Both the position numbers and the translations under genes were made by a program. Source: Candidatus Saccharimonadota bacterium (GTDB taxonomy: Bacteria; Patescibacteriota; Saccharimonadia; Saccharimonadales; UBA10212). From it: 64,000 bases of DNA. How positions within the stretch are numbered: position 1 is the first letter of the stretch; each line of letters begins with the position of its first letter. Below, piece after piece: positions 1 through 64,000 of the stretch. The stretch lies in the NCBI GenBank assembly GCA_016176605.1, contig JACOWW010000003.1, positions 30,138-94,137 of the forward strand. The letters run 5' to 3'. Under the pieces are notes generated by a model, which saw only the letters and a program-made list of their open reading frames with translations, searched no databases and had not been told where the DNA came from.

Positions 1-1
1 C

Positions 2-472
2 AAATCTGCGGATGCCTACCACGATACAGCGCCCAGCGAAGATGGCGCCATACGGGCAATTGACCAAGCCCTGGCTAATGCTGGCCTGACTGCTGAAGAA
101 ATCCACGATCTGTTAATTGAAGGACATTGGACCGGCACCGGGGGTGATATCAACGAATTCCGATCAATTATTCAGCGATTTAAAAAGGACCAATTGGCTG
201 GAATGTCAGCAGTAAAAGTTGATACCGGCCATACTTTCGGGGCCGCCGGAGTATTAGCGGCGATTGCTGGCATTCATTCCATGAATACAAATACCGTTCG
301 TGGCTTTAGAACGATGAGCGATCAAAACCGCCACGCTGAAACGTTCGGTTGGCCCATCTTTAACGGTGCCGGCGCGCGGAAGGTCCGTAACGTCGGCATA
401 GTAATGGTTAATGCGTTTGGGTTTGGCGGCAAAAACCGAGTTGTCTTACTTGGCCCGGCGCGAAAGATTTAG
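2..472 (+). CDS. beta-ketoacyl-ACP synthase-like protein, C-terminal part (5' end outside window)
   Basis: Frame 2 is open from the window edge. Translation ADAYHDTAPSEDG..GHWTGTGGD..VDTGHTFGAAG..NAFGFGGKN resembles the KAS I/II C-terminal half, including both His regions and the terminal FGFGG motif. Confidence 0.6.
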   Translation, partial: KSADAYHDTAPSEDGAIRAIDQALANAGLTAEEIHDLLIEGHWTGTGGDINEFRSIIQRFKKDQLAGMSAVKVDTGHTFGAAGVLAAIAGIHSMNTNTVRGFRTMSDQNRHAETFGWPIFNGAGARKVRNVGIVMVNAFGFGGKNRVVLLGPARKI

Positions 473-1590
473 GTCTGTTGGTACTCTTCGCAGAGGCGGG
501 CCAAATATCGGAGATTATGAGTGGTTGCCAAGCTGCCGGCGAGGGGGTCGCCTACTTTGTATAAATGTCTCAGAAAGGCCCGGCTGTAGCCTGTTTTACA
601 GGTATGGCAATCACATTTACTATCTATAGGACCTCGGTCGTTTGCGTATTTTAGATTATTGAGATTTAACCTTTTGTCCCCTGTTATCCAAACCTGGCCG
701 TGGCGGCCGTTACGGGTTGGCAGGACGCAGTCGAATATGTCTATGCCCCGCTCTATGGCGTAGCGCATATCAGCTGGTTCGCCGACGCCCATCAGATAAC
801 GAGCACGGGCTGGGTCGTAAAAAGGCGCTAAGAAGTTGAGCATGTCGTACATCTCTTTACGCGTTTCGCCCACTGCCAGTCCACCGATAGCTATTCCATC
901 AACTTCTTGTGACTGGACAAATTCCAGGCTTTTTTTACGCAAATTTTTGTCCAATCCGCCCTGCACAATCCCAAATAGCAACGGCTTATTTCTAAGGGTC
1001 GTACCCTTAACCCCTTTAAGGGTACGACCCTTAAAGGAGTTTTTGGTCAGTTTTTTAAATTCGGTGATGCAACGGACCAGCCAGCGATGGGTGCGCTCCA
1101 TCGCCTCCTTACTACGGGTACGACCCGTAGGTGAAAGGCCTGTTACATCGTCAAAGGCCATGATAATATCAGAGCCCAGATCAAACTGAATCTGCATTGA
1201 TTCTTCAGGGGTTATTAGCACTTCTCCGCCGCTGGCCAAGTTTTTGAAGTAGACTCCCTCCTCTGTTACCTTACGAGCTTTTGCCAGCGAAAATACCTGG
1301 AAGCCTCCAGAATCTGTCAAAATCGGCCCTTGCCAGCCGCTAAAGGTGTGCAGGCCGCCCAGTTTTTTGATCACTTTTTCGCCTGGCTGCAGGTGTAAAT
1401 GGTAGGCGTTAGCCAGCAGAACCTGAGTTCCACTGTCGATAATTTGCGAGGGTTGGAGCCCTTTTACCGACCCGCGGCTGGCGCAGGGCATAAAAAACGG
1501 CGTTTTGACTGGGCCGCGGCGAGTTTTGAGAATTCCACTGCGATTGCCGTTTTTATATCTTTTTAACTCCTTAAAGTGAGATTTGGACAT
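469..1590 (-). CDS. tgt: tRNA-guanine transglycosylase (queuine tRNA-ribosyltransferase)
   Basis: 373-aa ORF with Tgt hallmarks: LANAYHL, SGGFQVFS, MAFDD, FGIVQGG, GGLAVGE, YLMGVGEP, DCVLPTRNGRHG, zinc site CDCHTC. Confidence 0.9.
   Translation of the reverse strand: MSKSHFKELKRYKNGNRSGILKTRRGPVKTPFFMPCASRGSVKGLQPSQIIDSGTQVLLANAYHLHLQPGEKVIKKLGGLHTFSGWQGPILTDSGGFQVFSLAKARKVTEEGVYFKNLASGGEVLITPEESMQIQFDLGSDIIMAFDDVTGLSPTGRTRSKEAMERTHRWLVRCITEFKKLTKNSFKGRTLKGVKGTTLRNKPLLFGIVQGGLDKNLRKKSLEFVQSQEVDGIAIGGLAVGETRKEMYDMLNFLAPFYDPARARYLMGVGEPADMRYAIERGIDIFDCVLPTRNGRHGQVWITGDKRLNLNNLKYANDRGPIDSKCDCHTCKTGYSRAFLRHLYKVGDPLAGSLATTHNLRYLARLCEEYQQT
993..1040. repeat. Palindromic element embedded in frame in tgt (17-bp arms TAAGGGTCGTACCCTTA / TAAGGGTACGACCCTTA, 7-nt spacer, then AAGGAG)
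   Basis: Read directly from the sequence. The same element occurs at 48627-48667 inside ychF. A related hairpin CTACGGGTACGACCCGTAG lies at 1112-1130. Confidence 0.8.
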
Positions 1591-1717
1591 ATATACCTAT
1601 TTTAACAGAGAAAGAATTGCAAAAAACGGTTTAAAACCATAAGAATTACAGAGGTAGAGGCCATTGACACCAAAATGCTTATGTGTTAGTCTAATCGGGT
1701 TAATCGTGAGGTAGATT

Positions 1718-1843
1718 TTGAGTACCAAGAAACTTGGGCTGTCCGCGCTTGATGATTTCAAGCTCTTTTACGAAGAGATTATTATCATCAAACGGACTGG
1801 CAACCGCTTAAAGCGGGTTCGCCAACCAAGCGCAGTCAGCTAA
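1718..1843 (+). CDS. Candidate 41-aa small ORF (TTG start) or small RNA unit between a promoter-like site and a terminator
   Basis: GAGGT lies 6 nt before the TTG. The ORF encodes STKKLGLSALDDFKLFYEEIIIIKRTGNRLKRVRQPSAVS with no recognisable family. TTGACA at 1664-1669 lies upstream and a terminator lies downstream. Confidence 0.2.
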   Translation: MSTKKLGLSALDDFKLFYEEIIIIKRTGNRLKRVRQPSAVS

Positions 1844-1858
1844 GGAAGAGGGTGCGAG

Positions 1859-1890
1859 AAAACCGGTCGCCACGGCAACCGGTTTTTTTA
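1859..1890 (+). terminator. Rho-independent terminator
   Basis: AACCGGT stem, 10-nt loop, ACCGGTT stem, followed by a T7 run. Confidence 0.7.
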
Positions 1891-1950
1891 TACCCAGAAT
1901 TTTAAATCTATCCACTGGCTTTTTCTTCACCATTATGTCAATATCTAGTC

Positions 1951-2376
1951 ATGGTTTGTGTGTATTGTGGGGGTGAAACAAGCGTTACTAACAGCCGTAA
2001 GCAGAAGCGGAACAACCAGGTGTGGCGCAGGCGGCAATGTAAGGCCTGTCACGCTGTTTTTACCTCCCATGAGGTCCTAAACCTGTCTTCTGCCCTAATG
2101 GTGGTCTCCGGGGGCTCTACGAAGCCCTTTTTAAGCGATATGCTTTTTACTGAGGTATTGCTGGCTCTGCAGGACCGTAAAGACTGCTACATCGCCGCCC
2201 GTGAAGTAACCTCAACTGTTATTGGCAAATTACTAAAACCACCAGCCGAACCAGTGATTGAAGCAAAACAGATCAGCCAAACAGCGGCTAAGGTGTTAAA
2301 GCGCCTCGACCGGCGGGCCTGGTTACGATATTTAGCTGAACACCCCAGCCTTCAGCAAACAGGAATTAGAAAATAG
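1951..2376 (+). CDS. nrdR: Transcriptional repressor NrdR
   Basis: N-terminal zinc ribbon (CVYCGG...RRRQCKAC..FTSHE) followed by an ATP-cone-sized region; 141 aa. Confidence 0.75.
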   Translation: MVCVYCGGETSVTNSRKQKRNNQVWRRRQCKACHAVFTSHEVLNLSSALMVVSGGSTKPFLSDMLFTEVLLALQDRKDCYIAAREVTSTVIGKLLKPPAEPVIEAKQISQTAAKVLKRLDRRAWLRYLAEHPSLQQTGIRK

Positions 2377-2424
2377 AAATTAGCGAACCTCAGTTACTAC
2401 TTCCTAATTGCTAGTTCCTAGTTT

Positions 2425-4008
2425 CTATTTTTTGACTGCCTTCTCTGTTATGATCCAGCCCAAATACCAGCCAAACATCAGCCTAGTTTGCGAGTAAATG
2501 GCGGCAAACGAACTGTAAACAATAGTGGTCAGGGGTAAATAGACCCATTGCAATACCATCCAAACGGTGCGGCGGCGCTTGTAACGCTCTGGTTTGGGCG
2601 GCAGTGAACGCATACTAAGGAATAGCGAAATCAGGATGCCGGCCACCAATATACGCTGGATCCAACTGACAATATGCGGCAACTGATTAGCCAGATAGCT
2701 TTGGGGGTTGAGTATAAAAGGCGGCCAAGCCGCCACGGCCAATATAATTGGCGTGGTTGACCAACTGATATGACTTTCCAGCAGACGAGCAAATTTGGCA
2801 ATCAGGCGCGGTTTTGGAATACGGTTTTTCTTTAGGAAACCGTTATAAAAGACGTAGGCGATGTCGGTACAACCCCAGGCCCAGCGGCGGACTTGGATAA
2901 ACTGCATCTTGAGGGTTTTTTTATAGCTATCTGTTAAAACCGCATCTTGATAGATGGGTAGGTAAATTGGATAGACCTCGTGCTGGCCGTCAAAACGGAA
3001 AAAAGTCCGCCAGTACTGGTGGCCGTCCTCGACAATAGTGCGTACGCTCCAAAAATCGGTCTTAATCAGCGCCGACATGGGCTGGGCGTGAGCCGAGAAG
3101 TTGCGCAGCATATGCGGCCGCAGTGTCAGCATGACGGTCCAAAACGAATTGGCTGTGGCTACTACCCGCATTGGCGCCGGGGCATCCCAAATGTTATTGG
3201 TGTACATAGTTATGGGCTGATAGGAGGCATATAGCGGCTTTTCGGTGGAGCAATAAGTGTAGGTCAAAGCGCCCAGATAGTTTTTATCCGGGCGGTTATC
3301 GCAGTCAAGTGTTGTAACTAAAACTCTACTCGGCCGAATTTTTCTTTCCTCCAAAAACACTTTTAGACGGCGTGCGGCAAACGTTACATTCCCGCCCTTG
3401 CCTATTACTTCTCCGGTCATTGGCCAAGGGTGCATCACGGCTTCAGCGTGATAGAAGTTTTTACCGTACTTATTAACCATTGACTGCACGAAATCTCTGA
3501 CTGCCGCGCCGCCGCGTTCTTCGTAAGCAATTATCAAGATGACTTTTTTGAGGTCATAGTGGTTTTTGGCGACTGCCGCGATGGTTGATTCTAAAACATC
3601 AAGCTCATTCCAAATAGCGACAATTACGGCGTGGTAAACTTCGCTGGGTGTGATGCGCGTGTGCAGCAGCCGGTTCCTAACCCGCTCAATGTTGCGGTGA
3701 TGCCACTGGGGGGCATGGGGCAGACTAACTTCAAGTGCTTCCAAATCCTCATTCAATTTCTGCCATGGTTGGCTTTTATAGTGACTCATGCGGTTCCACC
3801 CCTGTATGGAGCGAGCGGCGATAGCTAGGGCCCGTACGAACCAAACAAGCAGGAAAGTAATAACAAAGTAAGCGGCCGCCTTGGGATTAATTAGGCTAAG
3901 AATAATAGGTAGTGCCAGAATGGTCCAAGTCAATGCCCCGGGCAGAATTTCCAGTGTCCGGTAGCGCCAGTCGCGCTCGCCGGGCTGAGGAATTTCTATC
4001 GGTTTCAC
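2425..4008 (-). CDS. Membrane-embedded family-2 glycosyltransferase (processive beta-glycan synthase-like)
   Basis: Multi-TM 527-aa ORF with a TLDCDN (DxD) motif and a QVRRW (QxxRW) motif. Confidence 0.75.
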   Translation of the reverse strand: MKPIEIPQPGERDWRYRTLEILPGALTWTILALPIILSLINPKAAAYFVITFLLVWFVRALAIAARSIQGWNRMSHYKSQPWQKLNEDLEALEVSLPHAPQWHHRNIERVRNRLLHTRITPSEVYHAVIVAIWNELDVLESTIAAVAKNHYDLKKVILIIAYEERGGAAVRDFVQSMVNKYGKNFYHAEAVMHPWPMTGEVIGKGGNVTFAARRLKVFLEERKIRPSRVLVTTLDCDNRPDKNYLGALTYTYCSTEKPLYASYQPITMYTNNIWDAPAPMRVVATANSFWTVMLTLRPHMLRNFSAHAQPMSALIKTDFWSVRTIVEDGHQYWRTFFRFDGQHEVYPIYLPIYQDAVLTDSYKKTLKMQFIQVRRWAWGCTDIAYVFYNGFLKKNRIPKPRLIAKFARLLESHISWSTTPIILAVAAWPPFILNPQSYLANQLPHIVSWIQRILVAGILISLFLSMRSLPPKPERYKRRRTVWMVLQWVYLPLTTIVYSSFAAIYSQTRLMFGWYLGWIITEKAVKK

Positions 4009-4108
4009 CTATAAACCCCATGTTCACAGTTTTCGGTTTTCGGTTTTCTATGCGTTTTCAGTGATCTGTTTTCTGTTCTCAATGATAAATTGTAAACAGT
4101 AAACGCAC

Positions 4109-4138
4109 GGTGAATGGTGAATGGTGAACGGTGAATGG
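4109..4138. repeat. 7-nt tandem array (GGTGAAT)x4
   Basis: ggtgaatggtgaatggtgaacggtgaatgg, preceded by tgtaaacagtaaacg. (TTTTCGG)x2.7 lies at 4030-4048 in the same spacer. Confidence 0.9.
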
Positions 4139-4141
4139 ATC

Positions 4142-4498
4142 TCATTGTAATGAGATAAGGGAGTTAGCGACAATAGTCGATAAAATCAGTAAAAAGACGC
4201 TGCTTGCCAGAATAAATATAGACAGATAGCGCTTAAGGTTGTAGACGCGGGCGCTTAAGATCACCGCGCCGACAGCAGTGATAGCCATGAAAATGGCCAT
4301 GGAATAAATATCGATCGGTTTGCCGCTTTGATAGCTGGCCCCGGAAATATTCGGGCGATAAGCCACGATAGTGGTGGGGTTTTTAGAGATATCAAAACGC
4401 AGCAGTACTAACGATACACCGATGACTAATAGAACCGCTAAAAGCGTGATTAGTAGAAGGACTGCGCGATCACGTAAAAATTTCTTGGGAAGATCCAT
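4142..4498 (-). CDS. Small integral membrane protein (3 predicted TM segments), unknown function
   Basis: 118-aa hydrophobic ORF directly upstream of, and co-oriented with, the GT2 gene. Confidence 0.5.
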   Translation of the reverse strand: MDLPKKFLRDRAVLLLITLLAVLLVIGVSLVLLRFDISKNPTTIVAYRPNISGASYQSGKPIDIYSMAIFMAITAVGAVILSARVYNLKRYLSIFILASSVFLLILSTIVANSLISLQ

Positions 4499-4573
4499 CC
4501 CGTTAGAAGTCCAATTCTATGCCATAGAATTGGCAGATTTTATTTTTGATAAAATACTTACTTCTAACAGGAT
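4497..4573 (-). repeat. Start-abutting inverted-repeat cassette (ATCCCGTTAGAAGT ... ACTTCTAACAGGAT)
   Basis: Arms at 4497-4510 and 4560-4573. The proximal arm overlaps the ATG of the 4142-4498 gene. The interior holds the perfect hairpin ccaattctatg-g-catagaattgg. Confidence 0.75.
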
Positions 4574-4690
4574 CCATACAAATTTAGTGCCTAAATTTTT
4601 AGTCGATAGTTATTAGTCATTAGTCGTCAGCATTTATTTTACACTTTTTCTGAAAGCATGGTTCACCATGAGTGAGCGGGGCGAGTTGAA

Positions 4691-4764
4691 TGGTGCGGGA
4701 TACGAGAATCTAACTCGTACCTCTTGCTTGGGAAGCAAGTGTACTGACACTATACTAATCCCGC
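4691..4764 (-). tRNA. tRNA-Gly (anticodon CCC)
   Basis: Manual cloverleaf: acceptor GCGGGAT/ATCCCGC, anticodon stem CTTGC/GCAAG with loop TTCCCAA, T stem ACGAG/CTCGT, encoded CCA. Confidence 0.85.
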
Positions 4765-4893
4765 CTGGTCTAAATCAATTTTGTGAAAACACTCTAGTAG
4801 CAGGTTTTTGCAAAATTGAGAGGAGCGCTCGTAGCGCTAGGCCGAAGCTTTTGCCGCTTAGGCTAAACAAGGCTAGCGCGTAAGTTGCGACGA

Positions 4894-4969
4894 TGGAGCC
4901 GGAGATGGGACTCGAACCCACGACTTGCTCGTTACGAGTGAGCTACTCTACCAGCTGAGTTACTCCGGC
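4894..4969 (-). tRNA. tRNA-Thr (anticodon CGT)
   Basis: Manual cloverleaf: acceptor GCCGGAG/CTCCGGC, D arm ACTC..GAGT, anticodon loop CTCGTAA, T arm GTGGG-TTCGAGT-CCCAT, encoded CCA. Confidence 0.8.
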
Positions 4970-5117
4970 ATTTATCCCACACCTTTTCAAGGCGTTTCGT
5001 AATCTGATTGCAGACTACTCCACCCTAAAAAGGTAAGGGATTCCGCGCGCACTTTAAACTTTTTACAGATGAGCACTTCACAGATTGAGTATAACAAAGT
5101 AAGATGATTGCCAGTGA

Positions 5118-5225
5118 ATCCCGTTAGAACCTCACCCTTGGCTTATGATATTTTTAAAACGCTGGCTGCTCGAAACAGCTCCAACGCAATGCGAACTTTA
5201 GAATTGCAGGCTGAGGTCTAAGGGG
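5118..5225 (+). repeat. Start-abutting inverted-repeat cassette (ATCCCGTTAGAACCTCA ... TGAGGTCTAAGGGG)
   Basis: Arms at 5118-5134 and 5212-5225. The proximal arm ends at the G of the pyrH GTG start. Confidence 0.7.
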
Positions 5226-5914
5226 TGGAATTTAAACGAGTACTTTTGAAGTTGTCGGGGGAGCAGTTTGCCGGTGGGCAAAGTTTTGGTATTAGTTCAG
5301 ACTTCATTAACGAGCTGGCAAAAGACATAAAAGCCATAGCCGATCTAGGTGTACAGGTTGCAGTGGTTGTCGGCGGTGGTAATTTTATGCGCGGCGCGGA
5401 TATATCGAAAAACGGAGTAGAACGGGCCACCGGCGACTATATGGGGATGCTGGCAACAGTTTTAAACGGTATGGCGTTGGTGGATACACTGGAAGCTAGC
5501 GGCCAGCCGGCTCGCCTGCAAACTCGATTGCGCGTGGATAGTGTCGCCGAACCCTACATCCGTCGGCGGGCTATTCGCCATATGGAAAAGGGACGGATTG
5601 TAATTATCGCCGGCGGTACTGGCAATCCTTATGTCACAACCGACACCGCGGCAGTCACCGCGGCGCTGGAGCTGGACTGCGACGTGGTTCTAAAAGCTAC
5701 CAAGGTGGACGGCGTCTATGATAAAGATCCTACCAAGCATAAAGAAGCTAAAAAACATACTTCTTTGTCTCATGCCGAGGCACTGCAAAACCCCCATATA
5801 GCTGTTATGGATAACGCCGCGATATCTCTGGCCATGGATCATAAATTACCAATAATAGTTTTTAAATTATCGAAAGAAAATCTTAAAAAAGTTAGGGGCT
5901 GCGCAGAGATTTGA
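5225..5914 (+). CDS. pyrH: UMP kinase
   Basis: VLLKLSGE, VVVGGGNFMRG, GTGNPYVTTDTAA and ATKVDGVYDKDP motifs. GTG start. Confidence 0.9.
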   Translation: MEFKRVLLKLSGEQFAGGQSFGISSDFINELAKDIKAIADLGVQVAVVVGGGNFMRGADISKNGVERATGDYMGMLATVLNGMALVDTLEASGQPARLQTRLRVDSVAEPYIRRRAIRHMEKGRIVIIAGGTGNPYVTTDTAAVTAALELDCDVVLKATKVDGVYDKDPTKHKEAKKHTSLSHAEALQNPHIAVMDNAAISLAMDHKLPIIVFKLSKENLKKVRGCAEI

Positions 5915-6065
5915 TGACTTCTTTAATACCTAGTACCGACAAAACTCTAAAGAAATCCGTCTCATCCTGCCACAGCGTTTCTGCTGCTTTCCTTAATTTT
6001 TCGTTCATTTTTGTTTCCCTTTCTATTTTTTGATCGTAAGACGGGCGAGGTCAAAAATAGATCGT

Positions 6066-6344
6066 CTATACGGTAAGTTCATTCAGACCGGTAAAGCCTA
6101 AACGTCTTAACCTTTTTTCGGCCTTCTTGGTTAAATCGCGATCTATTGCAAGTTCGCCGTATTTGCCGCGAGGCGTGTTTTCTATACCGCCGTCATCAAC
6201 GCTGTGACCAGTTTTAATTAGGGTCCTGTAGGCAACATCTAACTCTGGTCTATCAAATCCTGGTCTAGTAAGTCCAATATGGGGGCCGTCGCCACGAACG
6301 TGATCATCCCAGACATCCCGAGATAAATCAAAATTTGTGCTCAT
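6066..6344 (-). CDS. Hypothetical protein (92 aa)
   Basis: ORF only. A possible 38-aa ORF follows on the same strand (6008 down to 5892, AAGGGA SD). Confidence 0.35.
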   Translation of the reverse strand: MSTNFDLSRDVWDDHVRGDGPHIGLTRPGFDRPELDVAYRTLIKTGHSVDDGGIENTPRGKYGELAIDRDLTKKAEKRLRRLGFTGLNELTV

Positions 6345-6479
6345 ATAAATTCCTCTTTATTTAATACTTATAAATCGATAATGCTCCCGCTTTCTTGTAT
6401 TGTCAAGTGCCTGAGTATTCCGTTTTCACCCCAGTTTTGCTAAACTACATCTGTTCTAGACACTGCCAAAGCAGGACGC

Positions 6480-6557
6480 GGGGCGGTAGAACAGCCTGGA
6501 GTGTTCGTCTCCCTGTCACGGAGAAGGTCGCGGGTTCAAATCCCGTCCGCCCCGCCA
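6480..6557 (+). tRNA. tRNA-Asp (anticodon GTC)
   Basis: Acceptor GGGGCGG/CCGCCCC, anticodon stem TCTCC/GGAGA with loop CTGTCAC, T arm GCGGG-TTCAAAT-CCCGT, discriminator G, encoded CCA. Confidence 0.9.
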
Positions 6558-6561
6558 CATA

Positions 6562-6590
6562 TTGACTTTTTATGTAGTCTGTGCTAATAT
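6562..6590 (+). promoter_or_regulatory. Sigma70-like promoter driving a probably leaderless mRNA
   Basis: TTGACT (6562-6567), 17-nt spacer, TAATAT (6585-6590). The ATG at 6598 is only 7 nt downstream and there is no SD. Confidence 0.6.
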
Positions 6591-6597
6591 AAACAAC

Positions 6598-7110
6598 ATG
6601 AGCAGTCCTCAAGAACTTACCTCGCCTTCTTCATCTGAATACGATAGACTACTTTCAGGTAGTCAAGAACGTCTTGCTAGTTCTATGGCTTCCATACAAA
6701 GAATACTAGAGGAGTATGGATTAAAAGAAGTAAATGAACGTCAAAGACTAGGACACGGCGTAGAGATTGAACCTCTTAAAACTGATGAAATGAACGGTAT
6801 TAGGGTAACTGCTGAGCATTATGAGGGTATAGTTGGCACGGATGAAACCTCATGGGTGCGTATAACTTTACCCGAGGATGGAGAACCTTTATTTGAGAAA
6901 GCTTATGAAATCTCAGCACTCGATAAACCCCAGTGGAAAACTGTAGGAGTAATGGACCCAAGGCTTAGAAAAGACTATGACGCCTACAATCAAGGACTAA
7001 TTGCTGATGACATCTTAATAAGCCTAAAACGTATCTATGAGCCTGAACCTGCCAAACCAATACCATCTAGAATTAGAAAGGTAGCTGCTAGGCTAATTGA
7101 TAGAGGCTAA
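6598..7110 (+). CDS. Hypothetical protein (170 aa from the ATG)
   Basis: ORF track 6562-7110. The TTG at 6562 lies within the promoter, 5 nt after the tRNA end, so the ATG at 6598 is preferred. Confidence 0.5.
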   Translation: MSSPQELTSPSSSEYDRLLSGSQERLASSMASIQRILEEYGLKEVNERQRLGHGVEIEPLKTDEMNGIRVTAEHYEGIVGTDETSWVRITLPEDGEPLFEKAYEISALDKPQWKTVGVMDPRLRKDYDAYNQGLIADDILISLKRIYEPEPAKPIPSRIRKVAARLIDRG

Positions 7111-7216
7111 GCCTCTTATCGCAAAATAGTTCTAGACCCGTATGTCCCACCACGTTTTTTGCCTATTGTTTTTTGCTTATTACTCTTTTGTTTATTGTTC
7201 TTTGTTCTCCGCTTTT

Positions 7217-7250
7217 TGTTCTTTGTTCAGAATTTGACGTAGGTTTTGAC
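7217..7250. repeat. 34-bp direct repeat, copy A (duplicate of the PPIase gene 3' end)
   Basis: 32/34 identical to 8028-8061. The reverse strand still reads VKTYVKF-stop and both differences are synonymous. Confidence 0.85.
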
Positions 7251-7327
7251 CAGCTAAGAGAAGTTAACCCGTCCAAAAATTAAGTTAAACATTTGACAAG
7301 AAGTGTCCATTAAGTTAAACTTAAGCT

Positions 7328-7612
7328 ATGGATATAATCACTACCAGAGAATTAAGAGAAAACATGGCGGCCGTTATCCGCGACTTAAAAAGAGGTAAAG
7401 CAGTCCAGCTAAGTTACCGCCATAGAGTCATTGGCACGCTACAACCTTCGCCGCCGGCCCCGATGCCCCTCCGACAAGGTTCGCCTGAAGCAGTACGAAA
7501 TTTCCTGGAGACGGCTGATTTTGGCCCGATTCCTTCAAAATTACGGACTGACCACCGAAGCTTTAAGCAGCAAGTTGCTGAGTTGCGTAAACAAGATCTT
7601 CAATCGAAGTGA
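7328..7612 (+). CDS. Phd/YefM-type antitoxin
   Basis: N-terminus MDIITTRELRENMAAVIRDLKRGKAVQLSYRHRVIG. 4-nt overlap with the downstream PIN gene. TTAAGTTAAAC direct repeats (7280-7290, 7310-7320) flank TTGACA at 7293. Confidence 0.65.
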   Translation: MDIITTRELRENMAAVIRDLKRGKAVQLSYRHRVIGTLQPSPPAPMPLRQGSPEAVRNFLETADFGPIPSKLRTDHRSFKQQVAELRKQDLQSK

Positions 7613-7983
7613 TTTGTCTGGACGCCAACGTACTAATAGAAATTGTCCTTGGGCGTAAAAATGCCGAAGTTTGTCAGGCGTATTTAGACTCGGCGCGAGA
7701 AGATTTAGCCATAACCCTGCTGAGTTTGGATCTGGCAATGTATTACGCTGAAGCTCACAAGCTGGCCTTTCAACCCATTGAACAGTTTATGCGGCTGTTT
7801 ATCTGGTTACCAATGATTGACGCCGACGCTCAGTGGGCCTTTGAACACTTTGCCGGTAAAGATTACGAAGACGCATTGCAGGTTGCAGCTGCATCCCGCG
7901 AAGGCTGCAGTCGGTTTGTGACTTTAGATCGTAATTTAGCCAAGAAATATCCAAAGAATATTGCGATAGACCTGCTGGCGTAA
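7609..7983 (+). CDS. vapC: PIN-domain toxin (VapC-like)
   Basis: MICLDANVLIEI... N-terminus and TLDRNL near the C-terminus; 124 aa; coupled to the upstream antitoxin. Confidence 0.75.
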   Translation: MICLDANVLIEIVLGRKNAEVCQAYLDSAREDLAITLLSLDLAMYYAEAHKLAFQPIEQFMRLFIWLPMIDADAQWAFEHFAGKDYEDALQVAAASREGCSRFVTLDRNLAKKYPKNIAIDLLA

Positions 7984-8027
7984 TCTGGCATTATACGGGT
8001 CTATTCTTGAAATACTTTTTTTCCTAG

Positions 8028-8061
8028 TGTTCTTTGTTCAGAACTTGACATAGGTTTTGAC
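8028..8061. repeat. 34-bp direct repeat, copy B (the functional 3' end of the PPIase gene)
   Basis: See 7217-7250. The two copies bracket the vapBC module. Confidence 0.85.
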
Positions 8062-9156
8062 GGGCTGCGTCTTTTTTAATTCATCAATGTAGGTGCTAAT
8101 GTCTTTTAAGTTAAAGGAGATGTGTTGGGCATTGACGGTGGTACCGTCGCTTTGATTAACCTTTACAATCTCAAAGGTGTTCGGACGGCTGACGTCCGTA
8201 CGGCTAGCTAAGATGATGTCCGACACTTCGCCTGGCTTGAGCCTAAACAACTGGTCGATAACTTCCGGCGGCACATTGGGATTGGTTTTGGTAATGCCAA
8301 AACCGTAGTCGCCGCCATTTTCTTTATCTGACGCGTCGGAAGCCTCTTTGGCTAGTTGACCAAAGTCGGTGCCGCTTTTAGCGTGTTTTAAAAAGCCCTC
8401 GGCTTTGGCCGCAGTAGCAGCGTCCAACTTGGCGGCCACTTTGGTAGCTAGCATCTGCTCTTTTAAGCTGCGCTTAAAATCGGTGATGGACCAGCCCCAG
8501 TAATCGCGCAGGACATCGGCAAACACTTTGTCGTTACTGCCCAACCGGTTTTGGTTGCGCACAGCTGTAATTTGGGCGTCGATTTCCCTGTCGGTAACTT
8601 TCACCTTGTTCTTATCAGCCAAAATTTTGACGTAAGCATTATTGATAACATCTTCCATTGCCTGCTTGCGGAACGACAGGATTTGTTGTTCGCCGCCGAA
8701 CTTATTTTGCTGCTTATTTTCGTAATAGTGGATGTAGTGCCGAAGCTCGAATAGATAATTTTCGTAGTTAACATAGGTGCCGCCGGTACGGGCTATGGGG
8801 AATGGGACTACTTGAGTAATTCTGTAAAGAAAAGTGTTGTAGTGGTACAAACGGTAAAGGGCGGTTGCACTGTACGCCAAAAAAGCTAGCAATGTAAAAA
8901 TAATAATGATAGTTGTGATAACCACGATGCGGTGCTTGGAATGCTGTAAGGGGTAGATGTATCTACGGGCGCCAGAGAGGACTTCCTCGCGGTGTTCGCC
9001 GATAGTCTCGGTGGTTATTTTTGGTATGTCTTTAAGCTGGGGCGGCTCTTGCTCGACAGGAGCCAAAGGATTGAGTGTCGCCGCCTTTTCGCTCACCAGC
9101 TCCGGCAAGCGTTCACTAACCTTTTTGGCTTTGCGAAGACGTTTCCGAAACTTCAT
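8038..9156 (-). CDS. Membrane-anchored parvulin-type peptidyl-prolyl isomerase (PrsA/PpiD-like)
   Basis: N-terminal TM segment, SurA-like region and a PpiC-type domain (FGQLAKEASD..GGDYGF..PEVIDQLFRLKPGEVSDII). Confidence 0.7.
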   Translation of the reverse strand: MKFRKRLRKAKKVSERLPELVSEKAATLNPLAPVEQEPPQLKDIPKITTETIGEHREEVLSGARRYIYPLQHSKHRIVVITTIIIIFTLLAFLAYSATALYRLYHYNTFLYRITQVVPFPIARTGGTYVNYENYLFELRHYIHYYENKQQNKFGGEQQILSFRKQAMEDVINNAYVKILADKNKVKVTDREIDAQITAVRNQNRLGSNDKVFADVLRDYWGWSITDFKRSLKEQMLATKVAAKLDAATAAKAEGFLKHAKSGTDFGQLAKEASDASDKENGGDYGFGITKTNPNVPPEVIDQLFRLKPGEVSDIILASRTDVSRPNTFEIVKVNQSDGTTVNAQHISFNLKDISTYIDELKKTQPVKTYVKF

Positions 9157-9208
9157 TTATTCTCCGTAAGATAGGGTTCAGTGAACAGTAAACAGGTCTT
9201 AGCAACTA

Positions 9209-9240
9209 CTGTAACCTGTCCACTGTAACCTGTAACCTGT
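9209..9240. repeat. 7-nt tandem array (CTGTAAC-type)
   Basis: ctgtaacctgtccactgtaacctgtaacctgt in the spacer between two minus-strand genes. Confidence 0.85.
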
Positions 9241-9247
9241 TTTATGT

Positions 9248-9823
9248 TCATGATTCAATAACGCGCTGGTCTTCGTTCACCGGCCTTTGTGTGTGGTGTA
9301 TGCCCAAATCCCGCAGTATATGCACCATTTTGGCTTGGACTTTTTCGGGGTGGTGCACATTATGGATAACCAAATCCCCCACATACGTTTGCACCACTAT
9401 TGTACCAAACTGTAAAACTGTTTCTTCGAGCCCGGTGATTTGATAATTGATCATTTGGATCTGATCCAAGCCAATGTCCACCACGTTAATTTGCAGCAAA
9501 CTGCGCGTCTGTTGTATGAAACGACGGTCGGTCATAATGTAAACGCTGAAGTACCAGCGCACCCACCAAGGGAAAATCAAAATCATCGCCAGCCCAAAGC
9601 CGGCGGCCAGACCCCCAAAAAAATAGTTGTATTCCGGCTTGATAAGTGCCGGTATCATGCCGGCCAGCAGGCCAGCAGAAGCTAGCAGCAGGCCTTTGCG
9701 CATCACAATCGGGTGTTTGCGAAAGACCAGCCGCACTTCCTCGTCGTCAAATTGTTCTTTGAAATATTTAGGTTTTATTGGAGCCTTGGTTTTCAGTTCC
9801 TGCTCTGGCTCTTTTTTGCTCAT
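9248..9823 (-). CDS. Membrane protein with bacterial PH (YdbS/YdbT-like) domain
   Basis: Two TM segments followed by the YIMTDRRFIQQ...LDQIQMINY pattern. Confidence 0.5.
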   Translation of the reverse strand: MSKKEPEQELKTKAPIKPKYFKEQFDDEEVRLVFRKHPIVMRKGLLLASAGLLAGMIPALIKPEYNYFFGGLAAGFGLAMILIFPWWVRWYFSVYIMTDRRFIQQTRSLLQINVVDIGLDQIQMINYQITGLEETVLQFGTIVVQTYVGDLVIHNVHHPEKVQAKMVHILRDLGIHHTQRPVNEDQRVIES

Positions 9824-9862
9824 GATTATAGCCTATAGCCTTTAGCTCTTAGCGTCTAGCCT

Positions 9863-9938
9863 TGGTGACCCGGGAGGGAATCGAACCCCCAACATTCGCC
9901 TTAGGACGGCGACGTTCTATCCGTTGAACTACCGGGCC
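9863..9938 (-). tRNA. tRNA-Arg (anticodon CCT)
   Basis: Acceptor GGCCCGG/CCGGGTC, D arm GTTC..GAAC, anticodon stem TCGCC/GGCGA with loop GTCCTAA, T arm GGGGG-TTCGATT-CCCTC, encoded CCA. Confidence 0.8.
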
Positions 9939-9975
9939 ATTAAGCTGCAAGGGCATCTAAGTTATTGTACCTGTT

Positions 9976-10527
9976 TTAATATGTGTGAAGTTCCTCTTCG
10001 GAAAACCACAGGCCGATTTCTAGTTCGGCTTCTTCCTTACTGCCTGAGGCATGGACCAGGTTTTTGATAGAACGCTTTTCGACGTTAGCCAAAATGGCCG
10101 AATCTTCGGAATAATCACCCCTAATGGTGCCTTTTTCGGCTTTAATGGGAATGGTGTGGCCGGCGATGTCCCTCACTTTCTTAATGGCGCCGGTTCCTTG
10201 CAAAACAAGGGCGATAACCGGACCAGAGACCAGAAAATCGACCAGCCACTTTTGCAGCTGCAGACCAATAGCGTGGACATCCTGCGTACCAAAATTGGTC
10301 AACGGATCATGCCCGATCTCGTGATAACTTTCCAAGGTTTTGCGGCCCATGCCTTTTATGAACTCGCGCCTGTTCTTGGGATAATGTTGATGGGCCAGCT
10401 CCTCGCTGGGCCAAACCATTTTGGTGGCCACGAGCTTTAAGCCGGCTTTTTCAAAGCGGCTTATTATCTCCCCAACTAGCCCACGCTGCAGGGCATCAGG
10501 CTTTAGTAAAACCAGGGTTTGTTCCAT
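9976..10527 (-). CDS. ndk: Nucleoside diphosphate kinase (long form with an internal insertion)
   Basis: MEQTLVLLKPDA, RFEKAGLKLVA and NLVHASGSKEEAELEIGLWF. The ATG at 10527 is preferred over the TTG at 10539. Confidence 0.75.
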   Translation of the reverse strand: MEQTLVLLKPDALQRGLVGEIISRFEKAGLKLVATKMVWPSEELAHQHYPKNRREFIKGMGRKTLESYHEIGHDPLTNFGTQDVHAIGLQLQKWLVDFLVSGPVIALVLQGTGAIKKVRDIAGHTIPIKAEKGTIRGDYSEDSAILANVEKRSIKNLVHASGSKEEAELEIGLWFSEEELHTY

Positions 10528-10633
10528 TGTCGAAGACAACTGTAACAGATGAAGATGGAATTTACAAGATGAATATTTTTTGTGTTCAGCAGTATCATCC
10601 GTGTCGTAAAATATTATTTGCTACAATAAGCAT

Positions 10634-11575
10634 ATGGGTTATGAAAATGCAGTTAGTCAGTTTCTGGAATATTTAGAGCTGGAGCAAAACCGCTCGCAAA
10701 AAACGATTGAGAATTATAGTCACTACCTGACCCGACTCAGTGATTTTGCCGGCGACATCAAGCTTAAAGACATTAACGAGCAACTAATCCGTAAATGGCG
10801 CCTTTGGCTAAACCGTTTAGGTACAAATACATCCGATGAACTGTCCAAAACAACCCAAAATTATCATTTAATCGCTCTGCGCAGTTTTTTACGTTTTTGT
10901 GCCAAGCGTGAACTGCCTGCCCTGGCGCCGGACAAGATTGAACTGGCGCGCACCAAACGGCCGCAGGTGACTTTTTTAAACCTTGAGGAAATCGAAAGAT
11001 TATTTGCCCAACCAGACACTACAAAATTAACGGGTATAAGAGACCGGGCAATTTTGGAGCTATTGTTTTCCAGCGGCCTGCGAGTTTCCGAACTGGTCGG
11101 GCTGGACCGTGATCATATTAATTTAAGGCGGCGCGAGTTTATGGTGCGCGGCAAAGGCCAAAAAGACCGGCCGATTTTTATCAGCCCGGAAGCGGCCGAG
11201 TGGATACAGCGCTACCTGGACAAGCGCCAAGATAATACCAAACCGCTATTTATCAGATACAGTGGCAGTAAAAAAGTCGATTTAAGCGGCAATTATCATC
11301 GTTTGACTGCCCGCAGCATGCAAAGGATGGTCGCCCGCTATGCCTTAGCTGCCGGAATCACTAAACACGTCAGCCCGCACACGATGCGCCACAGCATGGC
11401 AACCGACTTATTGATGAACGGGGCAGATCTTCGCTCAGTCCAAGCCATGCTTGGCCACTCCAACATCGCCACCACCCAAATCTACACCCATGTCACCGAC
11501 CCCCATCTTAAAGCAGTGCATGAGAAATTCCACCGGCGGGTACCGGCTGGTACCCGCCACCGCGCCAAGAAATAG
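10634..11575 (+). CDS. Tyrosine site-specific recombinase (XerC/XerD family)
   Basis: SAM-like N-domain. Catalytic region RVSELVGL...HTMRHSMATDLL...LGHSNIATTQIYTHV. TACAAT lies 6 nt upstream of the ATG. Confidence 0.85.
   Translation: MGYENAVSQFLEYLELEQNRSQKTIENYSHYLTRLSDFAGDIKLKDINEQLIRKWRLWLNRLGTNTSDELSKTTQNYHLIALRSFLRFCAKRELPALAPDKIELARTKRPQVTFLNLEEIERLFAQPDTTKLTGIRDRAILELLFSSGLRVSELVGLDRDHINLRRREFMVRGKGQKDRPIFISPEAAEWIQRYLDKRQDNTKPLFIRYSGSKKVDLSGNYHRLTARSMQRMVARYALAAGITKHVSPHTMRHSMATDLLMNGADLRSVQAMLGHSNIATTQIYTHVTDPHLKAVHEKFHRRVPAGTRHRAKK
11530..11563. repeat. 34-bp hairpin-forming repeat, copy 1 (inside the recombinase 3' end)
   Basis: CCACCGGCGGGTACCGGCTGGTACCCGCCACCGC. The 10-bp stem is GGCGGGTACC/GGTACCCGCC. 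33/34 identical to 11777-11810. Confidence 0.85.
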
Positions 11576-11593
11576 CAATCCAGCCGATGTATA

Positions 11594-11711
11594 ACAAAAA
11601 TACGCGATCGCATATTTTTGTGTCATATCGTAACTGAATGCATATCACGACAGTAAAATAAAAACAGATCAAATCGCAGTGTAACAAAAATCAGCGATCG
11701 CTGATTTTTGT
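11594..11711. repeat. Two 28-bp palindromes centred on GCGATCGC
   Basis: acaaaaatacGCGATCGCatatttttgt (11594-11621) and the perfect palindrome acaaaaatcaGCGATCGCtgatttttgt (11684-11711). Confidence 0.85.
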
Positions 11712-11776
11712 TATGCATGTTGTATATTGTATATGCATGTAGGGGTTAATTTTGTCAGGGCGGACATGAAAAAAAT

Positions 11777-11810
11777 CCACCGGCGGGTACCAGCTGGTAC
11801 CCGCCACCGC
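11777..11810. repeat. 34-bp hairpin-forming repeat, copy 2
   Basis: Still reads HRRVPAGTRHR in frame, as in the recombinase tail; the single difference is synonymous. Confidence 0.85.
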
Positions 11811-11818
11811 ATCAAAGA

Positions 11819-12250
11819 CTAATTACCGACGGCTTTGCCGCGCCGATGCAGAAACTCGGCTGGTTTAACAATTTTGATTCCTTGATAACTCTTTAGTCCC
11901 AGGAGGTGGCGATCGCCGCTGATGATGTAGTCGCAATGACCAATTAGCGCGGTTTCGATGAATTTATTATCGTCCGCGTCGGGGCTGACTTTGACCGTGT
12001 GAGCGCCTAGTTTAACCAGTTCAGCATCCTGACGCAGAGATTCTTCAAGCAGGCCAAGTTGAGGGGTATAGAGCGGGAATTTTTGGATAATTTTACGTCG
12101 TAGCTCACTTAGCCCCTCTGTACTGATAACAGCTTCTATTCCTCTGTCAACGAATAAATCGAGTATCTTGCCCGGATTGCCGCCAAATACTAAGGCAGAT
12201 ATCCAGACATTTGTATCAATTACCACCCTCAGTTTTGGGGCAGTTGTCAT
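11819..12250 (-). CDS. PIN-domain toxin (PIN_3/TIGR00305-like)
   Basis: VVIDTNVWISALVFGG N-terminus; 143 aa; 3 nt downstream of the RHH gene. Confidence 0.7.
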   Translation of the reverse strand: MTTAPKLRVVIDTNVWISALVFGGNPGKILDLFVDRGIEAVISTEGLSELRRKIIQKFPLYTPQLGLLEESLRQDAELVKLGAHTVKVSPDADDNKFIETALIGHCDYIISGDRHLLGLKSYQGIKIVKPAEFLHRRGKAVGN

Positions 12251-12253
12251 TAA

Positions 12254-12481
12254 TTATTCTTCTAAGATTTTGTAGACTTGTTGTTCGCTGGTAATACCCA
12301 TTCGTTTACCGACCTTACGCCCAGTGTATATCAGCTGCTGCCAGCGGAGGCGGCGCTCCAAATCGTTGAGTGCCAGACGACGGAAGTATTCGCTACGGCT
12401 TCCCATGTCTTTTTTAACAGCTTTATCTATTTCTTTAAGCAACTTGTCAGGCAAGGCAATGTTGATGGTTTTAGTGGCCAT
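12254..12481 (-). CDS. Ribbon-helix-helix (CopG-family) antitoxin
   Basis: TINIALPDKLLKEIDKAV...SRSEYFRRLALNDL. Confidence 0.65.
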   Translation of the reverse strand: MATKTINIALPDKLLKEIDKAVKKDMGSRSEYFRRLALNDLERRLRWQQLIYTGRKVGKRMGITSEQQVYKILEE

Positions 12482-12641
12482 ACCATTCCCCTTTCTATAT
12501 TCTACTTACTACACATATTGTATAGGTTTTGTATAGAATGTGTCAATGCACGAAAAATTCCGTTGGGCAAAAAATGATGAAAGCTCCGAACAAGTCCAAG
12601 CCAAAATTTGCTCTTTTTGGCTCATTAAAATTGTTATTTGA

Positions 12642-13364
12642 TTACCTCTTCTGTGCAACAAAAGAATATCCTATAGGAAATCTTTTAATATGTTCTGCTC
12701 TTAATTTCTCGTAAGTTGTTGTCTTAATAAATTGTTTCCAGATTAAGTGGGTGAGTTTATAGGCAACCCTACTCTCAGAAAACATCTTTTGTGTAGCATC
12801 AATAAGAATGTCGGGGCCTCCGCCATACTGATGTAATTCAACAACATCGAGGTTATTATCTTTTGCCAGCGCAGCAAGCGAATATTCTGTGTATCTATAA
12901 TAATCGTTTGGTTGTTCGTGGATCCAGTACATAAATGGTACAAAAATGATAATCTTCCCCGACCTTCTTAAAACCCTTGAACATTCACTAATTAACAAGC
13001 CTGGATCCTTGATGTGCTCGAGAACGTCAGCCAGTAAAACTGTATCAAATTTGTTCTCCTCAAAAGGTAGTCCAAGATTTACATCAGCTATCACATCAAT
13101 ATGCCTTAGGTCATGGAGTGATTTGGCCCAGTCAACACATACCACTGAGTCAGTCTTATCCTTGTACACTCCATAATAAGGTACAGTGCCTGCACCAATG
13201 TCTAATAAATCACCGCTGGCATGCCTCTCAAGTACATCAACATAGTCTTTGCACTCAAGTTTTCCAACATGCTCAGAACGTAAGCCGACAAAACTTTCAT
13301 TGGAATACCATTTTCCATCTCTGAGCAAGATCTTGGATGGTTGCCAACCCTCTTCGTTTTTCAT
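12642..13364 (-). CDS. Class I SAM-dependent methyltransferase
   Basis: LLDIGAGT motif I and VLLADVLEHIKDP. Confidence 0.7.
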   Translation of the reverse strand: MKNEEGWQPSKILLRDGKWYSNESFVGLRSEHVGKLECKDYVDVLERHASGDLLDIGAGTVPYYGVYKDKTDSVVCVDWAKSLHDLRHIDVIADVNLGLPFEENKFDTVLLADVLEHIKDPGLLISECSRVLRRSGKIIIFVPFMYWIHEQPNDYYRYTEYSLAALAKDNNLDVVELHQYGGGPDILIDATQKMFSESRVAYKLTHLIWKQFIKTTTYEKLRAEHIKRFPIGYSFVAQKR

Positions 13365-13488
13365 AAACCTTACTATTACATAATTTCTCTTTCTTTACTA
13401 AAAGTTACCGCTATAAAATTTTATACTCTTTAGCTTTTTATAAAATATTGTTAAGAGTAGTCTTTGTTATAAGTATCAGAACTAGAAC

Positions 13489-15201
13489 TTAATGAATAAC
13501 ACTATATTTACCCTCGGGCATTTTAAGTACACTATTGATGCCAAGCTCCTGTAAAAATTCGGGGTCGTGTGAAACTACCATTAAAGTGCCTTTATAAGTC
13601 TTAAGTGAGTATGCAAGTTTTTCTCGATATACAGGAGTTAGATAGCTTGTTGGCTCATCTAAAATAATTAAGTTTGGCTTTTTTGCCATTATTACAGCCA
13701 GTTGAGCGCGTGCTTGTTCGTCCTTATATCTAATTTCGTCGACTTTAGTAGAGTAATATTCATTTCCACCGAAACCCCAGTAATCCATAATTTTACCCAC
13801 GCCAACAGATGCGGCTTGAGAACGAATATGGTCACGTAGAGTCATGTCTTCATTTGCTAGCTCTGTATAGGGAGAGTAGTAGCCGAATTTGATGCTTGGC
13901 CCAAATTTCACCTCCCCCTCAACTACCATATCTTTTCGCAGCCCCGCGACTACTTTTAATAGGGTGCTTTTACCGCTCCCGTTTCTGCCGACAATGGCTA
14001 ATCGATCCCCTTTTTGGATTAGCAGATTTTGCAAATCTACCACATTAGTACCTTGATCATCTCCGCTTTCATAAGCAATATCTAATTTCGGTATTTCCAA
14101 GACTTTAAGGCTTCCGCCTGTAGCACTTTCGAAGCTCAGTTTTAATTGACGTTTTCGCGAATTAATAATTTCTAAGCCCGGGAAACTGGAAAGTTCTTGC
14201 TGCATTCTTTCAAGCCGAGTTTGGGCAGCTCTGTAAACTTGAGCCATATCCGCACTTTTCCGTGCCATTGGTTGGAGCTGTTTTACATGAAGAGCCCAAT
14301 TTTCGACTTCCTCACGTTTTTGTTCGGCTTCCTCAACCCAGTGATTTATAATTTTAGCTCTTTCTTCTAAGAAGGTGTTCAAGCCTGTAGAACACTGAAC
14401 CACAAGTCCAGTTTCTGTAATTTCAATGACTTTATTAGCAACGCTTTCGGTGAAAGACATATCGGAAGTAGCAATAACTACTGCCTGTCTAGATCCCTGT
14501 AAATATGTGGCAAGCCATTGCCGTGACTTTACATCTAAATGAACAGAGGGTTCATTCATAATAATTATCCCTGCTTTTGAAAAAAGCGCTCTGCCAACGA
14601 TAATCTTTGAAGTTTGTCCGCTGCTTAATTCGCTAATTAACGTATCTTTAGTAACTTCATCGTGTGGATTTGCTGCCACATTTAATCCAGATATTATTTC
14701 ATTAACTTCATTCTCAGCGCTCCATCCACCCAAGAATTCGTATTGCTCCTGTAACTTACCGACCTTATCTATTATGCTTGGACTAACGGCCATTAGTTCA
14801 TATAATCTGTGAAGTTCTTCAGCAATATCAAGCAAGCCTCTTCCCTCATAAAAATAATCTCTTATGGTCATTGTAGGGTCGACAGCTTCAGGTAGCGAAG
14901 GTTCTACATATTCTATTTTTGAATTTGAAGACCTTTGAATTACGCCAGATCGAGGGCTTATACGACCAGCTAGTATATCAGTAACTTCTTCGCGAGCACG
15001 AACATTGTCACCAATGATTGCAACAACTGAACTTTTATCAATATTAATAGTCACAGGTCGAAAATAATCTCCCTCAATCTCTGTTGCAACGAGTTGCGTA
15101 CCTTCTGCTCGATCTTGCTCACGACGTACCCTGGGAGGACTATCATCTGCATCAGGAACAAAAAGATTGAAATTAAAAGCGGATTTAGGTTTTTTCTCCA
15201 T
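13489..15201 (-). CDS. ABC-F family ATPase (two NBDs, no TM domain), first ATP site degenerate
   Basis: NBD2 is canonical: GRNGSGKSTLLK, ILDEPTSYL. NBD1 has IIGDNVRAREEV in place of Walker A, LSSGQ, and NEPSVHLD. A ~80-aa charged linker joins them. The ATG at 15201 (MEKKPKS) is preferred over 15279. Confidence 0.75.
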   Translation of the reverse strand: MEKKPKSAFNFNLFVPDADDSPPRVRREQDRAEGTQLVATEIEGDYFRPVTINIDKSSVVAIIGDNVRAREEVTDILAGRISPRSGVIQRSSNSKIEYVEPSLPEAVDPTMTIRDYFYEGRGLLDIAEELHRLYELMAVSPSIIDKVGKLQEQYEFLGGWSAENEVNEIISGLNVAANPHDEVTKDTLISELSSGQTSKIIVGRALFSKAGIIIMNEPSVHLDVKSRQWLATYLQGSRQAVVIATSDMSFTESVANKVIEITETGLVVQCSTGLNTFLEERAKIINHWVEEAEQKREEVENWALHVKQLQPMARKSADMAQVYRAAQTRLERMQQELSSFPGLEIINSRKRQLKLSFESATGGSLKVLEIPKLDIAYESGDDQGTNVVDLQNLLIQKGDRLAIVGRNGSGKSTLLKVVAGLRKDMVVEGEVKFGPSIKFGYYSPYTELANEDMTLRDHIRSQAASVGVGKIMDYWGFGGNEYYSTKVDEIRYKDEQARAQLAVIMAKKPNLIILDEPTSYLTPVYREKLAYSLKTYKGTLMVVSHDPEFLQELGINSVLKMPEGKYSVIH

Positions 15202-15344
15202 AAAAGTATATACTACCATTAAATGAGCTATAATACAATTTACTGTTCTGCAGCAGTGGCTGCTGTTGCTAAAGTCCATTTTTGGTGTTATAGTTTAGCT
15301 AATACTGAAGTAATAGATATTCATTACATTACATATTCTCAATC

Positions 15345-15746
15345 ATGAAAACTGTATTTCTTTCTGGACCAATAAAAGGAATCTCTAGAGATGAATCTTT
15401 AGCATGGCGCGATGAGGCAAGAAAGTTATTGAAAGAAAAGTTTAATGTAGTACACGCATTACGTGGCCGAGAAGTGAAAGAAACCTTACCAGATAGCCGT
15501 ATCGCTATTCAACGGGACAAAGCCGACATACTCCGGTCGGATGTGATCTTAATAAACGACACCAGTCCTTCGACTTCGATGATTGGTACCTCAATGGAGG
15601 TTCTTTTTGCATTCGAAAATAATAAATTAGTTGTAGTTTTTGGATCAGCCCATGCTCAAGATTACTGGCTACTATATCATTCACATGTGAGATTCAACAA
15701 TCTTAAAGAAGCTTGTAAATTCTTAAATAAATCCTACCATGATTAA
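15345..15746 (+). CDS. Nucleoside 2-deoxyribosyltransferase-like protein
   Basis: VFLSGPIKG N-terminus and SDVILIND...IGTSMEVLFAFENNKLVVVF fit the NDT-family pattern. Motif-level call only. Confidence 0.45.
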   Translation: MKTVFLSGPIKGISRDESLAWRDEARKLLKEKFNVVHALRGREVKETLPDSRIAIQRDKADILRSDVILINDTSPSTSMIGTSMEVLFAFENNKLVVVFGSAHAQDYWLLYHSHVRFNNLKEACKFLNKSYHD

Positions 15747-16851
15747 ACTTTTCGAGCCATCCGTGGATTTTCGTGAAAATGAAGAGGTTTTAGATGTATT
15801 ACAAAGTGGCACGTTAGCACGAGGCTTAAAAGTTGAAGAGTTCGAACGGGAACTTGCCAGTAGATTAGGCAAAGAACATGCAGTCGCATTATCTAATGGC
15901 TCCTCGGCTTTACATTTAAGCGTACGGTCTATGGGATGGAAAGAGGGGGACAAAATATTTACCTCGCCCTACAGCTTCATTGCAGTCCCTAATAGCTTAC
16001 TATACGAAAAGTGTCAGCCAGTATTTGGTGATGTTGACTATGATCTACAACTAACTCCGGAAAGTACCGTCGATGCACTAGAGAGAGATACGGACATTAA
16101 AGGCGTGATTCTGCCTCACATGTTAGGTAAAGATGCTTGTTTAGAAAAATGGCAGGATGTTTTAGATATCCATCCGGAGGTTAGTGTTATTGAAGACGCA
16201 TCTCAGACATTTGCTCCTAGAGAATACGGCCTAAGCGTAGGTAAGATTGGTTCAGCTGTCATTTATAGTTTTCACCAAAACAAAATAATTACTACTGGGG
16301 GAGAAGGAGGTGGACTTGTGACAAACGATCCTGCTGTTGCTGAAAGAGCACGATCTGAAAGAGAACATGGACTCATGCGCCACCCGGATTGGCAAAATAA
16401 GATTAGCATCGGCTTTAACTACCGCATGACAGAGCTCCAAGCAGCAGTAGGCGTGGCACAGTTAGAAAAGCTAGATGATGTTTTACGTCGCCGAGAGGAT
16501 TTAGCCCAACGCTACACAGAAAGGCTACAAGATAATGCAAATATATACCTTCCAGCAATGGATAGAAAAAGCTGGTTCGGATTCTACATTGAAGCAGAAG
16601 ACGAATCGTTAATTCCAGGTGTTAGTTTTGCGCTTGCAAAAAACAATATTGAATTTAAAGTAAATCCATTTCCTGTCCTCCCGCATTTTAGACACATTAG
16701 AGAATTAGTAGGAGATGACGTGGCAAAGAGATATAACAAACTTGCAAGACGAGCTGCTAGGATAATACTTCTGCCTCTCCATCCAAATCTGAGACAGACC
16801 GACGTTGACTATATTTGTGAGGTTATTGATGATGCAATCACCACTTCTTGA
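15739..16851 (+). CDS. DegT/DnrJ/EryC1/StrS-family sugar aminotransferase (PLP-dependent)
   Basis: SGTLARGLKVEEFE, ALSNGSSALHL and SFHQNKIITTGGEGGGLVTND (PLP lysine context). Confidence 0.85.
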   Translation: MIKLFEPSVDFRENEEVLDVLQSGTLARGLKVEEFERELASRLGKEHAVALSNGSSALHLSVRSMGWKEGDKIFTSPYSFIAVPNSLLYEKCQPVFGDVDYDLQLTPESTVDALERDTDIKGVILPHMLGKDACLEKWQDVLDIHPEVSVIEDASQTFAPREYGLSVGKIGSAVIYSFHQNKIITTGGEGGGLVTNDPAVAERARSEREHGLMRHPDWQNKISIGFNYRMTELQAAVGVAQLEKLDDVLRRREDLAQRYTERLQDNANIYLPAMDRKSWFGFYIEAEDESLIPGVSFALAKNNIEFKVNPFPVLPHFRHIRELVGDDVAKRYNKLARRAARIILLPLHPNLRQTDVDYICEVIDDAITTS

Positions 16852-17578
16852 ATCTGCTATAACGTTCTATGACCAGATAGCGCCCTTCTATTCTCAGGAG
16901 CTAGCGGCTAGGGCAGAATATGTTGGTTCGATCAATAGACTAGTGATTGAAGCACTTTCGAGATCAGGGAGTTCAAAAATAATTGATATTGGATGTGGAA
17001 ATGGCGAACGTGCAAGAACCATAGCAGATAATTTAGATGGTGTTGAAATAACAGGAATAGATACTAGCGCTGAGATGGCAAAACAGGCAAGTTTATACGA
17101 TATTAATGTAATCAACATTGACATAGCCCAAGAGCTCACCCAAGACGATGTAGATTCAGTAGGCGGAAATGATGCCGCTCTTTGCTTATGGAATGTATTA
17201 GGACACATAAAAGAGGCAAAGAGACAAGTGGCGTTAATGAATATGAAGCGTTTACTAGATCCGAACGGACAATTAATGATTGATGTTAATAATCGTCATA
17301 ACCGAGCAGCTTATGGTCTAAGGCCTGCCCTGCGAAACACACTGAAAGACTTTGTATCACGAAACGATAATCGCCACGGTGATTTCCCAATAAGTAGAAA
17401 CGTGGGTGAAAAAACAATTGCTACCGAAACCCACATTTTTTCTTGGCGCGAGCTATTATTGCTATTAGAAAAATCTGGTTTTAATGTGCTGGAAACATAT
17501 AGCGTTAATTACGAAACTGGTGAGATTGAGTGGTTAAAATCAGCCGGACAAATTTTTATAATCGCTGAGAAAGGATAA
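16829..17578 (+). CDS. Class I SAM-dependent methyltransferase
   Basis: IIDIGCGNGERA motif I. ATG at 16829 preferred. Overlaps the aminotransferase 3' end. Confidence 0.7.
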   Translation: MMQSPLLESAITFYDQIAPFYSQELAARAEYVGSINRLVIEALSRSGSSKIIDIGCGNGERARTIADNLDGVEITGIDTSAEMAKQASLYDINVINIDIAQELTQDDVDSVGGNDAALCLWNVLGHIKEAKRQVALMNMKRLLDPNGQLMIDVNNRHNRAAYGLRPALRNTLKDFVSRNDNRHGDFPISRNVGEKTIATETHIFSWRELLLLLEKSGFNVLETYSVNYETGEIEWLKSAGQIFIIAEKG

Positions 17579-17579
17579 T

Positions 17580-18773
17580 ATGCGAGTGTTGGAAGTTTGT
17601 TCATTATATTCGCCCCATGCCGGTGGGGTTGAAACCATGACCCAAGAACTTAATAAACGCATATATGCCGATGGCCATGAGGTTGTAGTGTTAACTAAAA
17701 AATGGCCTGATACCTTACTTGGACATGAAATAATTAATGACGTACCCGTATACCGGCTTCTACCCGCCAATGCTCAAAGCGATTATGAAGCGCTAGCTCG
17801 ATCGACTGCAGATTTAGCGACTGTACTTGCGCCTGACGTTATACATACAATTGGTGTCCGCAGACCTATGCCGATGATTGCTTTGATGCTTGGTCGTCGA
17901 TATCAAGTGCCTGTGCTAGGTACAGTTGTTGGATCTGAGGTACCTGATGTTTATGATACTTCAAATAACTGGATATGGGAGTCAGGTAAAGAAAATATAA
18001 AGCCGTCGCTATTACAATTTGATGTAGTTAATGCGGTCTCAAGAGCAATTGCGACAAACACGATTAGAGTTTTACCTGAGCTGGAGACTGTAGATGTTTT
18101 ACCTGTTGGAATTGATAGTTCCGCATATGATACTATCCCACCTTCCGAAAAATACTTAGCGGGATCATATATTTTTTCCCTTCGTCGTCTAGAATATTCG
18201 AAAGGTGTTGACCTATTGATTGATGCTTATGCATCTTTGATTCAAGAAGGAATTTCATTAGACTTAGTTATCGCCGGGGAGGGGCCCGAAGAGCAAACGC
18301 TACGACATCAAGTAGAGATGTTGGGCATTACAGAGAAGGTCCATTTTTTAGGCAAAGTAGCTCTTGATAATGGTATAGGACTACTTAAATCAGCAGCTAT
18401 GACGGTTGTCCCCTCGCGCTCTGAGGGGGGAGGCCTAATAAACACAGAGGCTAACGCTGTAGGTTGTCCGCTTATCGCAACAGATGTAGGAGGTATCCGT
18501 GAATATACCTCGGGTGATGCCAGTTTCTTGATAGAACCCAATTCTCCAAATGCCATTAAAAAGGCTATAAAGCAAGTATTGGATGATAGAAATTGCACTG
18601 AGAGCAAGGTTCTAGAAGGCAGAAGAATCTCTCGGACGCTTGATTGGGATATAGTCTATGATAGATATAAAGAACTGTATGAAGGGTCTGTCGCTAGTTA
18701 CATACCTCGAGATTTTGTGCCTTGGTCTTCCCAGTCACAACGTCTTAACGAAATTATTGCTGGAACCCCATAA
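17580..18773 (+). CDS. GT-B glycosyltransferase (family 4/1)
   Basis: PSRSEGGGLINTEANAVGCPLIATDVGGIREY, an E-x7-E type C-terminal motif. Confidence 0.8.
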   Translation: MRVLEVCSLYSPHAGGVETMTQELNKRIYADGHEVVVLTKKWPDTLLGHEIINDVPVYRLLPANAQSDYEALARSTADLATVLAPDVIHTIGVRRPMPMIALMLGRRYQVPVLGTVVGSEVPDVYDTSNNWIWESGKENIKPSLLQFDVVNAVSRAIATNTIRVLPELETVDVLPVGIDSSAYDTIPPSEKYLAGSYIFSLRRLEYSKGVDLLIDAYASLIQEGISLDLVIAGEGPEEQTLRHQVEMLGITEKVHFLGKVALDNGIGLLKSAAMTVVPSRSEGGGLINTEANAVGCPLIATDVGGIREYTSGDASFLIEPNSPNAIKKAIKQVLDDRNCTESKVLEGRRISRTLDWDIVYDRYKELYEGSVASYIPRDFVPWSSQSQRLNEIIAGTP

Positions 18774-18781
18774 TAATCAAT

Positions 18782-19720
18782 ATGACAGCTAGTACTCGAA
18801 GTGATTTGGTCAAACTTTTAGATTCACGTCTATCTATTCCAAATACGAATTTGGAAACCGTCCAAGAGAATGACTATAACCTTATATACCGCTACCGGTA
18901 TAAAAATCAAAACTACGTAGTACGCTTAAGTTTGAAGAAAAGCTGTGAAGAGCTTAAGTTTGAAGTTAAGATACTTGAACACTTAAAGAAATATCGCCTC
19001 CCGGTGCCCGCCATATATGAAGTTGACAAACTGGGCAGAAACCCTTTGATGATAATGGAATTCGTGGAAGGATTTCATATTACTAAAGAAAGTGTATCGA
19101 GGACTCTATTTTTAAGATGTTCCAAAAACGCCGGCAGAGTATTGGCAAAAATCCATGTTGCAGGTATAGATTTCAAAAACAATAGTAGTACGGCTACAGT
19201 ACGCCCTCTGAAGGAGATTAATCTAGCGTTGAGCCGAAAAGCCGAAATAAATAGATCATTTTTAGATGGAGATCAGTTTATCAAAGATTTAGTATGGGCT
19301 ACAAATTTCTATAAAGAGACCAAGAACAGTCGAAAAACCATTCTCCATAATGACTATCGACCACAAAATTTACTCTTTAACCAGTCAAATGAAGTGGCGG
19401 CAGTTTTAGATTTTGACTGGGCGTATATAAGTTCAAGTTCTATAAAGGACGTTGCTCACTCTGTTCTTGAATGGTCAATGCCTGATAATCAAATTGTTTG
19501 GGACATGAGAGTAATTAAGGCTTTCTTAACCGGCTATAATAGTTCGTCAATTGAGAAGATAGTTCTAGATAAAACATTATTAGACTGGATGAAATTTTCT
19601 GCATTAAGCGATGCCGCAACATATATCACCAGAACGATGCAACCAGGAAAAACAACAAGGATAAATTCGTATATGTACGAGAAGTTCAAGCTTATAAAGG
19701 TCTTAAGGGGAAAATTATGA
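18782..19720 (+). CDS. APH/choline-kinase-family phosphotransferase
   Basis: ILHNDYRPQNLLF (catalytic loop) and VLDFDWAY (DFD metal-binding motif). Confidence 0.65.
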   Translation: MTASTRSDLVKLLDSRLSIPNTNLETVQENDYNLIYRYRYKNQNYVVRLSLKKSCEELKFEVKILEHLKKYRLPVPAIYEVDKLGRNPLMIMEFVEGFHITKESVSRTLFLRCSKNAGRVLAKIHVAGIDFKNNSSTATVRPLKEINLALSRKAEINRSFLDGDQFIKDLVWATNFYKETKNSRKTILHNDYRPQNLLFNQSNEVAAVLDFDWAYISSSSIKDVAHSVLEWSMPDNQIVWDMRVIKAFLTGYNSSSIEKIVLDKTLLDWMKFSALSDAATYITRTMQPGKTTRINSYMYEKFKLIKVLRGKL

Positions 19721-20688
19721 ATTGCTTTTTATACCTAGAAGGCCTGAAAGAACTCTCGATTAGGTTGCGCGGGGATGAAAAAATACATTTAGGAATAAGA
19801 CCTTACCAGTTCCATGCCGGAAACATATTGAGCATTGGTGCATACCCATATCTTCTATGTGAGGAGGTCAAGAAGTTGGGAAAAACGCCAAGATTTACAT
19901 TTATCATTTCTCTAAACGACTGGGAGCAAGATGAACTAGTGGGTGAAGATATATATCGATACATTTTTGATGTCAGGCCAAAGCATACAACCATACAACA
20001 TCTAAAAGCCGACAATGGCGAGAATATGACTGACCATTGGGAGACCAAAATCAAACATGAATTAAAGCTCATAATTCAAGATTTCCCTGAAGTAAAAATA
20101 GGATATGTTCGTAATTCTGAGCTTAGGTATCACCCGTTAATGCAGGAGGCGTTAATACACACTCTCAATAATAGGCACAAACACAAGGAAATACTACTAA
20201 AGTATTCTAAAAAACCAACAAATGGAACAGATACGCGATTTGCCAATGCTGTCTGTGATAAGTGCTATAACATAGACACAGAGAGCGAGGTGTTACCAAA
20301 AAAACTCATCAGATTAACCTGTACTGAATGCGGTAAAAACGCAATTGGTTCGATACTTAGTTTTAACTACTGGTTTTATCATAAGGAGCTTTTTTCGGCT
20401 CGACTGGCAATTCTTCGTTTTGATGTTTCTATAAGTGGTAGTGACCATTATGCTGAGGGTGATTATGCTACACGTAAAGCCCTTTATGAGTTAATTTATG
20501 AGAAACCCTTCCCGAATTTGAAGATGTTGTTTGCGCCAATATTACTTTCTGATGATGGTCAAAAAATGAGTAAATCAAGAGATAATTATAAATATATACC
20601 CCTTGGAACTATCCTTTCATACGCTAGGACCAACATTAACTCAAGTTTATCTCTGAATAATGCTTCAATAGAAGCTCTATTGAGATGA
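19717..20688 (+). CDS. Truncated class-I lysyl-tRNA-synthetase-like protein (catalytic domain only)
   Basis: HIGH-type motif FHAGN, Cys cluster CDKC...CTEC, SGSDHYAEGDY, and KMSKS (QKMSKSRDN). At 323 aa there is no room for an anticodon-binding domain. Confidence 0.55.
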   Translation: MNCFLYLEGLKELSIRLRGDEKIHLGIRPYQFHAGNILSIGAYPYLLCEEVKKLGKTPRFTFIISLNDWEQDELVGEDIYRYIFDVRPKHTTIQHLKADNGENMTDHWETKIKHELKLIIQDFPEVKIGYVRNSELRYHPLMQEALIHTLNNRHKHKEILLKYSKKPTNGTDTRFANAVCDKCYNIDTESEVLPKKLIRLTCTECGKNAIGSILSFNYWFYHKELFSARLAILRFDVSISGSDHYAEGDYATRKALYELIYEKPFPNLKMLFAPILLSDDGQKMSKSRDNYKYIPLGTILSYARTNINSSLSLNNASIEALLR

Positions 20689-21815
20689 AAAAATATGTTT
20701 TTGTGGCAAATGACTTCGGGTTCGGCCCGATATCACGAGCATTAACTGTCGCTCAAACAATTAAAAAGAAATCTGTTAGTCAAGATGTGAATATTTCGTT
20801 TATTACATCCGGCTTTAGCGACCATTTAATTGATCCTGAGTTTAAAATAATAAAAGTTGCTAATTTAAGGTGTGTTAACAATTTAAGAAAAGTCTTGTCT
20901 GGTCTGGATGATTGTTCAATCATTGTAAGTTCCGCTAATCGTTTTGCATTAACAGTGAGTAAACAGCTAGGACTTAAGACTATTCTTCTAGATGGACTTT
21001 ATTGGTTTTGGCAGAAAAGGCCTAGTGAATATGAAACGGCAGATATTGAGATTTGCTGTGTCCTTCCTTGGCTGGTTGATGAATTTAAATACAAACACAA
21101 AGACAAGATTATCGTTGCGTCACCAATCGAAGTGCCCGCTCACGGACTTGAAAGAAATTCTGTTGCATGGGACAGTACCTTTAATATAGGAGGCTATGTA
21201 AACCCCTTCCATCATCACAGTCATGATGTTTATCTAGATCTCTTAGGAATTGCCTTAAATACAATGCAAAAAAATAATGGCACAATTCTAGTAGCCACTA
21301 GTGAGTATTGCAGGGATTATCTGCAAGAAAATCACCGTTTTGCGAAATCGATCACTTTACAATGCCCTAATAAAGATGAATATCAGGCAATACTTCAAGA
21401 GACTAAGTCTGTATGGCTTAATGGCGGCAGCAACTCTATTTTAGAGGTCCTGGCTTTAGAAATACCTTTTTATTTATTTATGCCCTCAAATTTAAGCCAA
21501 TATAATCTAATTAGCAATATATCTGAATACTTAACTATTCCTGTAGAGAACTTGTGTCCTTTGCTTAGTTATATGAGTAATCACAATCAGTTAAAAGACT
21601 GCGAGAGTGAAGAAGAGGCAATAAAAATAATCGCTGATATGATTAGCAGGCTAATACTTAAAATTATGCCCGAAAATCTGGATCAGCTTATATGGAGTTT
21701 GTACTCTAAGAGTTCAAGTCTTCTAGATAATCAACAAGGGGTAGTAAAACTTCGCAAAGAAGCTCAAAAATCTTTAACCTCATCAGGAATGATCGCTGAT
21801 ATTATTATGAGCTAG
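20685..21815 (+). CDS. Putative GT-B fold glycosyltransferase (GT1/GT28-like C-terminal half)
   Basis: LNGGSNSILEVLALEIPFYLFMP resembles the nucleotide-sugar binding helix of MurG/GT1 enzymes. The N-terminal half is unassigned. Confidence 0.4.
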   Translation: MKKYVFVANDFGFGPISRALTVAQTIKKKSVSQDVNISFITSGFSDHLIDPEFKIIKVANLRCVNNLRKVLSGLDDCSIIVSSANRFALTVSKQLGLKTILLDGLYWFWQKRPSEYETADIEICCVLPWLVDEFKYKHKDKIIVASPIEVPAHGLERNSVAWDSTFNIGGYVNPFHHHSHDVYLDLLGIALNTMQKNNGTILVATSEYCRDYLQENHRFAKSITLQCPNKDEYQAILQETKSVWLNGGSNSILEVLALEIPFYLFMPSNLSQYNLISNISEYLTIPVENLCPLLSYMSNHNQLKDCESEEEAIKIIADMISRLILKIMPENLDQLIWSLYSKSSSLLDNQQGVVKLRKEAQKSLTSSGMIADIIMS

Positions 21816-22097
21816 TGCTAAAGTTTTAGATTAATTTACTGACTAACGTTTAATGTTGTTCTGCAGTTTTGGTCATCAGTATGTGAGGGTAATTTTTTGG
21901 TCTGCTGAATCAACCCTTACCATATTGCCCACTGGCAAGACGATCTGCGGGTCAGTGTGCCCAAAGTCTAGGTTTCGCACCACTGGAATTTGTTCGGGCC
22001 TACTTCATCTGCCTATGGTTGACTACAAAGGCTGAATCGGGCAGAAAATGGGATAGGTTAATAAAGAACTTAAAGATAGTGAAAAAAGCTTGAGCGT

Positions 22098-23651
22098 TTG
22101 CCAAGCTGGTTATTTCGTCCGATAATAAATAATAGTGTGAGTGAGAATCTACAGGAAAATCTAGAGGTCCCTTATGCGACTGCGGGAAAAGCTAGCGAGA
22201 TTTCAAAAGCAAGGCGCTATAATTCCCTGGCCCGCTGGGCTGGTACGTTTGTTTTGGCGGCAACTATTGCTGTAGGTGTTGGCGAAAAAACTAACAGAGC
22301 CGCGGCAGGAATGCGCATAACTGGTGGAGAAGATATAGCCTTTCATAAAGGGCCGGCCGGAGTAGACGATTCGGCTAGTGTCGAATTGGCGAATAGCCAG
22401 GTTCTGGAACGTTCTACGGTTGACAGACCGGACGATATTACCGGCGAGCAAGTCCACTTTATTTATGCTGCACCAAAAGATCGGACAGATTTAACAGGGG
22501 ATACAGACGGTCGCGTGGATAGGATTATAGATGATGCACAGTATTTTCTGGACACTAGAGGCGAGGAAGGATTACGTCTTCGAGTAGACACATACCAGGG
22601 TCAGCCTGATATATCTTACATGCAACTAGACAAGACGCAGGCAGAAATTTCATCTATGCCGTCACTTAGTATATTTAATTACGTTATCGAACAGGCGCAC
22701 CAAAGAAGTTTTAGTGACCCCCGAAAAGATAAAATCTACAATGTACTTCTTGGTGGCGTTTCATCTTACCAAAGTCTGTGCGGAGGCAACTACTGGGATA
22801 GTAAGGACGTAGCTCTTGCATACTTGGATAAACAGGAATGCGATTTTAACTATGGGGGAGTAAGTACTCTAGCCTTAACCACATCAAAAAATATTATTCA
22901 AACCATTGGATACCCAAGAACTTGCGCTCAGAATTTTATAGAGGGTGGAAAAATCAATGATTCCCTTGATCTTCTAGCCAACAGGCAAACCAGTGAGTGG
23001 TGGAAGCTAAGAATAGATTCTGATCACAATGATTATTTACGGGCGCCTAACTGCCCGGGCATTGAAACAAGCGGTTTGATGTCCTGGCCACTTAACTCCG
23101 CGAAGAATGGTAATGGAACAATTATTTATTTTAAGAAAAATGCTGACGGGCAGCGTGTTCCTACCACTTTAGACCCCGGAAACCGTTTGCGAGGAGGATC
23201 TGATATTGAAGCTGAATATATCCCTGTCACAGGAGAGAAATTTATTGGTTGGAGCGGTGATTGCAATGATACAGAGGCTCGGGTCTGTGAGTTCTTAGTT
23301 GACAAAGTAATTGACATCCAGGCCAAGGTCGAAAAAACTACCCTTTCCCCACCCAAGGGAGGTTACAGATTGACAGCTACAAGTGAGGGGCCCGGACAAT
23401 TTGAGTGGCTTAAAAAACTAAGGAAGCAGGTGGACTATATTTTTAAGAAAAGTGGCGCTTTGGTGGTGTTAAAACTGGTGCCGGATAATAAAAACTCGGC
23501 TTTAAAGAGTGTCAGCGGCTGTGATAACCAGCAGCTAGACAAGCCTGGTGCCAAAAAATCCGGTGTTTGCTACGAAAAGATTGACCATAAGCTAGAGAGA
23601 ATAAGAGCTGTTTTCGTCAAAGTACCGGTTGTCAGCAAGTTTACTAGCTAA
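22098..23651 (+). CDS. Hypothetical membrane-anchored/secreted protein (517 aa; start uncertain)
   Basis: N-terminal TM segment (WAGTFVLAATIAVGV). C-terminal FIGWSGDC..CEF pattern as in bacterial repeat (Flg_new-like) domains. Confidence 0.45.
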   Translation: MPSWLFRPIINNSVSENLQENLEVPYATAGKASEISKARRYNSLARWAGTFVLAATIAVGVGEKTNRAAAGMRITGGEDIAFHKGPAGVDDSASVELANSQVLERSTVDRPDDITGEQVHFIYAAPKDRTDLTGDTDGRVDRIIDDAQYFLDTRGEEGLRLRVDTYQGQPDISYMQLDKTQAEISSMPSLSIFNYVIEQAHQRSFSDPRKDKIYNVLLGGVSSYQSLCGGNYWDSKDVALAYLDKQECDFNYGGVSTLALTTSKNIIQTIGYPRTCAQNFIEGGKINDSLDLLANRQTSEWWKLRIDSDHNDYLRAPNCPGIETSGLMSWPLNSAKNGNGTIIYFKKNADGQRVPTTLDPGNRLRGGSDIEAEYIPVTGEKFIGWSGDCNDTEARVCEFLVDKVIDIQAKVEKTTLSPPKGGYRLTATSEGPGQFEWLKKLRKQVDYIFKKSGALVVLKLVPDNKNSALKSVSGCDNQQLDKPGAKKSGVCYEKIDHKLERIRAVFVKVPVVSKFTS

Positions 23652-23652
23652 G

Positions 23653-24498
23653 TTATTGATCTATTTTGAGGCTGTCTATCACCTGTTGCCAAACATCTTG
23701 GTTGCGCTGCCAGTTATAGTCGGCTGTAGCAACCATAAAGTAATAAAACGTCCTCTTGCCGACGGCGAACACGAACTTACCTTTCAGATCGGCGTATTTA
23801 CCGGCTGTTTCGCCGGCCCGAAAGTTAGCCTGCCAAGCGTTTTGCTTAATATTTGTTGTAGTTAACGGCACCAGTGCTTGCATTTCAATTTTTAGTTGTT
23901 TTGGAGTGAAAGCTTGCAAAAACTTTTTAAAGGAATCCGCCATGTTTTGATAATCCTTATTATTGGGGTCTTTTAATATTTGGCCGAGGCTCGTAACGTA
24001 GCTATCACTGGCGGCTAAGGCGCTTTGAAGAGATGACATAGCCATATAGGTTAATCCAAACTCTGAGTCCCCCTTAGACACAGTATGTACAAAATAAGCG
24101 CTGGCTAGCCCCTGGGTTTCTTTTTTATCAAGCAACTTGAGTTCTGCAGGTTTTTTGAAACTGACGGCAGCTCCTTGGAGTTTGCTGGGTAGTTTATAAT
24201 CTTCGAGGGTACTATAAGAATATTTGTGCAGCTGGGCAACAAAATAAACGTTGTAAATTTTAAGGTAAACCAGTGCACCGATTAGAGTCACAACAACTAA
24301 AGCGGCTGCCAGCCTATAAAAAGTTGGTTGTTTGGACTTTATCGCTCGAACAATCAAATAAATTACAGCGACTAACCCCAGCGGCGGAAGCAGCAGCCCG
24401 GCAAGCAAGAGTAGCCGCCGGAATTTTGTTCCAATAATAGACGGGGTTTTTTGCGTACTGTCATTTACGATTGGTTGATTTTGCTGGTCTGGCAGCAT
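23653..24498 (-). CDS. Hypothetical membrane-anchored protein (281 aa)
   Basis: ORF with two N-terminal TM segments. No recognised motif. Confidence 0.45.
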   Translation of the reverse strand: MLPDQQNQPIVNDSTQKTPSIIGTKFRRLLLLAGLLLPPLGLVAVIYLIVRAIKSKQPTFYRLAAALVVVTLIGALVYLKIYNVYFVAQLHKYSYSTLEDYKLPSKLQGAAVSFKKPAELKLLDKKETQGLASAYFVHTVSKGDSEFGLTYMAMSSLQSALAASDSYVTSLGQILKDPNNKDYQNMADSFKKFLQAFTPKQLKIEMQALVPLTTTNIKQNAWQANFRAGETAGKYADLKGKFVFAVGKRTFYYFMVATADYNWQRNQDVWQQVIDSLKIDQ

Positions 24499-24520
24499 TA
24501 TTTAATACCCTCTTCTAGAT

Positions 24521-26668
24521 TTAATCGCATGCCCACCTACCAAAGTAAAGCATTACGCCGAAGTTATTAAGCGAGCGTTGCTGCAACGCGCAACCATTAA
24601 CAAATGTAGGTGGGGGTGGGGGTGGGGATGGAGGGGGTGGAGGTGGAGGCGTTGCTGGCCGCCAGGCATCATCGGGCGCAGGTGGAGGAGGCGGGGGTGT
24701 ATAGGTTGGCTGAGGATTATAATTTGTGATTGGTTGGCAATTACCGGGGGAACCTTGCAGACCTTGGGATTCGCATGACGGTTGGTTAGGCTGATTTGTA
24801 TCCGAAGGGTTTGATGCCACGCATTGGCCGGTATCGAGAGTGAACCAATTAGAGTAGCCGCCGCAGCCGCCGGTTGTGGAAACGCACCGGCCATCACTCC
24901 CCCTAGAAAAACCCTGGGCGCAATTGCTGGATGAGATTGGCGTCGATCCAGTGCAATCCCTGACGGAAGCGGAGGCATAACCCCTGTAACTTATATCACT
25001 CAAGGTAGTAACCTTACAGCCTTCTGAATCGTAGTATGTGTTCCAGACGCCGCCTTGGTTGGAGTTAGTACAATCGCCCCACTGTTTTTCGGCATTATAA
25101 ATTGTACAAACGATATCTCCACCGCCTCCGCCGGCGCTAGTGCTACCACTACCACCGCTGGAGCCGGTGCCGCCGGTGCCGCTACCAGAACTGGTCGGAG
25201 CATTGCAGTTAGGTGGAGTTCCGGTGGTGCCAGAGGGGCAAGCCGGTGGCTGACCCGGGCCAGCCACAGCAACGTCTTTTTGGGCGCTGGCTTGACTGGA
25301 ACCTTTCGTACAGGTGATCTTAAATGCGTACGTTTGCGGACCGCTTAAGGCAATTGATTGTTCACTGCCGCCGGCCGGCGCCTTTGCGCCACTCCAGCCG
25401 CCGCTGGCTGGCGTTGTAGTTGCGGCGCAAGAGTCCGGCGAGCCGGTTGTAGTCCACGTTAATGTAACCTTTTCGTTATTGGAAATAGCGTTTTTATCTA
25501 CATTTAAAGTTACGGTGGTGCCGCTAGCGCCAGCCGGAGCTGCTCCAGCTTTAAGGTCCAACTCACAGATTTCACGACTGCTAATGTCAATGAAGACTGG
25601 CTGGTTTATATCTGTGGGCGCTATTAGCCGTTTACAAATTTGGTTGGAACTACGCAAGGCGAATTCCGGTATAGCATTTTCGTCAGGGCTGATGTTGTAG
25701 TCGCGACCAGTAGAAATGCCGCTGGAATCTATCCGCGCCTGCAACCGCTTGACAGCATTACCGGATTTAGCGGTAGCGTCAATTACTGATTGGACATCGA
25801 TGAATTTAAGTACGTTGTTGCTAGAGTCATTAGCCTTTATCTTGACGTTAGTTTGGTTATAAATCGGCGTCAGGCGGACGTAATAATAGTCCGCCGCCGC
25901 CAGGCCGTTGATGATTACGTTACAGTTATAATCGGCCGAGCCTTTAAAGTTACCGGTACTTGGGTTATTCTTGCCGCATTCAATTTTTTGCAAGCCTTCC
26001 GAGCCGTAAGCGACAGTACTTAGCGTGTCATTGGTTTTGGGATTCGGATAAAAGAAATAAGTTTTAGAACCACTGCGGGCGCTATCCAGCGAACCACCTG
26101 TCCCAATTGGGTATAAGCTGACGCGCAGTACCGGCTCGTATTTGTCCAGGCTCCACTTCTTTTCACTGTAGAAAGTTTGGCCGCCTGGCAGTTGGTCAAA
26201 GGTGCGGTCATAACTTTCCCAAGAAAACATGACACTACCGCCACTTACAGACGCCGAGGTCGTCATTTTGATAACTTGCGAGCTTAGCGGCGGCAGTTTT
26301 TGATATACAAGATCAGACGGTGTAGGGTCAATTAATATACAGGTGTACTTGGTATCTTCCGACAGCTTAGCGGCATCTTTTAGCTGCCCGCTGCCAATTA
26401 AGGTATTACAGTCAGTCACGGCTTCGGCCGGGTTTTGCTTGGCATAAGCAATGGCATCGTTGACGGCCGAGCGGGCCGCATAGTTGGCGGCGGCGCTAAT
26501 CGAGCTGGTAGTTGATTGCTGCAGGGAGCGGTTCATCAGCTTGGAAAAACCAATAGCTACTAAACTCATGACAACCACCAAGACTGACACCACGACTATA
26601 GAGGCAATACCGTACTCTTTGTTTTTCACAAAGCCGGACCTCTTAATCCAGTTAAGCATTAGCTTCAT
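24521..26668 (-). CDS. Large PilX-N-like pilus-associated protein with Ig-like, Gly/Ser-rich, Cys-rich and poly-Pro regions
   Basis: N-terminus KEYGIASIVVVSVLVVVMSLVAIGF resembles the PilX N-terminal segment. C-terminus has PPPPPPAP...PPPPPPPSPPPPPP. The ATG at 26668 overlaps the upstream stop (TAATG). Confidence 0.5.
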   Translation of the reverse strand: MKLMLNWIKRSGFVKNKEYGIASIVVVSVLVVVMSLVAIGFSKLMNRSLQQSTTSSISAAANYAARSAVNDAIAYAKQNPAEAVTDCNTLIGSGQLKDAAKLSEDTKYTCILIDPTPSDLVYQKLPPLSSQVIKMTTSASVSGGSVMFSWESYDRTFDQLPGGQTFYSEKKWSLDKYEPVLRVSLYPIGTGGSLDSARSGSKTYFFYPNPKTNDTLSTVAYGSEGLQKIECGKNNPSTGNFKGSADYNCNVIINGLAAADYYYVRLTPIYNQTNVKIKANDSSNNVLKFIDVQSVIDATAKSGNAVKRLQARIDSSGISTGRDYNISPDENAIPEFALRSSNQICKRLIAPTDINQPVFIDISSREICELDLKAGAAPAGASGTTVTLNVDKNAISNNEKVTLTWTTTGSPDSCAATTTPASGGWSGAKAPAGGSEQSIALSGPQTYAFKITCTKGSSQASAQKDVAVAGPGQPPACPSGTTGTPPNCNAPTSSGSGTGGTGSSGGSGSTSAGGGGGDIVCTIYNAEKQWGDCTNSNQGGVWNTYYDSEGCKVTTLSDISYRGYASASVRDCTGSTPISSSNCAQGFSRGSDGRCVSTTGGCGGYSNWFTLDTGQCVASNPSDTNQPNQPSCESQGLQGSPGNCQPITNYNPQPTYTPPPPPPAPDDAWRPATPPPPPPPSPPPPPPTFVNGCALQQRSLNNFGVMLYFGRWACD

Positions 26669-27366
26669 TATAACCCTTTCGAGGCAGTAATGGTCAACTG
26701 AGTTTTTGCACAATACTGGGAGGTAGATAAATTACTGTTGCAGGTAGCTTCCGGGGTTGAGGGGTCATCATCGCCAGTCGCCAGGTCAATACTAGCCGTG
26801 CAAATGCTTTGACAGCCATCGGGGCCAACACTAAAACTATTAAGCCTCATACCATTTCCAAGCAATTCCGTGGGCTTATTGGGCGGAAACTTATTGGGCC
26901 CGTCATAAGGATCCGCACAGCCGCTGCTGCCCGGCACGCTGTCACGCAGCAAGCCGAACTTGTCTGTATCGTTATGGTCTGATAAATTCACCGGGCTATA
27001 AATCATATAAATGTAACGTGCGCTGCCGACACATATATATTTTTTATCGCCTGAAGTTCCGTTAACCACCGGTGTTGACGACGATTGGATGTCCGAGGAA
27101 ACTAAATCCATGATGTTCCTAGCGACTTGTTGGTTCTGGGTCATGTTCACGCCCTTATAAAACAGCCGGCCAATACCCAAAAAAGCCGCCAGCGCAACAA
27201 CTATAACGGTAGAAAAGATGGCTGTTGCCAGCAAAAGTTCAGTTATGGTGAACCCAGCACTTAGCTCCGAGTCGCGCGCAAAGCGCGCTAATATTCGCCG
27301 AGGACGGATAATCTCGGAAGCTAAGTGCTGGGTGAAGCCGTCAGCTTTTTTTTGTATTCCCCTCAT
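26668..27366 (-). CDS. Pseudopilin (class III signal peptide G|FTITE) with an element-derived insertion in the leader
   Basis: AGFTITELLLATAIFSTVIVV. Start taken as MRGIQKK (27366) because it shares the AGCAATAGCATGA start context with the 28712 pilin. The ORF is open to 27426. Confidence 0.6.
   Translation of the reverse strand: MRGIQKKADGFTQHLASEIIRPRRILARFARDSELSAGFTITELLLATAIFSTVIVVALAAFLGIGRLFYKGVNMTQNQQVARNIMDLVSSDIQSSSTPVVNGTSGDKKYICVGSARYIYMIYSPVNLSDHNDTDKFGLLRDSVPGSSGCADPYDGPNKFPPNKPTELLGNGMRLNSFSVGPDGCQSICTASIDLATGDDDPSTPEATCNSNLSTSQYCAKTQLTITASKGL
27251..27332. repeat. Inverted-repeat element (ACCCAGCACTTAGCTCCGAG ... CTCGGAAGCTAAGTGCTGGGT) inside the prepilin leader
   Basis: Arms at 27251-27270 and 27312-27332. 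The same 15-bp termini occur at 38958-38972 and 38992-39006. Confidence 0.8.
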
Positions 27367-27419
27367 GCTATTGCTCATAATAAAGCACTTTTTAGATGTT
27401 TGCACCTGGTTTTTAAAAA

Positions 27420-28712
27420 CTACCACGACCCGCTGAAGCTATTTTGCCAAGCCTTAAGGGCGGCAAAGTCGGTCGAGAAAGCCCCGCCGTCATAATATAT
27501 AGTATTGGTACCGCCGATGTCTGCAGGATAGTAAAGACTATCCATAGGGTAGTTGGTATTTAAGTTCATGCTGGTCGGCATGTTCTGGCGGGGTACGATA
27601 TTAACCGACTTGCCGCCAGTGCCTGGACCATTAAGCCAGGCCTCAAACCAGCCAGTGTTGTCGGGCGCCATGTGCCAACCCATTAGAAAGTCATACCACT
27701 GGTCGCGCTGGAGCGTTGGCGAAACGCCGCCGACCCACGGTGTTCCTGTTGCTCCGAAAGTGTGCTCAATAGAAGCTGAGGGGTTCTTGGCGCAATCGTT
27801 ACTGCCGCGGATAATCAAGCGCCACTGGTTGCTGGTCAGGCCGACATTGAGCGGGGCCGGCCCGGTACAACCACCCGGATTACTCTGGTGGATTTCGGGG
27901 CCGGCGTAGAAATAATCAGTGGAGGTGCTGGCCGGGACACGCAGCGAAACAGCCCGCCAGAAAGTCGAGCCGTTATTCAAGCTGAAATTAGTGTCCGCTG
28001 GAAACCCCAGCAAGTGAATACGCACGTTCTTGGTTTCGCCATAACACTGGACGGACTGGCTGCCGGTAAACTTGCCAGCGTACCGGCCTTCTCTGATAGG
28101 GCTGGTAACAACAGAGACCCGGTCACCGTGACAGCTTGTGTCTTTATATTCGGAAAGGTTGCCTGATTCAAAACTGCCATATCGGACAATTGATCCCGAG
28201 GCTGGTGGTGATGGAGCTGGTCCCGGAGGCGAAGATGGCGCCGGCGAAGACGACGGTAATACTGGCGTGCCCGATCCAGCATAGAAACCTGGCAGTTTGT
28301 AGTAGAGAGTTAGTTTTTCTGGATTAGCAGAGTTAATGGATGTCCAGTTAGCTGTTACGGTGAATAGATTATTGGCGTAGTGGACTATGAGGGAGTACGG
28401 CTGACCGTTGTAGGTTTTACATTCGTTAGAATCTTTGGCCTTAGGGTTACCGTCAGAAAGAATGCAAAAGTCGCCAGAGAAACTCCTATATTTATCTAAA
28501 GACGAGCCGCCGGCGTTTTGGGCATTTATGATGAACTCTACCTGGCTTTGGGCGGAAGCTAAAGCTTGGTTGCGCTTTTCGGCTGAGATACCGGAGCCCA
28601 GGTTGCGGTTAGCTAGAGCGTAGGCGCCGGCTAAAACCAGGCCCAAGATTGTAATACTAAGAAGTACCTCAATGATGGTGTCACCGGATTGGCGGAGACT
28701 AAGTTTCTTCAT
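27420..28712 (-). CDS. Pseudopilin fused to a ConA-like/polysaccharide-lyase-like jelly-roll domain
   Basis: MKKLSLRQSG|DTIIEVLLSITILG prepilin N-terminus, then a Pro-rich linker. The C-terminal ~270 aa (GSFESGN..GRYAGKF..GPEIHQ..WYDF..WFEAWLNG) is motif-level similar to PF14099-type domains. Confidence 0.55.
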   Translation of the reverse strand: MKKLSLRQSGDTIIEVLLSITILGLVLAGAYALANRNLGSGISAEKRNQALASAQSQVEFIINAQNAGGSSLDKYRSFSGDFCILSDGNPKAKDSNECKTYNGQPYSLIVHYANNLFTVTANWTSINSANPEKLTLYYKLPGFYAGSGTPVLPSSSPAPSSPPGPAPSPPASGSIVRYGSFESGNLSEYKDTSCHGDRVSVVTSPIREGRYAGKFTGSQSVQCYGETKNVRIHLLGFPADTNFSLNNGSTFWRAVSLRVPASTSTDYFYAGPEIHQSNPGGCTGPAPLNVGLTSNQWRLIIRGSNDCAKNPSASIEHTFGATGTPWVGGVSPTLQRDQWYDFLMGWHMAPDNTGWFEAWLNGPGTGGKSVNIVPRQNMPTSMNLNTNYPMDSLYYPADIGGTNTIYYDGGAFSTDFAALKAWQNSFSGSW

Positions 28713-28815
28713 GCTATTGCTTATAGAATAAATTATTTTGATTATGAATACCACCTCTGTTTGCAGCTAGAGCTTAATTATTTAGCAATTATCAAAGAAC
28801 AACTTTAGGCACTGT

Positions 28816-29763
28816 TTAAGGGACCGGAGTAATAGTTATGGTGGTGCCGTGCACACTATTGGCGTTAGCCCTGCACGGTTGGTAGATGGGAATGTCGGGA
28901 TGGATGGAACAATGCTTAACAAGCAGATAGTCCACTTGTCGTGTTACGCTCACCCGAAAAGTGTTGGTGACTTCGGTCTGGTTAAGCGGGATGTCGTCGG
29001 TTGGCGGTGTCCGGAAGATAAGAGAGCCGTCGCCGCTTAAGCCTTCAATGAATACTCGTTCGTTAATCTGCTCCGGACGTTTGATGTTAGGAGAAACGCA
29101 ATCTGGCAGCGGCGGGACACCGCAGTGCGATTCATCAAAAGGCGTCACCGTCAATTCGTAGGTGCTAGAGCTATCAGAGTCGCTAGGGTCACAAAAAGCA
29201 ACCAATGGTTTGGGCAAGTCTATTTGATGGATGGTCAGCCCACCCCACCATAACTCTCCGGTTCCGGTCTTCGGCATGTTAACTGTTTCGGGACTGCAAC
29301 TGGGCCCAGGTCCAGGACCGGTATAGGTGCCGGGCAGTCTATAATATAGCTTCAGCTGGTCTTGGTAGCTGGCGGCGCCCGCAGGCGTCCACTGGGCTGT
29401 GACGGTAAATACATTGTTGGCATAATGAACCATTAGGGCATATTGTTGGCTATCGTAGTTCCTACACTCATCATTATCTTTACTTTTAGGCTCTCCCTCA
29501 GCCAGGATACAAAAGTCGCCCGAAAATGTAGTGAACTTTTCTAGAGCTGTATCTCCGGCCTTTTGGGCGTTAATAATGTGTTCTACCTGGGTTTGGGCGG
29601 ACGCTAAGGCCTGGTCGCGCCGTCCCGCTGAGATACCAGAACTTAAGTTACGGTTAGCTAAAGCGTAGGCGCCGGTTAAAACCAGGCCCAGGATGGTGAT
29701 GCTTAACAGGACTTCAATAATAGTGTCGCCACGAGAGCCGGGAGATATCTTAAGCTTTTTCAT
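28816..29763 (-). CDS. Pseudopilin, paralogue of 27420-28712 with an unrelated Cys-rich C-terminal domain
   Basis: MKKLKISPGSRG|DTIIEVLLSITILG. About 70% identity to its neighbour over the first ~140 aa, then no similarity. Confidence 0.6.
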   Translation of the reverse strand: MKKLKISPGSRGDTIIEVLLSITILGLVLTGAYALANRNLSSGISAGRRDQALASAQTQVEHIINAQKAGDTALEKFTTFSGDFCILAEGEPKSKDNDECRNYDSQQYALMVHYANNVFTVTAQWTPAGAASYQDQLKLYYRLPGTYTGPGPGPSCSPETVNMPKTGTGELWWGGLTIHQIDLPKPLVAFCDPSDSDSSSTYELTVTPFDESHCGVPPLPDCVSPNIKRPEQINERVFIEGLSGDGSLIFRTPPTDDIPLNQTEVTNTFRVSVTRQVDYLLVKHCSIHPDIPIYQPCRANANSVHGTTITITPVP

Positions 29764-29765
29764 AT

Positions 29766-30551
29766 CTAGCAATTATCAAAAGTTAATTTTGTACTGACGC
29801 CGTTTCGGCCGGCAATCACGTTAATAAAAGCAGTTTGCTTGTTATCCGGACTGCTAAAACAAATTTTCCAGTCATTGACGGCGCTGTTTTTGTAGCCGCT
29901 TTGTTCTTCAATGTAGTTTTTGACGTTGTTGACCGGATTGACAGAATCACTATTTAATTCATAAGCTTTGGCCAGCAGGGGCTGAGTGTTTACACGGCTA
30001 ACTCTTAAAGGATTACTCGGGTCATAGTAAAGACCGAGCATATCAGTGCGCTTAGCACTATCGCCGTAGCTGGCGGACGTGACTATAGCGCCCCCAGAAG
30101 CAATATTATACGTCTCTGTAAGATCACCGCCAGTTTCGGCAACAGCCGGTGTGGGTTTACTCTGTTCAAAGGTACCAGCCCGCAGGCCCAAAACAGTATG
30201 GATATAAATCTGGTTTTTAGTTGGCACGACTTGCAAGGCTTTGCCCATAATTAAGCATTCAGAACTAGTGCCTTCTTCGTGCACTGGGTCACCAGCGCCA
30301 ATAGCGGTCAGGGTCGGTCTACCGGCTCCCGAAATACTGCACTGGTAATTGTTAGATACCGTAAAAGTTCCGCCGTTAATACTGCTGAGCATAGTCTGAA
30401 TTTTGGAATCGACGTCACGCATGGCTTGCGTGAATTCCGTTTCTCCTCTTTGGCCGTTGATTAATGTAGCAACGCTGACAAGTAGCAGGCCGCTGATGGC
30501 CAAGGCCAACATAGCCTCAACTACCGTATATCCCCTGCTTCCAGACCGCAT
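29766..30551 (-). CDS. Pseudopilin (G|YTVVEAMLAL)
   Basis: Start taken at MRSGSRG (30551). The longer ORF to 30719 has no leader-like logic. Confidence 0.55.
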   Translation of the reverse strand: MRSGSRGYTVVEAMLALAISGLLLVSVATLINGQRGETEFTQAMRDVDSKIQTMLSSINGGTFTVSNNYQCSISGAGRPTLTAIGAGDPVHEEGTSSECLIMGKALQVVPTKNQIYIHTVLGLRAGTFEQSKPTPAVAETGGDLTETYNIASGGAIVTSASYGDSAKRTDMLGLYYDPSNPLRVSRVNTQPLLAKAYELNSDSVNPVNNVKNYIEEQSGYKNSAVNDWKICFSSPDNKQTAFINVIAGRNGVSTKLTFDNC

Positions 30552-30781
30552 TAGCCTGCCAGCAAGCGAAGCTCGCTGCACTGCTAATGCTTCTGGCGCT
30601 GGAGCACGATTTTTGCCTGCGGTGCTCACGCACCGTAACATTTCTACGGCTCGTTCCGCTCCTCGGCGAGAAATCGCACCCAGCATCCAGCTCTGCAACC
30701 AGGCTTGACCATGCCTCATAAGGGAAGTATAGCATAACCGTTATCTGTTAACGGTTATCCGTGGTTAATGGTTAATGGCGT

Positions 30782-31621
30782 CTACGTAAGTAGACGCTGG
30801 TACCAATCCAGCAACGGCTGGCCAAATAATATAACCAGACCGGTTGAGGCTATCAAAAAGGGACCAAAAGGCAGCTTGGAAGCCATTTTTCGCCTTCCGG
30901 AAGCTAGTGCGGGTAATACAAATAATGTGCCTAGCACCGAGGCCAAAAAAATCATCACAAGGCTTTTAGCCGGTGTTGCCAAAAGCGTACCGGTTACCAG
31001 ACCCAGGCGCACGTCGCCAAAACCTATCCACTTCCCGCTCGAAACCAAGTAAATAGCTAGGAACAGGCCGCTGGCCACCAGCCAGCTCAAAGCTAAAAGC
31101 CAAAAGCTGTGAGCTTTATTGTTAGCAAAAAACAAAATGTAGCCGAGCTGACCGACTAATGCAATAAAGAATGTCGGGTATAAAATACGGTTAGGCAAAA
31201 ACATCCATTTAAGGTCATAGACGGCTAGTGCCAACAGGCCGACACTGGCCGCTAGCCAGGTTATAAATAGCAACCACTGGCCATTACTAAAAGACGCGGG
31301 CCAAAAAACATAACTAAATATAAACACCGTGGCGGCCAAAAGCTCAACTAATGGGTATTGTATTGATATCGGGTTGTTACAGTAGCGACATTTACCGCGT
31401 AATAATATCCAGCTTAGTATAGGAACTAGATCGCGGGGTGTTAGTTTGTGCCTGCAGTTTGGGCAGATCGAACGACCATTGAGAATTGAGAAATTATTTT
31501 TTTGTTCTTTGTTTATTGTTCTTTGTTTACTGAGCTCTTGTTGGCGTAAACGCCACACAAGGGCGTTAACAAAGCTCCCAAGGGAAAGCCCTAAAAGGAA
31601 TAAACCAATGAGTATCAGCAT
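30782..31621 (-). CDS. pilD: Prepilin peptidase (A24 family)
   Basis: CPNCRHKL..CRYCNNPISIQYPLVELL zinc-finger region and multiple TM segments. Confidence 0.85.
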   Translation of the reverse strand: MLILIGLFLLGLSLGSFVNALVWRLRQQELSKQRTINKEQKNNFSILNGRSICPNCRHKLTPRDLVPILSWILLRGKCRYCNNPISIQYPLVELLAATVFIFSYVFWPASFSNGQWLLFITWLAASVGLLALAVYDLKWMFLPNRILYPTFFIALVGQLGYILFFANNKAHSFWLLALSWLVASGLFLAIYLVSSGKWIGFGDVRLGLVTGTLLATPAKSLVMIFLASVLGTLFVLPALASGRRKMASKLPFGPFLIASTGLVILFGQPLLDWYQRLLT

Positions 31622-31773
31622 TTCCTTTCAGTATACAGATAGTGAGTAACCAAAAAATACTTAACAAGTCAAGCATTTTCTATTTTTAATGAAAAACGAG
31701 CGGATTTTACCCGCCCGTCTTTGCTTATTACTTTCTTGTCCTGAGCGAAGTCGAAAGATTGCTGTTTGCCAAT

Positions 31774-32340
31774 CTAGCCGTTGTCAACACAAAACCAAGT
31801 ATAGCTTCTCTCCAGACCAATCACGATAGCAAAATCTTTGGCATTCGTCGTCCCGCCGCTACCAGTCTGGAACCCTTCACCACTACACTTTAAGCCTGAA
31901 CCTATATATACCCGGCCAACAGCCCAGGTTAGAGCGCTAGTACTTGTAGTATTATATACATCTACTGGGGATCCAGTGCTGGGGTCGTCGGTATCAATTT
32001 TTGGTGTCCCGTTAACATAACGGTCATACCAACCACGGCAATTGTCTGTGGCGCTAGTACCAGTTCTACAGTTAAAGCCAGGGACAGAACCTGTGGCAGC
32101 TGCAAATGGAAACTTGCCTTGATTGTTAGAAGCAAAGTTTTGCAGTTCAGTACTCAAACGCGTAGCGATGCTTTGGCGTTTAGAATCGCGGGTGTTGCGC
32201 TGCAGCTGCGGCACGGCTATAAATACAATAGTCAAAATCAACCCGGCGATAGCCAAGACGATCAATACTTCAATAATAGTAAAACCGCGAGCCTGTCGAG
32301 TGATAAAGCCTTTGGCTCGGCCCTTTAGTTTATTTATCAT
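31774..32340 (-). CDS. Type IV pilin (probable major pilin)
   Basis: ARG|FTIIEVLIVLAIAGLILTIVF. Strong SD (AGGGGGAAAG) upstream. Confidence 0.7.
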   Translation of the reverse strand: MINKLKGRAKGFITRQARGFTIIEVLIVLAIAGLILTIVFIAVPQLQRNTRDSKRQSIATRLSTELQNFASNNQGKFPFAAATGSVPGFNCRTGTSATDNCRGWYDRYVNGTPKIDTDDPSTGSPVDVYNTTSTSALTWAVGRVYIGSGLKCSGEGFQTGSGGTTNAKDFAIVIGLERSYTWFCVDNG

Positions 32341-32425
32341 TAGTTCTTTCCCCCTTTATGGTGTGCTCGTCGTAGCGTTAATGCTTACATAGTAGTAGTT
32401 CGCGGAAGCTTATGCAATATAATTC

Positions 32426-33646
32426 TTAATACTTTGGTATTAGGTTCTTACCAGCTAGTGAATATATCGGCAGCAACACAGCGGCAACCATTATCAAAGC
32501 GATAATACCGACAATAATCATCATGGCCGGTTCTACGACGGTTGATATAGAACGAATTTGGTTATCTACCTCTTTTTCATAATAGTCAGCCAGTTTGGCT
32601 AACATCTTATCCAGCGACCCTGATTGCTCGCCGATGTTGATCATGTTAGGCACCAGCTCTAAGAAACTGTTATCGCCGCTCAGGCTTTGCGATAAGCTTT
32701 TTCCGCCTTTCACCTGGTCTGACACCCGTTTGATCGAGGCCTCGATGTGGACATTATCCACGGCCTCGGCGGTAGTAGCCAGCATTTTTATCATCGGCAC
32801 GCCGCTGGCTACAAGCGTCGAAGAAATGCGCGAAAAACGCGCCATATATAGCTTCATGTATAGCGGCCCGATGCCCCAGGCCGTCATTTTGAAATGGTCA
32901 AGCCATTGCTTACCCTCTGGACTACGCGCCCAGCGCCAGCCAAAAAAACCTACACTCAGCAGGACTAGTAGTATCGCCCACCAAAAATTTAAAATAAAGT
33001 CCGATAATCCCAAAAGCCCGCGGGTCAGGACCGGCAGCTTGGCCCCCGGCAAACCGCTGTAGAGATTTTGCACCTGTGGCAAAACGGAGGTTAGCATAAA
33101 TACCACGACCCCGACTAGCACTATCATAACTACCGTGGGGTAAATCAAGGCACCGCGGATTTTCGACATTATTTCCGAGTCTTTTTCTTGCTGGTCGGCC
33201 AGGCGGGCCAAAGATATATCGAGCGTTCCCGAAGCTTCACCAGCAGCGATCAAGTTTGTATAGACATTATCAAAAGCTTTAGGATGCGCACTCAACGCGT
33301 CTGCCAGACTGGAACCAGTTTCTACCTCGCTTATAATCTTAGCTATAATTTCTTTTAAAGCTTTATTGCTCGTTTGGCCTTTGACCGTATTTAGGCTTTG
33401 CACCAAAGGCAGGCCAGCGTTCATTAAAGTTGATAGTTGGCGCGAGAATACCACCCGGTCTTTGCTAGGAATACGCTTAAAAATGCCCCGCCCGCCCTGT
33501 TCGTCCTTGGGCTTTATTTCCAGCGGCGCCAGGCCGCGCTCGTTAAGCAGGCGGGCAGCTGTCTTGTCGTTGTCGGCCTCTACCTCAGCTGTAATCTTTT
33601 TGCCGGTTTTTAGGTCACGGGCAGTATATATAAAAGTCTGCATCAC
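32426..33646 (-). CDS. pilC: Type IV pilus platform protein (GspF/PilC family)
   Basis: Two T2SS-F repeats (FSRQLSTLMNAGLPL.., FSRISSTLVASGVPM..) and 3 TM segments. Confidence 0.85.
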   Translation of the reverse strand: MMQTFIYTARDLKTGKKITAEVEADNDKTAARLLNERGLAPLEIKPKDEQGGRGIFKRIPSKDRVVFSRQLSTLMNAGLPLVQSLNTVKGQTSNKALKEIIAKIISEVETGSSLADALSAHPKAFDNVYTNLIAAGEASGTLDISLARLADQQEKDSEIMSKIRGALIYPTVVMIVLVGVVVFMLTSVLPQVQNLYSGLPGAKLPVLTRGLLGLSDFILNFWWAILLVLLSVGFFGWRWARSPEGKQWLDHFKMTAWGIGPLYMKLYMARFSRISSTLVASGVPMIKMLATTAEAVDNVHIEASIKRVSDQVKGGKSLSQSLSGDNSFLELVPNMINIGEQSGSLDKMLAKLADYYEKEVDNQIRSISTVVEPAMMIIVGIIALIMVAAVLLPIYSLAGKNLIPKY

Positions 33647-33743
33647 ACAACCTCTCTTCGAGAGCCTGAGGGCTCCTCAGAGCCTCGAACGGCCGGTTGC
33701 AGAGTTAAGAGATATGAGTTATGAGATATGATGCTCGAGCTGT

Positions 33744-33772
33744 CTTGACTCTTGACTCTTGACTCTTGACTC
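33744..33772. repeat. 7-nt tandem array (CTTGACT)x4
   Basis: cttgactcttgactcttgactcttgactc. The adjacent 33706-33735 carries ATATGAG/TTATGAG heptads. Confidence 0.9.
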
Positions 33773-33791
33773 ATAAAAATGCTTCGCATTT

Positions 33792-34859
33792 TTAGCTCCG
33801 CATCAATCTGTCTAACTCTTCGACATCGACGGCATAGTTACGGGCTTCGTCATAACTGATAACGCCGGAATGTATAAGGTTGACCAGTGTGCGGTCCATG
33901 CTTTGCATACCGTGTTGCGCGCCGGTTTGAATGACGGCTTCCAGTTGATAATTCTTGTCTTCACGGATAATATTGCGCACCGCAGGCGTAGCAATCAATA
34001 TTTCAGTAGCAGCTACCCGTCCGCCGCCAAGGGCTGGAATTAGACGCTGCGAGCATATAGCCATTAAGATATTACCCAGCTGCGACCTGACTTGCGGCTG
34101 TTGGTGCGGCGGAAAGACATCGACCATACGGTCTATACTTTGGGCGGCGCTGTTGGTGTGCAGCGTCGCCAGCACCAAATGCCCAGTTTCGGCAATAGTA
34201 ATCGCCGCGGCAATTGTTTCCAGATCACGCATCTCGCCGATTAGCACGACGTCAGGGTCTTCGCGCAGGGCTGAACGCAGGGCCGCCGAGAAACTATAAG
34301 TGTCATAGTGCACCTCGCGCTGGACAACTAACGACCGCTTCGATTGATGGGTGTATTCAATCGGGTCCTCAACGGTAATAATGTGCGAGGCTTTTTCGCT
34401 GTTAATCTTATCGATCAGGGCAGCCAGTGTGGTAGATTTTCCCGAACCGGTCGGGCCGGTTATTAGCACCAAGCCGCGCGGATACTGGGCAAATTTATTA
34501 ATGATTTTCGGTAAGCCCAACTGCTCTATGGTCTTGATTTCGTTAGCAATCAAGCGCAGGGCCGCGGCTAAGTTTCCCCGTTCGTGGAAAGCATTGACCC
34601 TAAAGCGGCCCAAATCCCCAAAGGCAAAACTGAAATCAAACTCCTTATCGCGCAAAAGTATCTGTTTTTGGTCTTCGTCCAAAAGGGCGAAAACCAGAGT
34701 CTCGACCACTTGTTCGGTAAGGCGCGTCTGGGTTTGGCTTGGCATTAAATTACCATCGACGCGCAACATCGGTGGTTGGCCGACCTGCAAATGCAAATCA
34801 GAGGCTTTGCGCTTGACGACTTCGTCAAGCAGGACTTCAATTTTTGGCTGCGTTGGCAC
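33792..34859 (-). CDS. pilT: Twitching-motility retraction ATPase
   Basis: GPTGSGKSTTLAALI, VEDPIEY, ALREDPDVVLIGEMRD, GHLVLATLHT. GTG start with a GGAGG SD. Confidence 0.9.
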   Translation of the reverse strand: MPTQPKIEVLLDEVVKRKASDLHLQVGQPPMLRVDGNLMPSQTQTRLTEQVVETLVFALLDEDQKQILLRDKEFDFSFAFGDLGRFRVNAFHERGNLAAALRLIANEIKTIEQLGLPKIINKFAQYPRGLVLITGPTGSGKSTTLAALIDKINSEKASHIITVEDPIEYTHQSKRSLVVQREVHYDTYSFSAALRSALREDPDVVLIGEMRDLETIAAAITIAETGHLVLATLHTNSAAQSIDRMVDVFPPHQQPQVRSQLGNILMAICSQRLIPALGGGRVAATEILIATPAVRNIIREDKNYQLEAVIQTGAQHGMQSMDRTLVNLIHSGVISYDEARNYAVDVEELDRLMRS

Positions 34860-34895
34860 TTACACGCCTCCTGCCGTCGGCTCAATTAGCGATTT

Positions 34896-35000
34896 ACAAT
34901 TTTCAATTTTCAATGATTTATTATTGATCGTCGACCATTTGATAAATGAGAAATGAGAAATTAGTGGTAAATGGTAAATGGTAAATGGTAAATGGAATAA
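34896..35000. repeat. Heptad arrays flanking a central AT-rich core (CAATTTT x2.5 ... AAATGAG x2.5, TGGTAAA x4)
   Basis: Read directly in the pilB-pilT spacer. Confidence 0.85.
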
Positions 35001-35018
35001 TGTGATCATTATTTCTCC

Positions 35019-36824
35019 TTAGGCGTCCATCGAGGCGACACGGTTAATTTCCAGGAGTGTGGTCATGGCCGCCAAAGCTTTCAAATAGCCGTCCTGGCGC
35101 ATGGTTACCATGCCTTGGCTAATGGCTACCTGCTGGATCTGCGAGCTTGTAGCGCGTTTTAGAATTGTGTTCTGTATCCCCTCAGTAACTTCAAAGACCT
35201 CATAAAGTCCCATGCGGCCTTTGAAACCAGACTTGTTATCGGGCGTCGGTTTACCCTTGACCAAAGTATAAGCGTTTTGACCAGCCAGAGGCAAGTTTCT
35301 ATATCCTAGGTCCCGGCCCACTGCCTCGACTTCTTGCGGATTCTTGGGCAGTAAGTGTCCAATATTTTCCTGTATGGCTTTAGTTTCACTTGGCGTGGAG
35401 CTATAGGTCTCGCCACCTGGGACAACTCGCCTTGCCAGGCGCTGACCAATAACCGTGTGTACTGTGCTGGCGATTAGAAACGGCTCGACGGCCATGTCCA
35501 AAAGGCGCGGTAAAATACCGGCCGCGGTGTTAGTGTGCAGAGTCGAAAACACCAGATGGCCAGTCAGTGCGGCCTGGACCGCCAGGTTAGCCGTTTCCTT
35601 ATCGCGGATTTCACCAACCATAACCACATCGGGGTCTTGGCGCAGTATCGAACGCAGGCCAGTGGCAAAGGTTAGGCCAACGTCAGGGTTGACCTGGATT
35701 TGGTTAACCCCCTCAATCTTATACTCAACCGGGTCTTCCAGTGTCACTATATTAATACTGTCAGTCTTAATAGCCTGGATCATGGCGTACATTGATGTGG
35801 TCTTACCCGATCCGGTCGGGCCGGATGTCAATATCATGCCATAAGGCATTTGCAGCGCTTTTTTAACCAGTCTTAGCGCCCGGCCGTTATAGCCCATCTC
35901 TTCAAGTTGTAAACTGGTATCTGACTTATCAAGCAGCCTAATAACTACCTGTTCACCCCAGATAACAGGGCTAATAGTAATACGCAGGTCAATGTTACGG
36001 CCATCAGCTTTTACCGTAAACTGGCCATCTTGCGGTATGCGATGTTCGTCGATTTTCAAATTGGATAAAATTTTTATACGGCTTATTAGCGGCGCCTCGG
36101 CGCTTTTCGGCAGTTTCAACACTTCTTTTAATACACCGTCTACGCGGCAACGGATTTTGAGCTCATGCTCCAAAGCCTCAATGTGGACGTCACTGGCATT
36201 ATTCTTGGCCGCGTACTCTAAAATGGCGGACAATGCCTGGCTAATCGGCGAATCTTGGACGATCGTCTGGACTTTGCCTTCTTTATCAACTGCTGCCGGC
36301 GCCCCTTTAACGGCCCCCAAATTTTTATTTTCCTCTAGAGCGTTGGCGTTTAGCATTGAAGTCAGTCCACCGACAAGACCGCTGTTACCGTATTGCTCGA
36401 TCACTTTCCTAATACCAGCCTCGCTGGCGGCGTAGACCTTAAGCGGCCGGCCAATACGTTTACTCAAAAAATCTACCGCTTGGACATTGTCGGCGTCGAG
36501 CATAGCTACGACCAGCTTATTTTGCATCTCGCCTATTGGTACGGCCATATAATGTTCGGCCAGGTCCTGGGGCAGTAGGCCCAGTATTTTGGGGTCTATC
36601 CTGGTGTTAGTTAAGCTGACATAAGGCACGTTAGAAACGCCGGCCAGTATCTTTGTTAAGCGTTCGTCATCTAGTAAGCCTTGCTCCAGTAGCAGGGTTA
36701 TCAACGGTTTTTTAGTGGCCAGTGCTTTCTTTTTGAAATCCTCAATCTGGACCTCGGTCAAAATACCCTCGTTAATTAACGAATCTTCTACTTTCTCCTG
36801 GCTTGTCGCTGATAAAACATTCAT
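35019..36824 (-). CDS. pilB: Type IV pilus assembly ATPase (GspE/PilB family)
   Basis: T2SS-E N-domain. GPTGSGKTTSMYAMI, LEDPVEY, ILRQDPDVVMVGEIRD, GHLVFSTLHT. Confidence 0.9.
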   Translation of the reverse strand: MNVLSATSQEKVEDSLINEGILTEVQIEDFKKKALATKKPLITLLLEQGLLDDERLTKILAGVSNVPYVSLTNTRIDPKILGLLPQDLAEHYMAVPIGEMQNKLVVAMLDADNVQAVDFLSKRIGRPLKVYAASEAGIRKVIEQYGNSGLVGGLTSMLNANALEENKNLGAVKGAPAAVDKEGKVQTIVQDSPISQALSAILEYAAKNNASDVHIEALEHELKIRCRVDGVLKEVLKLPKSAEAPLISRIKILSNLKIDEHRIPQDGQFTVKADGRNIDLRITISPVIWGEQVVIRLLDKSDTSLQLEEMGYNGRALRLVKKALQMPYGMILTSGPTGSGKTTSMYAMIQAIKTDSINIVTLEDPVEYKIEGVNQIQVNPDVGLTFATGLRSILRQDPDVVMVGEIRDKETANLAVQAALTGHLVFSTLHTNTAAGILPRLLDMAVEPFLIASTVHTVIGQRLARRVVPGGETYSSTPSETKAIQENIGHLLPKNPQEVEAVGRDLGYRNLPLAGQNAYTLVKGKPTPDNKSGFKGRMGLYEVFEVTEGIQNTILKRATSSQIQQVAISQGMVTMRQDGYLKALAAMTTLLEINRVASMDA

Positions 36825-36924
36825 CCCGTTAGAGCCTCTGAGTACTTACTGCTAGATTGAGCTACGATAAATACGCAAATTATATTTATCACGAAATTAG
36901 CACCTGTAAAGGCTCTAACGGGAT
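36823..36924 (-). repeat. Start-abutting inverted-repeat cassette (ATCCCGTTAGAGCC ... GGCTCTAACGGGAT)
   Basis: Arms at 36823-36836 and 36911-36924. The proximal arm overlaps the pilB ATG. The interior contains TTTACA..TATAAT-like hexamers. Confidence 0.8.
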
Positions 36925-36949
36925 TCACCGCAGGCCTCCCGGGAGACCG

Positions 36950-37080
36950 TTAGCCATTATCCATTTACCATTTTCTGTGCATTTACCATTAGCCATTAAC
37001 CATTTGTTAACAGTAAACGGGTAACGCATGGTGAAGGGTGAATGGTGAAGGGTGAACGTTTTTTGAGCATTGAGCATTTG
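36950..37080. repeat. Composite spacer element: CCATTNN heptads, then GTTAACAGTAAACGGGTAACGCATGG, then (GGTGAAG/GGTGAAT)x4, then (GAGCATT)x2
   Basis: Read directly. The core GTAAACGGRTAACGCRTGGTGAAGGGTGAA recurs at 39004-39035, with a shorter form at 4097-4125. Confidence 0.85.
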
Positions 37081-37088
37081 TTCACCAC

Positions 37089-37379
37089 CTATTGGAACGG
37101 GTTGGTATTTTTAGTGTCACCTATCTGGATGGGCTGGGTGGCGTCAAGGGCGCCAGGGTTTAGAAACGACTGGTAAGATGATTCATTCTTTATATCAGGC
37201 AAGCTTATGTTTATTTTATCGACTGTTGGTACTTTCGTGGCGCGTTTTTCGGGTGAATTAAACAAGGCACCGGCAACTAAGTATGAAATTATCGCCGCGA
37301 CGCTGGCAATGAAGCCTAATTTTAATATCTCGCCTTTTTTCATCACACTTCGCCTTTTAGCCTTCGTAGCCAAGGCCAC
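37089..37379 (-). CDS. Small membrane-anchored protein in the pilus locus (function unknown; start possibly at 37343)
   Basis: One TM segment (LKLGFIASVAAIISYLVAGALF). Lies between pilO-like and pilB. Confidence 0.4.
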   Translation of the reverse strand: MALATKAKRRSVMKKGEILKLGFIASVAAIISYLVAGALFNSPEKRATKVPTVDKINISLPDIKNESSYQSFLNPGALDATQPIQIGDTKNTNPFQ

Positions 37380-37456
37380 CTCGGCGAAGTAAGCCCAGCT
37401 ACGAGTGATTTTGGCAATCCTATAATCTCCCAGTGCTCTAGTGCGTAGTGCCTCAT

Positions 37457-38137
37457 CTACTTGACCTCCTTATCGAACAGGCTTAGTTTTTTGGCCGGCT
37501 GAAAGTAAGTATTCATCTCTAGTGATAGCGACATATTGTCATTGTTACCGTGCAGCTGCAGGCTGGTTATATCAAATGGCCTAATCGAACGTTCTAAATC
37601 CCTTACAAGTTTTTGGGTCGACGAATAATTGGTCGTCCCACTAATAGTCAGCGGTATGGCTATGGGCGAAGTATTGGCCTCTGGGTTGTTATCAATTTGG
37701 GCCGATTGGTCATTACCGCCTACCGATGGCGTGCCGATCTGGTCATCGGCGAGTATTTTGGCCATCGATGAAATAAGCGCCGGAAAGTCGTAATTACTCG
37801 GCAAAGCATTAAGTATAATACGCGCGTTATCGCCGTCCGGCGGCACCACATTCGGGTCGCTACTATTTTTGCCACCTATAGCATTAGTTGTCCCGCTGTT
37901 AAAAATCGCGTACTGTTCCGCCAGCGATTTGGCGTCTTGCAGGTTAGACCGCAGCTGTTTGACTGTCGCCTGGCGGGCGTTGATAACGCGGCGCTGGTAG
38001 CTGGCCTGGTCTAGCAAGGCTTTTGTGCTGGCCAAACTGAAAATGGTTACTATGACGGATATAATTACCACTAAATACAAGTTGGAGTCGGATTTATCAA
38101 ACTTAATGTTTGGTGTCGATATTGGCAGCTTCATCAT
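37457..38137 (-). CDS. pilO: PilO-like pilus assembly protein
   Basis: N-terminal TM segment, coiled-coil region and C-terminal domain. 4-nt overlap with the pilN-like gene. Confidence 0.5.
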   Translation of the reverse strand: MMKLPISTPNIKFDKSDSNLYLVVIISVIVTIFSLASTKALLDQASYQRRVINARQATVKQLRSNLQDAKSLAEQYAIFNSGTTNAIGGKNSSDPNVVPPDGDNARIILNALPSNYDFPALISSMAKILADDQIGTPSVGGNDQSAQIDNNPEANTSPIAIPLTISGTTNYSSTQKLVRDLERSIRPFDITSLQLHGNNDNMSLSLEMNTYFQPAKKLSLFDKEVK

Positions 38138-38859
38138 TGGCCTCCTGGCGGTTTATCTTGGGTGGTCTGACCGTTAAACAGCACATTAGCCGGATCCGCC
38201 AAAACCGAGCGCGTGGTTGTCAGCCTGGGGACTTTTAGAGACGGTGTTATCTGTTTACCGTTGGCGTCTAATATATTATTGCTAAACAGTAGCGGGTCAA
38301 ATGTCAGACTAAGCGTATAGCTAACATTACCGCTACCGACCGAAAAATTGGATTGGACAACCGTCAAGAAGGCCTGTTCGTCGTTGGCCTGCTCGCCAGC
38401 GCTAAAAGTCGTGAACTTTAAAGTATCAACAAAGACATTAACGGTTTTTTGCGAGTCGGCAGTGCCGTCTATTGTTATCGAGTTAGTTTTAAGGTCCAGT
38501 CCAACACGGCCAATGCTGACGTTAATTGGTGTCAAGTCCGGTAAATATGTGAATAAGCGCGAGCTGACGTGCTTGTTACGGTGCAGGTCGACCAGCGATC
38601 CCAGCTGGTTTTGAACAGTCAGCATTTTGTTCAAGTTTTCAACGTTTTGCAGTTCGGAATAAAGGTTCTTAATGTCTTTATCGCTGTCGCTAAGCTGCTT
38701 TTTCTGCAGTACGTTGGTAGCTAAGAAAAAGAATACAAATATAATCGTGGCGCCGATACTGATAAATATGAAAAGTCCTTTAAGCGTGCGCTGTGATTTT
38801 TCAGTTTTTAGCCGCTCATACTTTGAATCGGGTAGTAAGTTAAACTGTGCCCTAGCCAT
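38134..38859 (-). CDS. pilN: PilN-like pilus assembly protein
   Basis: QFNLLPD N-terminal motif followed by a TM segment. GGAGG SD. Confidence 0.6.
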   Translation of the reverse strand: MARAQFNLLPDSKYERLKTEKSQRTLKGLFIFISIGATIIFVFFFLATNVLQKKQLSDSDKDIKNLYSELQNVENLNKMLTVQNQLGSLVDLHRNKHVSSRLFTYLPDLTPINVSIGRVGLDLKTNSITIDGTADSQKTVNVFVDTLKFTTFSAGEQANDEQAFLTVVQSNFSVGSGNVSYTLSLTFDPLLFSNNILDANGKQITPSLKVPRLTTTRSVLADPANVLFNGQTTQDKPPGGQ

Positions 38860-38880
38860 ACACGCCTCCTTCGGAGGTAT

Positions 38881-39052
38881 TAACCATTTTCCATTTACTA
38901 TTTACCATACATTTACCATACATTTACCATTAGCCATTAGCCATATGTTAACGGTAAACCCAGCACTTAGCTTAAGTATCTTAGAGACTCGAGCTAAGTG
39001 CTGGGTAAACGGATAACGCGTGGTGAAGGGTGAAGGGTGAAGGGTGAAGAGT
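38881..39052. repeat. Composite spacer element: CCATTTN/TTTACCA heptads, central 15-bp inverted repeat, (GGTGAAG)x4
   Basis: Central arms ACCCAGCACTTAGCT (38958-38972) and AGCTAAGTGCTGGGT (38992-39006). GGTGAAG array at 39021-39050. Confidence 0.85.
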
Positions 39053-39069
39053 AATGATGCAGTCATGAC

Positions 39070-40107
39070 CTAGTCTCTTTCCGCCATTCCTACGGCCACG
39101 GCAAAGTGGTTAGATTGCGCTAGCAGCTCGTTTTGTTTATCAACCGGCACGCTTACGTTGCGCCAGGAATTACCGATTTCTACGTTCAGGCCAAACTTAT
39201 TAGCAATGTAAAGCGGCAGTTCAGGCAGCACCGAGGCGGCACCAGTAACAATAATGCGGTCAATTTTGGCCGCTCCGTAGCGGCCGTGGAAGAACTGGAT
39301 GGACTTTTCAATTTCATTCATCAAGCCGTCGATAGTCGGCAAGATTGCTTGGTAGATTTGGCCTTCCAGCTTATCGCGGCCCAGGCCAAACTTCATGACG
39401 TACTGCGTTGCTTGCGCGGCGTCAATACCCGGCTGCTGCATGGCGGCGCGGATGATAGCCTGCAGACCTGTAGAGATAGAGCGTGTTAGACGTGGTACAC
39501 CGCTAATCACAATAACAAGGTCAGTTGTGGTATTACCAATGTCCAGTACCATCTGCGGCAGGGCTACTTCCGGGGATGTCAATGAGCGCGCCAGCGCCAT
39601 GCTGTCGGATTCCATAGCAATTGCGTTAAGCCCGGCAGCTTCTAGAATTTCCAGCCGGTCCTCGATAAAATTGTTTGGCACGCTGGAAAGCAAGACTTCA
39701 ATCTTCTTAGGGTCTATCGGCGAATCGCCAATCACCAAAAAATCCACCTTAGACTGGGCTATAGGCGTCGGTATTATCGAGTCGGCTTGGTAGCGGATAG
39801 TTTTTGCTAAGTCGGCTTCCATTATTCTGTCTAGATCTACCGTGGTAGTAAAGACTTTTTGCGAAGGCAAGTTAACGGCCACGTTTTTTGTGTCTATGCC
39901 GGATTGTTTAATCAATTCCCTGATTGCCTGGGATACTTTTTGGCGGTCCAGTGCCGAATCACTCAGGGCAGCTGTACCCTCTATCGGCATGTAACTATAA
40001 TGCGCCAGGGCTTTTACCTGCCCCCCGCCTTTTAGTTCTACGGCCCTTAGGGCGCTGGTTCCAATATCAAGGCCAAAAAAATCTGATTGCCCACTCAATA
40101 TGCCCAT
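39070..40107 (-). CDS. pilM: Type IV pilus assembly ATPase-fold protein PilM
   Basis: FGLDIGTSALRAVELK actin-like phosphate-1 motif; 345 aa; precedes pilN/pilO. Confidence 0.8.
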   Translation of the reverse strand: MGILSGQSDFFGLDIGTSALRAVELKGGGQVKALAHYSYMPIEGTAALSDSALDRQKVSQAIRELIKQSGIDTKNVAVNLPSQKVFTTTVDLDRIMEADLAKTIRYQADSIIPTPIAQSKVDFLVIGDSPIDPKKIEVLLSSVPNNFIEDRLEILEAAGLNAIAMESDSMALARSLTSPEVALPQMVLDIGNTTTDLVIVISGVPRLTRSISTGLQAIIRAAMQQPGIDAAQATQYVMKFGLGRDKLEGQIYQAILPTIDGLMNEIEKSIQFFHGRYGAAKIDRIIVTGAASVLPELPLYIANKFGLNVEIGNSWRNVSVPVDKQNELLAQSNHFAVAVGMAERD

Positions 40108-40211
40108 CCCGTTAGATCTCGCTCAACTTTCTATTTTTGGTTATCGTTTGAAGAGCTAACACGTGTTCAATCGTATAACAGTTCTCGGCCGCTTTTTGAG
40201 ATCTAACGGGA
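40106..40211 (-). repeat. Start-abutting inverted-repeat cassette (ATCCCGTTAGATCTC ... GAGATCTAACGGGA)
   Basis: Arms at 40106-40120 and 40198-40211. The proximal arm overlaps the pilM ATG. Confidence 0.8.
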
Positions 40212-40282
40212 CCCATACTTGCTCAAAGTATAGCATAAGGGTTATAACAAGAAACAGAGCCAAAACATTAAATTTTGAGTAT

Positions 40283-41383
40283 TTAAAACACAGGTGGAAG
40301 GCTGACTAAACTATCAATATGGGGCTCGCCGCTATCGGTACCGTAAAAGTTTGAACCGCCAACCAAAACTTCCGGTGTGTAATTAAAGCTCTCGGCCACC
40401 GTGCTGTTACTCACATCGCCGGCCAGGCGCAGCAAATTTACCTGCTTGGCAATCAGAGCTCCGTTAACAACCAGGCTGTCGTTGCGGCAGTTCTGGCTGA
40501 TATAGCGGTCATCTGGGCCATTTGAGGTTGCGGTCGAGCAGGTCCAAATTATTCCAGTGTCATCGCTGGCTGGGGCTGACTTACTCATATTCGGCTGGGC
40601 TATATAAAGGCCATCCAGGCGCTTGACCGCCTTATCCACATATAAGCTGCCGCGCACCACCAGGGTAAATTTGCTAACCGTATCGGCGCTGTAACCGCCT
40701 TCATATGCTATGTCTCCGCCGATGTAGGCGTCGCCGTCAACGAACAAAGTAATTGTTTTGCCGGTTGGGCCGGCGCTTTTGGTAATCGTAACAGCACTGG
40801 AATTAACCGTAAAGACCGGACCAGCGCTAGCTTTATATTTGCCCGCGGCGGCTGTAGCCAAGTTGCTGCTGCCCCAATCCGTAGCATCACCACTTTTCAG
40901 GTTGTAATAATCTGGTATGCAGTGCGTCAGCTGCCTGGCACCGGCATCAAAGAAACCGCCCCAGTAGGCGGCGCCCTGACCGTTAGCATTCCCGGAGTCG
41001 TTGGCAAAACTCAACTTACTCTTATCGTTGCCTCTGTTACTGGCAAAGCCGTAGCCGTTTTCACCCTGTATCTGACCCAGCGCCAAGGCACCAAAGTCAC
41101 TCAATGCACCCTGTGCGCCGCCATTATTAAAAGCTAAAATCCCGCCTTTATATTGCTTATCAAGCGGGTCGAAACTGGGCGCCTGGTAATTTGTCGTCAG
41201 GTCGCAGTTGTAGCCATTAGCGGCATTCTTAGCAAACCACCAGCCGCCAGCAAACACGTCGGCGCCGTGTATTTGAAAATAAGGTTTGGTGTCAGCGTAC
41301 GCTAGGCCGATATTTAAAAGACCCAGGCTAAAGATATAACTAACACTAAGAATTAGAGCCTGAAGTTTTTGGGCTCGTCTCAT
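40283..41383 (-). CDS. Secreted hypothetical protein (signal peptide; Gly/Asn/Ala-rich, possibly beta-helical)
   Basis: N-terminal signal-like LILSVSYIFSLGLLNIGLAYA. First gene upstream of pilM on the same strand. Confidence 0.45.
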   Translation of the reverse strand: MRRAQKLQALILSVSYIFSLGLLNIGLAYADTKPYFQIHGADVFAGGWWFAKNAANGYNCDLTTNYQAPSFDPLDKQYKGGILAFNNGGAQGALSDFGALALGQIQGENGYGFASNRGNDKSKLSFANDSGNANGQGAAYWGGFFDAGARQLTHCIPDYYNLKSGDATDWGSSNLATAAAGKYKASAGPVFTVNSSAVTITKSAGPTGKTITLFVDGDAYIGGDIAYEGGYSADTVSKFTLVVRGSLYVDKAVKRLDGLYIAQPNMSKSAPASDDTGIIWTCSTATSNGPDDRYISQNCRNDSLVVNGALIAKQVNLLRLAGDVSNSTVAESFNYTPEVLVGGSNFYGTDSGEPHIDSLVSLPPVF

Positions 41384-41440
41384 ACATAAGCATTATATGT
41401 AGCTAACTGTTTAGACGCAAGTCAACATATAGTCGTAGCC

Positions 41441-42106
41441 TCAATTTTGGCTAAGGCCTGCAACTTGCCATGTCCCGGTCGCACCTTCCAGTCCTCCCCA
41501 TTCTAATGCAACCAGCACTTCCGTCGAGCCAGACAAAAAGTTAACTGTCCTAAAGGCAGTGGCATTCAGTCCAACACCGGCATCAGCCAACAAAAGTTCA
41601 CGTAACTTCTCTGGCTTATCGTACGTGGCTAAACTAAGCATCATTAAAGAAGCATCGAAAAAATCCGGATAGCGTATTGGCATTAGCATGCCTCGCCAGC
41701 AATAGTCCATTGTCCAAATATCTTCAGGTATTGGGCCAGCCGGTGGTTTAGGCCAAATAGCAGGGTACGCTGCTTTGGGGAGGTTTACTTCAGGGATTTT
41801 TTTGTCACCAGCAAGTGCCAGTTTATGTAACAGCCCAAACATCATAAGACTGCCCATCTCAAAGAAGTGGCTAGCAATGCTCCGTTTGTTGCGACCCGTT
41901 GACAACATAATTTGACCAATGCAAAAGTCTAGATACTCTTGTAAATCCCTAAAGGCTTTAAGACTAGTCCCGTAGCCATCAAGCGCTTCTACTGAGTTCT
42001 GTATTTTAGCGGCCGTCCTCAGCAACTTTTGGCGGTCTACATTCAGCAGATCGCAATAGAACTCGGGCTGAGTCGTATCTTCAACTGCAGGGGTGGTTTC
42101 GGGCAC
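41441..42106 (-). CDS. Hypothetical protein (221 aa, GTG start)
   Basis: ORF only. Contains STGRNKRSIA, loosely reminiscent of the Doc/Fic GNKR segment but without the His. Confidence 0.4.
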   Translation of the reverse strand: MPETTPAVEDTTQPEFYCDLLNVDRQKLLRTAAKIQNSVEALDGYGTSLKAFRDLQEYLDFCIGQIMLSTGRNKRSIASHFFEMGSLMMFGLLHKLALAGDKKIPEVNLPKAAYPAIWPKPPAGPIPEDIWTMDYCWRGMLMPIRYPDFFDASLMMLSLATYDKPEKLRELLLADAGVGLNATAFRTVNFLSGSTEVLVALEWGGLEGATGTWQVAGLSQN

Positions 42107-42156
42107 TACTCAAATATAATACCTGCTCAGCTCCGTGCGCAAGCATAAGTAAAATT

Positions 42157-42333
42157 CTATTCAAACTTGCCTAGTACGGGTCCGATTTTAAAGACCGGCT
42201 TAGAGCGCTTGATTACAATAAATGTTTTACCACGGGCTATTTCGCTAATATAACGCGGCATTTCTAGCCGCAGTTCCCGTACACTTATTAAATTAGTCTT
42301 GTTTATCTCCCATTTCTGCAACTTCCTAACCAT
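42157..42333 (-). CDS. Unlisted 58-aa ORF, Phd/YefM-like antitoxin fold
   Basis: Manually translated as MVRKLQKWEINKTNLISVRELRLEMPRYISEIARGKTFIVIKRSKPVFKIGPVLGKFE. The SVRELR...GKTFIVIKRSKPVFKI pattern is typical of Phd/YefM N-domains. Below the 60-aa ORF-track cutoff. Confidence 0.45.
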   Translation of the reverse strand: MVRKLQKWEINKTNLISVRELRLEMPRYISEIARGKTFIVIKRSKPVFKIGPVLGKFE

Positions 42334-42433
42334 ACTTTTTTTCTCCCAACTCTTTTCTACTTATTATTTTATTACCCGTTATTTATTACTTGTTACTTCA
42401 ACTTTCTCCCACCTACTCCTTACTCTACACTAC

Positions 42434-42466
42434 ATGTTTACTTTTACGTAACGTAAAAGTAAACAT
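42434..42466. repeat. 33-bp near-perfect palindrome
   Basis: atgtttacttttacgt-a-acgtaaaagtaaacat, centred in a region that is pyrimidine-rich to the left and purine-rich to the right. Confidence 0.85.
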
Positions 42467-42904
42467 CATGAGAGAAAAAGAAAGAGAGAAAAATATAAAC
42501 GTGGATTAGGTAACGTTATAAATGTAATACAATAAGCGCTATGGTTCGGCTGCAAACAAAAAATCGCAACCCATTGCCCTGGATCCGCCGCCACAAATTT
42601 TTATCTTTACTCTGCGCAGTTATTTTGCTTGTTATTGGAGTTTTTGTTTACGAAAAGGTCGCTCTTGAACTAAACAAACGGGCCTTCCTCGTCGGAACCG
42701 ACGTGGCGGCTTCCGTAAGCTAGTATACTAACTTACTTACAGCCTCAGGTCATTTCCTCCTCTCAATTTTGCAAAGCTCTGCCTTGCACGACTTTGCAAA
42801 ATTGGTTAACAAGATAGGCATTCTCCCTTTCCTCTCTCTCCGCCCTTCCTTTTTGTCGGCGACTATCTCACGATAACAAGTATGCTGCGTTATATACTTA
42901 CATC

Positions 42905-43294
42905 ATGATTGCTGACGCTTTAGCTCTCTATGAGTTTTTACAGAAGAACAAGGATAAATACGATATCTTGAGTGCCCTATTTAATGTAGATGGTAAACGC
43001 TTGGAAGGCAGTAATATGGTAAGCGTTGAAGTAAAAAAAACGGCCCACAGCGACGTGTGGTTCTACAAAGTTAAACCAATTGAAGATTATGTTTTTGTTC
43101 CAATGCCAGTAGTACCTTGTTTTACTGATTATGGACAACCGGTCCTTCACTCTAATTCTGACGCTAATCTATTTAGATTCATTCCCCATCCAGTCGTTCG
43201 TTTTGAGTCTAATTACGCACCGAACTTATCTGTTGATTTTTCTGTTTTAGGCTATAAGCCCAGGCAATTACTTTCCAAACTAGAGCTTAAGTGA
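42905..43294 (+). CDS. Hypothetical protein (129 aa)
   Basis: ORF only. Confidence 0.4.
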   Translation: MIADALALYEFLQKNKDKYDILSALFNVDGKRLEGSNMVSVEVKKTAHSDVWFYKVKPIEDYVFVPMPVVPCFTDYGQPVLHSNSDANLFRFIPHPVVRFESNYAPNLSVDFSVLGYKPRQLLSKLELK

Positions 43295-43366
43295 AACAAC
43301 CCAAACTATAGGCGACTTTCCCATGACAGCAAGTAGGTTATGGGAGGATTTTGAGGGTGCGTTTTG

Positions 43367-44077
43367 ATGGCTACCCTCTATAATGGCTTTAGTATGACTG
43401 TAATTCTGGCTGGGTTATATGGAAATGGAGATGGAGCAATTGTTGTTTCAGATAAAATGCGGACAGTTAAACACCCGCTTACCAATGACGAATTTGAGAC
43501 TGAAAATGAAGCAATAAATAAGACTAAAAAATTAAATGATTCTGTATATATAGCCTGCAGTGGTAGCGATGATTTCTGGGGTGAAATTTTGGATAAGGTT
43601 GAGGAGCAAATTCACCCCACTGATAAGCCAAGAAAAGTACGTGCAATTATTGAAAAAGAATATAGGAAACAACATATGCGTTGGCTTGAAGCGACTGTGC
43701 TGGTGCCGCTAGGCTTTGAGAACCTAAAAGATTACAATGCCCGAGCTAATATAGAACTGCCTCCTGCGCGAATAGAGCAGATAGATAGACAGCTTAGAGA
43801 AACTTTGGGTACGGGCGAACTTGTATTAATTGCGCAAGAAAATGATAGATATATGCTATACGGCCTGCAGGACCCCGGACTCTTTAAACAATTGATGAGT
43901 GGCTTTGCCGTTTGTGGTAGTGGTGCGAAATCAGCCTTACAAACGGTAGTAACAAATTATGAAATGGGCATGCACAAAAAACAGCTAGAGGAGCTCTTAT
44001 TGAAAGCAAAAAAACTTTCCGAACAGGATAAGGGGGTCGGTAAACTAACAAACATTCTCTATATACCAGAGGTATAA
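43367..44077 (+). CDS. Proteasome-type Ntn-hydrolase homologue (HslV/Anbu/BPH-like)
   Basis: FSM|TVILAGLYGNGDGAIVVSDKMRT aligns by eye with the beta-subunit N-terminus TTIVG.K..DGVVLAADKRAT. Also has KLNDSVYIACSGSDD and CGSGAKSAL. Confidence 0.4.
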   Translation: MATLYNGFSMTVILAGLYGNGDGAIVVSDKMRTVKHPLTNDEFETENEAINKTKKLNDSVYIACSGSDDFWGEILDKVEEQIHPTDKPRKVRAIIEKEYRKQHMRWLEATVLVPLGFENLKDYNARANIELPPARIEQIDRQLRETLGTGELVLIAQENDRYMLYGLQDPGLFKQLMSGFAVCGSGAKSALQTVVTNYEMGMHKKQLEELLLKAKKLSEQDKGVGKLTNILYIPEV

Positions 44078-44360
44078 TCTAGACATGAGCAAAAAAATAT
44101 TCAAACGACTGATTAAACGTGCTTCCCAGCCCGTTCCAAAAGAACAGGACAAACAGCGATATCCCGGTAGTTATAGCGAAAGCTAAAATGATCAGCTACT
44201 TAATCGCAGCTTGTTGTCTAATTCTTTCTGTTATTAGTTTTAGTGACTATAAAAATAAAATTAAATTGCTATTCGGATTTATGTGGCTTGCAATATTTGT
44301 TTTGATAATAATTACTTTCTTCCGTGATTAACGAAAATACTCGACAAGTCAAGTATTTCC

Positions 44361-44663
44361 CTAAGGTTCGGCAATTATATCTCTTGTTTGGAGGTTATCA
44401 AGAGCATCTACCATCTCGTCGTATTCAAGCCCCGAGTAGCTCTTAGCTGTTTCTATATCCGAATTCAACTCTTCTATCGTAGAATTTGCCTCGGATAATG
44501 CAGATTGATAATCCTCGACCTGTGCTTCTAAGCTACTGATTTCTTCTTGAGCCGATGTTTGCTTATCGTCCTTACTTGAAAAAGTTCCCAAGACACCAAG
44601 TAGAATAACAACAAGAACGACAGCAACAATCCAACCAATCGCTTTACTATTATCTTCTTCGAT
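44361..44663 (-). CDS. Small TM + coiled-coil protein; probable non-ATG start
   Basis: The listed ORF (TTG at 44591) starts just after a TM helix (AIGWIVAVVLVVILLGVL) that is in frame upstream. The frame opens after a TAG at 44676-44678. Only ATA (44666) or ATC (44663) follow the AGGAG SD. Confidence 0.3.
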   Translation of the reverse strand: MEEDNSKAIGWIVAVVLVVILLGVLGTFSSKDDKQTSAQEEISSLEAQVEDYQSALSEANSTIEELNSDIETAKSYSGLEYDEMVDALDNLQTRDIIAEP

Positions 44664-44685
44664 TATGTTTCTCCTCTATTATCAC

Positions 44686-45468
44686 CTAATTTGACTCGCA
44701 ACCTATGCCATCGCCATCGCGGTCAAATCTATGTCTGTCCGTACCGATTATACGCACACTAAAGTTGATATCACCGCAATCTAGGTCATAACTTACGTTA
44801 GGTATGCAGGGAGTATAATTCGGGTCACAATTGTCAGGGGTAGGAGTGGGCTCAGGCGTTTCTTCTAGTGCAGGAGTAGGTACGGGAGTTAGCACAGGTT
44901 CAGTTCGTTCGCCATTACAAGTATCAGCAGACCATAGCCCCTTTTCTTGAGCGTCGGCCTCCTGCTGTGCTTTTTTATAGTCAGATTGATATTTATAGGG
45001 CTTATCATAGGTATATTCGTAGGCATATCCATCAGCTAACATTCTTATGTTGATATCCGTTCCGTCCTCAAGCTTAATGTAGCGTAGAAGTCGATTATAT
45101 TTGTCTTTATCGTCTTGGGTAATATCCGATTCAAGTCGGATTTTTTTATCCTTAAGAAGGTCTTTTAGATGCTGGGAAGCCTCAGCGCCAAAACATTGCA
45201 CCATTGTCCTGGGGTCTTTGATCTCAGGGGTATCAATTCCTATTAATCTGATGGTTTGCTCTGGGTCATTATTAGCTTTGACTTTTAGAGTATCCCCGTC
45301 TATGATTTGTGTCGCTTTATAATAGTTAACCTCCTCAATTTGTGGGTTCTGTACTTTCTGGTTGTCTGATTTTTGTAAGGTAAGTATTGCTACAACTACA
45401 GCAAAAAGGGGGAGCAAAAGAATAGCAATCAGTCGTTTCCATCGACCCTTAAACCAGCTCTTATTCAT
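44686..45468 (-). CDS. Membrane-anchored/secreted thermonuclease (SNase-like) with C-terminal Excalibur Ca-binding domain
   Basis: IIDGDTLKV...IRLIGIDTPE...RYIKLEDGTDINIRMLADGYAYEY, and a terminal DRDGDGIGCE. Confidence 0.8.
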   Translation of the reverse strand: MNKSWFKGRWKRLIAILLLPLFAVVVAILTLQKSDNQKVQNPQIEEVNYYKATQIIDGDTLKVKANNDPEQTIRLIGIDTPEIKDPRTMVQCFGAEASQHLKDLLKDKKIRLESDITQDDKDKYNRLLRYIKLEDGTDINIRMLADGYAYEYTYDKPYKYQSDYKKAQQEADAQEKGLWSADTCNGERTEPVLTPVPTPALEETPEPTPTPDNCDPNYTPCIPNVSYDLDCGDINFSVRIIGTDRHRFDRDGDGIGCESN

Positions 45469-45477
45469 ACTTAGTGA

Positions 45478-46032
45478 TTACTCACTTAAAATTTCATCAA
45501 GTGATTTGTTTAAAAAATGATTGCCACCACTCAGACAGCGTTCTTCGAGCTTAGTTGGCCCATACATAAGATATTTATCAAGATCGAAATTAATAGAACG
45601 ACACATTTGTTGCTCAGCGGTTATTCTACCTACAACAACTTCACGTCCTTCCCTATATTTTTTCCCATAAACTAAAAATCCTCCGATGCTAAGCGTGAAT
45701 ATTAGTACACTAATCGAAAGGAGCAAAACTACAGCATCTCTATTGAATCCATCTTTACCTACAGTTAGCAGTGCAACCGTGATGATAAAGAGAAGAACGG
45801 CCACTGCAGTAACAACGATTGCTGTTGGGTTAAAAGGTTTAAAATCTGTAACTCGCACCCGCTCCTCAACAGTCCGATTAGGGTCGGTATCTGAATTGAG
45901 GAAAGAAAATACCTCAGTAGTACGGGTAAAAGTATGAGAGAGAAGGCTTGTTTTATATAAAACAGCTAATGACGTTACAACTAAACTTAGCCCAATTACT
46001 GTAGCCAAGATGTACCGGGTACTAACTTTCAC
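45478..46032 (-). CDS. Hypothetical membrane protein (184 aa)
   Basis: Three or four TM segments. Directly upstream of the nuclease gene. Confidence 0.45.
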   Translation of the reverse strand: MKVSTRYILATVIGLSLVVTSLAVLYKTSLLSHTFTRTTEVFSFLNSDTDPNRTVEERVRVTDFKPFNPTAIVVTAVAVLLFIITVALLTVGKDGFNRDAVVLLLSISVLIFTLSIGGFLVYGKKYREGREVVVGRITAEQQMCRSINFDLDKYLMYGPTKLEERCLSGGNHFLNKSLDEILSE

Positions 46033-46231
46033 TAGAGCGGTCTCACTTTTCTTAATATAAACTATACACCTTTACTCCAGCAGCGGCTGGCGCGACTATT
46101 AAGTGATAGCATTTACTAAAAGCCTTGACAGTTGTGGGCAGTCTTAGCTTAGGCGTAGGCCGGAAGTATTTTTAGAAAACGTAGAAATTTAACGCTTAGT
46201 TATTTTGATAATTTAAGTGTACTATTCCTGC

Positions 46232-46900
46232 ATGAGCGCGGGCGGAAATACCCTTCCTGATGACCTGCATTTACGCGACGAGTTAGGTGAGGTAAAGATC
46301 ATTGTTGATGGGGAAACTACAATATTTTATCCAGAAGAAGCTCTGGAAACACTCGTAGCTACCCGCGAAGCTTATATTTCCGCGTTGCTGGAAGCGCAAA
46401 GGCAGCCTTCAGTCCAAACTTTAGCCGTTGTCAAAGAAGCTAGAAGACTAGCGATCAACGGCATAGATCCTATCCACCGTGCCCAACTATTCCGTACATC
46501 GGGAGATTCTGCAATCACTACTTCAGCTTTTACGGGCGTTTTTTCAGGCGCGCAACAACTGGCTGGAGTAGCTGAAAAAATAAATCCAAATTGGGAAGCC
46601 AGTTTCGCTACAAAAGAAGATCCTGAACAAATTCTAGAAGCACTTCTAGAAGATCCTGAGCGAGCTGGTTCGATAGCTAATCAGTTATGCCTAACTTACA
46701 GACAGATGACCAACAGCGCTGAAAACGCACTTTATAATTCCCCGCCAGTTGAAGGGTTTTTTGTAGATAGTTTAAAAACAGATCAACATGTTGAACACCA
46801 AGGTAGGGGTGAGGATCCAAAAAATAGAAAATTAACTTGGGCATTTCTCGGTGCTGCCGCCTGGACCCTTATAAAGTCGGTGCATCGGCGCAAAAAATAA
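46232..46900 (+). CDS. Hypothetical protein with C-terminal TM anchor
   Basis: ORF (ATG at 46232 preferred). Twin hairpins at 46910-46952 follow the stop. Confidence 0.45.
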   Translation: MSAGGNTLPDDLHLRDELGEVKIIVDGETTIFYPEEALETLVATREAYISALLEAQRQPSVQTLAVVKEARRLAINGIDPIHRAQLFRTSGDSAITTSAFTGVFSGAQQLAGVAEKINPNWEASFATKEDPEQILEALLEDPERAGSIANQLCLTYRQMTNSAENALYNSPPVEGFFVDSLKTDQHVEHQGRGEDPKNRKLTWAFLGAAAWTLIKSVHRRKK

Positions 46901-46971
46901 GTGTACCTTCCCGACGTATGTGGTCGGGACCCCGATCCAAAAGCATCGGGGTTGTTAGAATAGCTGTACTT

Positions 46972-47079
46972 ATCCCGTTAGACTTCAAAAGAGTTACAAT
47001 ATTAAGCTGTGTGTAGAAGCAAGCAAACGCGTCCAATCGTCATAATTGGCACGGAAATTAGGTGAGGTCTAATCGGGAT
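46972..47079 (+). repeat. Orphan copy of the inverted-repeat cassette (ATCCCGTTAGACTTC ... GAGGTCTAATCGGGAT)
   Basis: Arms at 46972-46986 and 47064-47079. The right arm again ends in ATG, but only a 10-codon ORF follows. Lies between convergent genes. Confidence 0.65.
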
Positions 47080-47270
47080 GGCCTTGTCTATTGGCATAGT
47101 AAGTTTATAGCCATACCTTTTGAATTAAAAATTAAGACGCCACATACTGATAGGGGCAAACGTAGATATTCCGATAAATATGCCAAGCGAATGGCAGAGT
47201 TTGTGCGTTAAATATCAAAATCATCCACTCGCTTTAAATTTTCTTATTAGCTAGTATGCTGAGATTCGCT

Positions 47271-47828
47271 TTAAGTCTGTTTCATATAAAAGGCCAAATG
47301 CCCCAGATCTTCACCAAGACCTCGGGCCATTGTGCCTTTGAGCCCTTCATTTGAAGTAGTGATGTATCTATCTAGTCCACCTACCGTCCTTTGCCAGTGG
47401 TAAAGGTCAAAGATTTTTTGTGGCACCTGGATAGCCGGTACTTCGCCACTCTCGGTTTTTCGCAAAATCTTTTTAATCTCCGGGTCATCGCCTCCATTAA
47501 TACACCAGCCCGGTACGTTAGTACCCTCCTGATCAACGAATGATATTAAAACGCCTTTACTAACGCCTTCATCTACTAAAGCCATAAATCTCTTCCATTC
47601 TGGATCCTCATAGTGTGGCTCAAGCTTCGCTCCAACAACGGATACTACACGATGCAATTGTTCTCTATCGTCATCGCTAAGTTCTAAGCCCCTACCAAAA
47701 AGTACACCAGGTTGCATAGAAGTTTTTATGATTTCATTTAATCTAACCCTATCTAATTCAGTATCATTGTCCTGGTTGCCCTGAGTAAGACTTGGGTCTG
47801 TTGATGAAGTTTCGGGTGTATCTGCCAT
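47271..47828 (-). CDS. Hypothetical protein (185 aa)
   Basis: ORF only. Confidence 0.45.
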   Translation of the reverse strand: MADTPETSSTDPSLTQGNQDNDTELDRVRLNEIIKTSMQPGVLFGRGLELSDDDREQLHRVVSVVGAKLEPHYEDPEWKRFMALVDEGVSKGVLISFVDQEGTNVPGWCINGGDDPEIKKILRKTESGEVPAIQVPQKIFDLYHWQRTVGGLDRYITTSNEGLKGTMARGLGEDLGHLAFYMKQT

Positions 47829-47935
47829 ATTTATTTTTTATCTGACTTTTATAAAATAGCATATCTTCTCGATTTTGGCAAGGGTTTTCCTTGTTCGTGC
47901 TATGATTAACAGATGAGAATTAGCGAAGAACGTCA

Positions 47936-49090
47936 ATGTCGCTTCAAATAGGAATCATCGGCCTTCCTAACGTAGGTAAATCCACGCTTTTTAACGCGTT
48001 GACGGATGCGGACGCGTTGATTGCTAATTACCCTTTTGCCACTATTGAGCCAAACACTGGAATTGTTCCCATCCCGGATCCGCGCTTGCCGAAGCTGGCA
48101 GAAATTTATAAAACCCAAAAAATTATTCCTGCGACTGTCACTTTTGTCGACATTGCCGGCTTAGTGGCCGGCGCCAGTAAAGGCGAAGGCTTGGGCAACC
48201 AATTTTTAGCGCACATCCGAAGCACTAATGCCATTTGCCACGTGGTACGGGCCTTTGATGATCCTAATGTTGCCAGTGCAAAAAACCCCGACGCTGCGGT
48301 CGGGGCTCCGACCACCGATCTAGTAGTCGGTGCATCGGAGGATATAGAAATTGTCAACACGGAACTAGTCTTAGCCGATCTGCAAACAGTCGAAAAACGT
48401 CTGCCACGCCTGGAAAAAGAAGTTAAAGCCGATCCCAAACTCAAGCCCTTACTCGACGCCCTAAATGCCATCAACTCCCATCTTCAAACCAACTCACCCC
48501 TGCATAGTTCTCAAGTTCTGCAGAACATTAGAACAAGTGAGGTCCAATCGGCGCTGCTTGACAGTTTGCAGTTGCTGACGGCCAAGCCAGTCATTTATGT
48601 TTTTAATGTCGACGAAACGTTGCTGGAGGGTCGTACCCTTAGACCTAAGGGTACGACCCTAAAGGAGTTAACTGAGCTGGTTGCGCCATCCAGGGCCATA
48701 TTTATTTGCGCGAAACTAGAAAACGAACTGCGTGGAATGGGTGAAGCCGACCGCCAGGAACTGCTAGAAAGCTACGGCCAAAACGAGAGCGGCCTGATGC
48801 AGTTAATCCATGCGGCGTATGACATATTGAACTTGCAAAGTTTTTTGACGGCTGGTGAAAAGGAAGTGCGGGCCTGGACTATACCCAAAGGCACTACTGC
48901 CCCGCAAGCCGCCGGTGTTATACACAGCGATTTTGAACACGGCTTTATTGCCGCCCAAGTCGTCAACTACCAAGATTTAATAAAAGCCGGCTCATTAGCC
49001 GGCGCGCGGGCCGCCGGCAAAGTACGTGCCGAAGGCAAAACCTACGTTATGCAACCTGATGACGTGGTCGAGTTCCGTTTCAACGTCTAA
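47936..49090 (+). CDS. ychF: Ribosome-binding ATPase YchF (Obg-like)
   Basis: IGIIGLPNVGKSTLFNALT, FVDIAGLV.GAS.GEGLGNQFL, C-terminal TGS-like AAGVIHSDFEHGFIAAQV. Confidence 0.9.
   Translation: MSLQIGIIGLPNVGKSTLFNALTDADALIANYPFATIEPNTGIVPIPDPRLPKLAEIYKTQKIIPATVTFVDIAGLVAGASKGEGLGNQFLAHIRSTNAICHVVRAFDDPNVASAKNPDAAVGAPTTDLVVGASEDIEIVNTELVLADLQTVEKRLPRLEKEVKADPKLKPLLDALNAINSHLQTNSPLHSSQVLQNIRTSEVQSALLDSLQLLTAKPVIYVFNVDETLLEGRTLRPKGTTLKELTELVAPSRAIFICAKLENELRGMGEADRQELLESYGQNESGLMQLIHAAYDILNLQSFLTAGEKEVRAWTIPKGTTAPQAAGVIHSDFEHGFIAAQVVNYQDLIKAGSLAGARAAGKVRAEGKTYVMQPDDVVEFRFNV
48627..48667. repeat. Palindromic element embedded in frame in ychF (15-bp arms AGGGTCGTACCCTTA / TAAGGGTACGACCCT, 4-nt spacer, then AAAGGAG)
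   Basis: Same element as 993-1040. Translates to EGRTLRPKGTTLKE here. Confidence 0.8.
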
Positions 49091-49196
49091 CCATTGTTCA
49101 TTGCTTTTTGTTCTTTGTTCATTGAATTACGACGGTCGCCAGACCCCTGGGTGGGCACGCGGTTTCCCGGCGTGCCCACCCATCAAGCCTTGGTCT

Positions 49197-49814
49197 TTAG
49201 ATCAACCCGCAGTACCTGGCCGTATTCGGCCACGGGTAGTAGCCTCGTCCGTTCCTGCGGGCGTACTCCGCCACAATGATCTGCTCGCGCGGAGTCCAAC
49301 GATCAGCGGTCCCCTTAGCTGCGTGTAGTGCCGACCACGACTTAAAGCCGAGTGCGGGCGGCCCATAGGTGCTTTGGAACTCCAGATCCATCTGGAGCCC
49401 ACCGTCATACGTGCCGTTGTGTCCAGGAGCGTCTTTGTCATAGTGCCAGGTCGCTTCATATCTGTGGATACACGACCAAGCTGGTATGTCGCCCATCAGA
49501 TTAGTGCGAATGAGCTTGTTCGTCTCACCGATTTCTCGACGGAGCCAGCGCTCCTGCTTAATATGCCACCAGAGCGCATAGGCGGCTGTGCCAAGTGGCG
49601 GCCTACGCAACTGAAGTAGCCGGAAACTGCGCCTAGCAAACCAAAACTGCGTCTGGCTGGTATGCTTGAGCACGTGCTTCTGGAGCTCCAGCCGCTTAAG
49701 CAGTGGTGTCTCAGCGGTGATTCTTACACGATGCGCCGTTGCCGGCGTCGAGAAAATCAGCCCCACCGTAACTACTGCAAAGCCAACAACTAACAGACGT
49801 TTGAGGTTGGGCAT
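49197..49814 (-). CDS. Secreted transglycosylase-like (Rpf-type) protein
   Basis: Signal peptide MPNLKRLLVVGFAVVTVGLIFSTPATA after a GGAGGG SD (start 49814). WSCIHRYE..GTYDGGLQMDLEFQ resembles the Rpf/transglycosylase-like motif. Confidence 0.5.
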   Translation of the reverse strand: MPNLKRLLVVGFAVVTVGLIFSTPATAHRVRITAETPLLKRLELQKHVLKHTSQTQFWFARRSFRLLQLRRPPLGTAAYALWWHIKQERWLRREIGETNKLIRTNLMGDIPAWSCIHRYEATWHYDKDAPGHNGTYDGGLQMDLEFQSTYGPPALGFKSWSALHAAKGTADRWTPREQIIVAEYARRNGRGYYPWPNTARYCGLI

Positions 49815-50045
49815 CTTCGGCTGCCCTCCTTCGATTTCGATGTACGATAAGCCCACTGCGGGCTCATCTATTAAAATCGCCAGTTTGTAAGCCATCCTCG
49901 CCGCGATAGTTACCCATCGCTGACTAGGCTTAAAGTCTGAGCCTATCAAATTGGCGTACATCCCGCTAAAGGCGGAACGTACTCTTTGATAGACATATGT
50001 TCAGACCGGTCTGGCGACCGTCTTTCCTATTATACCACAAGTGCT

Positions 50046-50759
50046 TTACAGAGGTTTTAACAGATAAAAACGCTCCTGGTTGCCCTTGGCGCCGGTTATG
50101 CTGCTATCGACTTTAGCTTTAATAATGAACAATTTTTTTACCCAATTTTCAAAGTTTCTTATAACCTGTCGGCGAATTTTATCGTTCTTTATTACACCCC
50201 TGTTAATTTGACCTTTCCCAGCCTCGAATTGAGGTTTCAAAAGAACCAAAAACTCAGTTTTTGAGGCACAAATTTGCTTTAAGTAAGGCAGTATTTCTCG
50301 CAAAGAAATAAAGGAAACGTCGACCAAAATAATATTCGGCTTAACTTTTGGCTTAAAATTACGAACGTCGGTCTTTTCGTGTAACTCTACCCTTGGATCC
50401 CCGACTAGTTTCGGATGCATTTGATTGGTACCGACTTCAACCGCAATCACTTTCTTGGCACCTTTTTGCAAAGCATAATCCGTAAAACCGCCAGTGCTGC
50501 TGCCTACGTCCAGTACCACTTTATCTTTGAAGTCTGTCTTAAATAGCTTATTTGCTTCAGATAATTTGATGCCTGCCCGGCTGACGTAATTTTCGGTAGT
50601 TCTTAGTCGGATTTTATTATTCCCAGAGGTAAAATAGCCGGTTTTCACGACTACAACGCCATCAACCTCTACTTTTCCCAACCTAATTAAATTTTCGGCC
50701 TGGCTGCGTGTGCTCACTAGCCCCCGTGCCACCAATGCTTGATCTAGTCTATTTTTCAT
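50046..50759 (-). CDS. tlyA: TlyA-family rRNA 2'-O-methyltransferase
   Basis: S4 domain RLDQALVARGLVSTRSQAENLI..GKVEVDG plus FtsJ motif VLDVGSSTGGFTD. Confidence 0.8.
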   Translation of the reverse strand: MKNRLDQALVARGLVSTRSQAENLIRLGKVEVDGVVVVKTGYFTSGNNKIRLRTTENYVSRAGIKLSEANKLFKTDFKDKVVLDVGSSTGGFTDYALQKGAKKVIAVEVGTNQMHPKLVGDPRVELHEKTDVRNFKPKVKPNIILVDVSFISLREILPYLKQICASKTEFLVLLKPQFEAGKGQINRGVIKNDKIRRQVIRNFENWVKKLFIIKAKVDSSITGAKGNQERFYLLKPL

Positions 50760-51258
50760 TAAGTTGAGCTTTAGCGGCCACATAACGGATGTGGTCTTCC
50801 CGGCGTTTTGCCTTGACCAGAACTATATGAGAAATGTGCATAGTATCGCCCTCTGTTAAAACGAACCCCCGGCGTTGAGCAATGTGCGGAACATAATCAT
50901 TACCGACGTAAGGGTCACGCTCGGCCCAGCGGGCACCAATTGCACCAAACCAGCTTAGGGCTAGTTTGTGAAGCCCCATAAATTTGGCCTTCGGCTCAAC
51001 GATGTTAACCGGTACATCGTGCTTGGGGCCATACATTTTGGGTTCGCCGACCGTGGCCTTAAAAGCATTAAAACTGTCAAAATGTTTGTAAAACCAATCC
51101 GTGAAGGCTTTTTCATCTGTTTCAAGGGCAAACCAGGGCAAAATTGTGATATGGAGATCTGATGGGCTGAAGGCTGCTCCAACCGGCAATTCCTTAAGAA
51201 GATAAATAATGAAATAGCGGTAAGTTTTAGTTTCTAATTCTTTCTCTGTAAGTTCCAT
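50749..51258 (-). CDS. Possible 2H-phosphoesterase (LigT-like) family protein
   Basis: Two H-x-T/A-type motifs: LHITILPWF and VPHIAQRR. Confidence 0.35.
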   Translation of the reverse strand: MELTEKELETKTYRYFIIYLLKELPVGAAFSPSDLHITILPWFALETDEKAFTDWFYKHFDSFNAFKATVGEPKMYGPKHDVPVNIVEPKAKFMGLHKLALSWFGAIGARWAERDPYVGNDYVPHIAQRRGFVLTEGDTMHISHIVLVKAKRREDHIRYVAAKAQLNEK

Positions 51259-51796
51259 TGCTTGTGTCTATAGAGATTATATCCCCTTGTTTGATAAACG
51301 CCGGTACTTTAACTGTGATGCCTGTTTCCAGCGTAGCGTCTTTGATGATAGCCGTTGACGTATCACCCCTGACGGCAGATTCGGTATAAGTCACTTTTAA
51401 GTGGACGTTTTTGGGCAGTTCAATATTGATAATCCGGCCGCTAAAAAACTGGGCATTTAGCATGTCGCCTTCTTTTATATAGTTCGCTCTTTCTTCCATT
51501 ATGGCAACAGCTACAGCAAATTGCTCATAGTTTTCAGTGTCCATAAAATGGTAGCCGACGGCGTTTTTATATAGATATTGTACGGGCCGATTGGTAATAT
51601 CGGCGCTTTCCAGTTGTTCCCCGCCCTTGAATGTCTTATCTAAGACTTTGCCGTCTGCTAGGCTTTTGATTTTGACATTGACGATAGAGCCGCCGCGACC
51701 CATCACTTTTTGGGCGTATTCAACAACCCTGTACGGCGTACCATCCAGCTGAAAAATAGTACCTTTTTTGAGCTCAGTAATTGATAGACTAGCCAT
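51227..51796 (-). CDS. efp: Elongation factor P (Arg at the modified-loop position)
   Basis: ELKKGTIFQLDGTPYRVVEYAQKVMGRGGSIVNVKIK. The loop GRGG aligns with E. coli PGKGQ. Confidence 0.9.
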   Translation of the reverse strand: MASLSITELKKGTIFQLDGTPYRVVEYAQKVMGRGGSIVNVKIKSLADGKVLDKTFKGGEQLESADITNRPVQYLYKNAVGYHFMDTENYEQFAVAVAIMEERANYIKEGDMLNAQFFSGRIINIELPKNVHLKVTYTESAVRGDTSTAIIKDATLETGITVKVPAFIKQGDIISIDTSNGTYRERIRN

Positions 51797-51992
51797 TGGC
51801 AACAAATGGAAGCAGTGCTATATGTCTAGCTCTTTTAATGGCACGGGCCAGCTGGCGCTGTTTGGATTCGGTCAAGCCGGTTTTTTTGCGCTGTTCTATC
51901 TGACCGTATTGGTTAATGTAGCGCTGCAGCGTTTTGAAATCTTTGTAGTCAAAGTAAGCTACGTCGGTTCGGTGCTTAAAAATCTTCGCCAT
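51789..51992 (-). CDS. rpsR: 30S ribosomal protein S18
   Basis: YFDYKDFKTLQRYI...KQRQLARAIKRARHIALLPF. Confidence 0.9.
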   Translation of the reverse strand: MAKIFKHRTDVAYFDYKDFKTLQRYINQYGQIEQRKKTGLTESKQRQLARAIKRARHIALLPFVANG

Positions 51993-52254
51993 TATCTTGG
52001 ATATCCTTTCTCGTTGCTCTTTCTAACAATGCGTATTCGGCTAGTGCAAGTCGAGCCTCTGGTTCGCTCATACCAGTTGCTTGCATAGCGTCGTGGATCA
52101 TATCATCTACAATTGCTTTGACATCCTCATCGGCAGCTAATTCAAAAACTATCGGTTCCGCTCCTTCGAGAACATCATCGGCAGCACCCATCACACCCCT
52201 AGCGTGAATTTCTGCTTGCTCTTGCTTATCTAGTCCAAGCTTTTCGTAACTCAT
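51976..52254 (-). CDS. Acidic hypothetical protein (92 aa) between ssb and rpsR
   Basis: ORF overlapping the rpsR start by 17 nt. No known motif. Confidence 0.4.
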   Translation of the reverse strand: MSYEKLGLDKQEQAEIHARGVMGAADDVLEGAEPIVFELAADEDVKAIVDDMIHDAMQATGMSEPEARLALAEYALLERATRKDIQDNGEDF

Positions 52255-52256
52255 GT

Positions 52257-52763
52257 TTAAAACGGGATGTCGTCTAGGTTAATTGGTTCGTCACCGATGT
52301 CTTCAATAACAACGTCTTCTTCGTCTTTCTTGCCCTCCGTAGCTTTAGCGGAGGAGGGTTTCTTAGTGCTCTTTTTGGCAGCTGCTTCGTCAGATGGTTC
52401 AGTTACAGCGGCTGGTGCCGGAGTGCCCCCGCCTGGACTACCCAGGAACGTTACATCGTTAGCTACAACTTCGACCTTGCTGCGTTTTTGGCCGTCTTGT
52501 TCCCAGCTGCGGCTTTGCAGTCGACCGCTGACTAGCGCCGGGCGACCTTTGGTTAAGTATTGGGCTACCCGTTCGCCTAGCGGACCCCAAGCCACAATAT
52601 CAATGAAGTCGGTCATTTCTTTCCATTCGCCATCGCTGCCTTTGTAGCTGCGATTTAGCGCCAGGCTAAAACCACAAACGCTCTGGCCGTTTGGCGTAGT
52701 GCGTAGTTCCGGGTCGCGTGTTAAGTTGCCCATCAGGGTTACTTGGTTAAAACTTCGTGCCAT
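52257..52763 (-). CDS. ssb: Single-stranded DNA-binding protein
   Basis: NQVTLMGNLTRDPELRTTPNG OB-fold N-terminus, disordered tail, terminal DDIPF. Confidence 0.9.
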   Translation of the reverse strand: MARSFNQVTLMGNLTRDPELRTTPNGQSVCGFSLALNRSYKGSDGEWKEMTDFIDIVAWGPLGERVAQYLTKGRPALVSGRLQSRSWEQDGQKRSKVEVVANDVTFLGSPGGGTPAPAAVTEPSDEAAAKKSTKKPSSAKATEGKKDEEDVVIEDIGDEPINLDDIPF

Positions 52764-52872
52764 TATTCGCTCCTTCCTTCGCCCGCAAAAGTTTTGGCAA
52801 AAAATTTCGGCGGGTCAGTCGCTCAAGCTGTAAGCTAAAAGTCCTTAGCTTTAAGCTTTGAGCTTTCAGCTC

Positions 52873-53523
52873 TTAGCTGTTATCTTTTATTCTACTACGT
52901 CGAGGCTTTTTAGGTTCCTCATCCTCGTCTCTATCACTGCGTCCCCGACGATACAGTCGGGGCCCCGACTCTCTATCTTCTTCATCTTCATCTGAGACGT
53001 CGGGGTTAGCCGCCACCCTAGCAGCTTTCTCCTTGGCCAGGGCTTCGGCTTTAGATTTAGCTTTCAGGTCCGGCTTGGTGATAAGAAAACGGATGATTTC
53101 ATCAGTGATATTGAAAGTCTGTTCGACCTTCTGCACACCTTCCGGTGGCATCTCCGCCGTATAAAAAACATAGACGGCGAAGTCGTTTTTGGCAATTGGA
53201 TACGCTAGCTTGCGCTTGCCCCAATTGTCGGTATTGGTAATCTTACCACCGTTATCGGTGATGATTTTTTCGACCTTGCTGGTGGCTTTTTCCAGATCAA
53301 TTTCCAGATCCGGATGGTATAACACCGCTATTTCATAGATTTGGCCCGAACTGCGCACCGCACTGGCCTGCTGGACGGCAGAGCCGCCGACTCCGCCCGT
53401 GCTTACAGGCACATTACCGCGTTGCCGGCTGCGGGGCTCATTCGTTGTACCATTTCGTACATCTTCATTACGCTCCTCACCGGCGCCTTGTACTGCACCA
53501 GTCTGCGTAGCTCGTGTATTCAT
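52873..53523 (-). CDS. rpsF: 30S ribosomal protein S6 with N- and C-terminal extensions
   Basis: Core YEIAVLYHPD...WGKRKLAYPI...AVYVFY. Start taken at the ATG at 53523, preceded by AAGGAGG. The ORF is open to 53592 but that part overlaps the promoter TTGACC-17-TATGTT. Confidence 0.8.
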   Translation of the reverse strand: MNTRATQTGAVQGAGEERNEDVRNGTTNEPRSRQRGNVPVSTGGVGGSAVQQASAVRSSGQIYEIAVLYHPDLEIDLEKATSKVEKIITDNGGKITNTDNWGKRKLAYPIAKNDFAVYVFYTAEMPPEGVQKVEQTFNITDEIIRFLITKPDLKAKSKAEALAKEKAARVAANPDVSDEDEEDRESGPRLYRRGRSDRDEDEEPKKPRRSRIKDNS

Positions 53524-53751
53524 AGAGAGCCTCCTTTGGCTTAAACCCGTACGCCTTAAAGCCACGAGTTGAGTTAATCCTTCATACAACATACACTAAA
53601 AGTTAACAGAGGTCAACCTAGTAGTAGACTTTCGCGTGGCTTTGCATAGTATCCCGACAATGTCAGGATAGTCACGAAAGTTCACTACTGGGTCAACAAA
53701 TTGCAGCATTAGCATTTTTGTGGTATTATTTACGATAGTCCTAGAGCAGAG

Positions 53752-54354
53752 ATGTTCGGACAAACTCGGTCTTTCAAAACTCAAGAGTGTGCAAAGGAGG
53801 TAAATACCTTGCGCACACGCCAGCTAAAGCAGCAAGCGGTGGCGGCCCCGAAAAGGCTATGGAGCGACAAGAAGTTGCGCCGCCACGCCCTGTTCGGCCT
53901 GGGCATCAATGCCGTAGCCTACGCCACGGTTTACCTGCTAGTTTCATCAGGAACAATGGAGTCGTGGTGGGCTAATACCACGGTTTCTAAGGGCGCAGCG
54001 CCAGTCTGGCTGACTATCAACACGCTCGCCTTGACTGGCCGCGTGATCCCGACCCGAGCAGAAACCGCCAAATGGGTGGCCTGCTGGCTGCCGTCGGCGA
54101 TGGCAGGAGCTGTTTTCCTAGCTCTTGTGATCACCCACTTCGGGCTCGGCAGCCTTGAAGCGCGAGCAGCTGTCGGGGTAGCCCTTTTTCCCTTCGACCA
54201 TCTGGTGAAGAGATTCATTATCTTCACCAGGCATGCCCGGCTGGCAAGATTCATCTTCAGGGAGTGGACCGTACTCGTCTTTGCGGGTTGCATTCTCTGG
54301 GGTCGACTACGGCCGAACAAGTGGCTAAAGCCAAGAAGGACCATAAGGGCGTGA
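53752..54354 (+). CDS. Hypothetical membrane protein (possibly GtrA-like), GC-rich
   Basis: Four hydrophobic segments. Weak family assignment. Confidence 0.35.
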   Translation: MFGQTRSFKTQECAKEVNTLRTRQLKQQAVAAPKRLWSDKKLRRHALFGLGINAVAYATVYLLVSSGTMESWWANTTVSKGAAPVWLTINTLALTGRVIPTRAETAKWVACWLPSAMAGAVFLALVITHFGLGSLEARAAVGVALFPFDHLVKRFIIFTRHARLARFIFREWTVLVFAGCILWGRLRPNKWLKPRRTIRA

Positions 54355-54398
54355 GTTCTGGTCGAGCGCAAGCTCCCGGACTCACGCCTCGCGCAATT

Positions 54399-55208
54399 TT
54401 ATTTATTTTCTTTTAGATTATCTATCATTTGAAGGGCAGCCTTAATAGCCTGCGGCGCGTCAAAAATAATATGGTCATGCCCTGCCCATCTATTGGCAAT
54501 TGACGCATAGGCATCAACATTAAGCTCCAGGTCTTCACCGTTTTCATGTACCAATTGTCCATATATTTTTTTATGGCTAAAACCTCTGTCAGCACGTGAT
54601 TGTATAACACCAACACGGACGCCGGCTTGCCGTAATTTAACCAATGTGTCGTTAATCTGAGTATTTGCAATGCCCCTCACCTCCGACAAAATTTTAGGCA
54701 TGTCTTTTGCTATATATCGACTTGAACCGCTTAAGAAATTAGAGGCAAGGACGGGATGACGTATTAAATCCCAGGTCATAACAATACCTGTTTTTAGAGC
54801 AAAACGGCCAATTAGCCTGCCGGTAGAATCTTTGCCGCTCAAACCAGCTGGAGCCTCAAAGATTAGAGTGTTGAATCTTTCTGGCGCTTGTAGGGCCGCC
54901 ATGGCGGTGGTAATTGTTCCCTCCGACTGAGTAATGGCATTGACCTTAGGTATCTTTAGTTCATCTAAAACATTAATAATATTGCCGGCTTTATGCCTAA
55001 GTTCTGAAGGATCATGCTCAACCAATACCGCTGGAGTGCCCCCGTTATAAAGCTCCCTGGCGGCACTACATATCGCTGGGTTGCCCCCGTTATAAAGCTC
55101 CCTGGCGGCACTACGTAAGTTTCCAAGCCCTACTGTGAGGATTATTAAACTGGTCTTCAAAGGTTTTTGTTTTAACTTCTTGTTCGTACATATATCGACA
55201 TTATACAC
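54399..55208 (-). CDS. Alpha/beta-hydrolase-fold protein
   Basis: PAVLVEHDP near the N-terminus, a nucleophile-elbow-like ITQSEGT, and a C-terminal GHDHI. Confidence 0.55.
   Translation of the reverse strand: MYNVDICTNKKLKQKPLKTSLIILTVGLGNLRSAARELYNGGNPAICSAARELYNGGTPAVLVEHDPSELRHKAGNIINVLDELKIPKVNAITQSEGTITTAMAALQAPERFNTLIFEAPAGLSGKDSTGRLIGRFALKTGIVMTWDLIRHPVLASNFLSGSSRYIAKDMPKILSEVRGIANTQINDTLVKLRQAGVRVGVIQSRADRGFSHKKIYGQLVHENGEDLELNVDAYASIANRWAGHDHIIFDAPQAIKAALQMIDNLKENK
55038..55114. repeat. 45-bp in-frame tandem duplication inside the hydrolase gene
   Basis: gcccccgttataaagctccctggcggcactac occurs at 55038-55069 and 55083-55114, encoding AARELYNGG twice. Confidence 0.85.
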
Positions 55209-55491
55209 TATCTTGTGCAGTATGTCAATTTCAATCTGTTGTTACCCGCCTGATATTAAGCGAGCTTCTATCTTTTTGAGGACATGTGAAGCCAAGGTTA
55301 ATGAGCGAGTCCTATGTTTCTTTGGAGCATGCGCAAACTACCCGATAGCGGATGATGTAAAACAGTCTGTCCATGGGTGCTACCGGATGTTTGACGAAGC
55401 CCCGACGATACCGTCGGGGCGAGGAGTTCCGGTGACAAAGACTGGTTTTATCATCAGACGCGTCGAGTAGTTGGAGCCGATCCAAAAAACA

Positions 55492-57666
55492 TTAGGGCGA
55501 GCGCTCTTCAGGGAAGTTTTCGTTGTAGACATCATCGCTGCTGTCACTGCCGGCTTCGCTACTTGAACCAAAGACTTGGTCTACGCTGCTAACCAAAACC
55601 TGGCGCGGGCGTGAACCTTCGGCCGGGCCGACAATGCCTTGTTCTTCCATCATATCTATGAGGCGTGAGGCCCGGCCGTAGCCAAGCCTAAGTTTACGCT
55701 GCAGCAGGCTGGTGCTGGCTTTGCCGCTATTGATCACTACCTCCACTGCTTCTTTCCAGGCCGCGTCGCTATCGCCGCTCTCGGCCGCCGATATCACCGC
55801 GCCCTTACCGGTTAACTGAACCGGCTGGCTGACAACTTCATCGTCATAAGTCGGTGGCCGCTGGGCCCGCAAAAAGTCACAAATTTTATTGGTTTCGGCA
55901 TCGGTTATGAGGGCGCCCTGCATACGCTTGGGCTTGGGATATTCCGGAATACTATAGAGCATATCACCGCGCCCCAGCAGTTTTTCGGCGCCGGCTTGAT
56001 CTATTATGGTGCGTGAATCTACTTGGCTGATAGTGGTAAAGGCGATGCGGCCGGGCACGTTGGCTTTAATTAAACCGGTAATAACATCTACGCTCGGCCG
56101 CTGGGTGGCAATTACCAAATGGATGCCGGCGGCGCGAGCTTTTTGGGCGATACGCACAACCAGCGCTTCCACGTCGCGGGCGGCCATCATCATCAGGTCT
56201 GCCAGCTCATCAATAACAATTACGACGTAGGGCATACCCTCTTCTTTTTTGACCTGGTTATATTCGGCTATGTTACGTCGGCCAATTTCGGCGAAGGCTT
56301 TAAGCCGGCGTTCCATTTCGGCGACTGCCCACTTAAGGGCGCTAATGCATTTTTCCGGCTCGTGGATAACCGGCGCCAGCAGGTGCGGAATATCTTTGTA
56401 AAGGTTCATTTCCACTTGCTTGGGATCAACCAGGATTAACTTAAGGTCTGACGGACTGTTTCTATAAAGCAAGCTGGTTAGCAGCGTGTTGATCATCACG
56501 CTTTTACCCGAGCCGGTCTGGCCGGCAATAAGTAAGTGCGGCAGGCGCTCCAAGTCGCCGACAATCGGTGTGCCGGAAATGTCTTTACCAATGGCAATGC
56601 CCAGCGGACTTTTTACAGCCTGCCATTCGCCGCTGCTTAAAATCCCATAAGCCGAAACGGTAGCCGCTTTGACATTCGGCACTTCTATGCCAACGGCCCG
56701 CTTACCGGGAATTGGCGCTTCCATGCGGATAGTGTCGGCCGCCAGATCCAGCGCCAGGTTGTTTTCCAGCGTTGTCAGGCGCGACAGCTTTACACCGTTG
56801 GGCGGCTTCAGCGTATATTGCGTTACGCGCGGGCCGACGTTGGCGCCTTCGACCGAAACATCAATATTAAAATTAGCGAACGTCTCTTTAATGACCTCAG
56901 CGTTGCCCTGCACATCTCCGGCGTCGGCCTTGTCCTGCTTGTCATCCAGCAGGCTAAGCGGCGGGAACTGCCAATCGGGATCGCTGGCGGTAGTCAGGGC
57001 GGCGTGGTCTTGCTCCGGCGCCAGTTTTTGGGCAGTGTTGCGCCAAGACGCCATGCGGGCTGAAGAATGATGTTCCACAGGTACGCCTTCGTGTAATTGG
57101 AAGGTGGGATTCATTTTGCCCTTAAGAGCGGCCAGATCTTCTACACCTTTGCCTTCGCCTTCTGGTTTTTCGCGCTTAAATAGTTCCAGCAACTTAAGCA
57201 GTGAGCGCGGGTCAATGGCAAAGGTAAATAGCAGTGCAAAAAGTGTTAGTACAAAAAAGACCAAGGACGACAAAAAATCGCCCATGGCGCCGCTAAGCGC
57301 ATCGCCCACAGCCTGCCCGACGTGGCCGCCGTGAGTAAAAGCCGTGTGCATCCAGCCGGCAAAAAAGGTCAAAAGCCCCAACACGCCAAGCATTTTGGGC
57401 AACGGGATTTGCTGATCTTCGGTCAAAAACTTCAACGAACCAAGATAAATCAAGGCAAAAGGTGCTACGATAGCGGCTATCCCAAAAGCCCACCAGCCAC
57501 CATCCCACATATCGCGCGGAATGGGGGCGTTTATAAAGGCACCAAAACCAAGTACGATACCGCCAACAATTAAAAGAACGGCGCCGACGCCGCGCCAAAA
57601 GTTAGACGAAGATTCAATTTTTTTGGAGTTTTTGGCCGGACGCCCCGGCTTTTTACGTCTTGCCAT
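55492..57666 (-). CDS. ftsK: DNA translocase FtsK/SpoIIIE
   Basis: N-terminal TM segments. AGQTGSGKSVMINTLL Walker A, VIVIDELADLMM Walker B, C-terminal winged-helix gamma domain (LLQRKLRLGYGRASRLID). Confidence 0.9.
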   Translation of the reverse strand: MARRKKPGRPAKNSKKIESSSNFWRGVGAVLLIVGGIVLGFGAFINAPIPRDMWDGGWWAFGIAAIVAPFALIYLGSLKFLTEDQQIPLPKMLGVLGLLTFFAGWMHTAFTHGGHVGQAVGDALSGAMGDFLSSLVFFVLTLFALLFTFAIDPRSLLKLLELFKREKPEGEGKGVEDLAALKGKMNPTFQLHEGVPVEHHSSARMASWRNTAQKLAPEQDHAALTTASDPDWQFPPLSLLDDKQDKADAGDVQGNAEVIKETFANFNIDVSVEGANVGPRVTQYTLKPPNGVKLSRLTTLENNLALDLAADTIRMEAPIPGKRAVGIEVPNVKAATVSAYGILSSGEWQAVKSPLGIAIGKDISGTPIVGDLERLPHLLIAGQTGSGKSVMINTLLTSLLYRNSPSDLKLILVDPKQVEMNLYKDIPHLLAPVIHEPEKCISALKWAVAEMERRLKAFAEIGRRNIAEYNQVKKEEGMPYVVIVIDELADLMMMAARDVEALVVRIAQKARAAGIHLVIATQRPSVDVITGLIKANVPGRIAFTTISQVDSRTIIDQAGAEKLLGRGDMLYSIPEYPKPKRMQGALITDAETNKICDFLRAQRPPTYDDEVVSQPVQLTGKGAVISAAESGDSDAAWKEAVEVVINSGKASTSLLQRKLRLGYGRASRLIDMMEEQGIVGPAEGSRPRQVLVSSVDQVFGSSSEAGSDSSDDVYNENFPEERSP

Positions 57667-57768
57667 AACAGATATATCCTATCAGCTTAACCGCTATAGT
57701 ACTAGGCTCAGCTAATGTTGTAATTATAACACTCCGCGCCGCTACTGTCAAGTGCGATAGGGGGGAAA

Positions 57769-58068
57769 CTAAGCTGCTCGTGAAGATAATCCGATTATGT
57801 CTTCAAACGGATAACCGGCTTGCTGTGTATATATACTCGGGTGTTCTTCAACCCCTACAGCCTTTTCAGGAGGAATCTTGAATAAGGTCGGTTCATCACC
57901 GACATGTAAATAAACCACATCAACTCCGCCTTCTTTTCTCCAAAGAAGAGTGGCGACACCCTTTTCAGTCGGCAGTTTCGCTATCTCTTTTAGTCCAGCG
58001 GCATGTTCCACCAACTCCAAAGAGGGCGGAACGTTAATTTTTGACCGCGTTTTTTGGACTTCGCTCAT
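57769..58068 (-). CDS. Hypothetical protein (99 aa)
   Basis: ORF downstream of a consensus promoter. Confidence 0.45.
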   Translation of the reverse strand: MSEVQKTRSKINVPPSLELVEHAAGLKEIAKLPTEKGVATLLWRKEGGVDVVYLHVGDEPTLFKIPPEKAVGVEEHPSIYTQQAGYPFEDIIGLSSRAA

Positions 58069-58118
58069 TTTGCGTTGACCTTTGTTTTCAGTCTTTATTT
58101 TAATAACTGAATATTCTT

Positions 58119-58146
58119 ATTATACTCTCTTTATCCCCAATGTCAA
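58119..58146 (-). promoter_or_regulatory. Consensus sigma70-type promoter
   Basis: The minus strand reads TTGACA (58146-58141), 16-nt spacer, TATAAT (58124-58119). Confidence 0.7.
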
Positions 58147-58169
58147 GCGCAAGAAACCCAAAATTTTCT

Positions 58170-58740
58170 TCGAAAATTAAATTGCCGGCGGCAAGCCTTG
58201 GGAAGACTTACCAACCGGCTGTGCGCGAATTTGTCTCACTGGACAATTTTATTCGCGCCTTGCCCGCCTACGGCGGGCGACCTAGCTTAAGTGCCAGGAA
58301 TTTTAGGGAGTCTGCACGCTAGCTCGGTCGCTTGCAGATCTCCCTGCCCATACCCTCGTCCGATGAACAGGATGTGGCAATCCTTTAATCATCATCGGAG
58401 TCATCGGAGTCGCCGTTGTGGTTTTACGGTTCTCCCCTCGCAAGCGAGGATCCTTGAAACCAACCTGGCGCCGAGCCGTATTCGCTTCCGTCGGCTGGCG
58501 GAACACGCTTGAGTCCCAGGATCTCCATCTCCGGACCGCAGTCAGAGCTAGGAGGACTCAAGATTATCTGCGACGAGGTGCGGCGCAAAACGCCACCGCT
58601 TCGCCCCTAGCACAGGCCGAAGCCCCCGCCGCAGATTTTTTTGGGCCGAAGCCCGGAAAATGCGGGTTCGGCCCCGCCCAGGAGACATCAACTCGACGCC
58701 CCCAAAGGACGAACCCGCTCTGGTGATCTCACAACTTATG
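58170..58740 (-). ncRNA. Unclassified GC-rich, hairpin-dense non-coding segment (candidate structured RNA; strand inferred)
   Basis: No credible ORF. On the minus strand there are two C(UUCG)G tetraloop hairpins (GGGCUUCGGCCC, GGCUUCGGCC), a CUUG-loop hairpin and GCCCGCC-GUA-GGCGGGC. There are also a 9-bp helix CUUGAGUCC/GGACUCAAG and a 6-bp helix UCUGCG/CGCAGA. It ends in a hairpin followed by a U-rich tract near 58175. Confidence 0.3.
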
Positions 58741-59028
58741 AGATCGTGACGATCCGCCTATGGCAGACCGGGTACTACCCCACAAGATATTTCTGAATAT
58801 ACCCCTCTCTTTACCAAGCTGCAACTTGTCTTTAATTTTTAAGCCATAGAGTAACCAAATTAAAGCTGCTATAGCAAAAAGCGACCAACTTAGTACTGAA
58901 ACACCTTCGCTTTTGTGTCTAATCCAAATTTCGTAGATCTGCGGGAAAGTAGATAACGGCTCCGCAACGGCAACAACCAATACACCCCTCTTGACAGGAA
59001 ATCTTTTAAGTATGTCGACCGGTTTCAT
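58729..59028 (-). CDS. PQ-loop/SemiSWEET-like protein, apparently lacking the third TM helix
   Basis: STFPQIYEIWIRHKSEGVSVLSW..ALIWLLYGLKIKD matches the PQ-loop pattern. The last ~25 aa are hydrophilic read-through into the GC-rich segment. Confidence 0.45.
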   Translation of the reverse strand: MKPVDILKRFPVKRGVLVVAVAEPLSTFPQIYEIWIRHKSEGVSVLSWSLFAIAALIWLLYGLKIKDKLQLGKERGIFRNILWGSTRSAIGGSSRSHKL

Positions 59029-59030
59029 GC

Positions 59031-61238
59031 TTAATCTACTCGCGCATCCTGGTTTAGCAGGCGTTGGCGCATTTGGGCGAAACGGCGCTGCTGTTCCAGC
59101 GCGATTTCTTCCGGCGTTTTTGGCCGCTCGCCATTGATTCCCGGCTTGTGGAGGTCGTTATTTACTTTTTCCGTACGGCCGCCAATGACATTAACAACCG
59201 GAATAACAATCGGGCTGCGCTGGGTTTGTTCGTACAAAAAGTGTGTAACATAGTCTTTCAGCTCGGCTTTAAAGCGGTCTAGATCGACGCGCTTGAAGCG
59301 CTGGGCAACGGCTCGGCGCAATTCGGAACGAAAGGCATTCATTAGTTCCTCGTTTTCTTTCATGTAAATGAAGCCGCGGCTAATAATATCCGGGCTGGTC
59401 AGCAGATTACCGGTCTTTTTATCAATGGTCAGAACAACCGCTACCACGCCCTCTTCGGCCAGCAGAACCCGGTCTTTAACGACTACTGTGCTAACTACCG
59501 CACCAGTTTGATCGACCAAAATGGTGCCGTGCGGCACTTCGCCAGACAGTTCCATCTTGTCACGAGTGAAGGCTATGACCTGGCCGTTTTCAACGTTAGC
59601 CGTGTTGGCACGTGGTATTCCCTCTTCCAGCGCGATATCAATATGATATTTTTTAGCCGTGTAGTCCCCATAAATAGGTATAAAGAACTTGGGCTTTGTC
59701 AGCTTGATGATATCCCTGTATTCTTCAGTGCCGCCATGGCCTGATACGTGCAGCGGCCCGCCGCCATCCAGTTCATAGGTTTCGTGGCGGTGGACATGAA
59801 CACCCTTTTTCAACAACTCATCGACCATAGAACGGATAAGTGCGTCATTACCGGTATACGGAATAGCTCGGCTGGACAATATTACGGTGTCCTGTTCTTT
59901 TAGTGATACGTGTTTATGGTCGCCCATACTCATACGTACTAACGCTGAGTTTGGCTCACCTTGGCCGCCTGTACAAACTATGACTACCTGCTCGTCTTTC
60001 ATATTAGGCACGCTGGCAATCGGCACAAAAGTGCCTTTAGGGATTTTCATGAAGCCATTTCTAACAGCCATTTCTATGGTGCTAATCATACTGCGGCCAT
60101 CCAAAGCGATTTTTTTGCCATGATGAACTGCGGCATTGACGATCATCTGCACGCGGTTAACATTGGTAGAAAATATGGCCACAAAGATACGGCCAGGAGC
60201 TTGATCCATAATGTCGACGAAGCTTTTTTCGATCTGGCTTTCAGACAATGTCCGACCGATAGTTTCGGTCGTAGTCGATTCGCTCAAAAGAACATGCACG
60301 CCTTCTTTGGCCAGCTCTTCCAGTCGCGCCAGGTCTGTGCGTTCATGATCCAGCGGGTTTGGGTCAAGGCGGAAGTCACCAGTATTGATTAGCCGGCCAA
60401 CGGGTGTATCAACTACAACCATGGTACTGCCGGGGATAGAGTGCGTGACCCGCACTAGTTCTATATAAAATTCACCCAGCTTCAGCCGCTCGTGAGTGGT
60501 TTCGTTCATAATCACAGTCTGCAAGTGGAAACCATCGGGCATCGGCAAACCAAAATTTTCAAAAATTTCTTCTACCCGGCCGATGGTAAAACGGCCGCCG
60601 TAAACCGGCACATTGTATTTAGGCAGTATGTGCGGCAGGCCGCCCATATGGTCTAAATGCCCGTGGGTTATGACGAAGCCGCGCAGTTTATTTTTGATCT
60701 GGTCAAGATACGTGGTGTCGGCAATACCGTAGTTAATACCCGGCAGGTCGACTCCTAAGTCATTGCCGCAGTCGATAACGATTGCATCATTTTGGTACTC
60801 AACAACCATCATGTTTTTAGAACCGCCGCCATCCATGCCGCCCAGACCAATAATTTTCAGGCGTGGACTGTCATCAATTAAGTTGGCACGGCGCCCTGTA
60901 CCAGACGGTTCAGGGCGACGCCCTGTACCAGACGGTTCAGGGCGACGCCCTGTACCAGCCCCGACGCCCTGGCCGGGGCCCTGACTATCCGTCGGGGACG
61001 GCACGGGGCGGGGCGGCCGATCTCCGGCAGCTGCCGGATGTTTAGCAGCAGCGTCTAAGTACTGGTTGGCAACGCGGTTAGCGTCGCTAACTGCCTGTCT
61101 TTGGGCCCGTATTGCAGCGCCGCGTGATACGGACCGGCCAGTCGACGTTGTCATTGCCCTACCGGAAGCCGTCCTGTTGTTCGGAAGAGGCTGCCTACTG
61201 GCAGCCGGGCGTTTACTATTGTTTGGTTTTTTATCCAT
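59031..61238 (-). CDS. rnj: Ribonuclease J with a long low-complexity N-terminal extension
   Basis: Metallo-beta-lactamase motif ITHGHLDHMGG, beta-CASP region and C-terminal domain. About 120 aa of Arg/Pro/Gly-rich leader. Confidence 0.9.
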   Translation of the reverse strand: MDKKPNNSKRPAASRQPLPNNRTASGRAMTTSTGRSVSRGAAIRAQRQAVSDANRVANQYLDAAAKHPAAAGDRPPRPVPSPTDSQGPGQGVGAGTGRRPEPSGTGRRPEPSGTGRRANLIDDSPRLKIIGLGGMDGGGSKNMMVVEYQNDAIVIDCGNDLGVDLPGINYGIADTTYLDQIKNKLRGFVITHGHLDHMGGLPHILPKYNVPVYGGRFTIGRVEEIFENFGLPMPDGFHLQTVIMNETTHERLKLGEFYIELVRVTHSIPGSTMVVVDTPVGRLINTGDFRLDPNPLDHERTDLARLEELAKEGVHVLLSESTTTETIGRTLSESQIEKSFVDIMDQAPGRIFVAIFSTNVNRVQMIVNAAVHHGKKIALDGRSMISTIEMAVRNGFMKIPKGTFVPIASVPNMKDEQVVIVCTGGQGEPNSALVRMSMGDHKHVSLKEQDTVILSSRAIPYTGNDALIRSMVDELLKKGVHVHRHETYELDGGGPLHVSGHGGTEEYRDIIKLTKPKFFIPIYGDYTAKKYHIDIALEEGIPRANTANVENGQVIAFTRDKMELSGEVPHGTILVDQTGAVVSTVVVKDRVLLAEEGVVAVVLTIDKKTGNLLTSPDIISRGFIYMKENEELMNAFRSELRRAVAQRFKRVDLDRFKAELKDYVTHFLYEQTQRSPIVIPVVNVIGGRTEKVNNDLHKPGINGERPKTPEEIALEQQRRFAQMRQRLLNQDARVD
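60888..60958. repeat. 27-bp in-frame tandem repeat (x2.6) in the RNase J N-terminal extension
   Basis: Encodes GTGRRPEPS GTGRRPEPS GTGRR. Confidence 0.85.
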
Positions 61239-61256
61239 AATATAGTTTTTCCTTTC

Positions 61257-61859
61257 CTAGCTTAGTGTTTTTATAATTTTGGCTTCTTGATTAATTTTCT
61301 TTAAAATAGCTGGGATTTTCATAAAATCGTCAATTAATGTCTGGCGCATGCTTCCGTTGTATAAGGCAGCTGCGGGGTGGAAGAGCGGAAGGTAGACTTG
61401 CCCTTGGTATCTTTTTGGCTGACCGTGGCATTTACTTATTTGCAGGCCCGGCAAGAAGCATTCCATACTATGACGGCCAAGAGTCACCACGATTTTTGGC
61501 TTGATGGCTTCCAGCTGGGCGCGCAAAAATGGTAAAAAGGTAGCTTTCTCGTCCGGGTACGGGTCGCGATTATCTGGAGGGCGGTATTTAACAATATTGG
61601 TGATATAAACATCCTTCCTTTTCAGCCCGATCATAGCCAGCATTTCATTCAAAAACTGGCCGGCGGCGCCGACGAATGGCAGTCCTTGCTCATCTTCACT
61701 CTTACCCGGCGCCTCACCTATAAAAACCAGCTCCGCTTTGGCGCTGCCATCGCCAAACACTAATTGTATTGCGCTAGCAGCTAGTTCCGGACAAATGTTT
61801 TGCTTCAAAATCTCAGCCTTGATTTTCTTTAGTTGTGCTTCTTTTTTACTCATTCTCAC
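61257..61859 (-). CDS. Family-4 uracil-DNA glycosylase
   Basis: FIGEAPGKSEDEQGLPFVGAAGQFL and HPAAALY. Confidence 0.85.
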   Translation of the reverse strand: MRMSKKEAQLKKIKAEILKQNICPELAASAIQLVFGDGSAKAELVFIGEAPGKSEDEQGLPFVGAAGQFLNEMLAMIGLKRKDVYITNIVKYRPPDNRDPYPDEKATFLPFLRAQLEAIKPKIVVTLGRHSMECFLPGLQISKCHGQPKRYQGQVYLPLFHPAAALYNGSMRQTLIDDFMKIPAILKKINQEAKIIKTLS

Positions 61860-61916
61860 CCCCTAGAGGTCCGACCTTGGAAAAAGCAAAGAGATTTTAT
61901 GCAAAATCACCAGATT

Positions 61917-62153
61917 TTACCTACCTTTTTCCAAGGTCGGACCTCTTTTTAGTACACGGAACGTGCTTTTGATTCCCCACACCAGGAAAATGATTGCCAG
62001 AGCGTATTCCAGCAGGCTGCCTGAGTCAATCGCCAAGCTGGCAAAACCGTAAGCAATACCAAGGAAAATTAAGGCCATAGTGACTCTCACCCACCGCTTA
62101 TTAAGTAACCTCTGTTCGTCTTTCCTAGCCATTTTTACCTTCTTCGCCCGCAA
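61917..62153 (-). CDS. Small membrane protein (78 aa, 2 TM segments)
   Basis: ORF with a GAAGG SD and two hydrophobic helices. Confidence 0.4.
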   Translation of the reverse strand: MRAKKVKMARKDEQRLLNKRWVRVTMALIFLGIAYGFASLAIDSGSLLEYALAIIFLVWGIKSTFRVLKRGPTLEKGR

Positions 62154-62207
62154 AAATTTCTTTGAAATTTCGGCAGGTTGTACCTAATTTATTCTGTTTT
62201 CGCAACA

Positions 62208-64000
62208 TTATTTATTACCCTTTTCCCGTTGAGCCGCTCGCATGGATAACTGCAAACGGCCGCGGTCATCAATAGCTACTAATTTTACAGTTACACGGTC
62301 GCCTTCTTTAACGACATCGCTCGGTTTTTCAACCCTTTCCTCTTTCATCTCGCTAACATGCACCAGACCTTCTTTGCCCGGCAAGATTTCCACAAAGGCG
62401 CCAAAGTCTAAAACGCTTACAACTCGGCAATCTTCGTAAATCTTGCCAACTTCCGGCTCGGCTGTAAGGGTACGGATGAACTGAATAGCCGCATCTATGC
62501 TCTTTTTATCCGGGCTGGCAACCATTACCAGGCCATCGTCTTTAATATCAATTTCGGCGCCGGTTTCGGCAATAATTTTATTGATTGTCTCGCCGCCTTT
62601 ACCTATGACTTCACGAATTTTCTCCGGATTTATCATGATGGTTTCGACACGCGGCGCGTAAGGGCTCATTTCGGCCCTAGGTTCCGGTAAGATGGCGAGC
62701 ATGTGCTGTAAAATCTCGGCGCGGCCGGCTTTGCCCTGCTCCAAAGCTTTTTGCAAAGTTTCTACTGGCAGGCCGTGGACTTTCATATCCATCTGGAGGG
62801 CTGTAATACCCTTGGAAGTGCCAGCTACTTTAAAGTCCATGTCGCCGGCGAAGTCTTCGGCGTCGGCAATATCGGTCAAAATAACTGGCTTCTTACCATC
62901 GGTCATTAATCCCATGGCAATACCGCTGACTGGCGCGCTTAAGGGGACGCCGGCGTCCATTAGGGCTAAACAGCTGGCACAGGTTGCTGCCATAGATGTT
63001 GAACCATTCTGGCTCATAATTTCGGTTACGGCGCGGATGGTGTAAGGAAAATCCGCCTCGGGAGGAATTACCGGTTCCAGCGCCCGTTCAGCCAAATGGC
63101 TATGGCCGATTTCGCGGCGGCCGGGAGCCCCTAAACGACGCACTTCTCCAACTGTATAACCGGGTGCATTGTAGTGGTGCAAATAGCGTTTTTCGGTATT
63201 TTCTTCCATGGTATCAATCATCTGGGCATAAGAAAGCGGCGCCAAAGTGACGACATTCATAGCCTGGGTCACACCTCGCGTAAATAAACTAGAGCCATGG
63301 GCCCGCGGCAAAAAGCCAACTTCACTGGACAGCGGCCGGATTTCGGTAATTTTACGGCCATCGGGACGAATATTTTCAATCAAAATCGACTGGCGCAAAT
63401 CTTCATGTAAGGCCGTCACGAAAGCTTCATCGTAATCCGGTTTGGCTTTGATAAATTCTTCACCTTCTTGGGCCTCAAAATGGGCATACATTGACTCGCG
63501 CAACTTGTTTACTAAATCGCCGCGTTCGGGATGCGGTGCGCGCAAGTTGGCGCCCAGCTTGCCAAATAGCCATTTATCCACTCGTTTTTGGATAGCTTCA
63601 TCTGGTTTCAGCAGTTCATATTGCTGTGGCGTAACGCCAACTTTTTTAATAAGTTCATCTTGCAGCAAAATAGCTGGCTGGATTTGTTTATAGGCAAATT
63701 CCAGCGCTTCAACTATTTGGGCTTCTGATACTTCTTTGGCGCCGGCTTCGGCCATCATGATACCGCTTTTCGTACCGGCAACTACTAGGTCTAACGAACC
63801 TTGGTCTAGCTCTTCGGGGCTGGCAAAAGCTTTGAGCTTACCTTCGACCAGACCTACGCGCAGGCCGGCAATTGGGCCTTCAAACGGCGCGCCGCTTAGC
63901 ATGAAAGCGGCGCTCATGGCAATCATTGCTACCATATCAGGACGGAAGTTCGGGTCCATGCTTAGAACCGTGACGACGCCCTGCACTTCATTCCTATAAC
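62208..64000 (-). CDS. pnp: Polyribonucleotide nucleotidyltransferase (PNPase), N-terminus outside the window
   Basis: Two RNase PH domains, a KH domain (IREVIGKGGETINKI) and an S1 domain (GKIYEDCRVVSVLDFGAFVEILPGKEGLVHVSE). The frame is open to the window edge. Confidence 0.9.
   Translation of the reverse strand, partial: YRNEVQGVVTVLSMDPNFRPDMVAMIAMSAAFMLSGAPFEGPIAGLRVGLVEGKLKAFASPEELDQGSLDLVVAGTKSGIMMAEAGAKEVSEAQIVEALEFAYKQIQPAILLQDELIKKVGVTPQQYELLKPDEAIQKRVDKWLFGKLGANLRAPHPERGDLVNKLRESMYAHFEAQEGEEFIKAKPDYDEAFVTALHEDLRQSILIENIRPDGRKITEIRPLSSEVGFLPRAHGSSLFTRGVTQAMNVVTLAPLSYAQMIDTMEENTEKRYLHHYNAPGYTVGEVRRLGAPGRREIGHSHLAERALEPVIPPEADFPYTIRAVTEIMSQNGSTSMAATCASCLALMDAGVPLSAPVSGIAMGLMTDGKKPVILTDIADAEDFAGDMDFKVAGTSKGITALQMDMKVHGLPVETLQKALEQGKAGRAEILQHMLAILPEPRAEMSPYAPRVETIMINPEKIREVIGKGGETINKIIAETGAEIDIKDDGLVMVASPDKKSIDAAIQFIRTLTAEPEVGKIYEDCRVVSVLDFGAFVEILPGKEGLVHVSEMKEERVEKPSDVVKEGDRVTVKLVAIDDRGRLQLSMRAAQREKGNK

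Follow-up and report, generated by a model that had tools for sequence, protein, structure and literature searches.

A short palindromic repeat lies in frame within two unrelated housekeeping genes, tgt and ychF, in a 64,000-nt stretch of DNA from Candidatus Saccharimonadota (the whole stretch analysed, hereafter the window). It is probably a non-autonomous, non-coding repeat of the REP/REPIN type that behaves like Rickettsia palindromic elements (RPEs) and persists in loops where the protein tolerates it. Copies are scattered over several genes, occur in only some of the orthologues and are translated in more than one frame, and the lineages that carry them are polyphyletic. Elements of this kind are already known; what is new is that the repeat occurs in this host group, is very small, lies mostly within genes and recurs at the same sites. 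In a literature search of incomplete coverage, the core sequence returned only primers and we found no report of such elements in CPR bacteria or Saccharibacteria, in agreement with the preliminary description, which knew of none. The copies in the window and their host genes are as follows.

469..1590, minus strand: tgt, queuine tRNA-ribosyltransferase; intact 373-aa ORF with structure matches
993..1037, read on the minus strand: inverted doublet of the GGGT-CGT-ACCC monomer in tgt, recognized by its fold and its absence from most orthologues
1112..1130, read on the minus strand: single monomer CTACGGGTACGACCCGTAG in tgt, with an 8-bp stem and a 3-nt loop
47936..49090, plus strand: ychF, ribosome-binding ATPase; intact, E=3e-100 to E. 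coli YchF
48627..48660, read on the plus strand: inverted doublet of the same monomer as in tgt, in ychF, with arms of 15 nt

The palindrome in tgt reads TAAGGGTCGTACCCTTA-ACCCCTT-TAAGGGTACGACCCTTA-AAGGAG at 993-1040, letter for letter as first described, and lies within the minus-strand ORF 469..1590. This ORF is matched by solved Tgt structures (E=6e-95), presents the catalytic motifs LTDSGGFQ, AFDD and GVGEP and the zinc motif CDCHTC..H, and its product is 100% identical to MBI2009249.1, a Tgt listed at NCBI under 'Candidatus Saccharibacteria'. The two monomers are located at 993-1009 and 1017-1033, separated by the spacer ACCCCTT; taken as one structure, the doublet has arms of 18 nt and a loop of 5 nt. 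On the minus strand it is translated as FKGRTLKGVKGTTL (approximately Tgt residues 186-199), and the segment to which it belongs, KNSFKGRTLKGVKGTTLRNK, immediately precedes PLLFGIVQGG. Most of the 31 Saccharimonadia Tgt orthologues, which are 67-78% identical, read KKLTK, five further residues, xR and PLLFGI at this place, so that the window protein presents 12 extra residues (KGRTL..KGTTL). Structures of E. coli-type Tgt leave an 18-residue gap where the doublet sits, in the alpha-to-beta connection between a long helix and the PLLFGI strand. The related hairpin at 1112-1130, which had been read as TGRTRS, is indeed translated as PTGRTRS; the orthologues are of equal length there and read x-[D/A]-R-x-R-T.

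Essentially the same DNA was said to lie in ychF on the opposite coding strand, and this holds: at 48627-48660 the plus strand reads AGGGTCGTACCCTTA-GACC-TAAGGGTACGACCCT, where GACC is the spacer, and then AAAGGAG. The segment is translated as EGRTLRPKGTTLKE, and the peptide of the element, GRTLRPKGTTL, comes right after the FNVDE (G4) motif, in a loop that is gapped in solved homologues. Among YchF orthologues, GRTLxxKGTTL is present only in the closest clade to the window (P0122 and P0124) and in one distant lineage, and the remaining orthologues are 6 aa shorter at this position. The gain in ychF is only about 6 aa because the first hairpin takes the place of an older hairpin at the same codons. 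The trailing AAAGGAG, initially counted with the palindrome, is present after both doublets but probably does not belong to the conserved element: the AAG GAG (K-E) of ychF is also found in orthologues without the doublet, and in tgt the AAAGG only gives the second monomer a longer stem, of 11 bp (1013-1037).

The suspicion that these segments are lineage-specific insertions is borne out by the alignments: most Saccharimonadia Tgt proteins are without the segment of about 12 aa, the YchF carriers are few, and we found no palindrome-free orthologue carrying the peptide. Solved structures of Tgt, YchF and LepA have gaps at the connections where the inserts lie, and AlphaFold confidence is low there, consistent with the loop position originally proposed. 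Confidence (pLDDT) drops below 50 exactly at Tgt residues 187-200 and YchF residues 234-240, in models built from 32-sequence alignments that are poor overall (mean pLDDT of 56 for Tgt and 60 for YchF).

The monomer is a hairpin of about 17 nt, (TA)AGGGT-CGT-ACCCT(TA), in which (TA)AGGGT and ACCCT(TA) form the stem and CGT the loop; the core stem is 5-7 bp long and the loop 3 nt. Because the second arm reverse-complements the first, its loop reading ACG, the unit is an inverted doublet of a single monomer. The doublet is an exact inverted copy, loop included, and it can fold in two ways, as two small hairpins or as one long stem of 14-18 bp. Across 12 distinct loci, the arms measure 13-18 nt and the central loops 1-12 nt, and the spacer between monomers ranges from 1 to 13 nt. 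All six frames of the core are open; a stop arises only from the flanking TAA, in one frame.

The 11-mer GGGTCGTACCC occurs in five exact copies in the window, at three places in two unrelated genes. When up to one mismatch is allowed, six copies are observed against 0.56 expected, and none of 100 shuffles reached six; the recurrence of this sequence in the window exceeds chance. Two doublets and one singlet are the only copies of the GGGT-CGT-ACCC monomer in the 64 kb, all of them intragenic and none intergenic. We observed nine intragenic hairpins in the window, five of which are these elements, relative to 2.8 expected. The other intragenic hairpins are therefore at chance level, which points to specific elements rather than to a general sequence bias. 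As single-stranded DNA, the doublets fold at -19.4 kcal/mol in tgt (z = -6.7) and -16.8 kcal/mol in ychF (z = -6.2); as mRNA, they form perfect stems of 15-20 bp at -32.4 and -29.9 kcal/mol, respectively, with z between -5.9 and -7.6 across the DNA and mRNA folds. A search of Rfam returned no match at gathering thresholds. The same Tgt and YchF proteins were independently assembled from three and five sequencing runs, respectively.

Further copies, as anticipated for a repeat of this kind, were found in lepA, valS, tgt, ychF and two other genes in related and other uncultured genomes. We scanned genome contigs with the pattern GGGTCGTACCC-N(3-30)-GGGTACGACCC, whose matches were dominated by REP-like hairpins of Duganella and Janthinobacterium. 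The sole relevant match among those listed is the lepA gene of the Saccharibacteria MAG JACPKG01 (L038; GC 47%), which carries ATAGGGTCGTACCCTAT-gacggtc-ATAGGGTACGACCCTTAG. This copy is in frame as YRVVPYDGHRVRPL, in another frame than the copies of tgt and ychF, and the LepA protein aligns end to end with a solved structure except at the insert, where E. coli LepA presents an 11-residue gap. A stricter scan of metagenomes yielded 15 loci, with at least 11 of the 15 copies lying within ORFs. These include ychF copies in two further lineages (L128/L130 and L136/L138), one of them at 56% GC; a tgt copy (L132); a valS copy inside the anticodon-binding domain (L134); a copy in a GT2 glycosyltransferase of a 33%-GC organism, in frame as GSYP..RVRP (L133/L137); and a copy in an LTD-domain protein of an organism of about 40% GC (L139/L141). 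The tgt of P0004 (L124) likewise has the doublet, at the site occupied in the window. Carriers of the monomer thus span GC contents from 33% to 56%. REP-like families with the same 11-nt core were also encountered in Oxalobacteraceae, Acidobacteria, Hydrocarboniphaga and others. Copies in high-GC phyla are ordinary extragenic REPs, since the ORFs spanning the motif are mostly spurious and present Pfam domains on one side only. A scan of viral contigs returned 0 matches.

A neighbor-joining tree of Tgt (a single gene), computed after masking the insert, places the three doublet carriers apart from one another, with empty alleles as their closest relatives; the carrier L132 and the empty L146 share 83% nucleotide identity in tgt. 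Similarly, the YchF of the carrier L128 is 70% identical to the protein of the window, relative to 82%, 80% and 77% for the non-carriers L143, L145 and L144. For both genes, the site must have gained, or lost, the insert more than once. Where the window and these orthologues have the same residue, their codons agree in only 46-54% of cases, whereas the 15-nt arms show no difference among the window, L128, L124 and L132; the chance of eight core codons agreeing is 0.46^8, or approximately 0.002. Several frames are used, giving GRTL/KGTTL in tgt and ychF, RVVP/RVRP in lepA and GSYP/RVRP in the GT2 gene. The use of different frames, together with the identity of the arms despite low synonymous codon agreement, excludes selection on the peptide. 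Judged from these sequences, conservation acts on the DNA level and not on the protein level.

Filled alleles are longer than empty ones by 7, 8 or 12 codons, and their flanking sequences are not the same either. In the singlet at 1112-1130 and in the first ychF hairpin, the number of codons is the same as in the orthologues, and some copies therefore look like short templated replacements. Given the differences in the flanks and these length-neutral copies, simple cut-or-copy-and-paste insertion is insufficient to account for the pattern. Other hairpins of different sequence occupy the same sites in other genomes. At the tgt site, L126 presents TTTAAGGGT-GGC-ACCCTTAAA (peptide FKGGTLK) and L127 presents GTGATAGGT-TTA-ACCTATCAC, with the stem also given as TGTGATAGGT-TTA-ACCTATCACA; the corresponding peptide, SVIGLTYH, is common to three non-sister Tgt proteins. 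At the ychF site, L143 presents TTGCAGGGA-CAA-TCCCTGCAA and L144 presents TTGCAAGGC-CAG-GCTTTGCAA, with two compensatory changes and one G.T pair relative to L143. In a hand-picked and therefore biased set of eleven 21-nt same-site segments, which is illustrative, 92% of the cells were paired and both sides had changed in 7 of 9 pairs. These compensatory hairpins could mean that structure is kept for a function.

Rickettsia palindromic elements were reportedly described by Ogata et al. in 2000. RPE-1 is about 100-150 bp long, a palindrome much longer than RPE-4 or RPE-6. The latter two are CGTC-tagged REPs with stems of 8-9 bp and loops of 4-5 nt (PMC3733652). As with RPEs (PMC3733652), the elements studied here are palindromes located in frame in conserved and apparently functional genes whose products gain a short peptide, with copies in unrelated genes that can be read in either orientation. 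Tgt, YchF and the LepA of L038 align end to end save for the insert gaps, and the motifs of Tgt and YchF are intact. Unlike RPEs, they consist of a 17-nt monomer or a 32-45-nt doublet, are untagged, occur in CPR bacteria and include several copies that replace sequence. Their sequence looks unrelated to RPEs and is set apart by the RPE descriptions, as there is no CGTC or CCA tail and the core stem is 5-7 bp with a 3-nt loop. The likeness to RPEs put forward in the preliminary description therefore concerns the behavior, in-frame insertion in unrelated genes, and not membership of an RPE family: in size and architecture, the elements are nearer to the REP dimers known as REPINs.

Indeed, REPs, BIMEs and REPINs (PMC3116915, PMC3337134, PMC3733652) share with these elements a hairpin monomer (20-40 nt in REPs) paired as an inverted dimer that forms one long hairpin, singlets that resemble remnants, several families per genome and the existence of intragenic copies. 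Intragenic REPs, including dimers encoding 20-30 aa, are documented in several phyla (in Opitutus, Rickettsia, Thauera and others; PMC3733652). Classical REPs, however, are mostly extragenic, reach hundreds of copies per genome, bear a GTAG/CGTC tag and have a cognate RAYT (PMC3116915, PMC3337134, PMC3733652), whereas the known copies of our element are mostly intragenic, of low density, untagged and with no RAYT found. The copy number and extragenic location of classical REPs were not seen in the 64-kb window and the 15 metagenome loci. The aligned flanks carried neither a GTAG nor a CGTC tag; they read (T)(A)A...T(T)(A) and sometimes TTAG, and the only GTAG seen belongs to the stem of the 1112-1130 singlet. 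With the E. coli RAYT (PDB 4ER8) as query, phmmer gave no match among 5,797 ORFs of the window and the fetched loci, which represent a small part of the genomes, Pfam detected no transposase among the ten unassigned ORFs of the window, and no target-site duplication or border direct repeat surrounds the aligned copies.

PARCELs also present dyad symmetry in coding DNA, a punctate phylogenetic distribution and inferred mobility within and between genomes. They differ in being units of 25 residues, repeated in tandem, from which surface or membrane proteins of unknown function are built, whereas single short inserts in housekeeping enzymes are found here. Bacterial MITEs such as Correia and Nezha are likewise small non-autonomous repeats that are sometimes in frame, but they measure 70-300 bp and possess terminal inverted repeats and target-site duplications (PMC10969869); the Saccharibacteria element has none of these, measures 32-45 nt and shows no direct repeat at its borders. 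We also discarded transposon excision footprints, which would differ at each locus, integrase att sites, as the copies are mid-gene and in frame, mimicry of the Tgt substrate, because a UGU within a 7-nt loop is lacking, and intrinsic terminators, because a T run is lacking.

On the reading of a mobile REP/REPIN-type repeat, copies would have spread to, or been written into, many sites in Saccharibacteria and other uncultured bacteria with small genomes. These genomes are about 88% coding, and the copies that persist would be those keeping the frame in loops tolerant of extra residues. Owing to the dyad symmetry of the core, either orientation gives similar peptides (GRTL/KGTTL, RVVP/RVRP, GSYP); combined with the absence of stop codons from the core, this means that a loop of the host protein is just lengthened by 6-12 residues, in the manner of RPEs, and the peptide would be selectively neutral. 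Mobility would most likely involve a hairpin-specific process on single-stranded DNA. A RAYT or IS200-like HUH transposase acting in trans is a candidate route. Alternatively, short-patch template switching or gene conversion could use another copy as template and land at an existing hairpin or a microhomology. Conversion of this sort would account both for loops that are hit again and again and for copies that replace sequence, and templated conversion at existing hairpins may contribute. Counted against a mobile repeat are the failure to detect a transposase in the window and the fetched loci, the missing tag and target-site duplication, the low density and the lack of any intergenic copy in the window, the opposite of classical REPs. 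A less conventional proposal, which we regard as unlikely, is a hairpin-directed writing process or, alternatively, a post-transcriptional regulon of CPR translation-factor genes based on mRNA hairpins. The writer may be a single-strand DNA enzyme or replication-coupled conversion that recognizes the GT-CGT-AC core and overwrites hairpins in place. Hairpin-directed writing would explain the recurrent loops, the length-neutral replacement and the perfect conservation of the core from 33% to 56% GC.

It is conceivable, though doubtful, that the palindromes arose in place, with intramolecular template switching perfecting quasi-palindromes in the loops and strand-switch duplication generating doublets, and no movement between loci. 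Several observations fit this scenario: the singlet and the first ychF hairpin are length-neutral, filled alleles do not line up cleanly with empty ones, the same codons bear unlike hairpins with compensatory changes in L143, L144, L126 and L127, and each doublet is exactly an inverted copy of its monomer including the loop. It does not account for an identical 15-17-nt monomer with an asymmetric CGT loop in at least six unrelated genes from 33% to 56% GC, nor for identical arms when synonymous sites of the orthologues are near saturation. The shared monomer disfavors in-place formation as the sole mechanism, and it may act alongside a mobile repeat. The hairpins could be functional cis-elements maintained by selection on the nucleic acid itself, either as mRNA structures that adjust the expression of translation-related genes (a site for RNase III or an RNA-binding protein, or a ribosome pause) or as DNA sites for a dimeric protein, and we rate this as quite unlikely. 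In its favor, diverged orthologues share the core DNA without a single difference, the mRNA hairpins fold very stably (about -30 kcal/mol), compensatory changes and a G.U pair are seen at the same sites elsewhere, the GGGT-CGT-ACCC copies in the sequences analysed are almost entirely intragenic, and four of the six identified host genes (tgt, ychF, lepA and valS) act in translation. Yet the distribution is patchy even in close relatives, most orthologues are without any hairpin, the spacer varies from 1 to 13 nt, the positions within genes follow no common logic, the GT2 glycosyltransferase and the LTD protein are unrelated to translation, and Rfam gave no match. Moreover, a bias toward housekeeping hosts is expected, since conserved genes are recovered repeatedly from metagenomes.

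Homologous recombination could have exchanged tgt and ychF segments among DNA-uptake Saccharibacteria after one insertion per gene, which we find improbable. The carriers are polyphyletic in the Tgt tree, non-sister hairpin alleles of tgt share the upstream sequence GAA TTC AAC CGC CT (EFNRL) when most empty alleles present EFKKLTK, and the window encodes a type IV pilus and a competence-like gene set. Recombination nevertheless leaves the copies in other genes and frames unexplained, the spacers and flanks of the carriers differ, and the polyphyly comes from a single-gene neighbor-joining tree, which is weak evidence. There is also only a very slight chance that the repeat is a DNA uptake signal or other short motif accumulating by point mutation under molecular drive, or an artefact of assembly or amplification. 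That some copies are length-neutral is compatible with an uptake signal, and the organisms probably depend on DNA uptake. Known uptake sequences (USS/DUS) occur roughly once per kb, however, whereas the window contains five cores in 64 kb (about 0.08 per kb) and a single additional site at one mismatch, and the copies share 15-17 nt and a doublet architecture. An artefact is excluded by the identical proteins obtained from independent assemblies of several runs and studies.

If the REP/REPIN-type reading is confirmed, CPR bacteria and Saccharibacteria would join Rickettsia and a few other lineages in which selfish palindromes are translated within essential genes. Inserts of this kind distort and inflate the alignments of marker proteins (Tgt, YchF, LepA, ValRS and S6) that serve CPR phylogeny and annotation. 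Genomes of about 1 Mb with little intergenic space also offer a natural setting in which to ask how repeats survive when compaction is extreme. Finally, the recurrent hits to the same loops and the replacement-type copies offer a handle on the mechanism by which REP-like sequences spread.

The window contains a second palindrome family, CCCCGACG-N-CGTCGGGG, with three copies relative to 0.02 expected.

48281..48316, in frame in ychF: 12-aa insert KNPDAAVGAPTT, with the hairpin CCCCGAC-GCTGCG-GTCGGGG at 48286-48306
52943..52963, read on the minus strand in rpsF as SGPRLYRRGR: CCCCGACGATACAGTCGGGGC, in the C-terminal acidic tail
55399..55420, intergenic: GCCCCGACGATACCGTCGGGGC, about 70 nt downstream of the FtsK-like ORF 55492..57666 (minus strand)

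In ychF, an imperfect second hairpin adjoins the one at 48286-48306. P0122 and P0124, the nearest orthologues, do not have the insert KNPDAAVGAPTT, whereas P0123 and P0125-7 do, and the 18 codons of this copy are identical between the window and L145. The rpsF copy is absent from the L143 orthologue, and the Ribosomal_S6 domain covers residues 86-173 of the ORF. Because this second family presents both intragenic and intergenic copies, we count it in favor of the mobile-repeat reading.

Large imperfect palindromes of about 110-170 bp were identified in the intergenic DNA around the pilus genes of the window. Their arms are composed of units of the CCATT(A/T)(A/G) type on the left and of GGTGAA(G/T) or GGTAAAT on the right:

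36950-37056, large imperfect palindrome, intergenic
38880-39048, large imperfect palindrome, intergenic
34949-34992, large imperfect palindrome, intergenic
4092-4135, large imperfect palindrome, intergenic

A closely similar sequence of ~126 nt lies in frame in lepA of a Saccharibacteria MAG (locus L038, 2056-2181), where it encodes VNHSPLTVHHALTIGHDPLTEENGKRITDNAWKTENGKGKTD (residues 80-121), a segment without counterpart in the LepA of E. coli. This represents a second instance of the in-frame palindrome phenomenon, of the size of RPE-1.

Large in-frame inserts are also common to several non-sister Saccharimonadia Tgt proteins in our protein alignment:

Tgt insert 1, about 40 aa (DPGEIDF..SGISRGLPRGTSPAANGKAGSTGV), N-terminal side of the CDC zinc motif
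Tgt insert 2, about 70 aa (HKPCTCPGKTGKARLGRASRPISG...CKTCGGGG), C-terminal side of GRHGxVWI

The shorter of the two contains a 17-nt inverted repeat (tgt locus L126, 1877-1912). Both are probably further mobile coding inserts. In YchF, the LTAGEK-EVRAWT motif, invariant elsewhere, is interrupted by 11 extra residues, SSFAKASEGQG (alignment columns ~390-400), in the orthologue P0124, one of the closest relatives of the window protein (loci L136/L138). The residues S-F-A-K-A of this insert are what a AGCTTTGC.AAAGCT palindrome would give when read in frame. Between genes of the window, at 31084 and 52826-52880, there are AGCTTT-type repeats as well.

Among the matches listed (loci L001-L120), REP-like families built on the element's 11-nt hairpin core pair, GGGTCGTACCC...GGGTACGACCC, are abundant in phyla unrelated to one another, including:

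Duganella and Janthinobacterium, dozens of copies per genome, 3-6-nt spacer
Acidobacteria gp6, gaaaaagGGGTCGTACCCctttttc
Hydrocarboniphaga, tgtaggagcGGGTCGTACCCgcgactg, resembling the GTAG REPs of Pseudomonas
Elusimicrobia, Bacillota, Streptomyces and Acidimicrobiales, further families

The copies checked in these phyla appear extragenic, and the presence of the core pair across such unrelated lineages may reflect convergence or a shared recognition motif. Two doublets, one in valS and one in the gene of an LTD protein, contain a third mini-hairpin, built on the same plan, inside their spacer:

L134 2435-2470 (valS), GGGT-TGT-ACCC
L139 666-704 (LTD protein), AAGT-CGT-ACTT

These units are triplets of mini-hairpins, which suggests that it is the GT-NGT-AC centre that is conserved. 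A small hairpin in tgt itself, ATGTACGACAT (window 845-855), has a GT-ACG-AC centre identical to that of the element. The conserved residues M-Y-D-M in the EMYDML motif of Tgt are encoded by this hairpin, which most Tgt orthologues also have; its likeness to the element is probably a coincidence of the conserved peptide. The same hairpin constitutes a native microhomology to the element inside the same gene.

Two other repeat arrangements were observed in the window:

11525-11568 and 11772-11815, two 44-nt direct repeats 247 bp apart, each containing a 24-nt palindrome, GGCGGGTACC-NNNN-GGTACCCGCC
11587-11621 and 11684-11718, two palindromes centred on GCGATCGC, flanked by the 44-nt repeats
61865-61946, perfect 22-nt inverted repeat, AGAGGTCCGACCTTGGAAAAAG / CTTTTTCCAAGGTCGGACCTCT, 38 nt between arms

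The cluster at 11525-11815 is bordered on one side by an ORF for a XerC/D-like recombinase, whose final codons overlap the first 44-nt repeat, and on the other by a PIN-domain ORF. The inverted repeat is located in the gap directly upstream of an ORF resembling uracil-DNA glycosylase (minus strand, 61257..61859), and there is an overlap between its right arm and a doubtful ORF of 78 aa. Both arms include an AGGT-CCG-ACCT mini-hairpin, similar in design to the core of the element.

Follow-up and report, generated by a model that had tools for sequence, protein, structure and literature searches.

What is made by the AT-rich, nine-gene block at positions 12642-21815 of a 64,000-nucleotide window from a Candidatus Saccharimonadota genome, and what does an ABC-F ATPase do beside it? 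The first-pass annotation had described this block as more AT-rich than its flanks, and composition bears this out: its GC content is 0.389 against 0.474 in the remaining window, its genes have a GC3 of 0.31-0.36 compared with 0.46-0.59 in flanking genes, and the window's minimum for GC over 9.2-kb blocks is reached by the one starting at 12601. The ORF coordinates coincide exactly with those given before, as does the divergent arrangement, in which ORFs and Pfam domains place a methyltransferase (MT1) and the ABC-F on the minus strand (Table 1). The plus strand carries seven closely spaced genes and not the eight announced, of which only seven had been named; their junctions are, in order, -8, -23, +1, +8, -4 and -4 nt, with the kinase and LysRS-like ORFs overlapping by 4 nt. 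A promoter scan of the divergent intergenic region gave consensus-level matches only, in numbers no higher than in shuffled sequence. None of the nine proteins contains a transmembrane-like segment. Type IV pilus genes lie shortly downstream of the cassette in the window (27-41 kb).

Table 1. Features of the block, with window positions and the basis of each assignment.
Feature	Position	Strand	Basis and remarks
MT1, class I SAM-dependent methyltransferase, 240 aa	12642..13364	-	Pfam Methyltransf_11, 49.8 bits; GC3 0.36
ABC-F ATPase, two nucleotide-binding domains, no transmembrane segment	13489..15279	-	Pfam ABC_tran x2
Divergent intergenic region between ABC-F and seven-gene operon	15280..15344	.	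15202-15344 if the ABC-F starts at 15201
NDT/DNPH1/MilB-fold N-glycosidase-like protein, 133 aa	15345..15746	+	Below-cutoff Pfam, AlphaFold model, Foldseek
DegT/DnrJ/EryC1-type PLP aminotransferase, 370 aa	15739..16851	+	Pfam PF01041, 251.7 bits
MT2, class I SAM methyltransferase, 249 aa from ATG 16829	16829..17578	+	Pfam Methyltransf_23/12/25
GT4 family glycosyltransferase, 397 aa	17580..18773	+	Pfam Glycos_transf_1, 122.5 bits, and Glyco_transf_4
APH/choline-kinase/homoserine-kinase-type small-molecule kinase, 312 aa	18782..19720	+	Pfam APH, 67.2 bits
Stand-alone class-I LysRS-like catalytic domain, 323 aa	19717..20688	+	Pfam tRNA-synt_1f, 52.6 bits (cutoff 27)
GT-B-fold glycosyltransferase-like protein, 376 aa	20685..21815	+	AlphaFold model, Foldseek

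The low-GC block had been taken for an island in one reduced genome, which understates its range, since the cassette is CPR-wide: copies occur at about 25 further loci, and the related loci number at least 27; nearly all come from ultra-small bacteria of the CPR/Patescibacteria. In a table of 26 genome loci anchored on a LysRS-like gene, DegT and GT-B genes are present at 23 each, NDT and ABC-F at 20 each, GT4 at 17 and APH at 15, and gene order is frequently identical to that of the window. The cassette is low in GC and GC3 not only in the window but also in several other genomes, an indication of horizontal transfer. MT1 orthologues adjoin the LysRS-like gene at just two loci, L005 and L006, both from Saccharibacteria. 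At L005-L007, DegT and methyltransferase apparently form one ORF of about 620 aa, judging from ORF length and the co-clustering of the DegT and MT2 families. Pfam types the accessory families of the cassettes as dehydratase, deacetylase, formyltransferase, GNAT, sulfotransferase, His-phosphatase and Ham1, which would all be cytoplasmic tailoring enzymes. A sister variant (L017, L020, L022, L025) combines a radical SAM enzyme with an APH(3')-like kinase that reaches 175.9 bits with the APH(3') model, whose cutoff is 205. The radical SAM enzyme has the BlsE cytosylglucuronate decarboxylase as its best NCBIfam match, at 196.7 bits over its full length with the runner-up at 93 bits, and carries the BlsE-type motifs CxxxCxMC and GGEP; the score lies under the equivalog cutoff of 400, and the variant in the window does not have the enzyme. 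We found no earlier description of this cassette.

Pfam and NCBIfam profiles reproduce the earlier domain calls, with the weak NDT-like and GT-B-like ones recovered by structure prediction. The NDT-like protein, which is the cassette's most conserved component, scores 18.4 bits in Pfam, short of the cutoff of 28.8, whereas its AlphaFold model (pLDDT 91) yields top Foldseek matches that are all DNPH1, NDTs, MilB or BcmB (E about 1e-5, TM 0.65-0.77) and do not separate it from deoxyribosyltransferases or DNPH1. The family profile finds the CMP N-glycosidase BcmB as its best PDB match (E 0.013), and the invariant D58, G81, T82 and E85 together with the near-invariant S78 align with D78, S97, G99 and the catalytic E103 of MilB; the position of the base-stacking Phe of MilB is Met or Ile. 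A profile search retrieves 947 sequence clusters, and all three homologues sampled on long contigs sit within the same cassette. Conservation across phyla is very high (58-67% mean column identity), which would also fit a conserved cellular target.

The DegT protein, in which the lysine motif SFHQNK is found, matches PseC best in NCBIfam (215.6 bits, cutoff 423.5) and also LegC. The longest MT2 ORF begins at TTG 16805 and the Logan gene call has 249 aa; in the PDB it finds only weak, unspecific matches (UbiG, glycine N-methyltransferase, MitM). The GT-B protein matches nothing in Pfam or NCBIfam, marginal glycosyltransferase matches occur in just two of 17 family members, and the family profile reaches GT1 enzymes (YjiC, OleD) weakly, at E 0.02-0.3. 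Its AlphaFold model (pLDDT 88) nevertheless has the GT-B fold and retrieves GT4, MurG, UGTs, MshA, BshA and SpnG in Foldseek at E about 1e-8. This suggests a candidate base- or aglycone-glycosylating enzyme of an undescribed family, one not assignable to the CGA synthases.

The APH- and LysRS-like calls both hold in profile searches. The kinase has homoserine kinase and APH(3') matches in NCBIfam, both under cutoff, and one lineage has it joined with the LysRS-like domain in a single protein (P0179, 652 aa), which suggests a role in the pathway at least as much as in resistance. The LysRS-like protein has no stem-contact or anticodon-binding domain, and 19 homologues keep the motifs HxGN (H33, G35, N36), KMSKS (M284, K286, S287) and CxxC...CxxC with little or no variation. 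The closest structure in the PDB, LysRS-I 1irx, is reached only at E 2e-5. The family stands apart from canonical LysRS-I (about 520 aa), which scores only 35-43 bits against 55-458 bits for about 100 family clusters at 50% identity. We propose that the LysRS-like protein is an ATP-dependent amino-acid ligase. Class-I synthetase cores that acylate an acceptor other than a tRNA 3' end have precedent in GluQRS/YadB, a truncated GluRS without anticodon-binding domain, and in MshC, a CysRS paralogue that acts as Cys:GlcN-Ins ligase in mycothiol synthesis and acylates the aminosugar amine freed by a PIG-L deacetylase. A PIG-L deacetylase, with BshB1 as its best match, also occurs in three cassettes (L024, L026, L027). 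Unlike MshC and GluQRS, the LysRS-like protein would, by its sequence family (PF01921), be of class-I LysRS origin, and its chain ends right after KMSKS.

As for the ABC-F, its true start is probably the ATG at 15201, which would give 570 aa as in orthologues. It had been asked whether the protein falls in a housekeeping clade (EttA/Uup/YbiT), and its affinities argue otherwise: its top NCBIfam model is NF000355, "ribosomal protection-like ABC-F", and in PDB PoxtA comes first (157 bits), followed by Uup (137) and EttA (120). The ABC-Fs of type C cassettes score 381-441 bits on the ribosomal protection-like model, whose curated cutoff is 380, and far under the cutoffs of the housekeeping models. 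At 20 of the 26 loci, the LysRS-like gene has an ABC-F gene no more than 10 kb away, and this linkage is kept through rearrangements and across three ABC-F subtypes. Like the cassette's proteins, resistance ABC-Fs such as PoxtA and the producer proteins OleB, CarA and LmrC have two nucleotide-binding domains and a linker without a transmembrane domain, and in actinomycete producers the ABC-F is likewise encoded beside the biosynthetic operon. The window ABC-F differs from characterised resistance proteins in that it reaches 198.7 bits against the cutoff of 380 and has a degenerate ATP site 1 (Walker A1 is GDNVRARE, and the H-loop 1 histidine and the signature of the second nucleotide-binding domain are gone); ATP site 2 is intact.

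The nearest known counterparts of this gene set are clusters for nucleoside antibiotics. Those for the cytosyl-hexopyranose peptidyl nucleosides blasticidin S, mildiomycin, arginomycin and gougerotin encode BlsM/MilB, BlsD/MilC, BlsE/MilG/ArgF, an aminotransferase, an amide ligase and a methyltransferase. The cassette shares with them the NDT-fold N-glycosidase and its MilB-aligned catalytic residues, a GT-B enzyme, a PLP aminotransferase, methyltransferases and a predicted ATP-dependent amino-acid ligase, to which the sister variant adds its BlsE-like enzyme. It differs in its hosts (CPR bacteria and not Streptomyces), in a LysRS-like ligase where these clusters use an ATP-grasp enzyme such as BlsI, in a GT-B protein of no described family, in the lack of an exporter, in family scores that all lie under equivalog cutoffs and, in the window variant, in a GT4 and a kinase in place of the radical SAM enzyme. 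Amicetin-type clusters for disaccharide cytosine nucleosides contain the NDT-like AmiI, the glycosyltransferases AmiJ/AmiG, the DegT enzyme AmiB, the N-methyltransferase AmiH and AmiE/AmiU for sugar activation. Compared by description, they share the NDT-like enzyme, two glycosyltransferases, DegT and a methyltransferase with the cassette, which has no PABA or NRPS genes and an extra ligase and kinase; the NTP-transferase and 4,6-dehydratase added in some cassettes extend the likeness. The puromycin pathway, with the DegT-type aminotransferase Pur4, the NTP pyrophosphatase Pur7, the phosphatase Pur3, the aminoacyl ligase Pur6 and methyltransferases, follows by description the same logic of an aminonucleoside, amino-acid ligation and methylations, and some cassettes have Ham1-type NTP pyrophosphatases and His-phosphatases. 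The glycosyltransferases and NDT-fold glycosidase of the cassette, by contrast, have no role in puromycin synthesis.

These comparisons can be combined into a pathway. As its fold and conserved catalytic Glu, Asp, Ser and Gly suggest, the NDT-fold enzyme would cleave a nucleoside 5'-monophosphate, possibly CMP-like, to release the free base. Judging from its fold, the GT-B protein could then join this base or another acceptor to an NDP-hexose in the manner of the CGA synthases BlsD/MilC. A keto group would be introduced by a BlsE-like radical SAM enzyme or a 4,6-dehydratase, as encoded in sister cassettes; no dehydratase, oxidoreductase or radical SAM enzyme for the keto substrate of DegT is found in the window cassette, so the enzyme must come from elsewhere in the genome, which leaves a gap in the model. 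DegT, by its family, would install the amino group, and the LysRS-like domain, with HxGN and KMSKS intact, would activate an amino acid with ATP and transfer it to the sugar amine by analogy with MshC. MT2 and MT1 would methylate the product, and GT4 would add a second sugar. The kinase, whose gene is translationally coupled to that of the ligase and in one lineage fused with it, may phosphorylate the ligase's substrate or product as pro-drug protection or activation. The conserved linkage and family affinity of the divergent ABC-F suggest that it would bind the producer's ribosome and protect it from the product or sense the product.

An aminosugar- or nucleoside-type metabolite had already been proposed for this block, and the component identities, the ABC-F affinity and the sister variant with its BlsE-like and APH(3')-like enzymes support a nucleoside, while the missing keto-forming enzyme, the low score and degenerate ATP site of the window ABC-F, the lack of a conserved exporter and the resemblance of DegT to the glycan-pathway enzymes PseC and LegC count against it. 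The same resemblance favours a surface glycan, in which a cytoplasmic amino-acylated, methylated amino-sugar would decorate pilin, S-layer or a wall polymer as in pseudaminic/legionaminic-type glycosylation, the kinase would be of an anomeric or choline type and the ABC-F linkage incidental or regulatory. Such a glycan would also fit the modular variety of the tailoring genes, including the PseB/CapD-type dehydratase, NTP-transferase, formyltransferase, PIG-L deacetylase and HMGL-type aldolase of some cassettes, as well as the pilus genes downstream in the window. We consider it unlikely all the same: the block is not syntenic with O-antigen or teichoic-type loci; the compared cassettes have no conserved membrane gene, priming polyprenyl-phosphate transferase, flippase, polymerase or oligosaccharyltransferase, and the window's cassette proteins lack transmembrane-like segments; NeuB/PseI and CMP-sugar synthetase never occur in these cassettes, the GT-B protein has no PseG match, and pilus genes are unlinked to the cassette in the other genomes sampled. 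The near-constant ABC-F, the NDT-fold glycosidase and the BlsE-like and APH(3')-like enzymes would be left unexplained, and this also weighs against a protective or metabolic aminoacyl-aminosugar built by mycothiol/bacillithiol logic, a cofactor or solute and not a toxin, made by GT4, then a deacetylase or aminotransferase, then the synthetase-like ligase. Here the parallel with MshC, the PIG-L deacetylases and a GT4 whose closest NCBIfam models, besides EpsE, are BshA and MshA speak in favour, but the BshA, MshA, BshB and EpsE scores are all far under their cutoffs, the ligase derives from LysRS and not CysRS, and low GC suggests an acquired accessory element where one would expect a core redox cofactor to be native; this is the least probable of the readings weighed here.

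Slightly more credit, within what is still improbable, goes to a modification of the translation machinery (EF-P, a ribosomal protein, tRNA or rRNA), in which the synthetase would resemble EpmA/PoxA or GluQRS, the GT-B protein would resemble the EF-P rhamnosyltransferase EarP and the ABC-F would work alongside them at the E site of the ribosome. Truncated aminoacyl-tRNA synthetase paralogues without anticodon domains catalyse EF-P lysylation and queuosine glutamylation, which provides a precedent; the ABC-F linkage is conserved, and the NDT-like protein, extremely conserved and with many invariant Arg and His residues, looks as one with a polyanionic ligand would. On the other hand, the LysRS-like chain stops about 35 residues past KMSKS and so lacks even a stem-contact fold, EarP is absent among the top 50 Foldseek matches of the GT-B model, and the sampled loci show no linkage of the cassette to efp or to a tRNA or ribosomal-protein gene. 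Variable tailoring genes (sulfotransferase, formyltransferase, radical SAM, GNATs) are unlike housekeeping systems, low GC suggests an accessory, transferred element, and the BlsE-like and APH(3')-like enzymes would have no role.

An amino-acylated aminohexosyl nucleoside is the most likely product, to which we would give an even chance, with the LysRS-like domain as its amide ligase and the ABC-F as a guard or sensor at the ribosome. The known products of blasticidin-type clusters target the peptidyl-transferase centre, which would explain the linked ABC-F, and the cassette's product most likely resembles such ribosome-blocking antibiotics. Taken from sequence comparison, the block is most likely one copy of a horizontally mobile cassette spread across the CPR/Patescibacteria, in which only soluble enzymes and an ABC-F would serve a small, methylated product of the blasticidin/gougerotin/amicetin kind, made in the cytoplasm.

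The AT-rich block is a conserved gene cassette and not a one-off island. One genome per GTDB species was scanned for the gene of the LysRS-like protein, a stand-alone class-I LysRS catalytic domain (NCBI locus tag HYS84_02575 in this Candidatus Saccharibacteria genome), and the 27 loci recovered lie nearly all in Patescibacteria, namely Saccharibacteria, Paceibacterota and Nomura-, Staskawicz-, Shapiro- and Beckwithbacteria. According to BLAST synteny and clustering over the 26 tabulated loci, the LysRS-like gene (26/26) is accompanied by genes for a DegT enzyme and a GT-B protein (23/26 each), an NDT-like protein and an ABC-F (20/26 each), a GT4 enzyme (17/26) and an APH-type kinase (15/26). 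The order NDT-DegT-MT-GT4-APH-LysRS-like-GT-B (MT being a methyltransferase) is common among the loci and identical to that of the window, and all three NDT-like homologues sampled on long contigs belong to the same cassette with an ABC-F. Cassette GC is also lower than that of the flanks in several other genomes, locus L011 (0.405 vs 0.492) and L021 (0.33 vs 0.41) being examples, which fits horizontal spread.

Individual loci show further arrangements. At L004, a Saccharibacteria locus, no cassette accompanies the LysRS-like gene. It is located between ruvB and ruvA and is divergent from the gene of another kind of NDT-family protein (196 aa; PF05014, E 3e-6), whose residue aligned with the catalytic Glu is Gln. 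A 1-Mb contig assigned to Actinomycetota (L029) carries a LysRS-like gene that is preceded by genes for a His-phosphatase/AAA_33 fusion, an AsnB-type amidotransferase and an APH kinase and that adjoins the gene of a 1256-aa RHS-repeat toxin. The stretch immediately upstream of the cassette at L033 contains two ABC-F genes and an additional NDT-type gene that differs in kind (PF15891, 114 bits).

The first-pass annotation had described the block as AT-rich by eye, which is borne out by a GC of 0.389 against 0.474 in the remaining window and by the lowest-GC 9.2-kb stretch of the window beginning at 12601. GC3 is 0.31-0.36 for the nine block genes and 0.46-0.59 for neighbouring genes. The ORF coordinates were reproduced as two minus-strand and seven plus-strand genes; the divergent layout proposed earlier stands, while the count of eight plus-strand genes has to be corrected to seven, the number that the annotation itself had named. 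The junctions between the seven are -8, -23, +1, +8, -4 and -4 nt. The most likely start of the ABC-F is the ATG at 15201, which yields a protein of 570 aa, as in its orthologues, and leaves ~145 nt for the divergent intergenic region. Transmembrane-like segments are absent from all nine proteins, and the Rfam and tRNA scan of the window returned only four tRNAs, none of them inside the block.

A search for att-like or tRNA-Arg direct repeats flanking the block found no such pair. Just to its left are two copies (91% identical) of a 44-nt GC-rich palindromic repeat, which form terminator-like hairpins and bracket the gap between a tyrosine recombinase gene and a PIN-domain gene; tRNA-Arg and ndk lie further left. 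The recombinase has host-like GC and could be XerC/D, and no integration mechanism is claimed. PADLOC was used to look for a known anti-phage defence system and gave only generic ABC/AAA and methyltransferase matches, nothing specific. Of the three large ORFs without a Pfam family to the right of the cassette, the 281-aa and 730-aa ones have a transmembrane-like N-terminal segment, and the 517-aa and 281-aa ones are of intermediate GC (0.43-0.45) and have no BLAST counterparts beside the cassette in other genomes. Coordinates of these and other features are listed in the table.

Positions of features in the window and at related loci
Feature	Locus	Coordinates	Remark
tRNA-Arg	window	9863-9938	
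Tyrosine recombinase gene	window	10634-11575	
44-nt repeat, first copy	window	11525-11568	
44-nt repeat, second copy	window	11772-11815	
PIN-domain gene	window	11819-12250	
Low-GC block (cassette)	window	12642-21815	
ABC-F, Saccharibacteria type	window	13489-15279 (-)	
ABC-F, Saccharibacteria type	L005	4644-6368	
ABC-F, Saccharibacteria type	L006	4713-6419	
ABC-F, Saccharibacteria type	L007	2707-4443	
Three large ORFs	window	22098-26713	517, 281, 730 aa
Type IV pilus gene set	window	27420-40107	
Prepilin-type N-terminus fused to polysaccharide lyase domain	window	27420-28754	
PilN-like gene	window	38134-38859	
PilM	window	39070-40107	
Second low-GC patch	window	42000-48000	GC 0.385-0.44; also several ORFs without family
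Weak proteasome-subunit-like ORF	window	43364-44077	inside second low-GC patch
SNase-family nuclease with Excalibur motif	window	44686-45468	inside second low-GC patch
Region of the LysRS-like gene without cassette	L004	9302-10945	
Region of the LysRS-like gene on Actinomycetota contig	L029	6082-16000	
Two ABC-F genes and second NDT-type gene	L033	5640-9869	

The LysRS-like protein has a class-I catalytic core (PF01921, 52.6 bits vs a cutoff of 27), and the HxGN and KMSKS motifs are conserved in 19 homologues, as is a CxxC...CxxC knuckle. With 323 aa it stops about 35 residues past KMSKS and is devoid of the C-terminal stem-contact and anticodon-binding domains of LysRS-I, which totals about 520 aa. 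It scores 25.9 on the NCBIfam model lysS_arch (cutoff 147.55). The protein belongs to a discrete family, of which about 100 clusters (50% identity) reach 55-458 bits on the family profile; canonical LysRS-I proteins reach only 35-43 bits on it. Identity to 1irx is about 20%, a level at which mapping residues for amino-acid specificity would be unreliable. Precedents are MshC, a class-I synthetase paralogue that acylates an aminosugar, and GluQRS, a synthetase core that functions without an anticodon domain.

The kinase and LysRS-like genes share 4 nt in the window, and the homologue P0179 (652 aa) is a clear fusion of the LysRS-like domain with a cassette-type APH kinase (39% identity to cassette kinases). 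At L005-L007, DegT and methyltransferase are apparently fused as well, as judged from ORF length and family clustering. Both arrangements suggest consecutive steps on one substrate. A second homologue, P0181 (524 aa), was considered as an NDT-like/LysRS-like fusion, which is not claimed; the motif pattern of its first ~200 residues is NDT-like, but no profile match is significant, Pfam gives nothing and the hhalign probability is only 6%. A third, P0232 (619 aa), combines the LysRS-like domain with a C-terminal Abhydrolase_3 domain.

The Pfam match of the NDT-like protein is weak (18.4 bits), and the best PDB match of a profile built from 15 orthologues is the CMP N-glycosidase BcmB (E 0.013). 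Its AlphaFold model (pLDDT 91) has the Rossmann-like fold of NDT/DNPH1, and the top 41 Foldseek matches in the PDB (E about 1e-5, TM 0.65-0.77) comprise only DNPH1, NDTs, MilB, BcmB and an uncharacterised Enterococcus protein; Foldseek does not separate the protein from NDT or DNPH1. The key residues of MilB are Phe22, Arg23, Glu62, Asp78, Ser97, Gly99 and the catalytic Glu103 (PMC4081090). In a profile alignment with an E of only 0.013, the invariant D58, G81 and E85 of the NDT-like family align with D78, G99 and E103 of MilB, and the near-invariant S78 aligns with S97. In place of the P-F-(R/K/M) motif of BlsM/MilB/BcmB the family reads G-P-(M/I)-(R/K), so that the positive residue is kept and the base-stacking Phe is changed to Met or Ile. 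The profile search returned 947 sequence clusters. Conservation of the protein is unusually high, with a mean column identity of 58-67%, which could reflect a conserved cellular ligand.

No Pfam or NCBIfam family covers the GT-B protein, and only two of its 17 orthologues give marginal glycosyltransferase matches. The model (pLDDT 88) nevertheless has a GT-B fold, and the family profile matches GT1 enzymes weakly. A free-cytosine route via the CGA synthase BlsD/MilC has been described (PMC3715490). As a candidate for such a role, the GT-B protein shows its fold and the weak GT1 signature only. DegT scores 251.7 bits in Pfam, and its best equivalog models, PseC (215.6 bits vs a cutoff of 423.5) and LegC, are both under cutoff. 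MT1, the minus-strand methyltransferase, belongs to Methyltransf_11 (Pfam), and the calls for MT2, the plus-strand one, GT4 and the APH-type kinase were confirmed by Pfam/NCBIfam. A PDB search for substrate clues gave only generic matches for MT2 and the kinase.

The window ABC-F consists of two ABC nucleotide-binding domains and a linker, with no transmembrane domain. The cassette ABC-Fs fall into three subtypes, of which type A is that of the window. Type C reaches the cutoff of the 'ribosomal protection-like ABC-F' model NF000355 (380.3-440.5 bits vs 380) and stays far under the cutoffs of the EttA, Uup, YbiT and YheS models. NF000355 is also the best match of types A and B, yet they fall below its cutoff, the window protein with 198.7 bits. 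In the PDB, the window protein matches PoxtA (157 bits) before Uup (137), YheS (130), YbiT (126) and EttA (120). Two catalytically competent ATP sites are expected of an ARE ABC-F. In the window protein site 2 is canonical and site 1 is dead, with GDNVRARE as Walker A1 and the histidine of H-loop 1 lost, and the 'LSGGQ' signature of NBD2 is replaced by 'RYKDE'. The same degeneracy (Walker A1 'GDNV.AR', H-loop 1, signature 2) recurs in the ABC-Fs of L005-L007, and a single-site protein of this kind is not known among characterised ABC-Fs. A reciprocal test, in which metagenome contigs were scanned for relatives of the window ABC-F, was uninformative, yielding one with 26% identity and no cassette.

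The accessory genes of the cassette are variable and comprise a PseB/CapD-type 4,6-dehydratase, an NTP-transferase, a PIG-L deacetylase, a formyltransferase, a His-phosphatase, a Ham1-type pyrophosphatase, an HMGL-type aldolase, a sulfotransferase, FemAB-like GNATs and a radical SAM enzyme. In a tblastn of the window, no dehydratase, NTP-transferase, radical SAM, His-phosphatase, HMGL or second ABC-F was found. A sister variant (L017, L020, L022 and L025) combines NDT-like, LysRS-like, GT-B, DegT and ABC-F with a radical SAM enzyme whose best NCBIfam model is BlsE (TIGR04466; 196.7 bits over the full length, below the equivalog cutoff of 400, the next model giving 93). This enzyme has the CxxxCxMC and GGEP motifs that are essential in BlsE, the cytosylglucuronate decarboxylase, homologues of which are known from the cytosyl-pyranoside nucleosides blasticidin S, mildiomycin and arginomycin (PMC3715490). 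The kinase of the sister variant scores 175.9 bits on the APH(3') model (cutoff 205). The radical SAM enzyme of L016 clusters with the group but was rejected as BlsE-like, being 22-25% identical and without CxxxCxMC and GGEP.

On sequence and structural models, the chances appear about even that the cassette serves to make, in the cytoplasm, an aminohexosyl nucleoside, possibly a disaccharide one, that is amino-acylated and methylated. In such a pathway, whose substrates, step order, amino acid and target are inferred from folds, motifs and gene linkages, the NDT-fold enzyme would release the base from an NMP, and the GT-B enzyme would N-glycosylate the freed base using an NDP-hexose. A keto group may be introduced by the radical SAM enzyme or the dehydratase of other variants, a step not encoded in the window, and DegT would then aminate the sugar. 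The LysRS-like core is predicted to form an aminoacyl-adenylate and to pass the amino acid to the sugar amine, with the methyltransferases and GT4 tailoring the product. The kinase may phosphorylate the substrate or product of the ligase, and the ABC-F may protect or monitor the producer's ribosome. The aminosugar/nucleoside reading of the first-pass annotation is partly supported and strengthened by the comparative evidence, and it remains an inference. The weak points of the pathway are that the window has neither a keto-forming enzyme nor an exporter, that its ABC-F is below cutoff with a dead site 1, that the NDT-like protein has no stacking Phe, is not told apart from NDT or DNPH1 by Foldseek and is unusually conserved, and that the best DegT matches are glycan-pathway enzymes. 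Compared with a blasticidin-type BGC, the BlsE/MilG-type radical SAM (TIGR04466) is absent from the 64-kb window and found in the sister cassettes.

The sugar-tailoring enzymes would also fit the decoration of a surface or pilin glycan, and type IV pilus genes lie downstream, in this window only. We consider this rather unlikely, as it leaves the ABC-F, the NDT-fold enzyme, the BlsE-like enzyme and the APH(3')-like kinase unexplained and the cassette is without any export or priming functions. Among the cassette neighbours, no conserved membrane protein, flippase, priming transferase or exporter was found. Unlike an O-antigen, teichoic or surface-glycan locus, the cassette has no priming polyprenyl-phosphate transferase, flippase/ABC exporter or polymerase/ligase among its conserved neighbours. 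It also differs from a pseudaminic/legionaminic pathway, since the GT-B protein has no PseG match, NeuB and CMP-sugar synthetase occur in no cassette, and a PseB-type dehydratase is present in only 6/26 loci and not in the window.

A modification of the translation machinery in the style of EpmA/EarP/GluQRS would account for the ABC-F, but it is improbable, since a modular set of tailoring genes and hints of horizontal transfer agree poorly with it. The logic of GT4, deacetylase and aaRS-like ligase is shared with a mycothiol-like small metabolite, which would again leave the ABC-F and the NDT-fold enzyme unexplained and which we regard as improbable too. In contrast to mycothiol and bacillithiol pathways, there is no equivalog-level MshA/BshA (on the BshA and MshA models GT4 reaches 87.5 and 68.9 bits, against cutoffs of 273.7 and 462.5), the window has no deacetylase, and the ligase is LysRS-like and not CysRS-like.

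No published description of the cassette, or of a truncated class-I LysRS paralogue, was found in the literature on CPR/Patescibacteria/Saccharibacteria in connection with ABC-F, deoxyribosyltransferase, class-I LysRS paralogues, peptidyl nucleosides or blasticidin. The cassette is best filed under a kind already known, the nucleoside/aminosugar antibiotic-type gene cluster with a linked ABC-F; its novelty lies in the type of ligase, in the family of the glycosyltransferase and in a host group that was not expected. For the LysRS-like ligase, the GT-B protein and the NDT-fold enzyme no description was found in the literature and family libraries searched, and these three families stand whatever the product, alongside an ABC-F lineage with one intact ATP site.

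Most biosynthesis, that of nucleotides included, is generally believed to be missing from the ~1-Mb genomes of CPR/Patescibacteria, and their secondary metabolism is considered poor. The cassette recurs in at least six candidate CPR lineages named in MAG records. It is conceivable, though unlikely, that ultra-small CPR episymbionts widely carry a transferable cassette for a ribosome-targeting aminoacyl nucleoside, in which a bona fide class-I synthetase core without its tRNA-binding domains aminoacylates an amino-sugar nucleoside resembling the 3' end of tRNA, the ribosomes of the producer are shielded by an ABC-F of their own and the compound controls or kills the host bacterium. A horizontally spread 9-kb cassette resembling a peptidyl-nucleoside antibiotic pathway with a ribosome-protection factor would change the view of CPR bacteria, and it would make the interaction of these episymbionts with their hosts, or the killing of those hosts, accessible to testing.

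Follow-up and report, generated by a model that had tools for sequence, protein, structure and literature searches.

A class-I lysyl-tRNA synthetase-like catalytic domain within a putative peptidyl-nucleoside gene cluster of a Saccharimonadales bacterium

The window described here, a stretch of 64,000 nucleotides from a Saccharimonadales bacterium, contains seven genes (15345-21815) that are tightly packed, each overlapping its neighbour or separated from it by no more than 8 nt. They lie in an island of low GC content (0.39 vs. 0.48-0.50). These genes, and two further genes on the opposite strand, are the following.

12642..13364, minus strand: second SAM methyltransferase (240 aa; Pfam Methyltransf_11), a possible accessory gene in the low-GC island
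13489..15279, minus strand: ABC-F ATPase (596 aa), divergent from N133 and 65 nt away from it, a proposed ribosome-protection self-resistance factor
15345..15746, plus strand: N133 (133 aa), a member of the nucleoside 2-deoxyribosyltransferase superfamily resembling the nucleoside-5'-monophosphate N-glycosidases MilB and BlsM
15739..16851, plus strand: DegT/DnrJ/EryC1-type PLP sugar aminotransferase (370 aa; Pfam 251.7 bits)
16805..17578, plus strand: class-I SAM methyltransferase, ORF taken from the TTG at 16805
17580..18773, plus strand: GT4 retaining glycosyltransferase (397 aa)
18782..19720, plus strand: APH-family small-molecule kinase (312 aa; Pfam APH 67 bits)
19717..20688, plus strand: KRSL, stand-alone LysRS-I-like catalytic domain (323 aa), a proposed ATP-dependent aminoacyl (carboxylate) ligase
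20685..21815, plus strand: U376, GT-B glycosyltransferase resembling the cytosylglucuronate (CGA) synthase BlsD/MilC (376 aa)

The cluster is about 8 kb in size. For the methyltransferase at 16805, an identical metagenomic contig has the start 24 nt further in, which gives 249 aa. The two ORFs that come after U376, U517 (22098-23651) and a 281-aa ORF (23653-24498), have neither family matches nor orthologues in related loci, and we therefore left them out of the cassette. A scan for promoters and terminators between 12 and 24.6 kb returned the counts expected from shuffled sequence and is uninformative; a search for att-like direct repeats flanking the low-GC island found only a local 44-nt repeat.

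KRSL begins with an ATG, and every motif that a preliminary description of this DNA had assigned to its 323 residues is indeed where it was claimed to be: the HIGH-type motif F32-H-A-G-N36 (nt 19810-19824), a four-cysteine knuckle C180/C183/C202/C205 (nt 20254-20331), the GxDH/EGD segment S240-GSDHYAEGDY250 (nt 20434-20466) and the KMSKS loop Q282-KMSKSRDN290 (nt 20560-20586). The stop codon of the kinase overlaps the start of KRSL in a 4-nt ATGA (19717-19720), and the stop codon of KRSL overlaps the start of U376 in another (20685-20688), in agreement with the translational coupling to a kinase and a GT-B-like gene that had been suggested. The ORF is a real gene and did not arise by chance.

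The same description considered KRSL to be a paralogue of the class-I LysRS catalytic domain and proposed profile and structure comparisons, both of which point the same way. KRSL reaches 52.6 bits on Pfam PF01921 (tRNA-synt_1f; gathering score 27), although the aligned part is limited to residues 104-307. Its AlphaFold2 model (pLDDT 94.8) has the LysRS-I of Pyrococcus horikoshii, 1irx, as top Foldseek match (E 1.9e-14, TMq 0.67). Next come CysRS and the CysRS-like mycothiol ligase MshC with E from 2.5e-8 to 1.6e-6, the last value being that of MshC. 1irx is the best match by sequence profile as well as by structure. A PDB search with the single KRSL sequence returned only noise, and the relationship emerged only with a profile of the family and a comparison of folds.

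This does not make KRSL a LysRS. It shares with LysRS-I the Rossmann catalytic fold, HxGN (HIGH), GxDH, a KMSKS-type loop and the CxxC...CxxC knuckle. However, LysRS-I proteins have about 500-550 aa, and an alignment with seven full-length members shows that KRSL stops about 35 residues past KMSKS and lacks the whole C-terminal anticodon-binding half, some 200 aa, in line with the earlier remark that the ORF is too short for such a domain. KRSL also differs in lying in a biosynthetic operon. The missing part is not encoded next door either, since the neighbours are a kinase and a glycosyltransferase, neither of which has an anticodon-binding domain. Among the scanned ORFs of the window we found no canonical LysRS. 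One could still suppose that KRSL is a working or antibiotic-resistant copy of LysRS, either as part of a split enzyme or as a self-resistance synthetase, because Pfam assigns it to tRNA-synt_1f and some sources name its relatives 'lysyl-tRNA synthetase class I'. Apart from the absent domain, this is contradicted by a score of 25.9 bits on NCBIfam TIGR00467 (lysS_arch), far under the equivalog cutoff of 147.55, by the family-wide changes in the lysine pocket described below and by the distinctness of the family itself. In our opinion the idea is hardly credible.

The KRSL family is small. Of 1.84 billion proteins, only about 100 represent it, nearly all of them from Patescibacteria, with a sporadic, rare and patchy spread. 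The homologues form 51 clusters of 300-355 aa (E<=1.5e-51). A profile of the family scores its members at 100-460 bits and true LysRS-I at 35-46 bits, and these sequence scores indicate a family that is separate from LysRS-I and tightly bounded. Across 36 members, each only 33-50% identical to the KRSL of the window, 30 residues are invariant, among them H33, G35, N36, G241, D243, H244, M284, K286 and N290 (36/36) and the four cysteines. One member, P0053, is a natural fusion of an APH kinase and KRSL. Two other N-terminal extensions were set aside: that of P0055 resembles N133 with an hhalign probability of only 40% and has no Pfam matches, and that of P0060 appears to be a miscalled low-complexity ORF.

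For the lysine pocket we compared five positions of the P. horikoshii enzyme, Glu41, Trp218, His240, Tyr268 and Phe270, which we take to contact lysine and which we placed by their positional consistency with the 1irx alignment. Four of the five are changed in the KRSL family, and His240 alone is kept, as H244. Ala, Thr or Ser stands at the position of Glu41, and an invariant His (H222) at that of Trp218; the position of Tyr268 is Phe in 26 of 36 members and Tyr in 9, and that of Phe270 is Pro in 29 of 36. In addition, the Ser of the SPSG motif of LysRS-I is replaced by an invariant Arg28. With only one of these five positions preserved, lysine is an unlikely substrate of KRSL. The retained HIGH and KMSKS elements point to binding of ATP; they say nothing on the identity of the activated carboxylate or of the accepting nucleophile.

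One may ask whether the carboxylate belongs to an amino acid at all. KRSL might adenylate, for example, the C6' carboxylate of a cytosylglucuronic-acid-type intermediate on the way to a carboxamide or an ester, as in the C6' carboxamide of gougerotin. The remodelled pocket, the gain of Arg28, the conserved basic residues K223, R229 and R253 and the presence of a CGA-synthase-like partner, which suggests a uronic-acid intermediate, are all compatible with this. On the other hand, D68, E70, E247 and D249 show complete or almost complete conservation and might hold an alpha-ammonium group, and we know of no precedent for a class-I synthetase domain that activates a sugar acid. We would give this possibility only a small chance, although the sequence by itself does not separate it from activation of an amino acid.

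The preliminary description suggested that KRSL activates an amino acid and transfers it to an acceptor other than tRNA. We infer the same, by analogy with MshC, and three observations agree with it: the ATP motifs are invariant, the genetic setting is that of a small-molecule pathway, and a kinase and the ligase are naturally fused in one relative. MshC joins cysteine to the amine of an amino-sugar and works together with the glycosyltransferase MshA. Like KRSL, it is a paralogue of a class-I synthetase catalytic domain with intact ATP motifs, and its partner MshA is a GT4 enzyme, as is the glycosyltransferase of the window whose nearest solved relatives are BshA and MshA, both small-molecule GlcNAc transferases. 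The two differ in their parentage, MshC being derived from CysRS and KRSL from LysRS-I (Foldseek E 1.6e-6 vs. 1.9e-14 for 1irx), and in their pathways, as that of KRSL adds an N-glycosidase, a CGA-synthase-like glycosyltransferase, a kinase and an ABC-F protein and has neither a deacetylase nor an acetyltransferase.

A different source of the amino acid has to be considered as well. KRSL could be an aminoacyl-tRNA-dependent transferase that takes a charged tRNA from the host synthetase and passes its amino acid to the nucleoside, as is described for AcmF, SbzA and BlsK/MilH. AcmF (AlaRS-like) and SbzA (IleRS-like) are described as synthetase-like, aminoacyl-tRNA-dependent enzymes of natural-product pathways, including those of nucleosides, and, together with the cyclodipeptide synthases, they resemble KRSL in being synthetase-derived and recruited to put amino acids on small molecules (PMC12945691). 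Moreover, the blasticidin and mildiomycin pathways employ a tRNA-dependent aminoacyltransferase, and BlsK holds a [3Fe-4S] cluster, which brings to mind the four invariant cysteines of KRSL. However, most of the residues for ATP binding and amino-acid activation are reportedly gone from AcmF, whereas KRSL, whose parent family is LysRS-I, keeps HxGN, GxDH and xMSKS invariant, and KRSL has no anticodon-binding domain. C180, C183, C202 and C205 align with cysteines of true LysRS-I; because they are common to both, they are probably inherited and do not represent a new Fe-S site, and we set the Fe-S reading aside. The 152 matches of the KRSL profile include no actinomycete protein and no named BlsK/MilH-like protein, so that, judged by these matches, homology to BlsK/MilH looks unlikely. 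Taken together, a tRNA-dependent KRSL seems improbable to us.

The partner genes narrow down the chemistry. The preliminary description spoke of a sugar-modification operon, and sugar enzymes are indeed present, but N133, U376 and the radical SAM enzymes of some related loci point more specifically to a nucleoside cluster of the blasticidin/mildiomycin kind with an ABC-F gene. N133 matches Pfam PF05014 and PF15891 below their gathering scores. The top PDB match of its family profile is the CMP N-glycosidase BcmB (4jen), its motif FLSGPMRGI agrees with the one published for MilB/BlsM, and Glu85 within GTAME is the predicted catalytic residue; its AF2 model (pLDDT 94.2) has the NDT/MilB fold, with a Foldseek match to MilB at E 2.8e-5 and TMq 0.74. 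Among the orthologues of U376, 23 of 25 have NCBIfam TIGR04467 (CGA_synthase) as top or only family, with a best E of 3e-17; all stay far below the 300-bit cutoff of that model, and the copy of the window reaches only E 0.043. Against the PDB, U376 gives weak GT1 matches (YjiC/OleD) through a C-terminal motif. The nearest solved relatives of the DegT protein are perosamine synthetase, ArnB and PseC-type 4-aminotransferases. The kinase has weak NCBIfam matches to homoserine kinase II and APH(3'), and no PDB match at E<=0.001. For the ABC-F protein the best NCBIfam model is that of ribosomal-protection-like ABC-F, with 198.7 bits in the window and 346.6 bits for the orthologue in locus L021, both under the cutoff of 380.

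These associations are not peculiar to the window. We counted partners in 31 independent KRSL loci, whose identities range between 25 and 60%. The U376-type glycosyltransferase is present in 27 of them, the DegT aminotransferase in 26 and N133, which is the most conserved partner, in 25; a kinase occurs in 22 (APH-family in 18, APH(3')-like in four more), the class-I SAM methyltransferase in 21 and the GT4 gene in 20. In 22/31 loci an ABC-F gene is found no more than about 6 kb away from KRSL, in varying orientation and of varying subtype. An orthologue of the second SAM methyltransferase adjoins KRSL in L004, L009 and L010. Four loci, L021, L024, L026 and L029, which we call type B, have in addition a BlsE-like radical-SAM decarboxylase that matches cytosylglucuronate decarboxylase 7vob with E 2.6e-38 and scores 168 bits on NCBIfam TIGR04466 (rSAM_BlsE; cutoff 400). 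This gene is missing from the window and from every other type-A locus, and the type-A cluster of the window has neither a BlsE homologue nor an oxidoreductase that would supply the keto substrate of DegT. Type-B loci also hold a FemAB-like GNAT protein, which could be the real aminoacyl-transfer enzyme there. In L008 KRSL occurs without any cassette.

An N-glycosidase acting on nucleoside monophosphates, a CGA-synthase-like glycosyltransferase, a DegT enzyme (BlsH/MilD) and an enzyme that adds an aminoacyl group are likewise found in the pathways of blasticidin S, mildiomycin and gougerotin, and the likeness extends, in type-B loci only, to the radical SAM enzyme (BlsE/MilG). The order of steps in mildiomycin synthesis, hydrolase, glycosyltransferase, DegT and aminoacyl transfer, is the one we propose for the KRSL cluster. 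There are also differences. Those pathways belong to actinomycetes and the KRSL clusters to Patescibacteria; the KRSL components are distant and under equivalog cutoffs, with BlsE lacking in the window; and GT4, the APH-type kinase and ABC-F are additional. We found no description of a LysRS-I-derived ligase for the aminoacyl step of blasticidin-type pathways.

The cluster may not make an antibiotic. Its product could be another metabolite or an envelope glycoconjugate resembling mycothiol or bacillithiol, KRSL being an MshC-type enzyme and ABC-F a mere housekeeping neighbour. ABC-F proteins do also serve as housekeeping translation factors. The relationship of GT4 to BshA/MshA and the position of MshC among the fold matches fit such a view, as does L007, where an N133-KRSL-glycosyltransferase trio lies among polysaccharide genes (Wzy, Bac_transf, GT2), and all partner matches are under the curated cutoffs. 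Against it stands the recurrence of ABC-F near KRSL in 22/31 loci, in differing orientations and subtypes. The N-glycosidase, the CGA-synthase-like glycosyltransferase and the BlsE-like radical SAM enzyme are signatures of cytosyl-hexose nucleoside pathways, a patchy, rare distribution within a low-GC island is unlike that of a core cofactor, and we found no flippase or membrane genes in the cassette of the window. We regard this alternative as unlikely.

Truncated synthetase paralogues are best known from another context. GluQRS (YadB) and EpmA/PoxA use ATP to activate an amino acid, which they deliver to a non-canonical acceptor, and like KRSL they have no anticodon-binding domain. Being the classical examples, they suggest that KRSL could modify a macromolecule of translation (a tRNA nucleoside, EF-P or the ribosome) with ABC-F as a functional partner; the conserved link to ABC-F, and QueC-like and radical-SAM genes close to KRSL in L007, would agree with this. 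However, GluQRS and EpmA act on macromolecules (the queuosine of tRNA-Asp and EF-P), descend from GluRS (class I) and class-II LysRS, respectively, and are not embedded in small-molecule clusters. The conserved partners of KRSL are enzymes of small molecules (NMP N-glycosidase, sugar glycosyltransferases, sugar aminotransferase and APH-type kinase), it has no RNA- or protein-binding domain and only about 35 residues after KMSKS, and its occurrence is rare and island-like. We find this role very doubtful.

The explanation we prefer, and to which we would give an even chance, is that KRSL uses ATP to ligate an amino acid, which is probably not lysine, onto the amino-sugar in a peptidyl nucleoside of the cytosine type. 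It would have arisen by duplication of the catalytic domain of class-I LysRS, with loss of the anticodon-binding domain and re-tooling for small molecules. ATP would be held by HxGN and xMSKS, a carboxylate, most likely of an amino acid other than lysine, would be adenylated, and the acyl group would then form an amide with the amine of an amino-hexose nucleoside, as in the MshC reaction. The pathway as a whole may be a compact CPR relative of the blasticidin, mildiomycin and gougerotin pathways, and its catalytic steps, substrates, reaction order and antibiotic activity are predictions. N133 would split a nucleotide to give a free pyrimidine base, which U376 would couple with a UDP-sugar, and DegT would install the amine that KRSL acylates. 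In type-B loci the BlsE-like radical SAM enzyme would supply the keto group required by DegT; in L036 a GFO/IDH/MocA oxidoreductase is a possible source. The methyltransferase and GT4 may decorate the product. The APH-family kinase might act on the product or on an intermediate. This phosphorylation would serve either self-protection or the synthesis of an intermediate of the pathway, and in the former case the kinase would protect the ribosome of the producer together with ABC-F.

CysRS gave rise to MshC, GluRS to GluQRS and class-II LysRS to EpmA; if our hypothesis is true, class-I LysRS would be a new parent among synthetase-derived ligases. It would also provide a compact amide-bond catalyst of 323 aa, possibly useful for making aminoacyl nucleosides, and the cluster of the window with its type-A and type-B relatives would represent natural variants suited to heterologous expression and to comparing the pathway with and without the BlsE step.

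CPR bacteria such as Saccharibacteria are obligate epibionts with genomes of about 1 Mb. Patescibacteria are usually seen as biosynthetically poor. We speculate, somewhat more tentatively than for the ligase itself, that Patescibacteria carry an undescribed, horizontally mobile family of clusters for ribosome-targeting peptidyl nucleosides similar to blasticidin or gougerotin, in which the peptide bond is made by a new class of enzyme, a tRNA-independent ligase derived from LysRS-I, together with an APH-type kinase to which it is sometimes fused. If so, a conserved nucleoside-antibiotic-like pathway with self-resistance would exist in CPR/Saccharibacteria, and its product could be a weapon of the epibiont, or an agent of control, against hosts or competitors.

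The open reading frame at 19717-20688 on the forward strand starts with ATG and encodes, as the preliminary description held, a LysRS-I-like protein of 323 amino acids (KRSL). The motifs ascribed to it are present and in sequence: F32-HAGN36, Cys180/183/202/205, S240-GSDHYAEGDY250 and Q282-KMSKSRDN290. Its translational coupling is likewise real on both sides, since the stop codon of the kinase gene and the KRSL start share ATGA (19717-19720), as do the KRSL stop and the start of U376, a CGA-synthase-like glycosyltransferase gene (20685-20688). KRSL falls in Pfam tRNA-synt_1f (PF01921) with 52.6 bits, above the gathering score of 27, with residues 104-307 only aligned. Against the NCBI equivalog model for archaeal-type LysRS it reaches 25.9 bits, far below the cutoff of 147.55; thus the protein is LysRS-I-like, not an annotated-grade LysRS. 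An AlphaFold2 model built from the family alignment (pLDDT 94.8, pTM 0.91) finds P. horikoshii class-I LysRS (1irx) as its best solved match (E 1.9e-14, TMq 0.67, 19% identity), followed by CysRS, MetRS, GluRS, TyrRS and MshC at E 1e-8 to 1e-6. The family profile also has 1irx as its top solved match (E 2.3e-5). Hence the original view of KRSL as a class-I LysRS catalytic-domain paralogue agrees with both profile and model.

A database search returned 51 clusters of stand-alone homologues of 300-355 aa, nearly all metagenomic in origin, the nearest 50% identical. Among 36 aligned members 30 positions are invariant, including GIRPYxxHxGN, NDWE, the four Cys, W219, H222, R229 and GxDH, together with Met and the second Lys of xMSKS. 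This is a small family with sharp limits. When 1.84 billion representative proteins were searched exhaustively by HMMER with the KRSL profile, 152 matched at E<=1e-3, of which 101 also passed E<=1e-10; members score about 100-460 bits versus 35-46 bits for genuine LysRS-I (495-559 aa). Longer relatives exist in metagenomes. P0106 (619 aa), from a GC-rich-looking organism, joins a divergent KRSL-like domain to a C-terminal alpha/beta hydrolase (Abhydrolase_3), and P0055 (524 aa) carries a 200-aa N-terminal extension with weak likeness to the catalytic motif of N133, the product of a MilB/BlsM-like N-glycosidase gene of the window (hhalign probability 40%).

Aligning KRSL with seven LysRS-I proteins of full length shows what was kept and what was lost. 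KRSL ends about 35 residues past KMSKS, and the entire C-terminal anticodon-binding half of LysRS-I is missing, as had been supposed from its length. The ATP-site signatures are invariant in the family (H33, G35, N36, G241, D243, H244, M284, K286), so KRSL has very probably kept the ability to bind ATP and to make an acyl-adenylate. Its four Cys align with Cys of true LysRS-I; the simplest reading is that they are a metal knuckle it inherited. As lysine-contacting positions of the P. horikoshii enzyme we assume Glu41, Trp218, His240, Tyr268 and Phe270, which were placed on KRSL via the 1irx and LysRS-I alignments. The Glu41 position is Ala, Thr or Ser in the family, Trp218 is replaced by an invariant His222, the Tyr268 position is Phe in 26 of 36 members (Tyr in 9), and that of Phe270 is Pro in 29 of 36; His240 is the sole one of these residues retained (H244). 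Further, the first Ser of the SPSG motif has become an invariant Arg28. Given the lost anticodon-binding half and the altered pocket, recognition of tRNA(Lys) is not expected, and lysine is probably not recognized either.

The gene belongs to a tight cassette of seven (15345-21815), in which neighbouring genes overlap or stand no more than 8 nt apart, in the order N133 (15345-15746, forward strand), DegT-type aminotransferase, SAM methyltransferase, GT4 glycosyltransferase, APH-family kinase, KRSL and U376 (20685-21815, forward strand). An ABC-F ATPase gene lies divergently, 65 nt upstream, and a second methyltransferase gene is also found upstream. The cassette is part of a low-GC block (about 0.39 versus 0.48-0.50) at about 12-23.6 kb of the window.

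Features upstream of the low-GC block and after the cassette
9863-9938, tRNA-Arg(CCT) gene, upstream of the block
10634-11575, tyrosine recombinase gene, upstream of the block
11819-12250, PIN-domain gene, upstream of the block
22098-23651, forward strand, ORF of 517 aa, after the cassette
23653-24498, reverse strand, ORF of 281 aa, after the cassette
24521-26713, reverse strand, ORF of 730 aa, after the cassette

The first three features, being directly upstream of the block, suggest a genomic island; a search for att-like direct repeats flanking the block found none. All three ORFs lack Pfam and NCBIfam matches, and nothing corresponding to the first two occurs in related KRSL loci. Upstream of the block, two copies (91% identical) of an element of 44 nt are present, which has a GC-rich palindrome inside it (GGCGGGTACC...GGTACCCGCC): one (11525-11568) overlaps the recombinase 3' end, the other (11772-11815) immediately precedes the PIN gene. 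Farther on, the window contains a type-IV pilus region (27420-41383; PilB-like and PilT-like ATPases, PilC (T2SSF) and PilM), in which 27420-28754 encodes a 444-aa protein with an N-terminal pilin-type methylation motif and a polysaccharide-lyase domain, and another low-GC stretch (0.39-0.42) at 42000-47000. The host is a Saccharimonadales (TM7) bacterium, as seen from its TGT protein, which shares 72-75% identity with proteins assigned by name to this order; the pilus genes accompany this assignment.

Scanning GTDB with one genome per species yielded 26 KRSL loci, nearly all from Patescibacteria (Saccharibacteria, Paceibacterota, Shapiro-, Nomura-, Beckwith- and Staskawicz-bacteria); a few KRSL-bearing MAGs carry other taxonomic labels. 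Together with metagenomic contigs, 31 independent loci were compared.

Genes near KRSL among 31 loci (absences fall mostly at contig ends)
U376, 27 loci
DegT, 26 loci
N133, 25 loci
ABC-F, 22 loci
Methyltransferase, 21 loci
GT4, 20 loci
APH kinase of the window type, 18 loci
APH(3')-like kinase, 4 further loci

Protein identity among these loci is only 25-60%, and the partners still co-occur; the linkage is therefore held by selection. The window and most loci share the arrangement N133-DegT-MT-GT4-APH-KRSL-U376 (type A). Type B (L021, L024, L026, L029) retains ABC-F, N133, KRSL and U376; in place of the other genes it has those for a FemAB-like GNAT, a radical SAM enzyme, two DegT proteins (one short, one full), an unassigned 312-aa protein and the APH(3')-like kinase. 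The type-B KRSL sequences form one clade, and the candidate pocket residues are identical across locus types. Locus L036 has a GFO/IDH/MocA oxidoreductase and a TIM-barrel enzyme beside DegT, along with N133, KRSL and two ABC-F genes. The closest genome-derived relative (L008, 10001-10951, 50% identity, in a Saccharibacteria MAG) has no cassette genes within 10 kb and may be a remnant or have a different role. At L007 (5650-9432), where polysaccharide genes surround a minimal N133-KRSL-GT trio, the trio follows genes for a QueC-like PP-loop protein, a Ham1-like NTPase and a radical SAM enzyme; a Ham1-like gene also lies downstream of KRSL at L026.

The partners are named by homology, every assignment scoring under curated cutoffs. 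N133 (133 aa) has weak nucleoside 2-deoxyribosyltransferase matches, and both Pfam deoxyribosyltransferase domains are found in its more distant relatives. Its family profile has the CMP N-glycosidase BcmB (4jen) as top solved match (E 0.022), in an alignment that pairs the catalytic Glu. The N-terminal F-L-S-G-P-M-R-G-I matches the published motif of MilB/BlsM homologues, F-L-(G/A)-(G/A)-P-F-(R/K)-X-L, and Glu85 occupies the position of the MilB catalytic Glu103. Solved structures matched by its AlphaFold2 model (pLDDT 94.2) are, in order, a 2'-deoxyribosyltransferase (E 2.4e-5, TMq 0.76), MilB (E 2.8e-5, TMq 0.74), DNPH1 and BcmB. U376 (376 aa) has no match in a Pfam scan and a weak GT1-type C-terminal motif; the NCBIfam model for hydroxymethylcytosylglucuronate/cytosylglucuronate synthase (TIGR04467) is matched by 23 of 25 orthologues (best E 3e-17), the window protein itself reaching E 0.043 only. 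The type-B radical SAM enzyme matches cytosylglucuronate decarboxylase (7vob/7voc) at E 2.6e-38, the next structure at 8.5e-8, and scores 168 bits against TIGR04466 rSAM_BlsE (cutoff 400), double the next family's score. Adjoining it is the FemAB-like GNAT (PF13480; L021 12082-13110, L026 9082-10119), a candidate for an aminoacyl-tRNA-dependent transferase, by which a second residue would be attached. For ABC-F the top model is ribosomal-protection-like (198.7 bits in the window, 346.6 at L021, cutoff 380), but ABC-F proteins can be housekeeping factors. GT4 is nearest to the solved structures of BshA and MshA, and DegT to NDP-4-keto-sugar 4-aminotransferases. The "sugar-modification operon" of the preliminary description is sharpened by N133, U376 and the type-B radical SAM enzyme to a nucleoside-antibiotic-like cluster.

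The published outline for mildiomycin and blasticidin runs from a nucleotide hydrolase through CGA synthase, BlsE/MilG and a DegT aminotransferase to an aminoacyl-transfer step. By homology and linkage, from which all steps of our proposal are inferred, the best-supported product of the cassette would be an aminoacyl-bearing amino-hexose nucleoside with a cytosine-type or related base. KRSL would be an ATP-dependent ligase that activates an amino-acid carboxylate and joins it in amide linkage to the sugar amine that DegT supplies. The type-A cluster of the window contains no enzyme producing the keto group for DegT, whose substrate may be an NDP-4-keto-sugar supplied by genes at another site of the genome. 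In type B the GNAT could do tRNA-based aminoacyl transfer; in that case KRSL might attach another residue or have some other task. The translational coupling of the kinase, and the metagenomic P0053 (652 aa), a natural fusion whose aa 22-302 form an APH-type kinase (33% identity to that of the window) and whose aa 320-635 form KRSL, argue that kinase and KRSL act on the same molecule. Either KRSL would act on a phosphorylated, detoxified intermediate, as known in some antibiotic pathways, or the kinase would ready the acceptor for KRSL. We speculate that the invariant Arg28, with K223, R229 and R253, may bind such a phosphate or a carboxylate. ABC-F would protect the producer's ribosome.

The cassette would then be a compact CPR relative of the blasticidin, mildiomycin and gougerotin systems. 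The amide ligation proposed for KRSL is the one that MshC carries out, but KRSL is outside the CysRS/MshC lineage; it is related to LysRS-I, but fails its defining tests (anticodon domain, lysine pocket, equivalog score). AcmF, SbzA and the cyclodipeptide synthases are aaRS-like natural-product enzymes described as dependent on aminoacyl-tRNA, and AcmF is reported without its ATP residues (2026 review, PMC12945691), whereas KRSL retains them. Pur6, the puromycin-type synthetase, has an unrelated fold. In the part of the literature covered we found no such cluster in CPR bacteria and no LysRS-like ligase in peptidyl-nucleoside pathways.

We read the KRSL family as ligases derived from LysRS-I and probably tRNA-independent, which supports and sharpens the view in the preliminary description of an enzyme that probably activates an amino acid and hands it to a non-tRNA acceptor. 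The family goes with a conserved cluster of nucleoside-antibiotic-like type that includes ABC-F and kinase genes and is patchy in Patescibacteria. To our knowledge, the specialised metabolism of these bacteria has hardly been explored; the cluster is small, natural variants of it exist, and it is directly testable.
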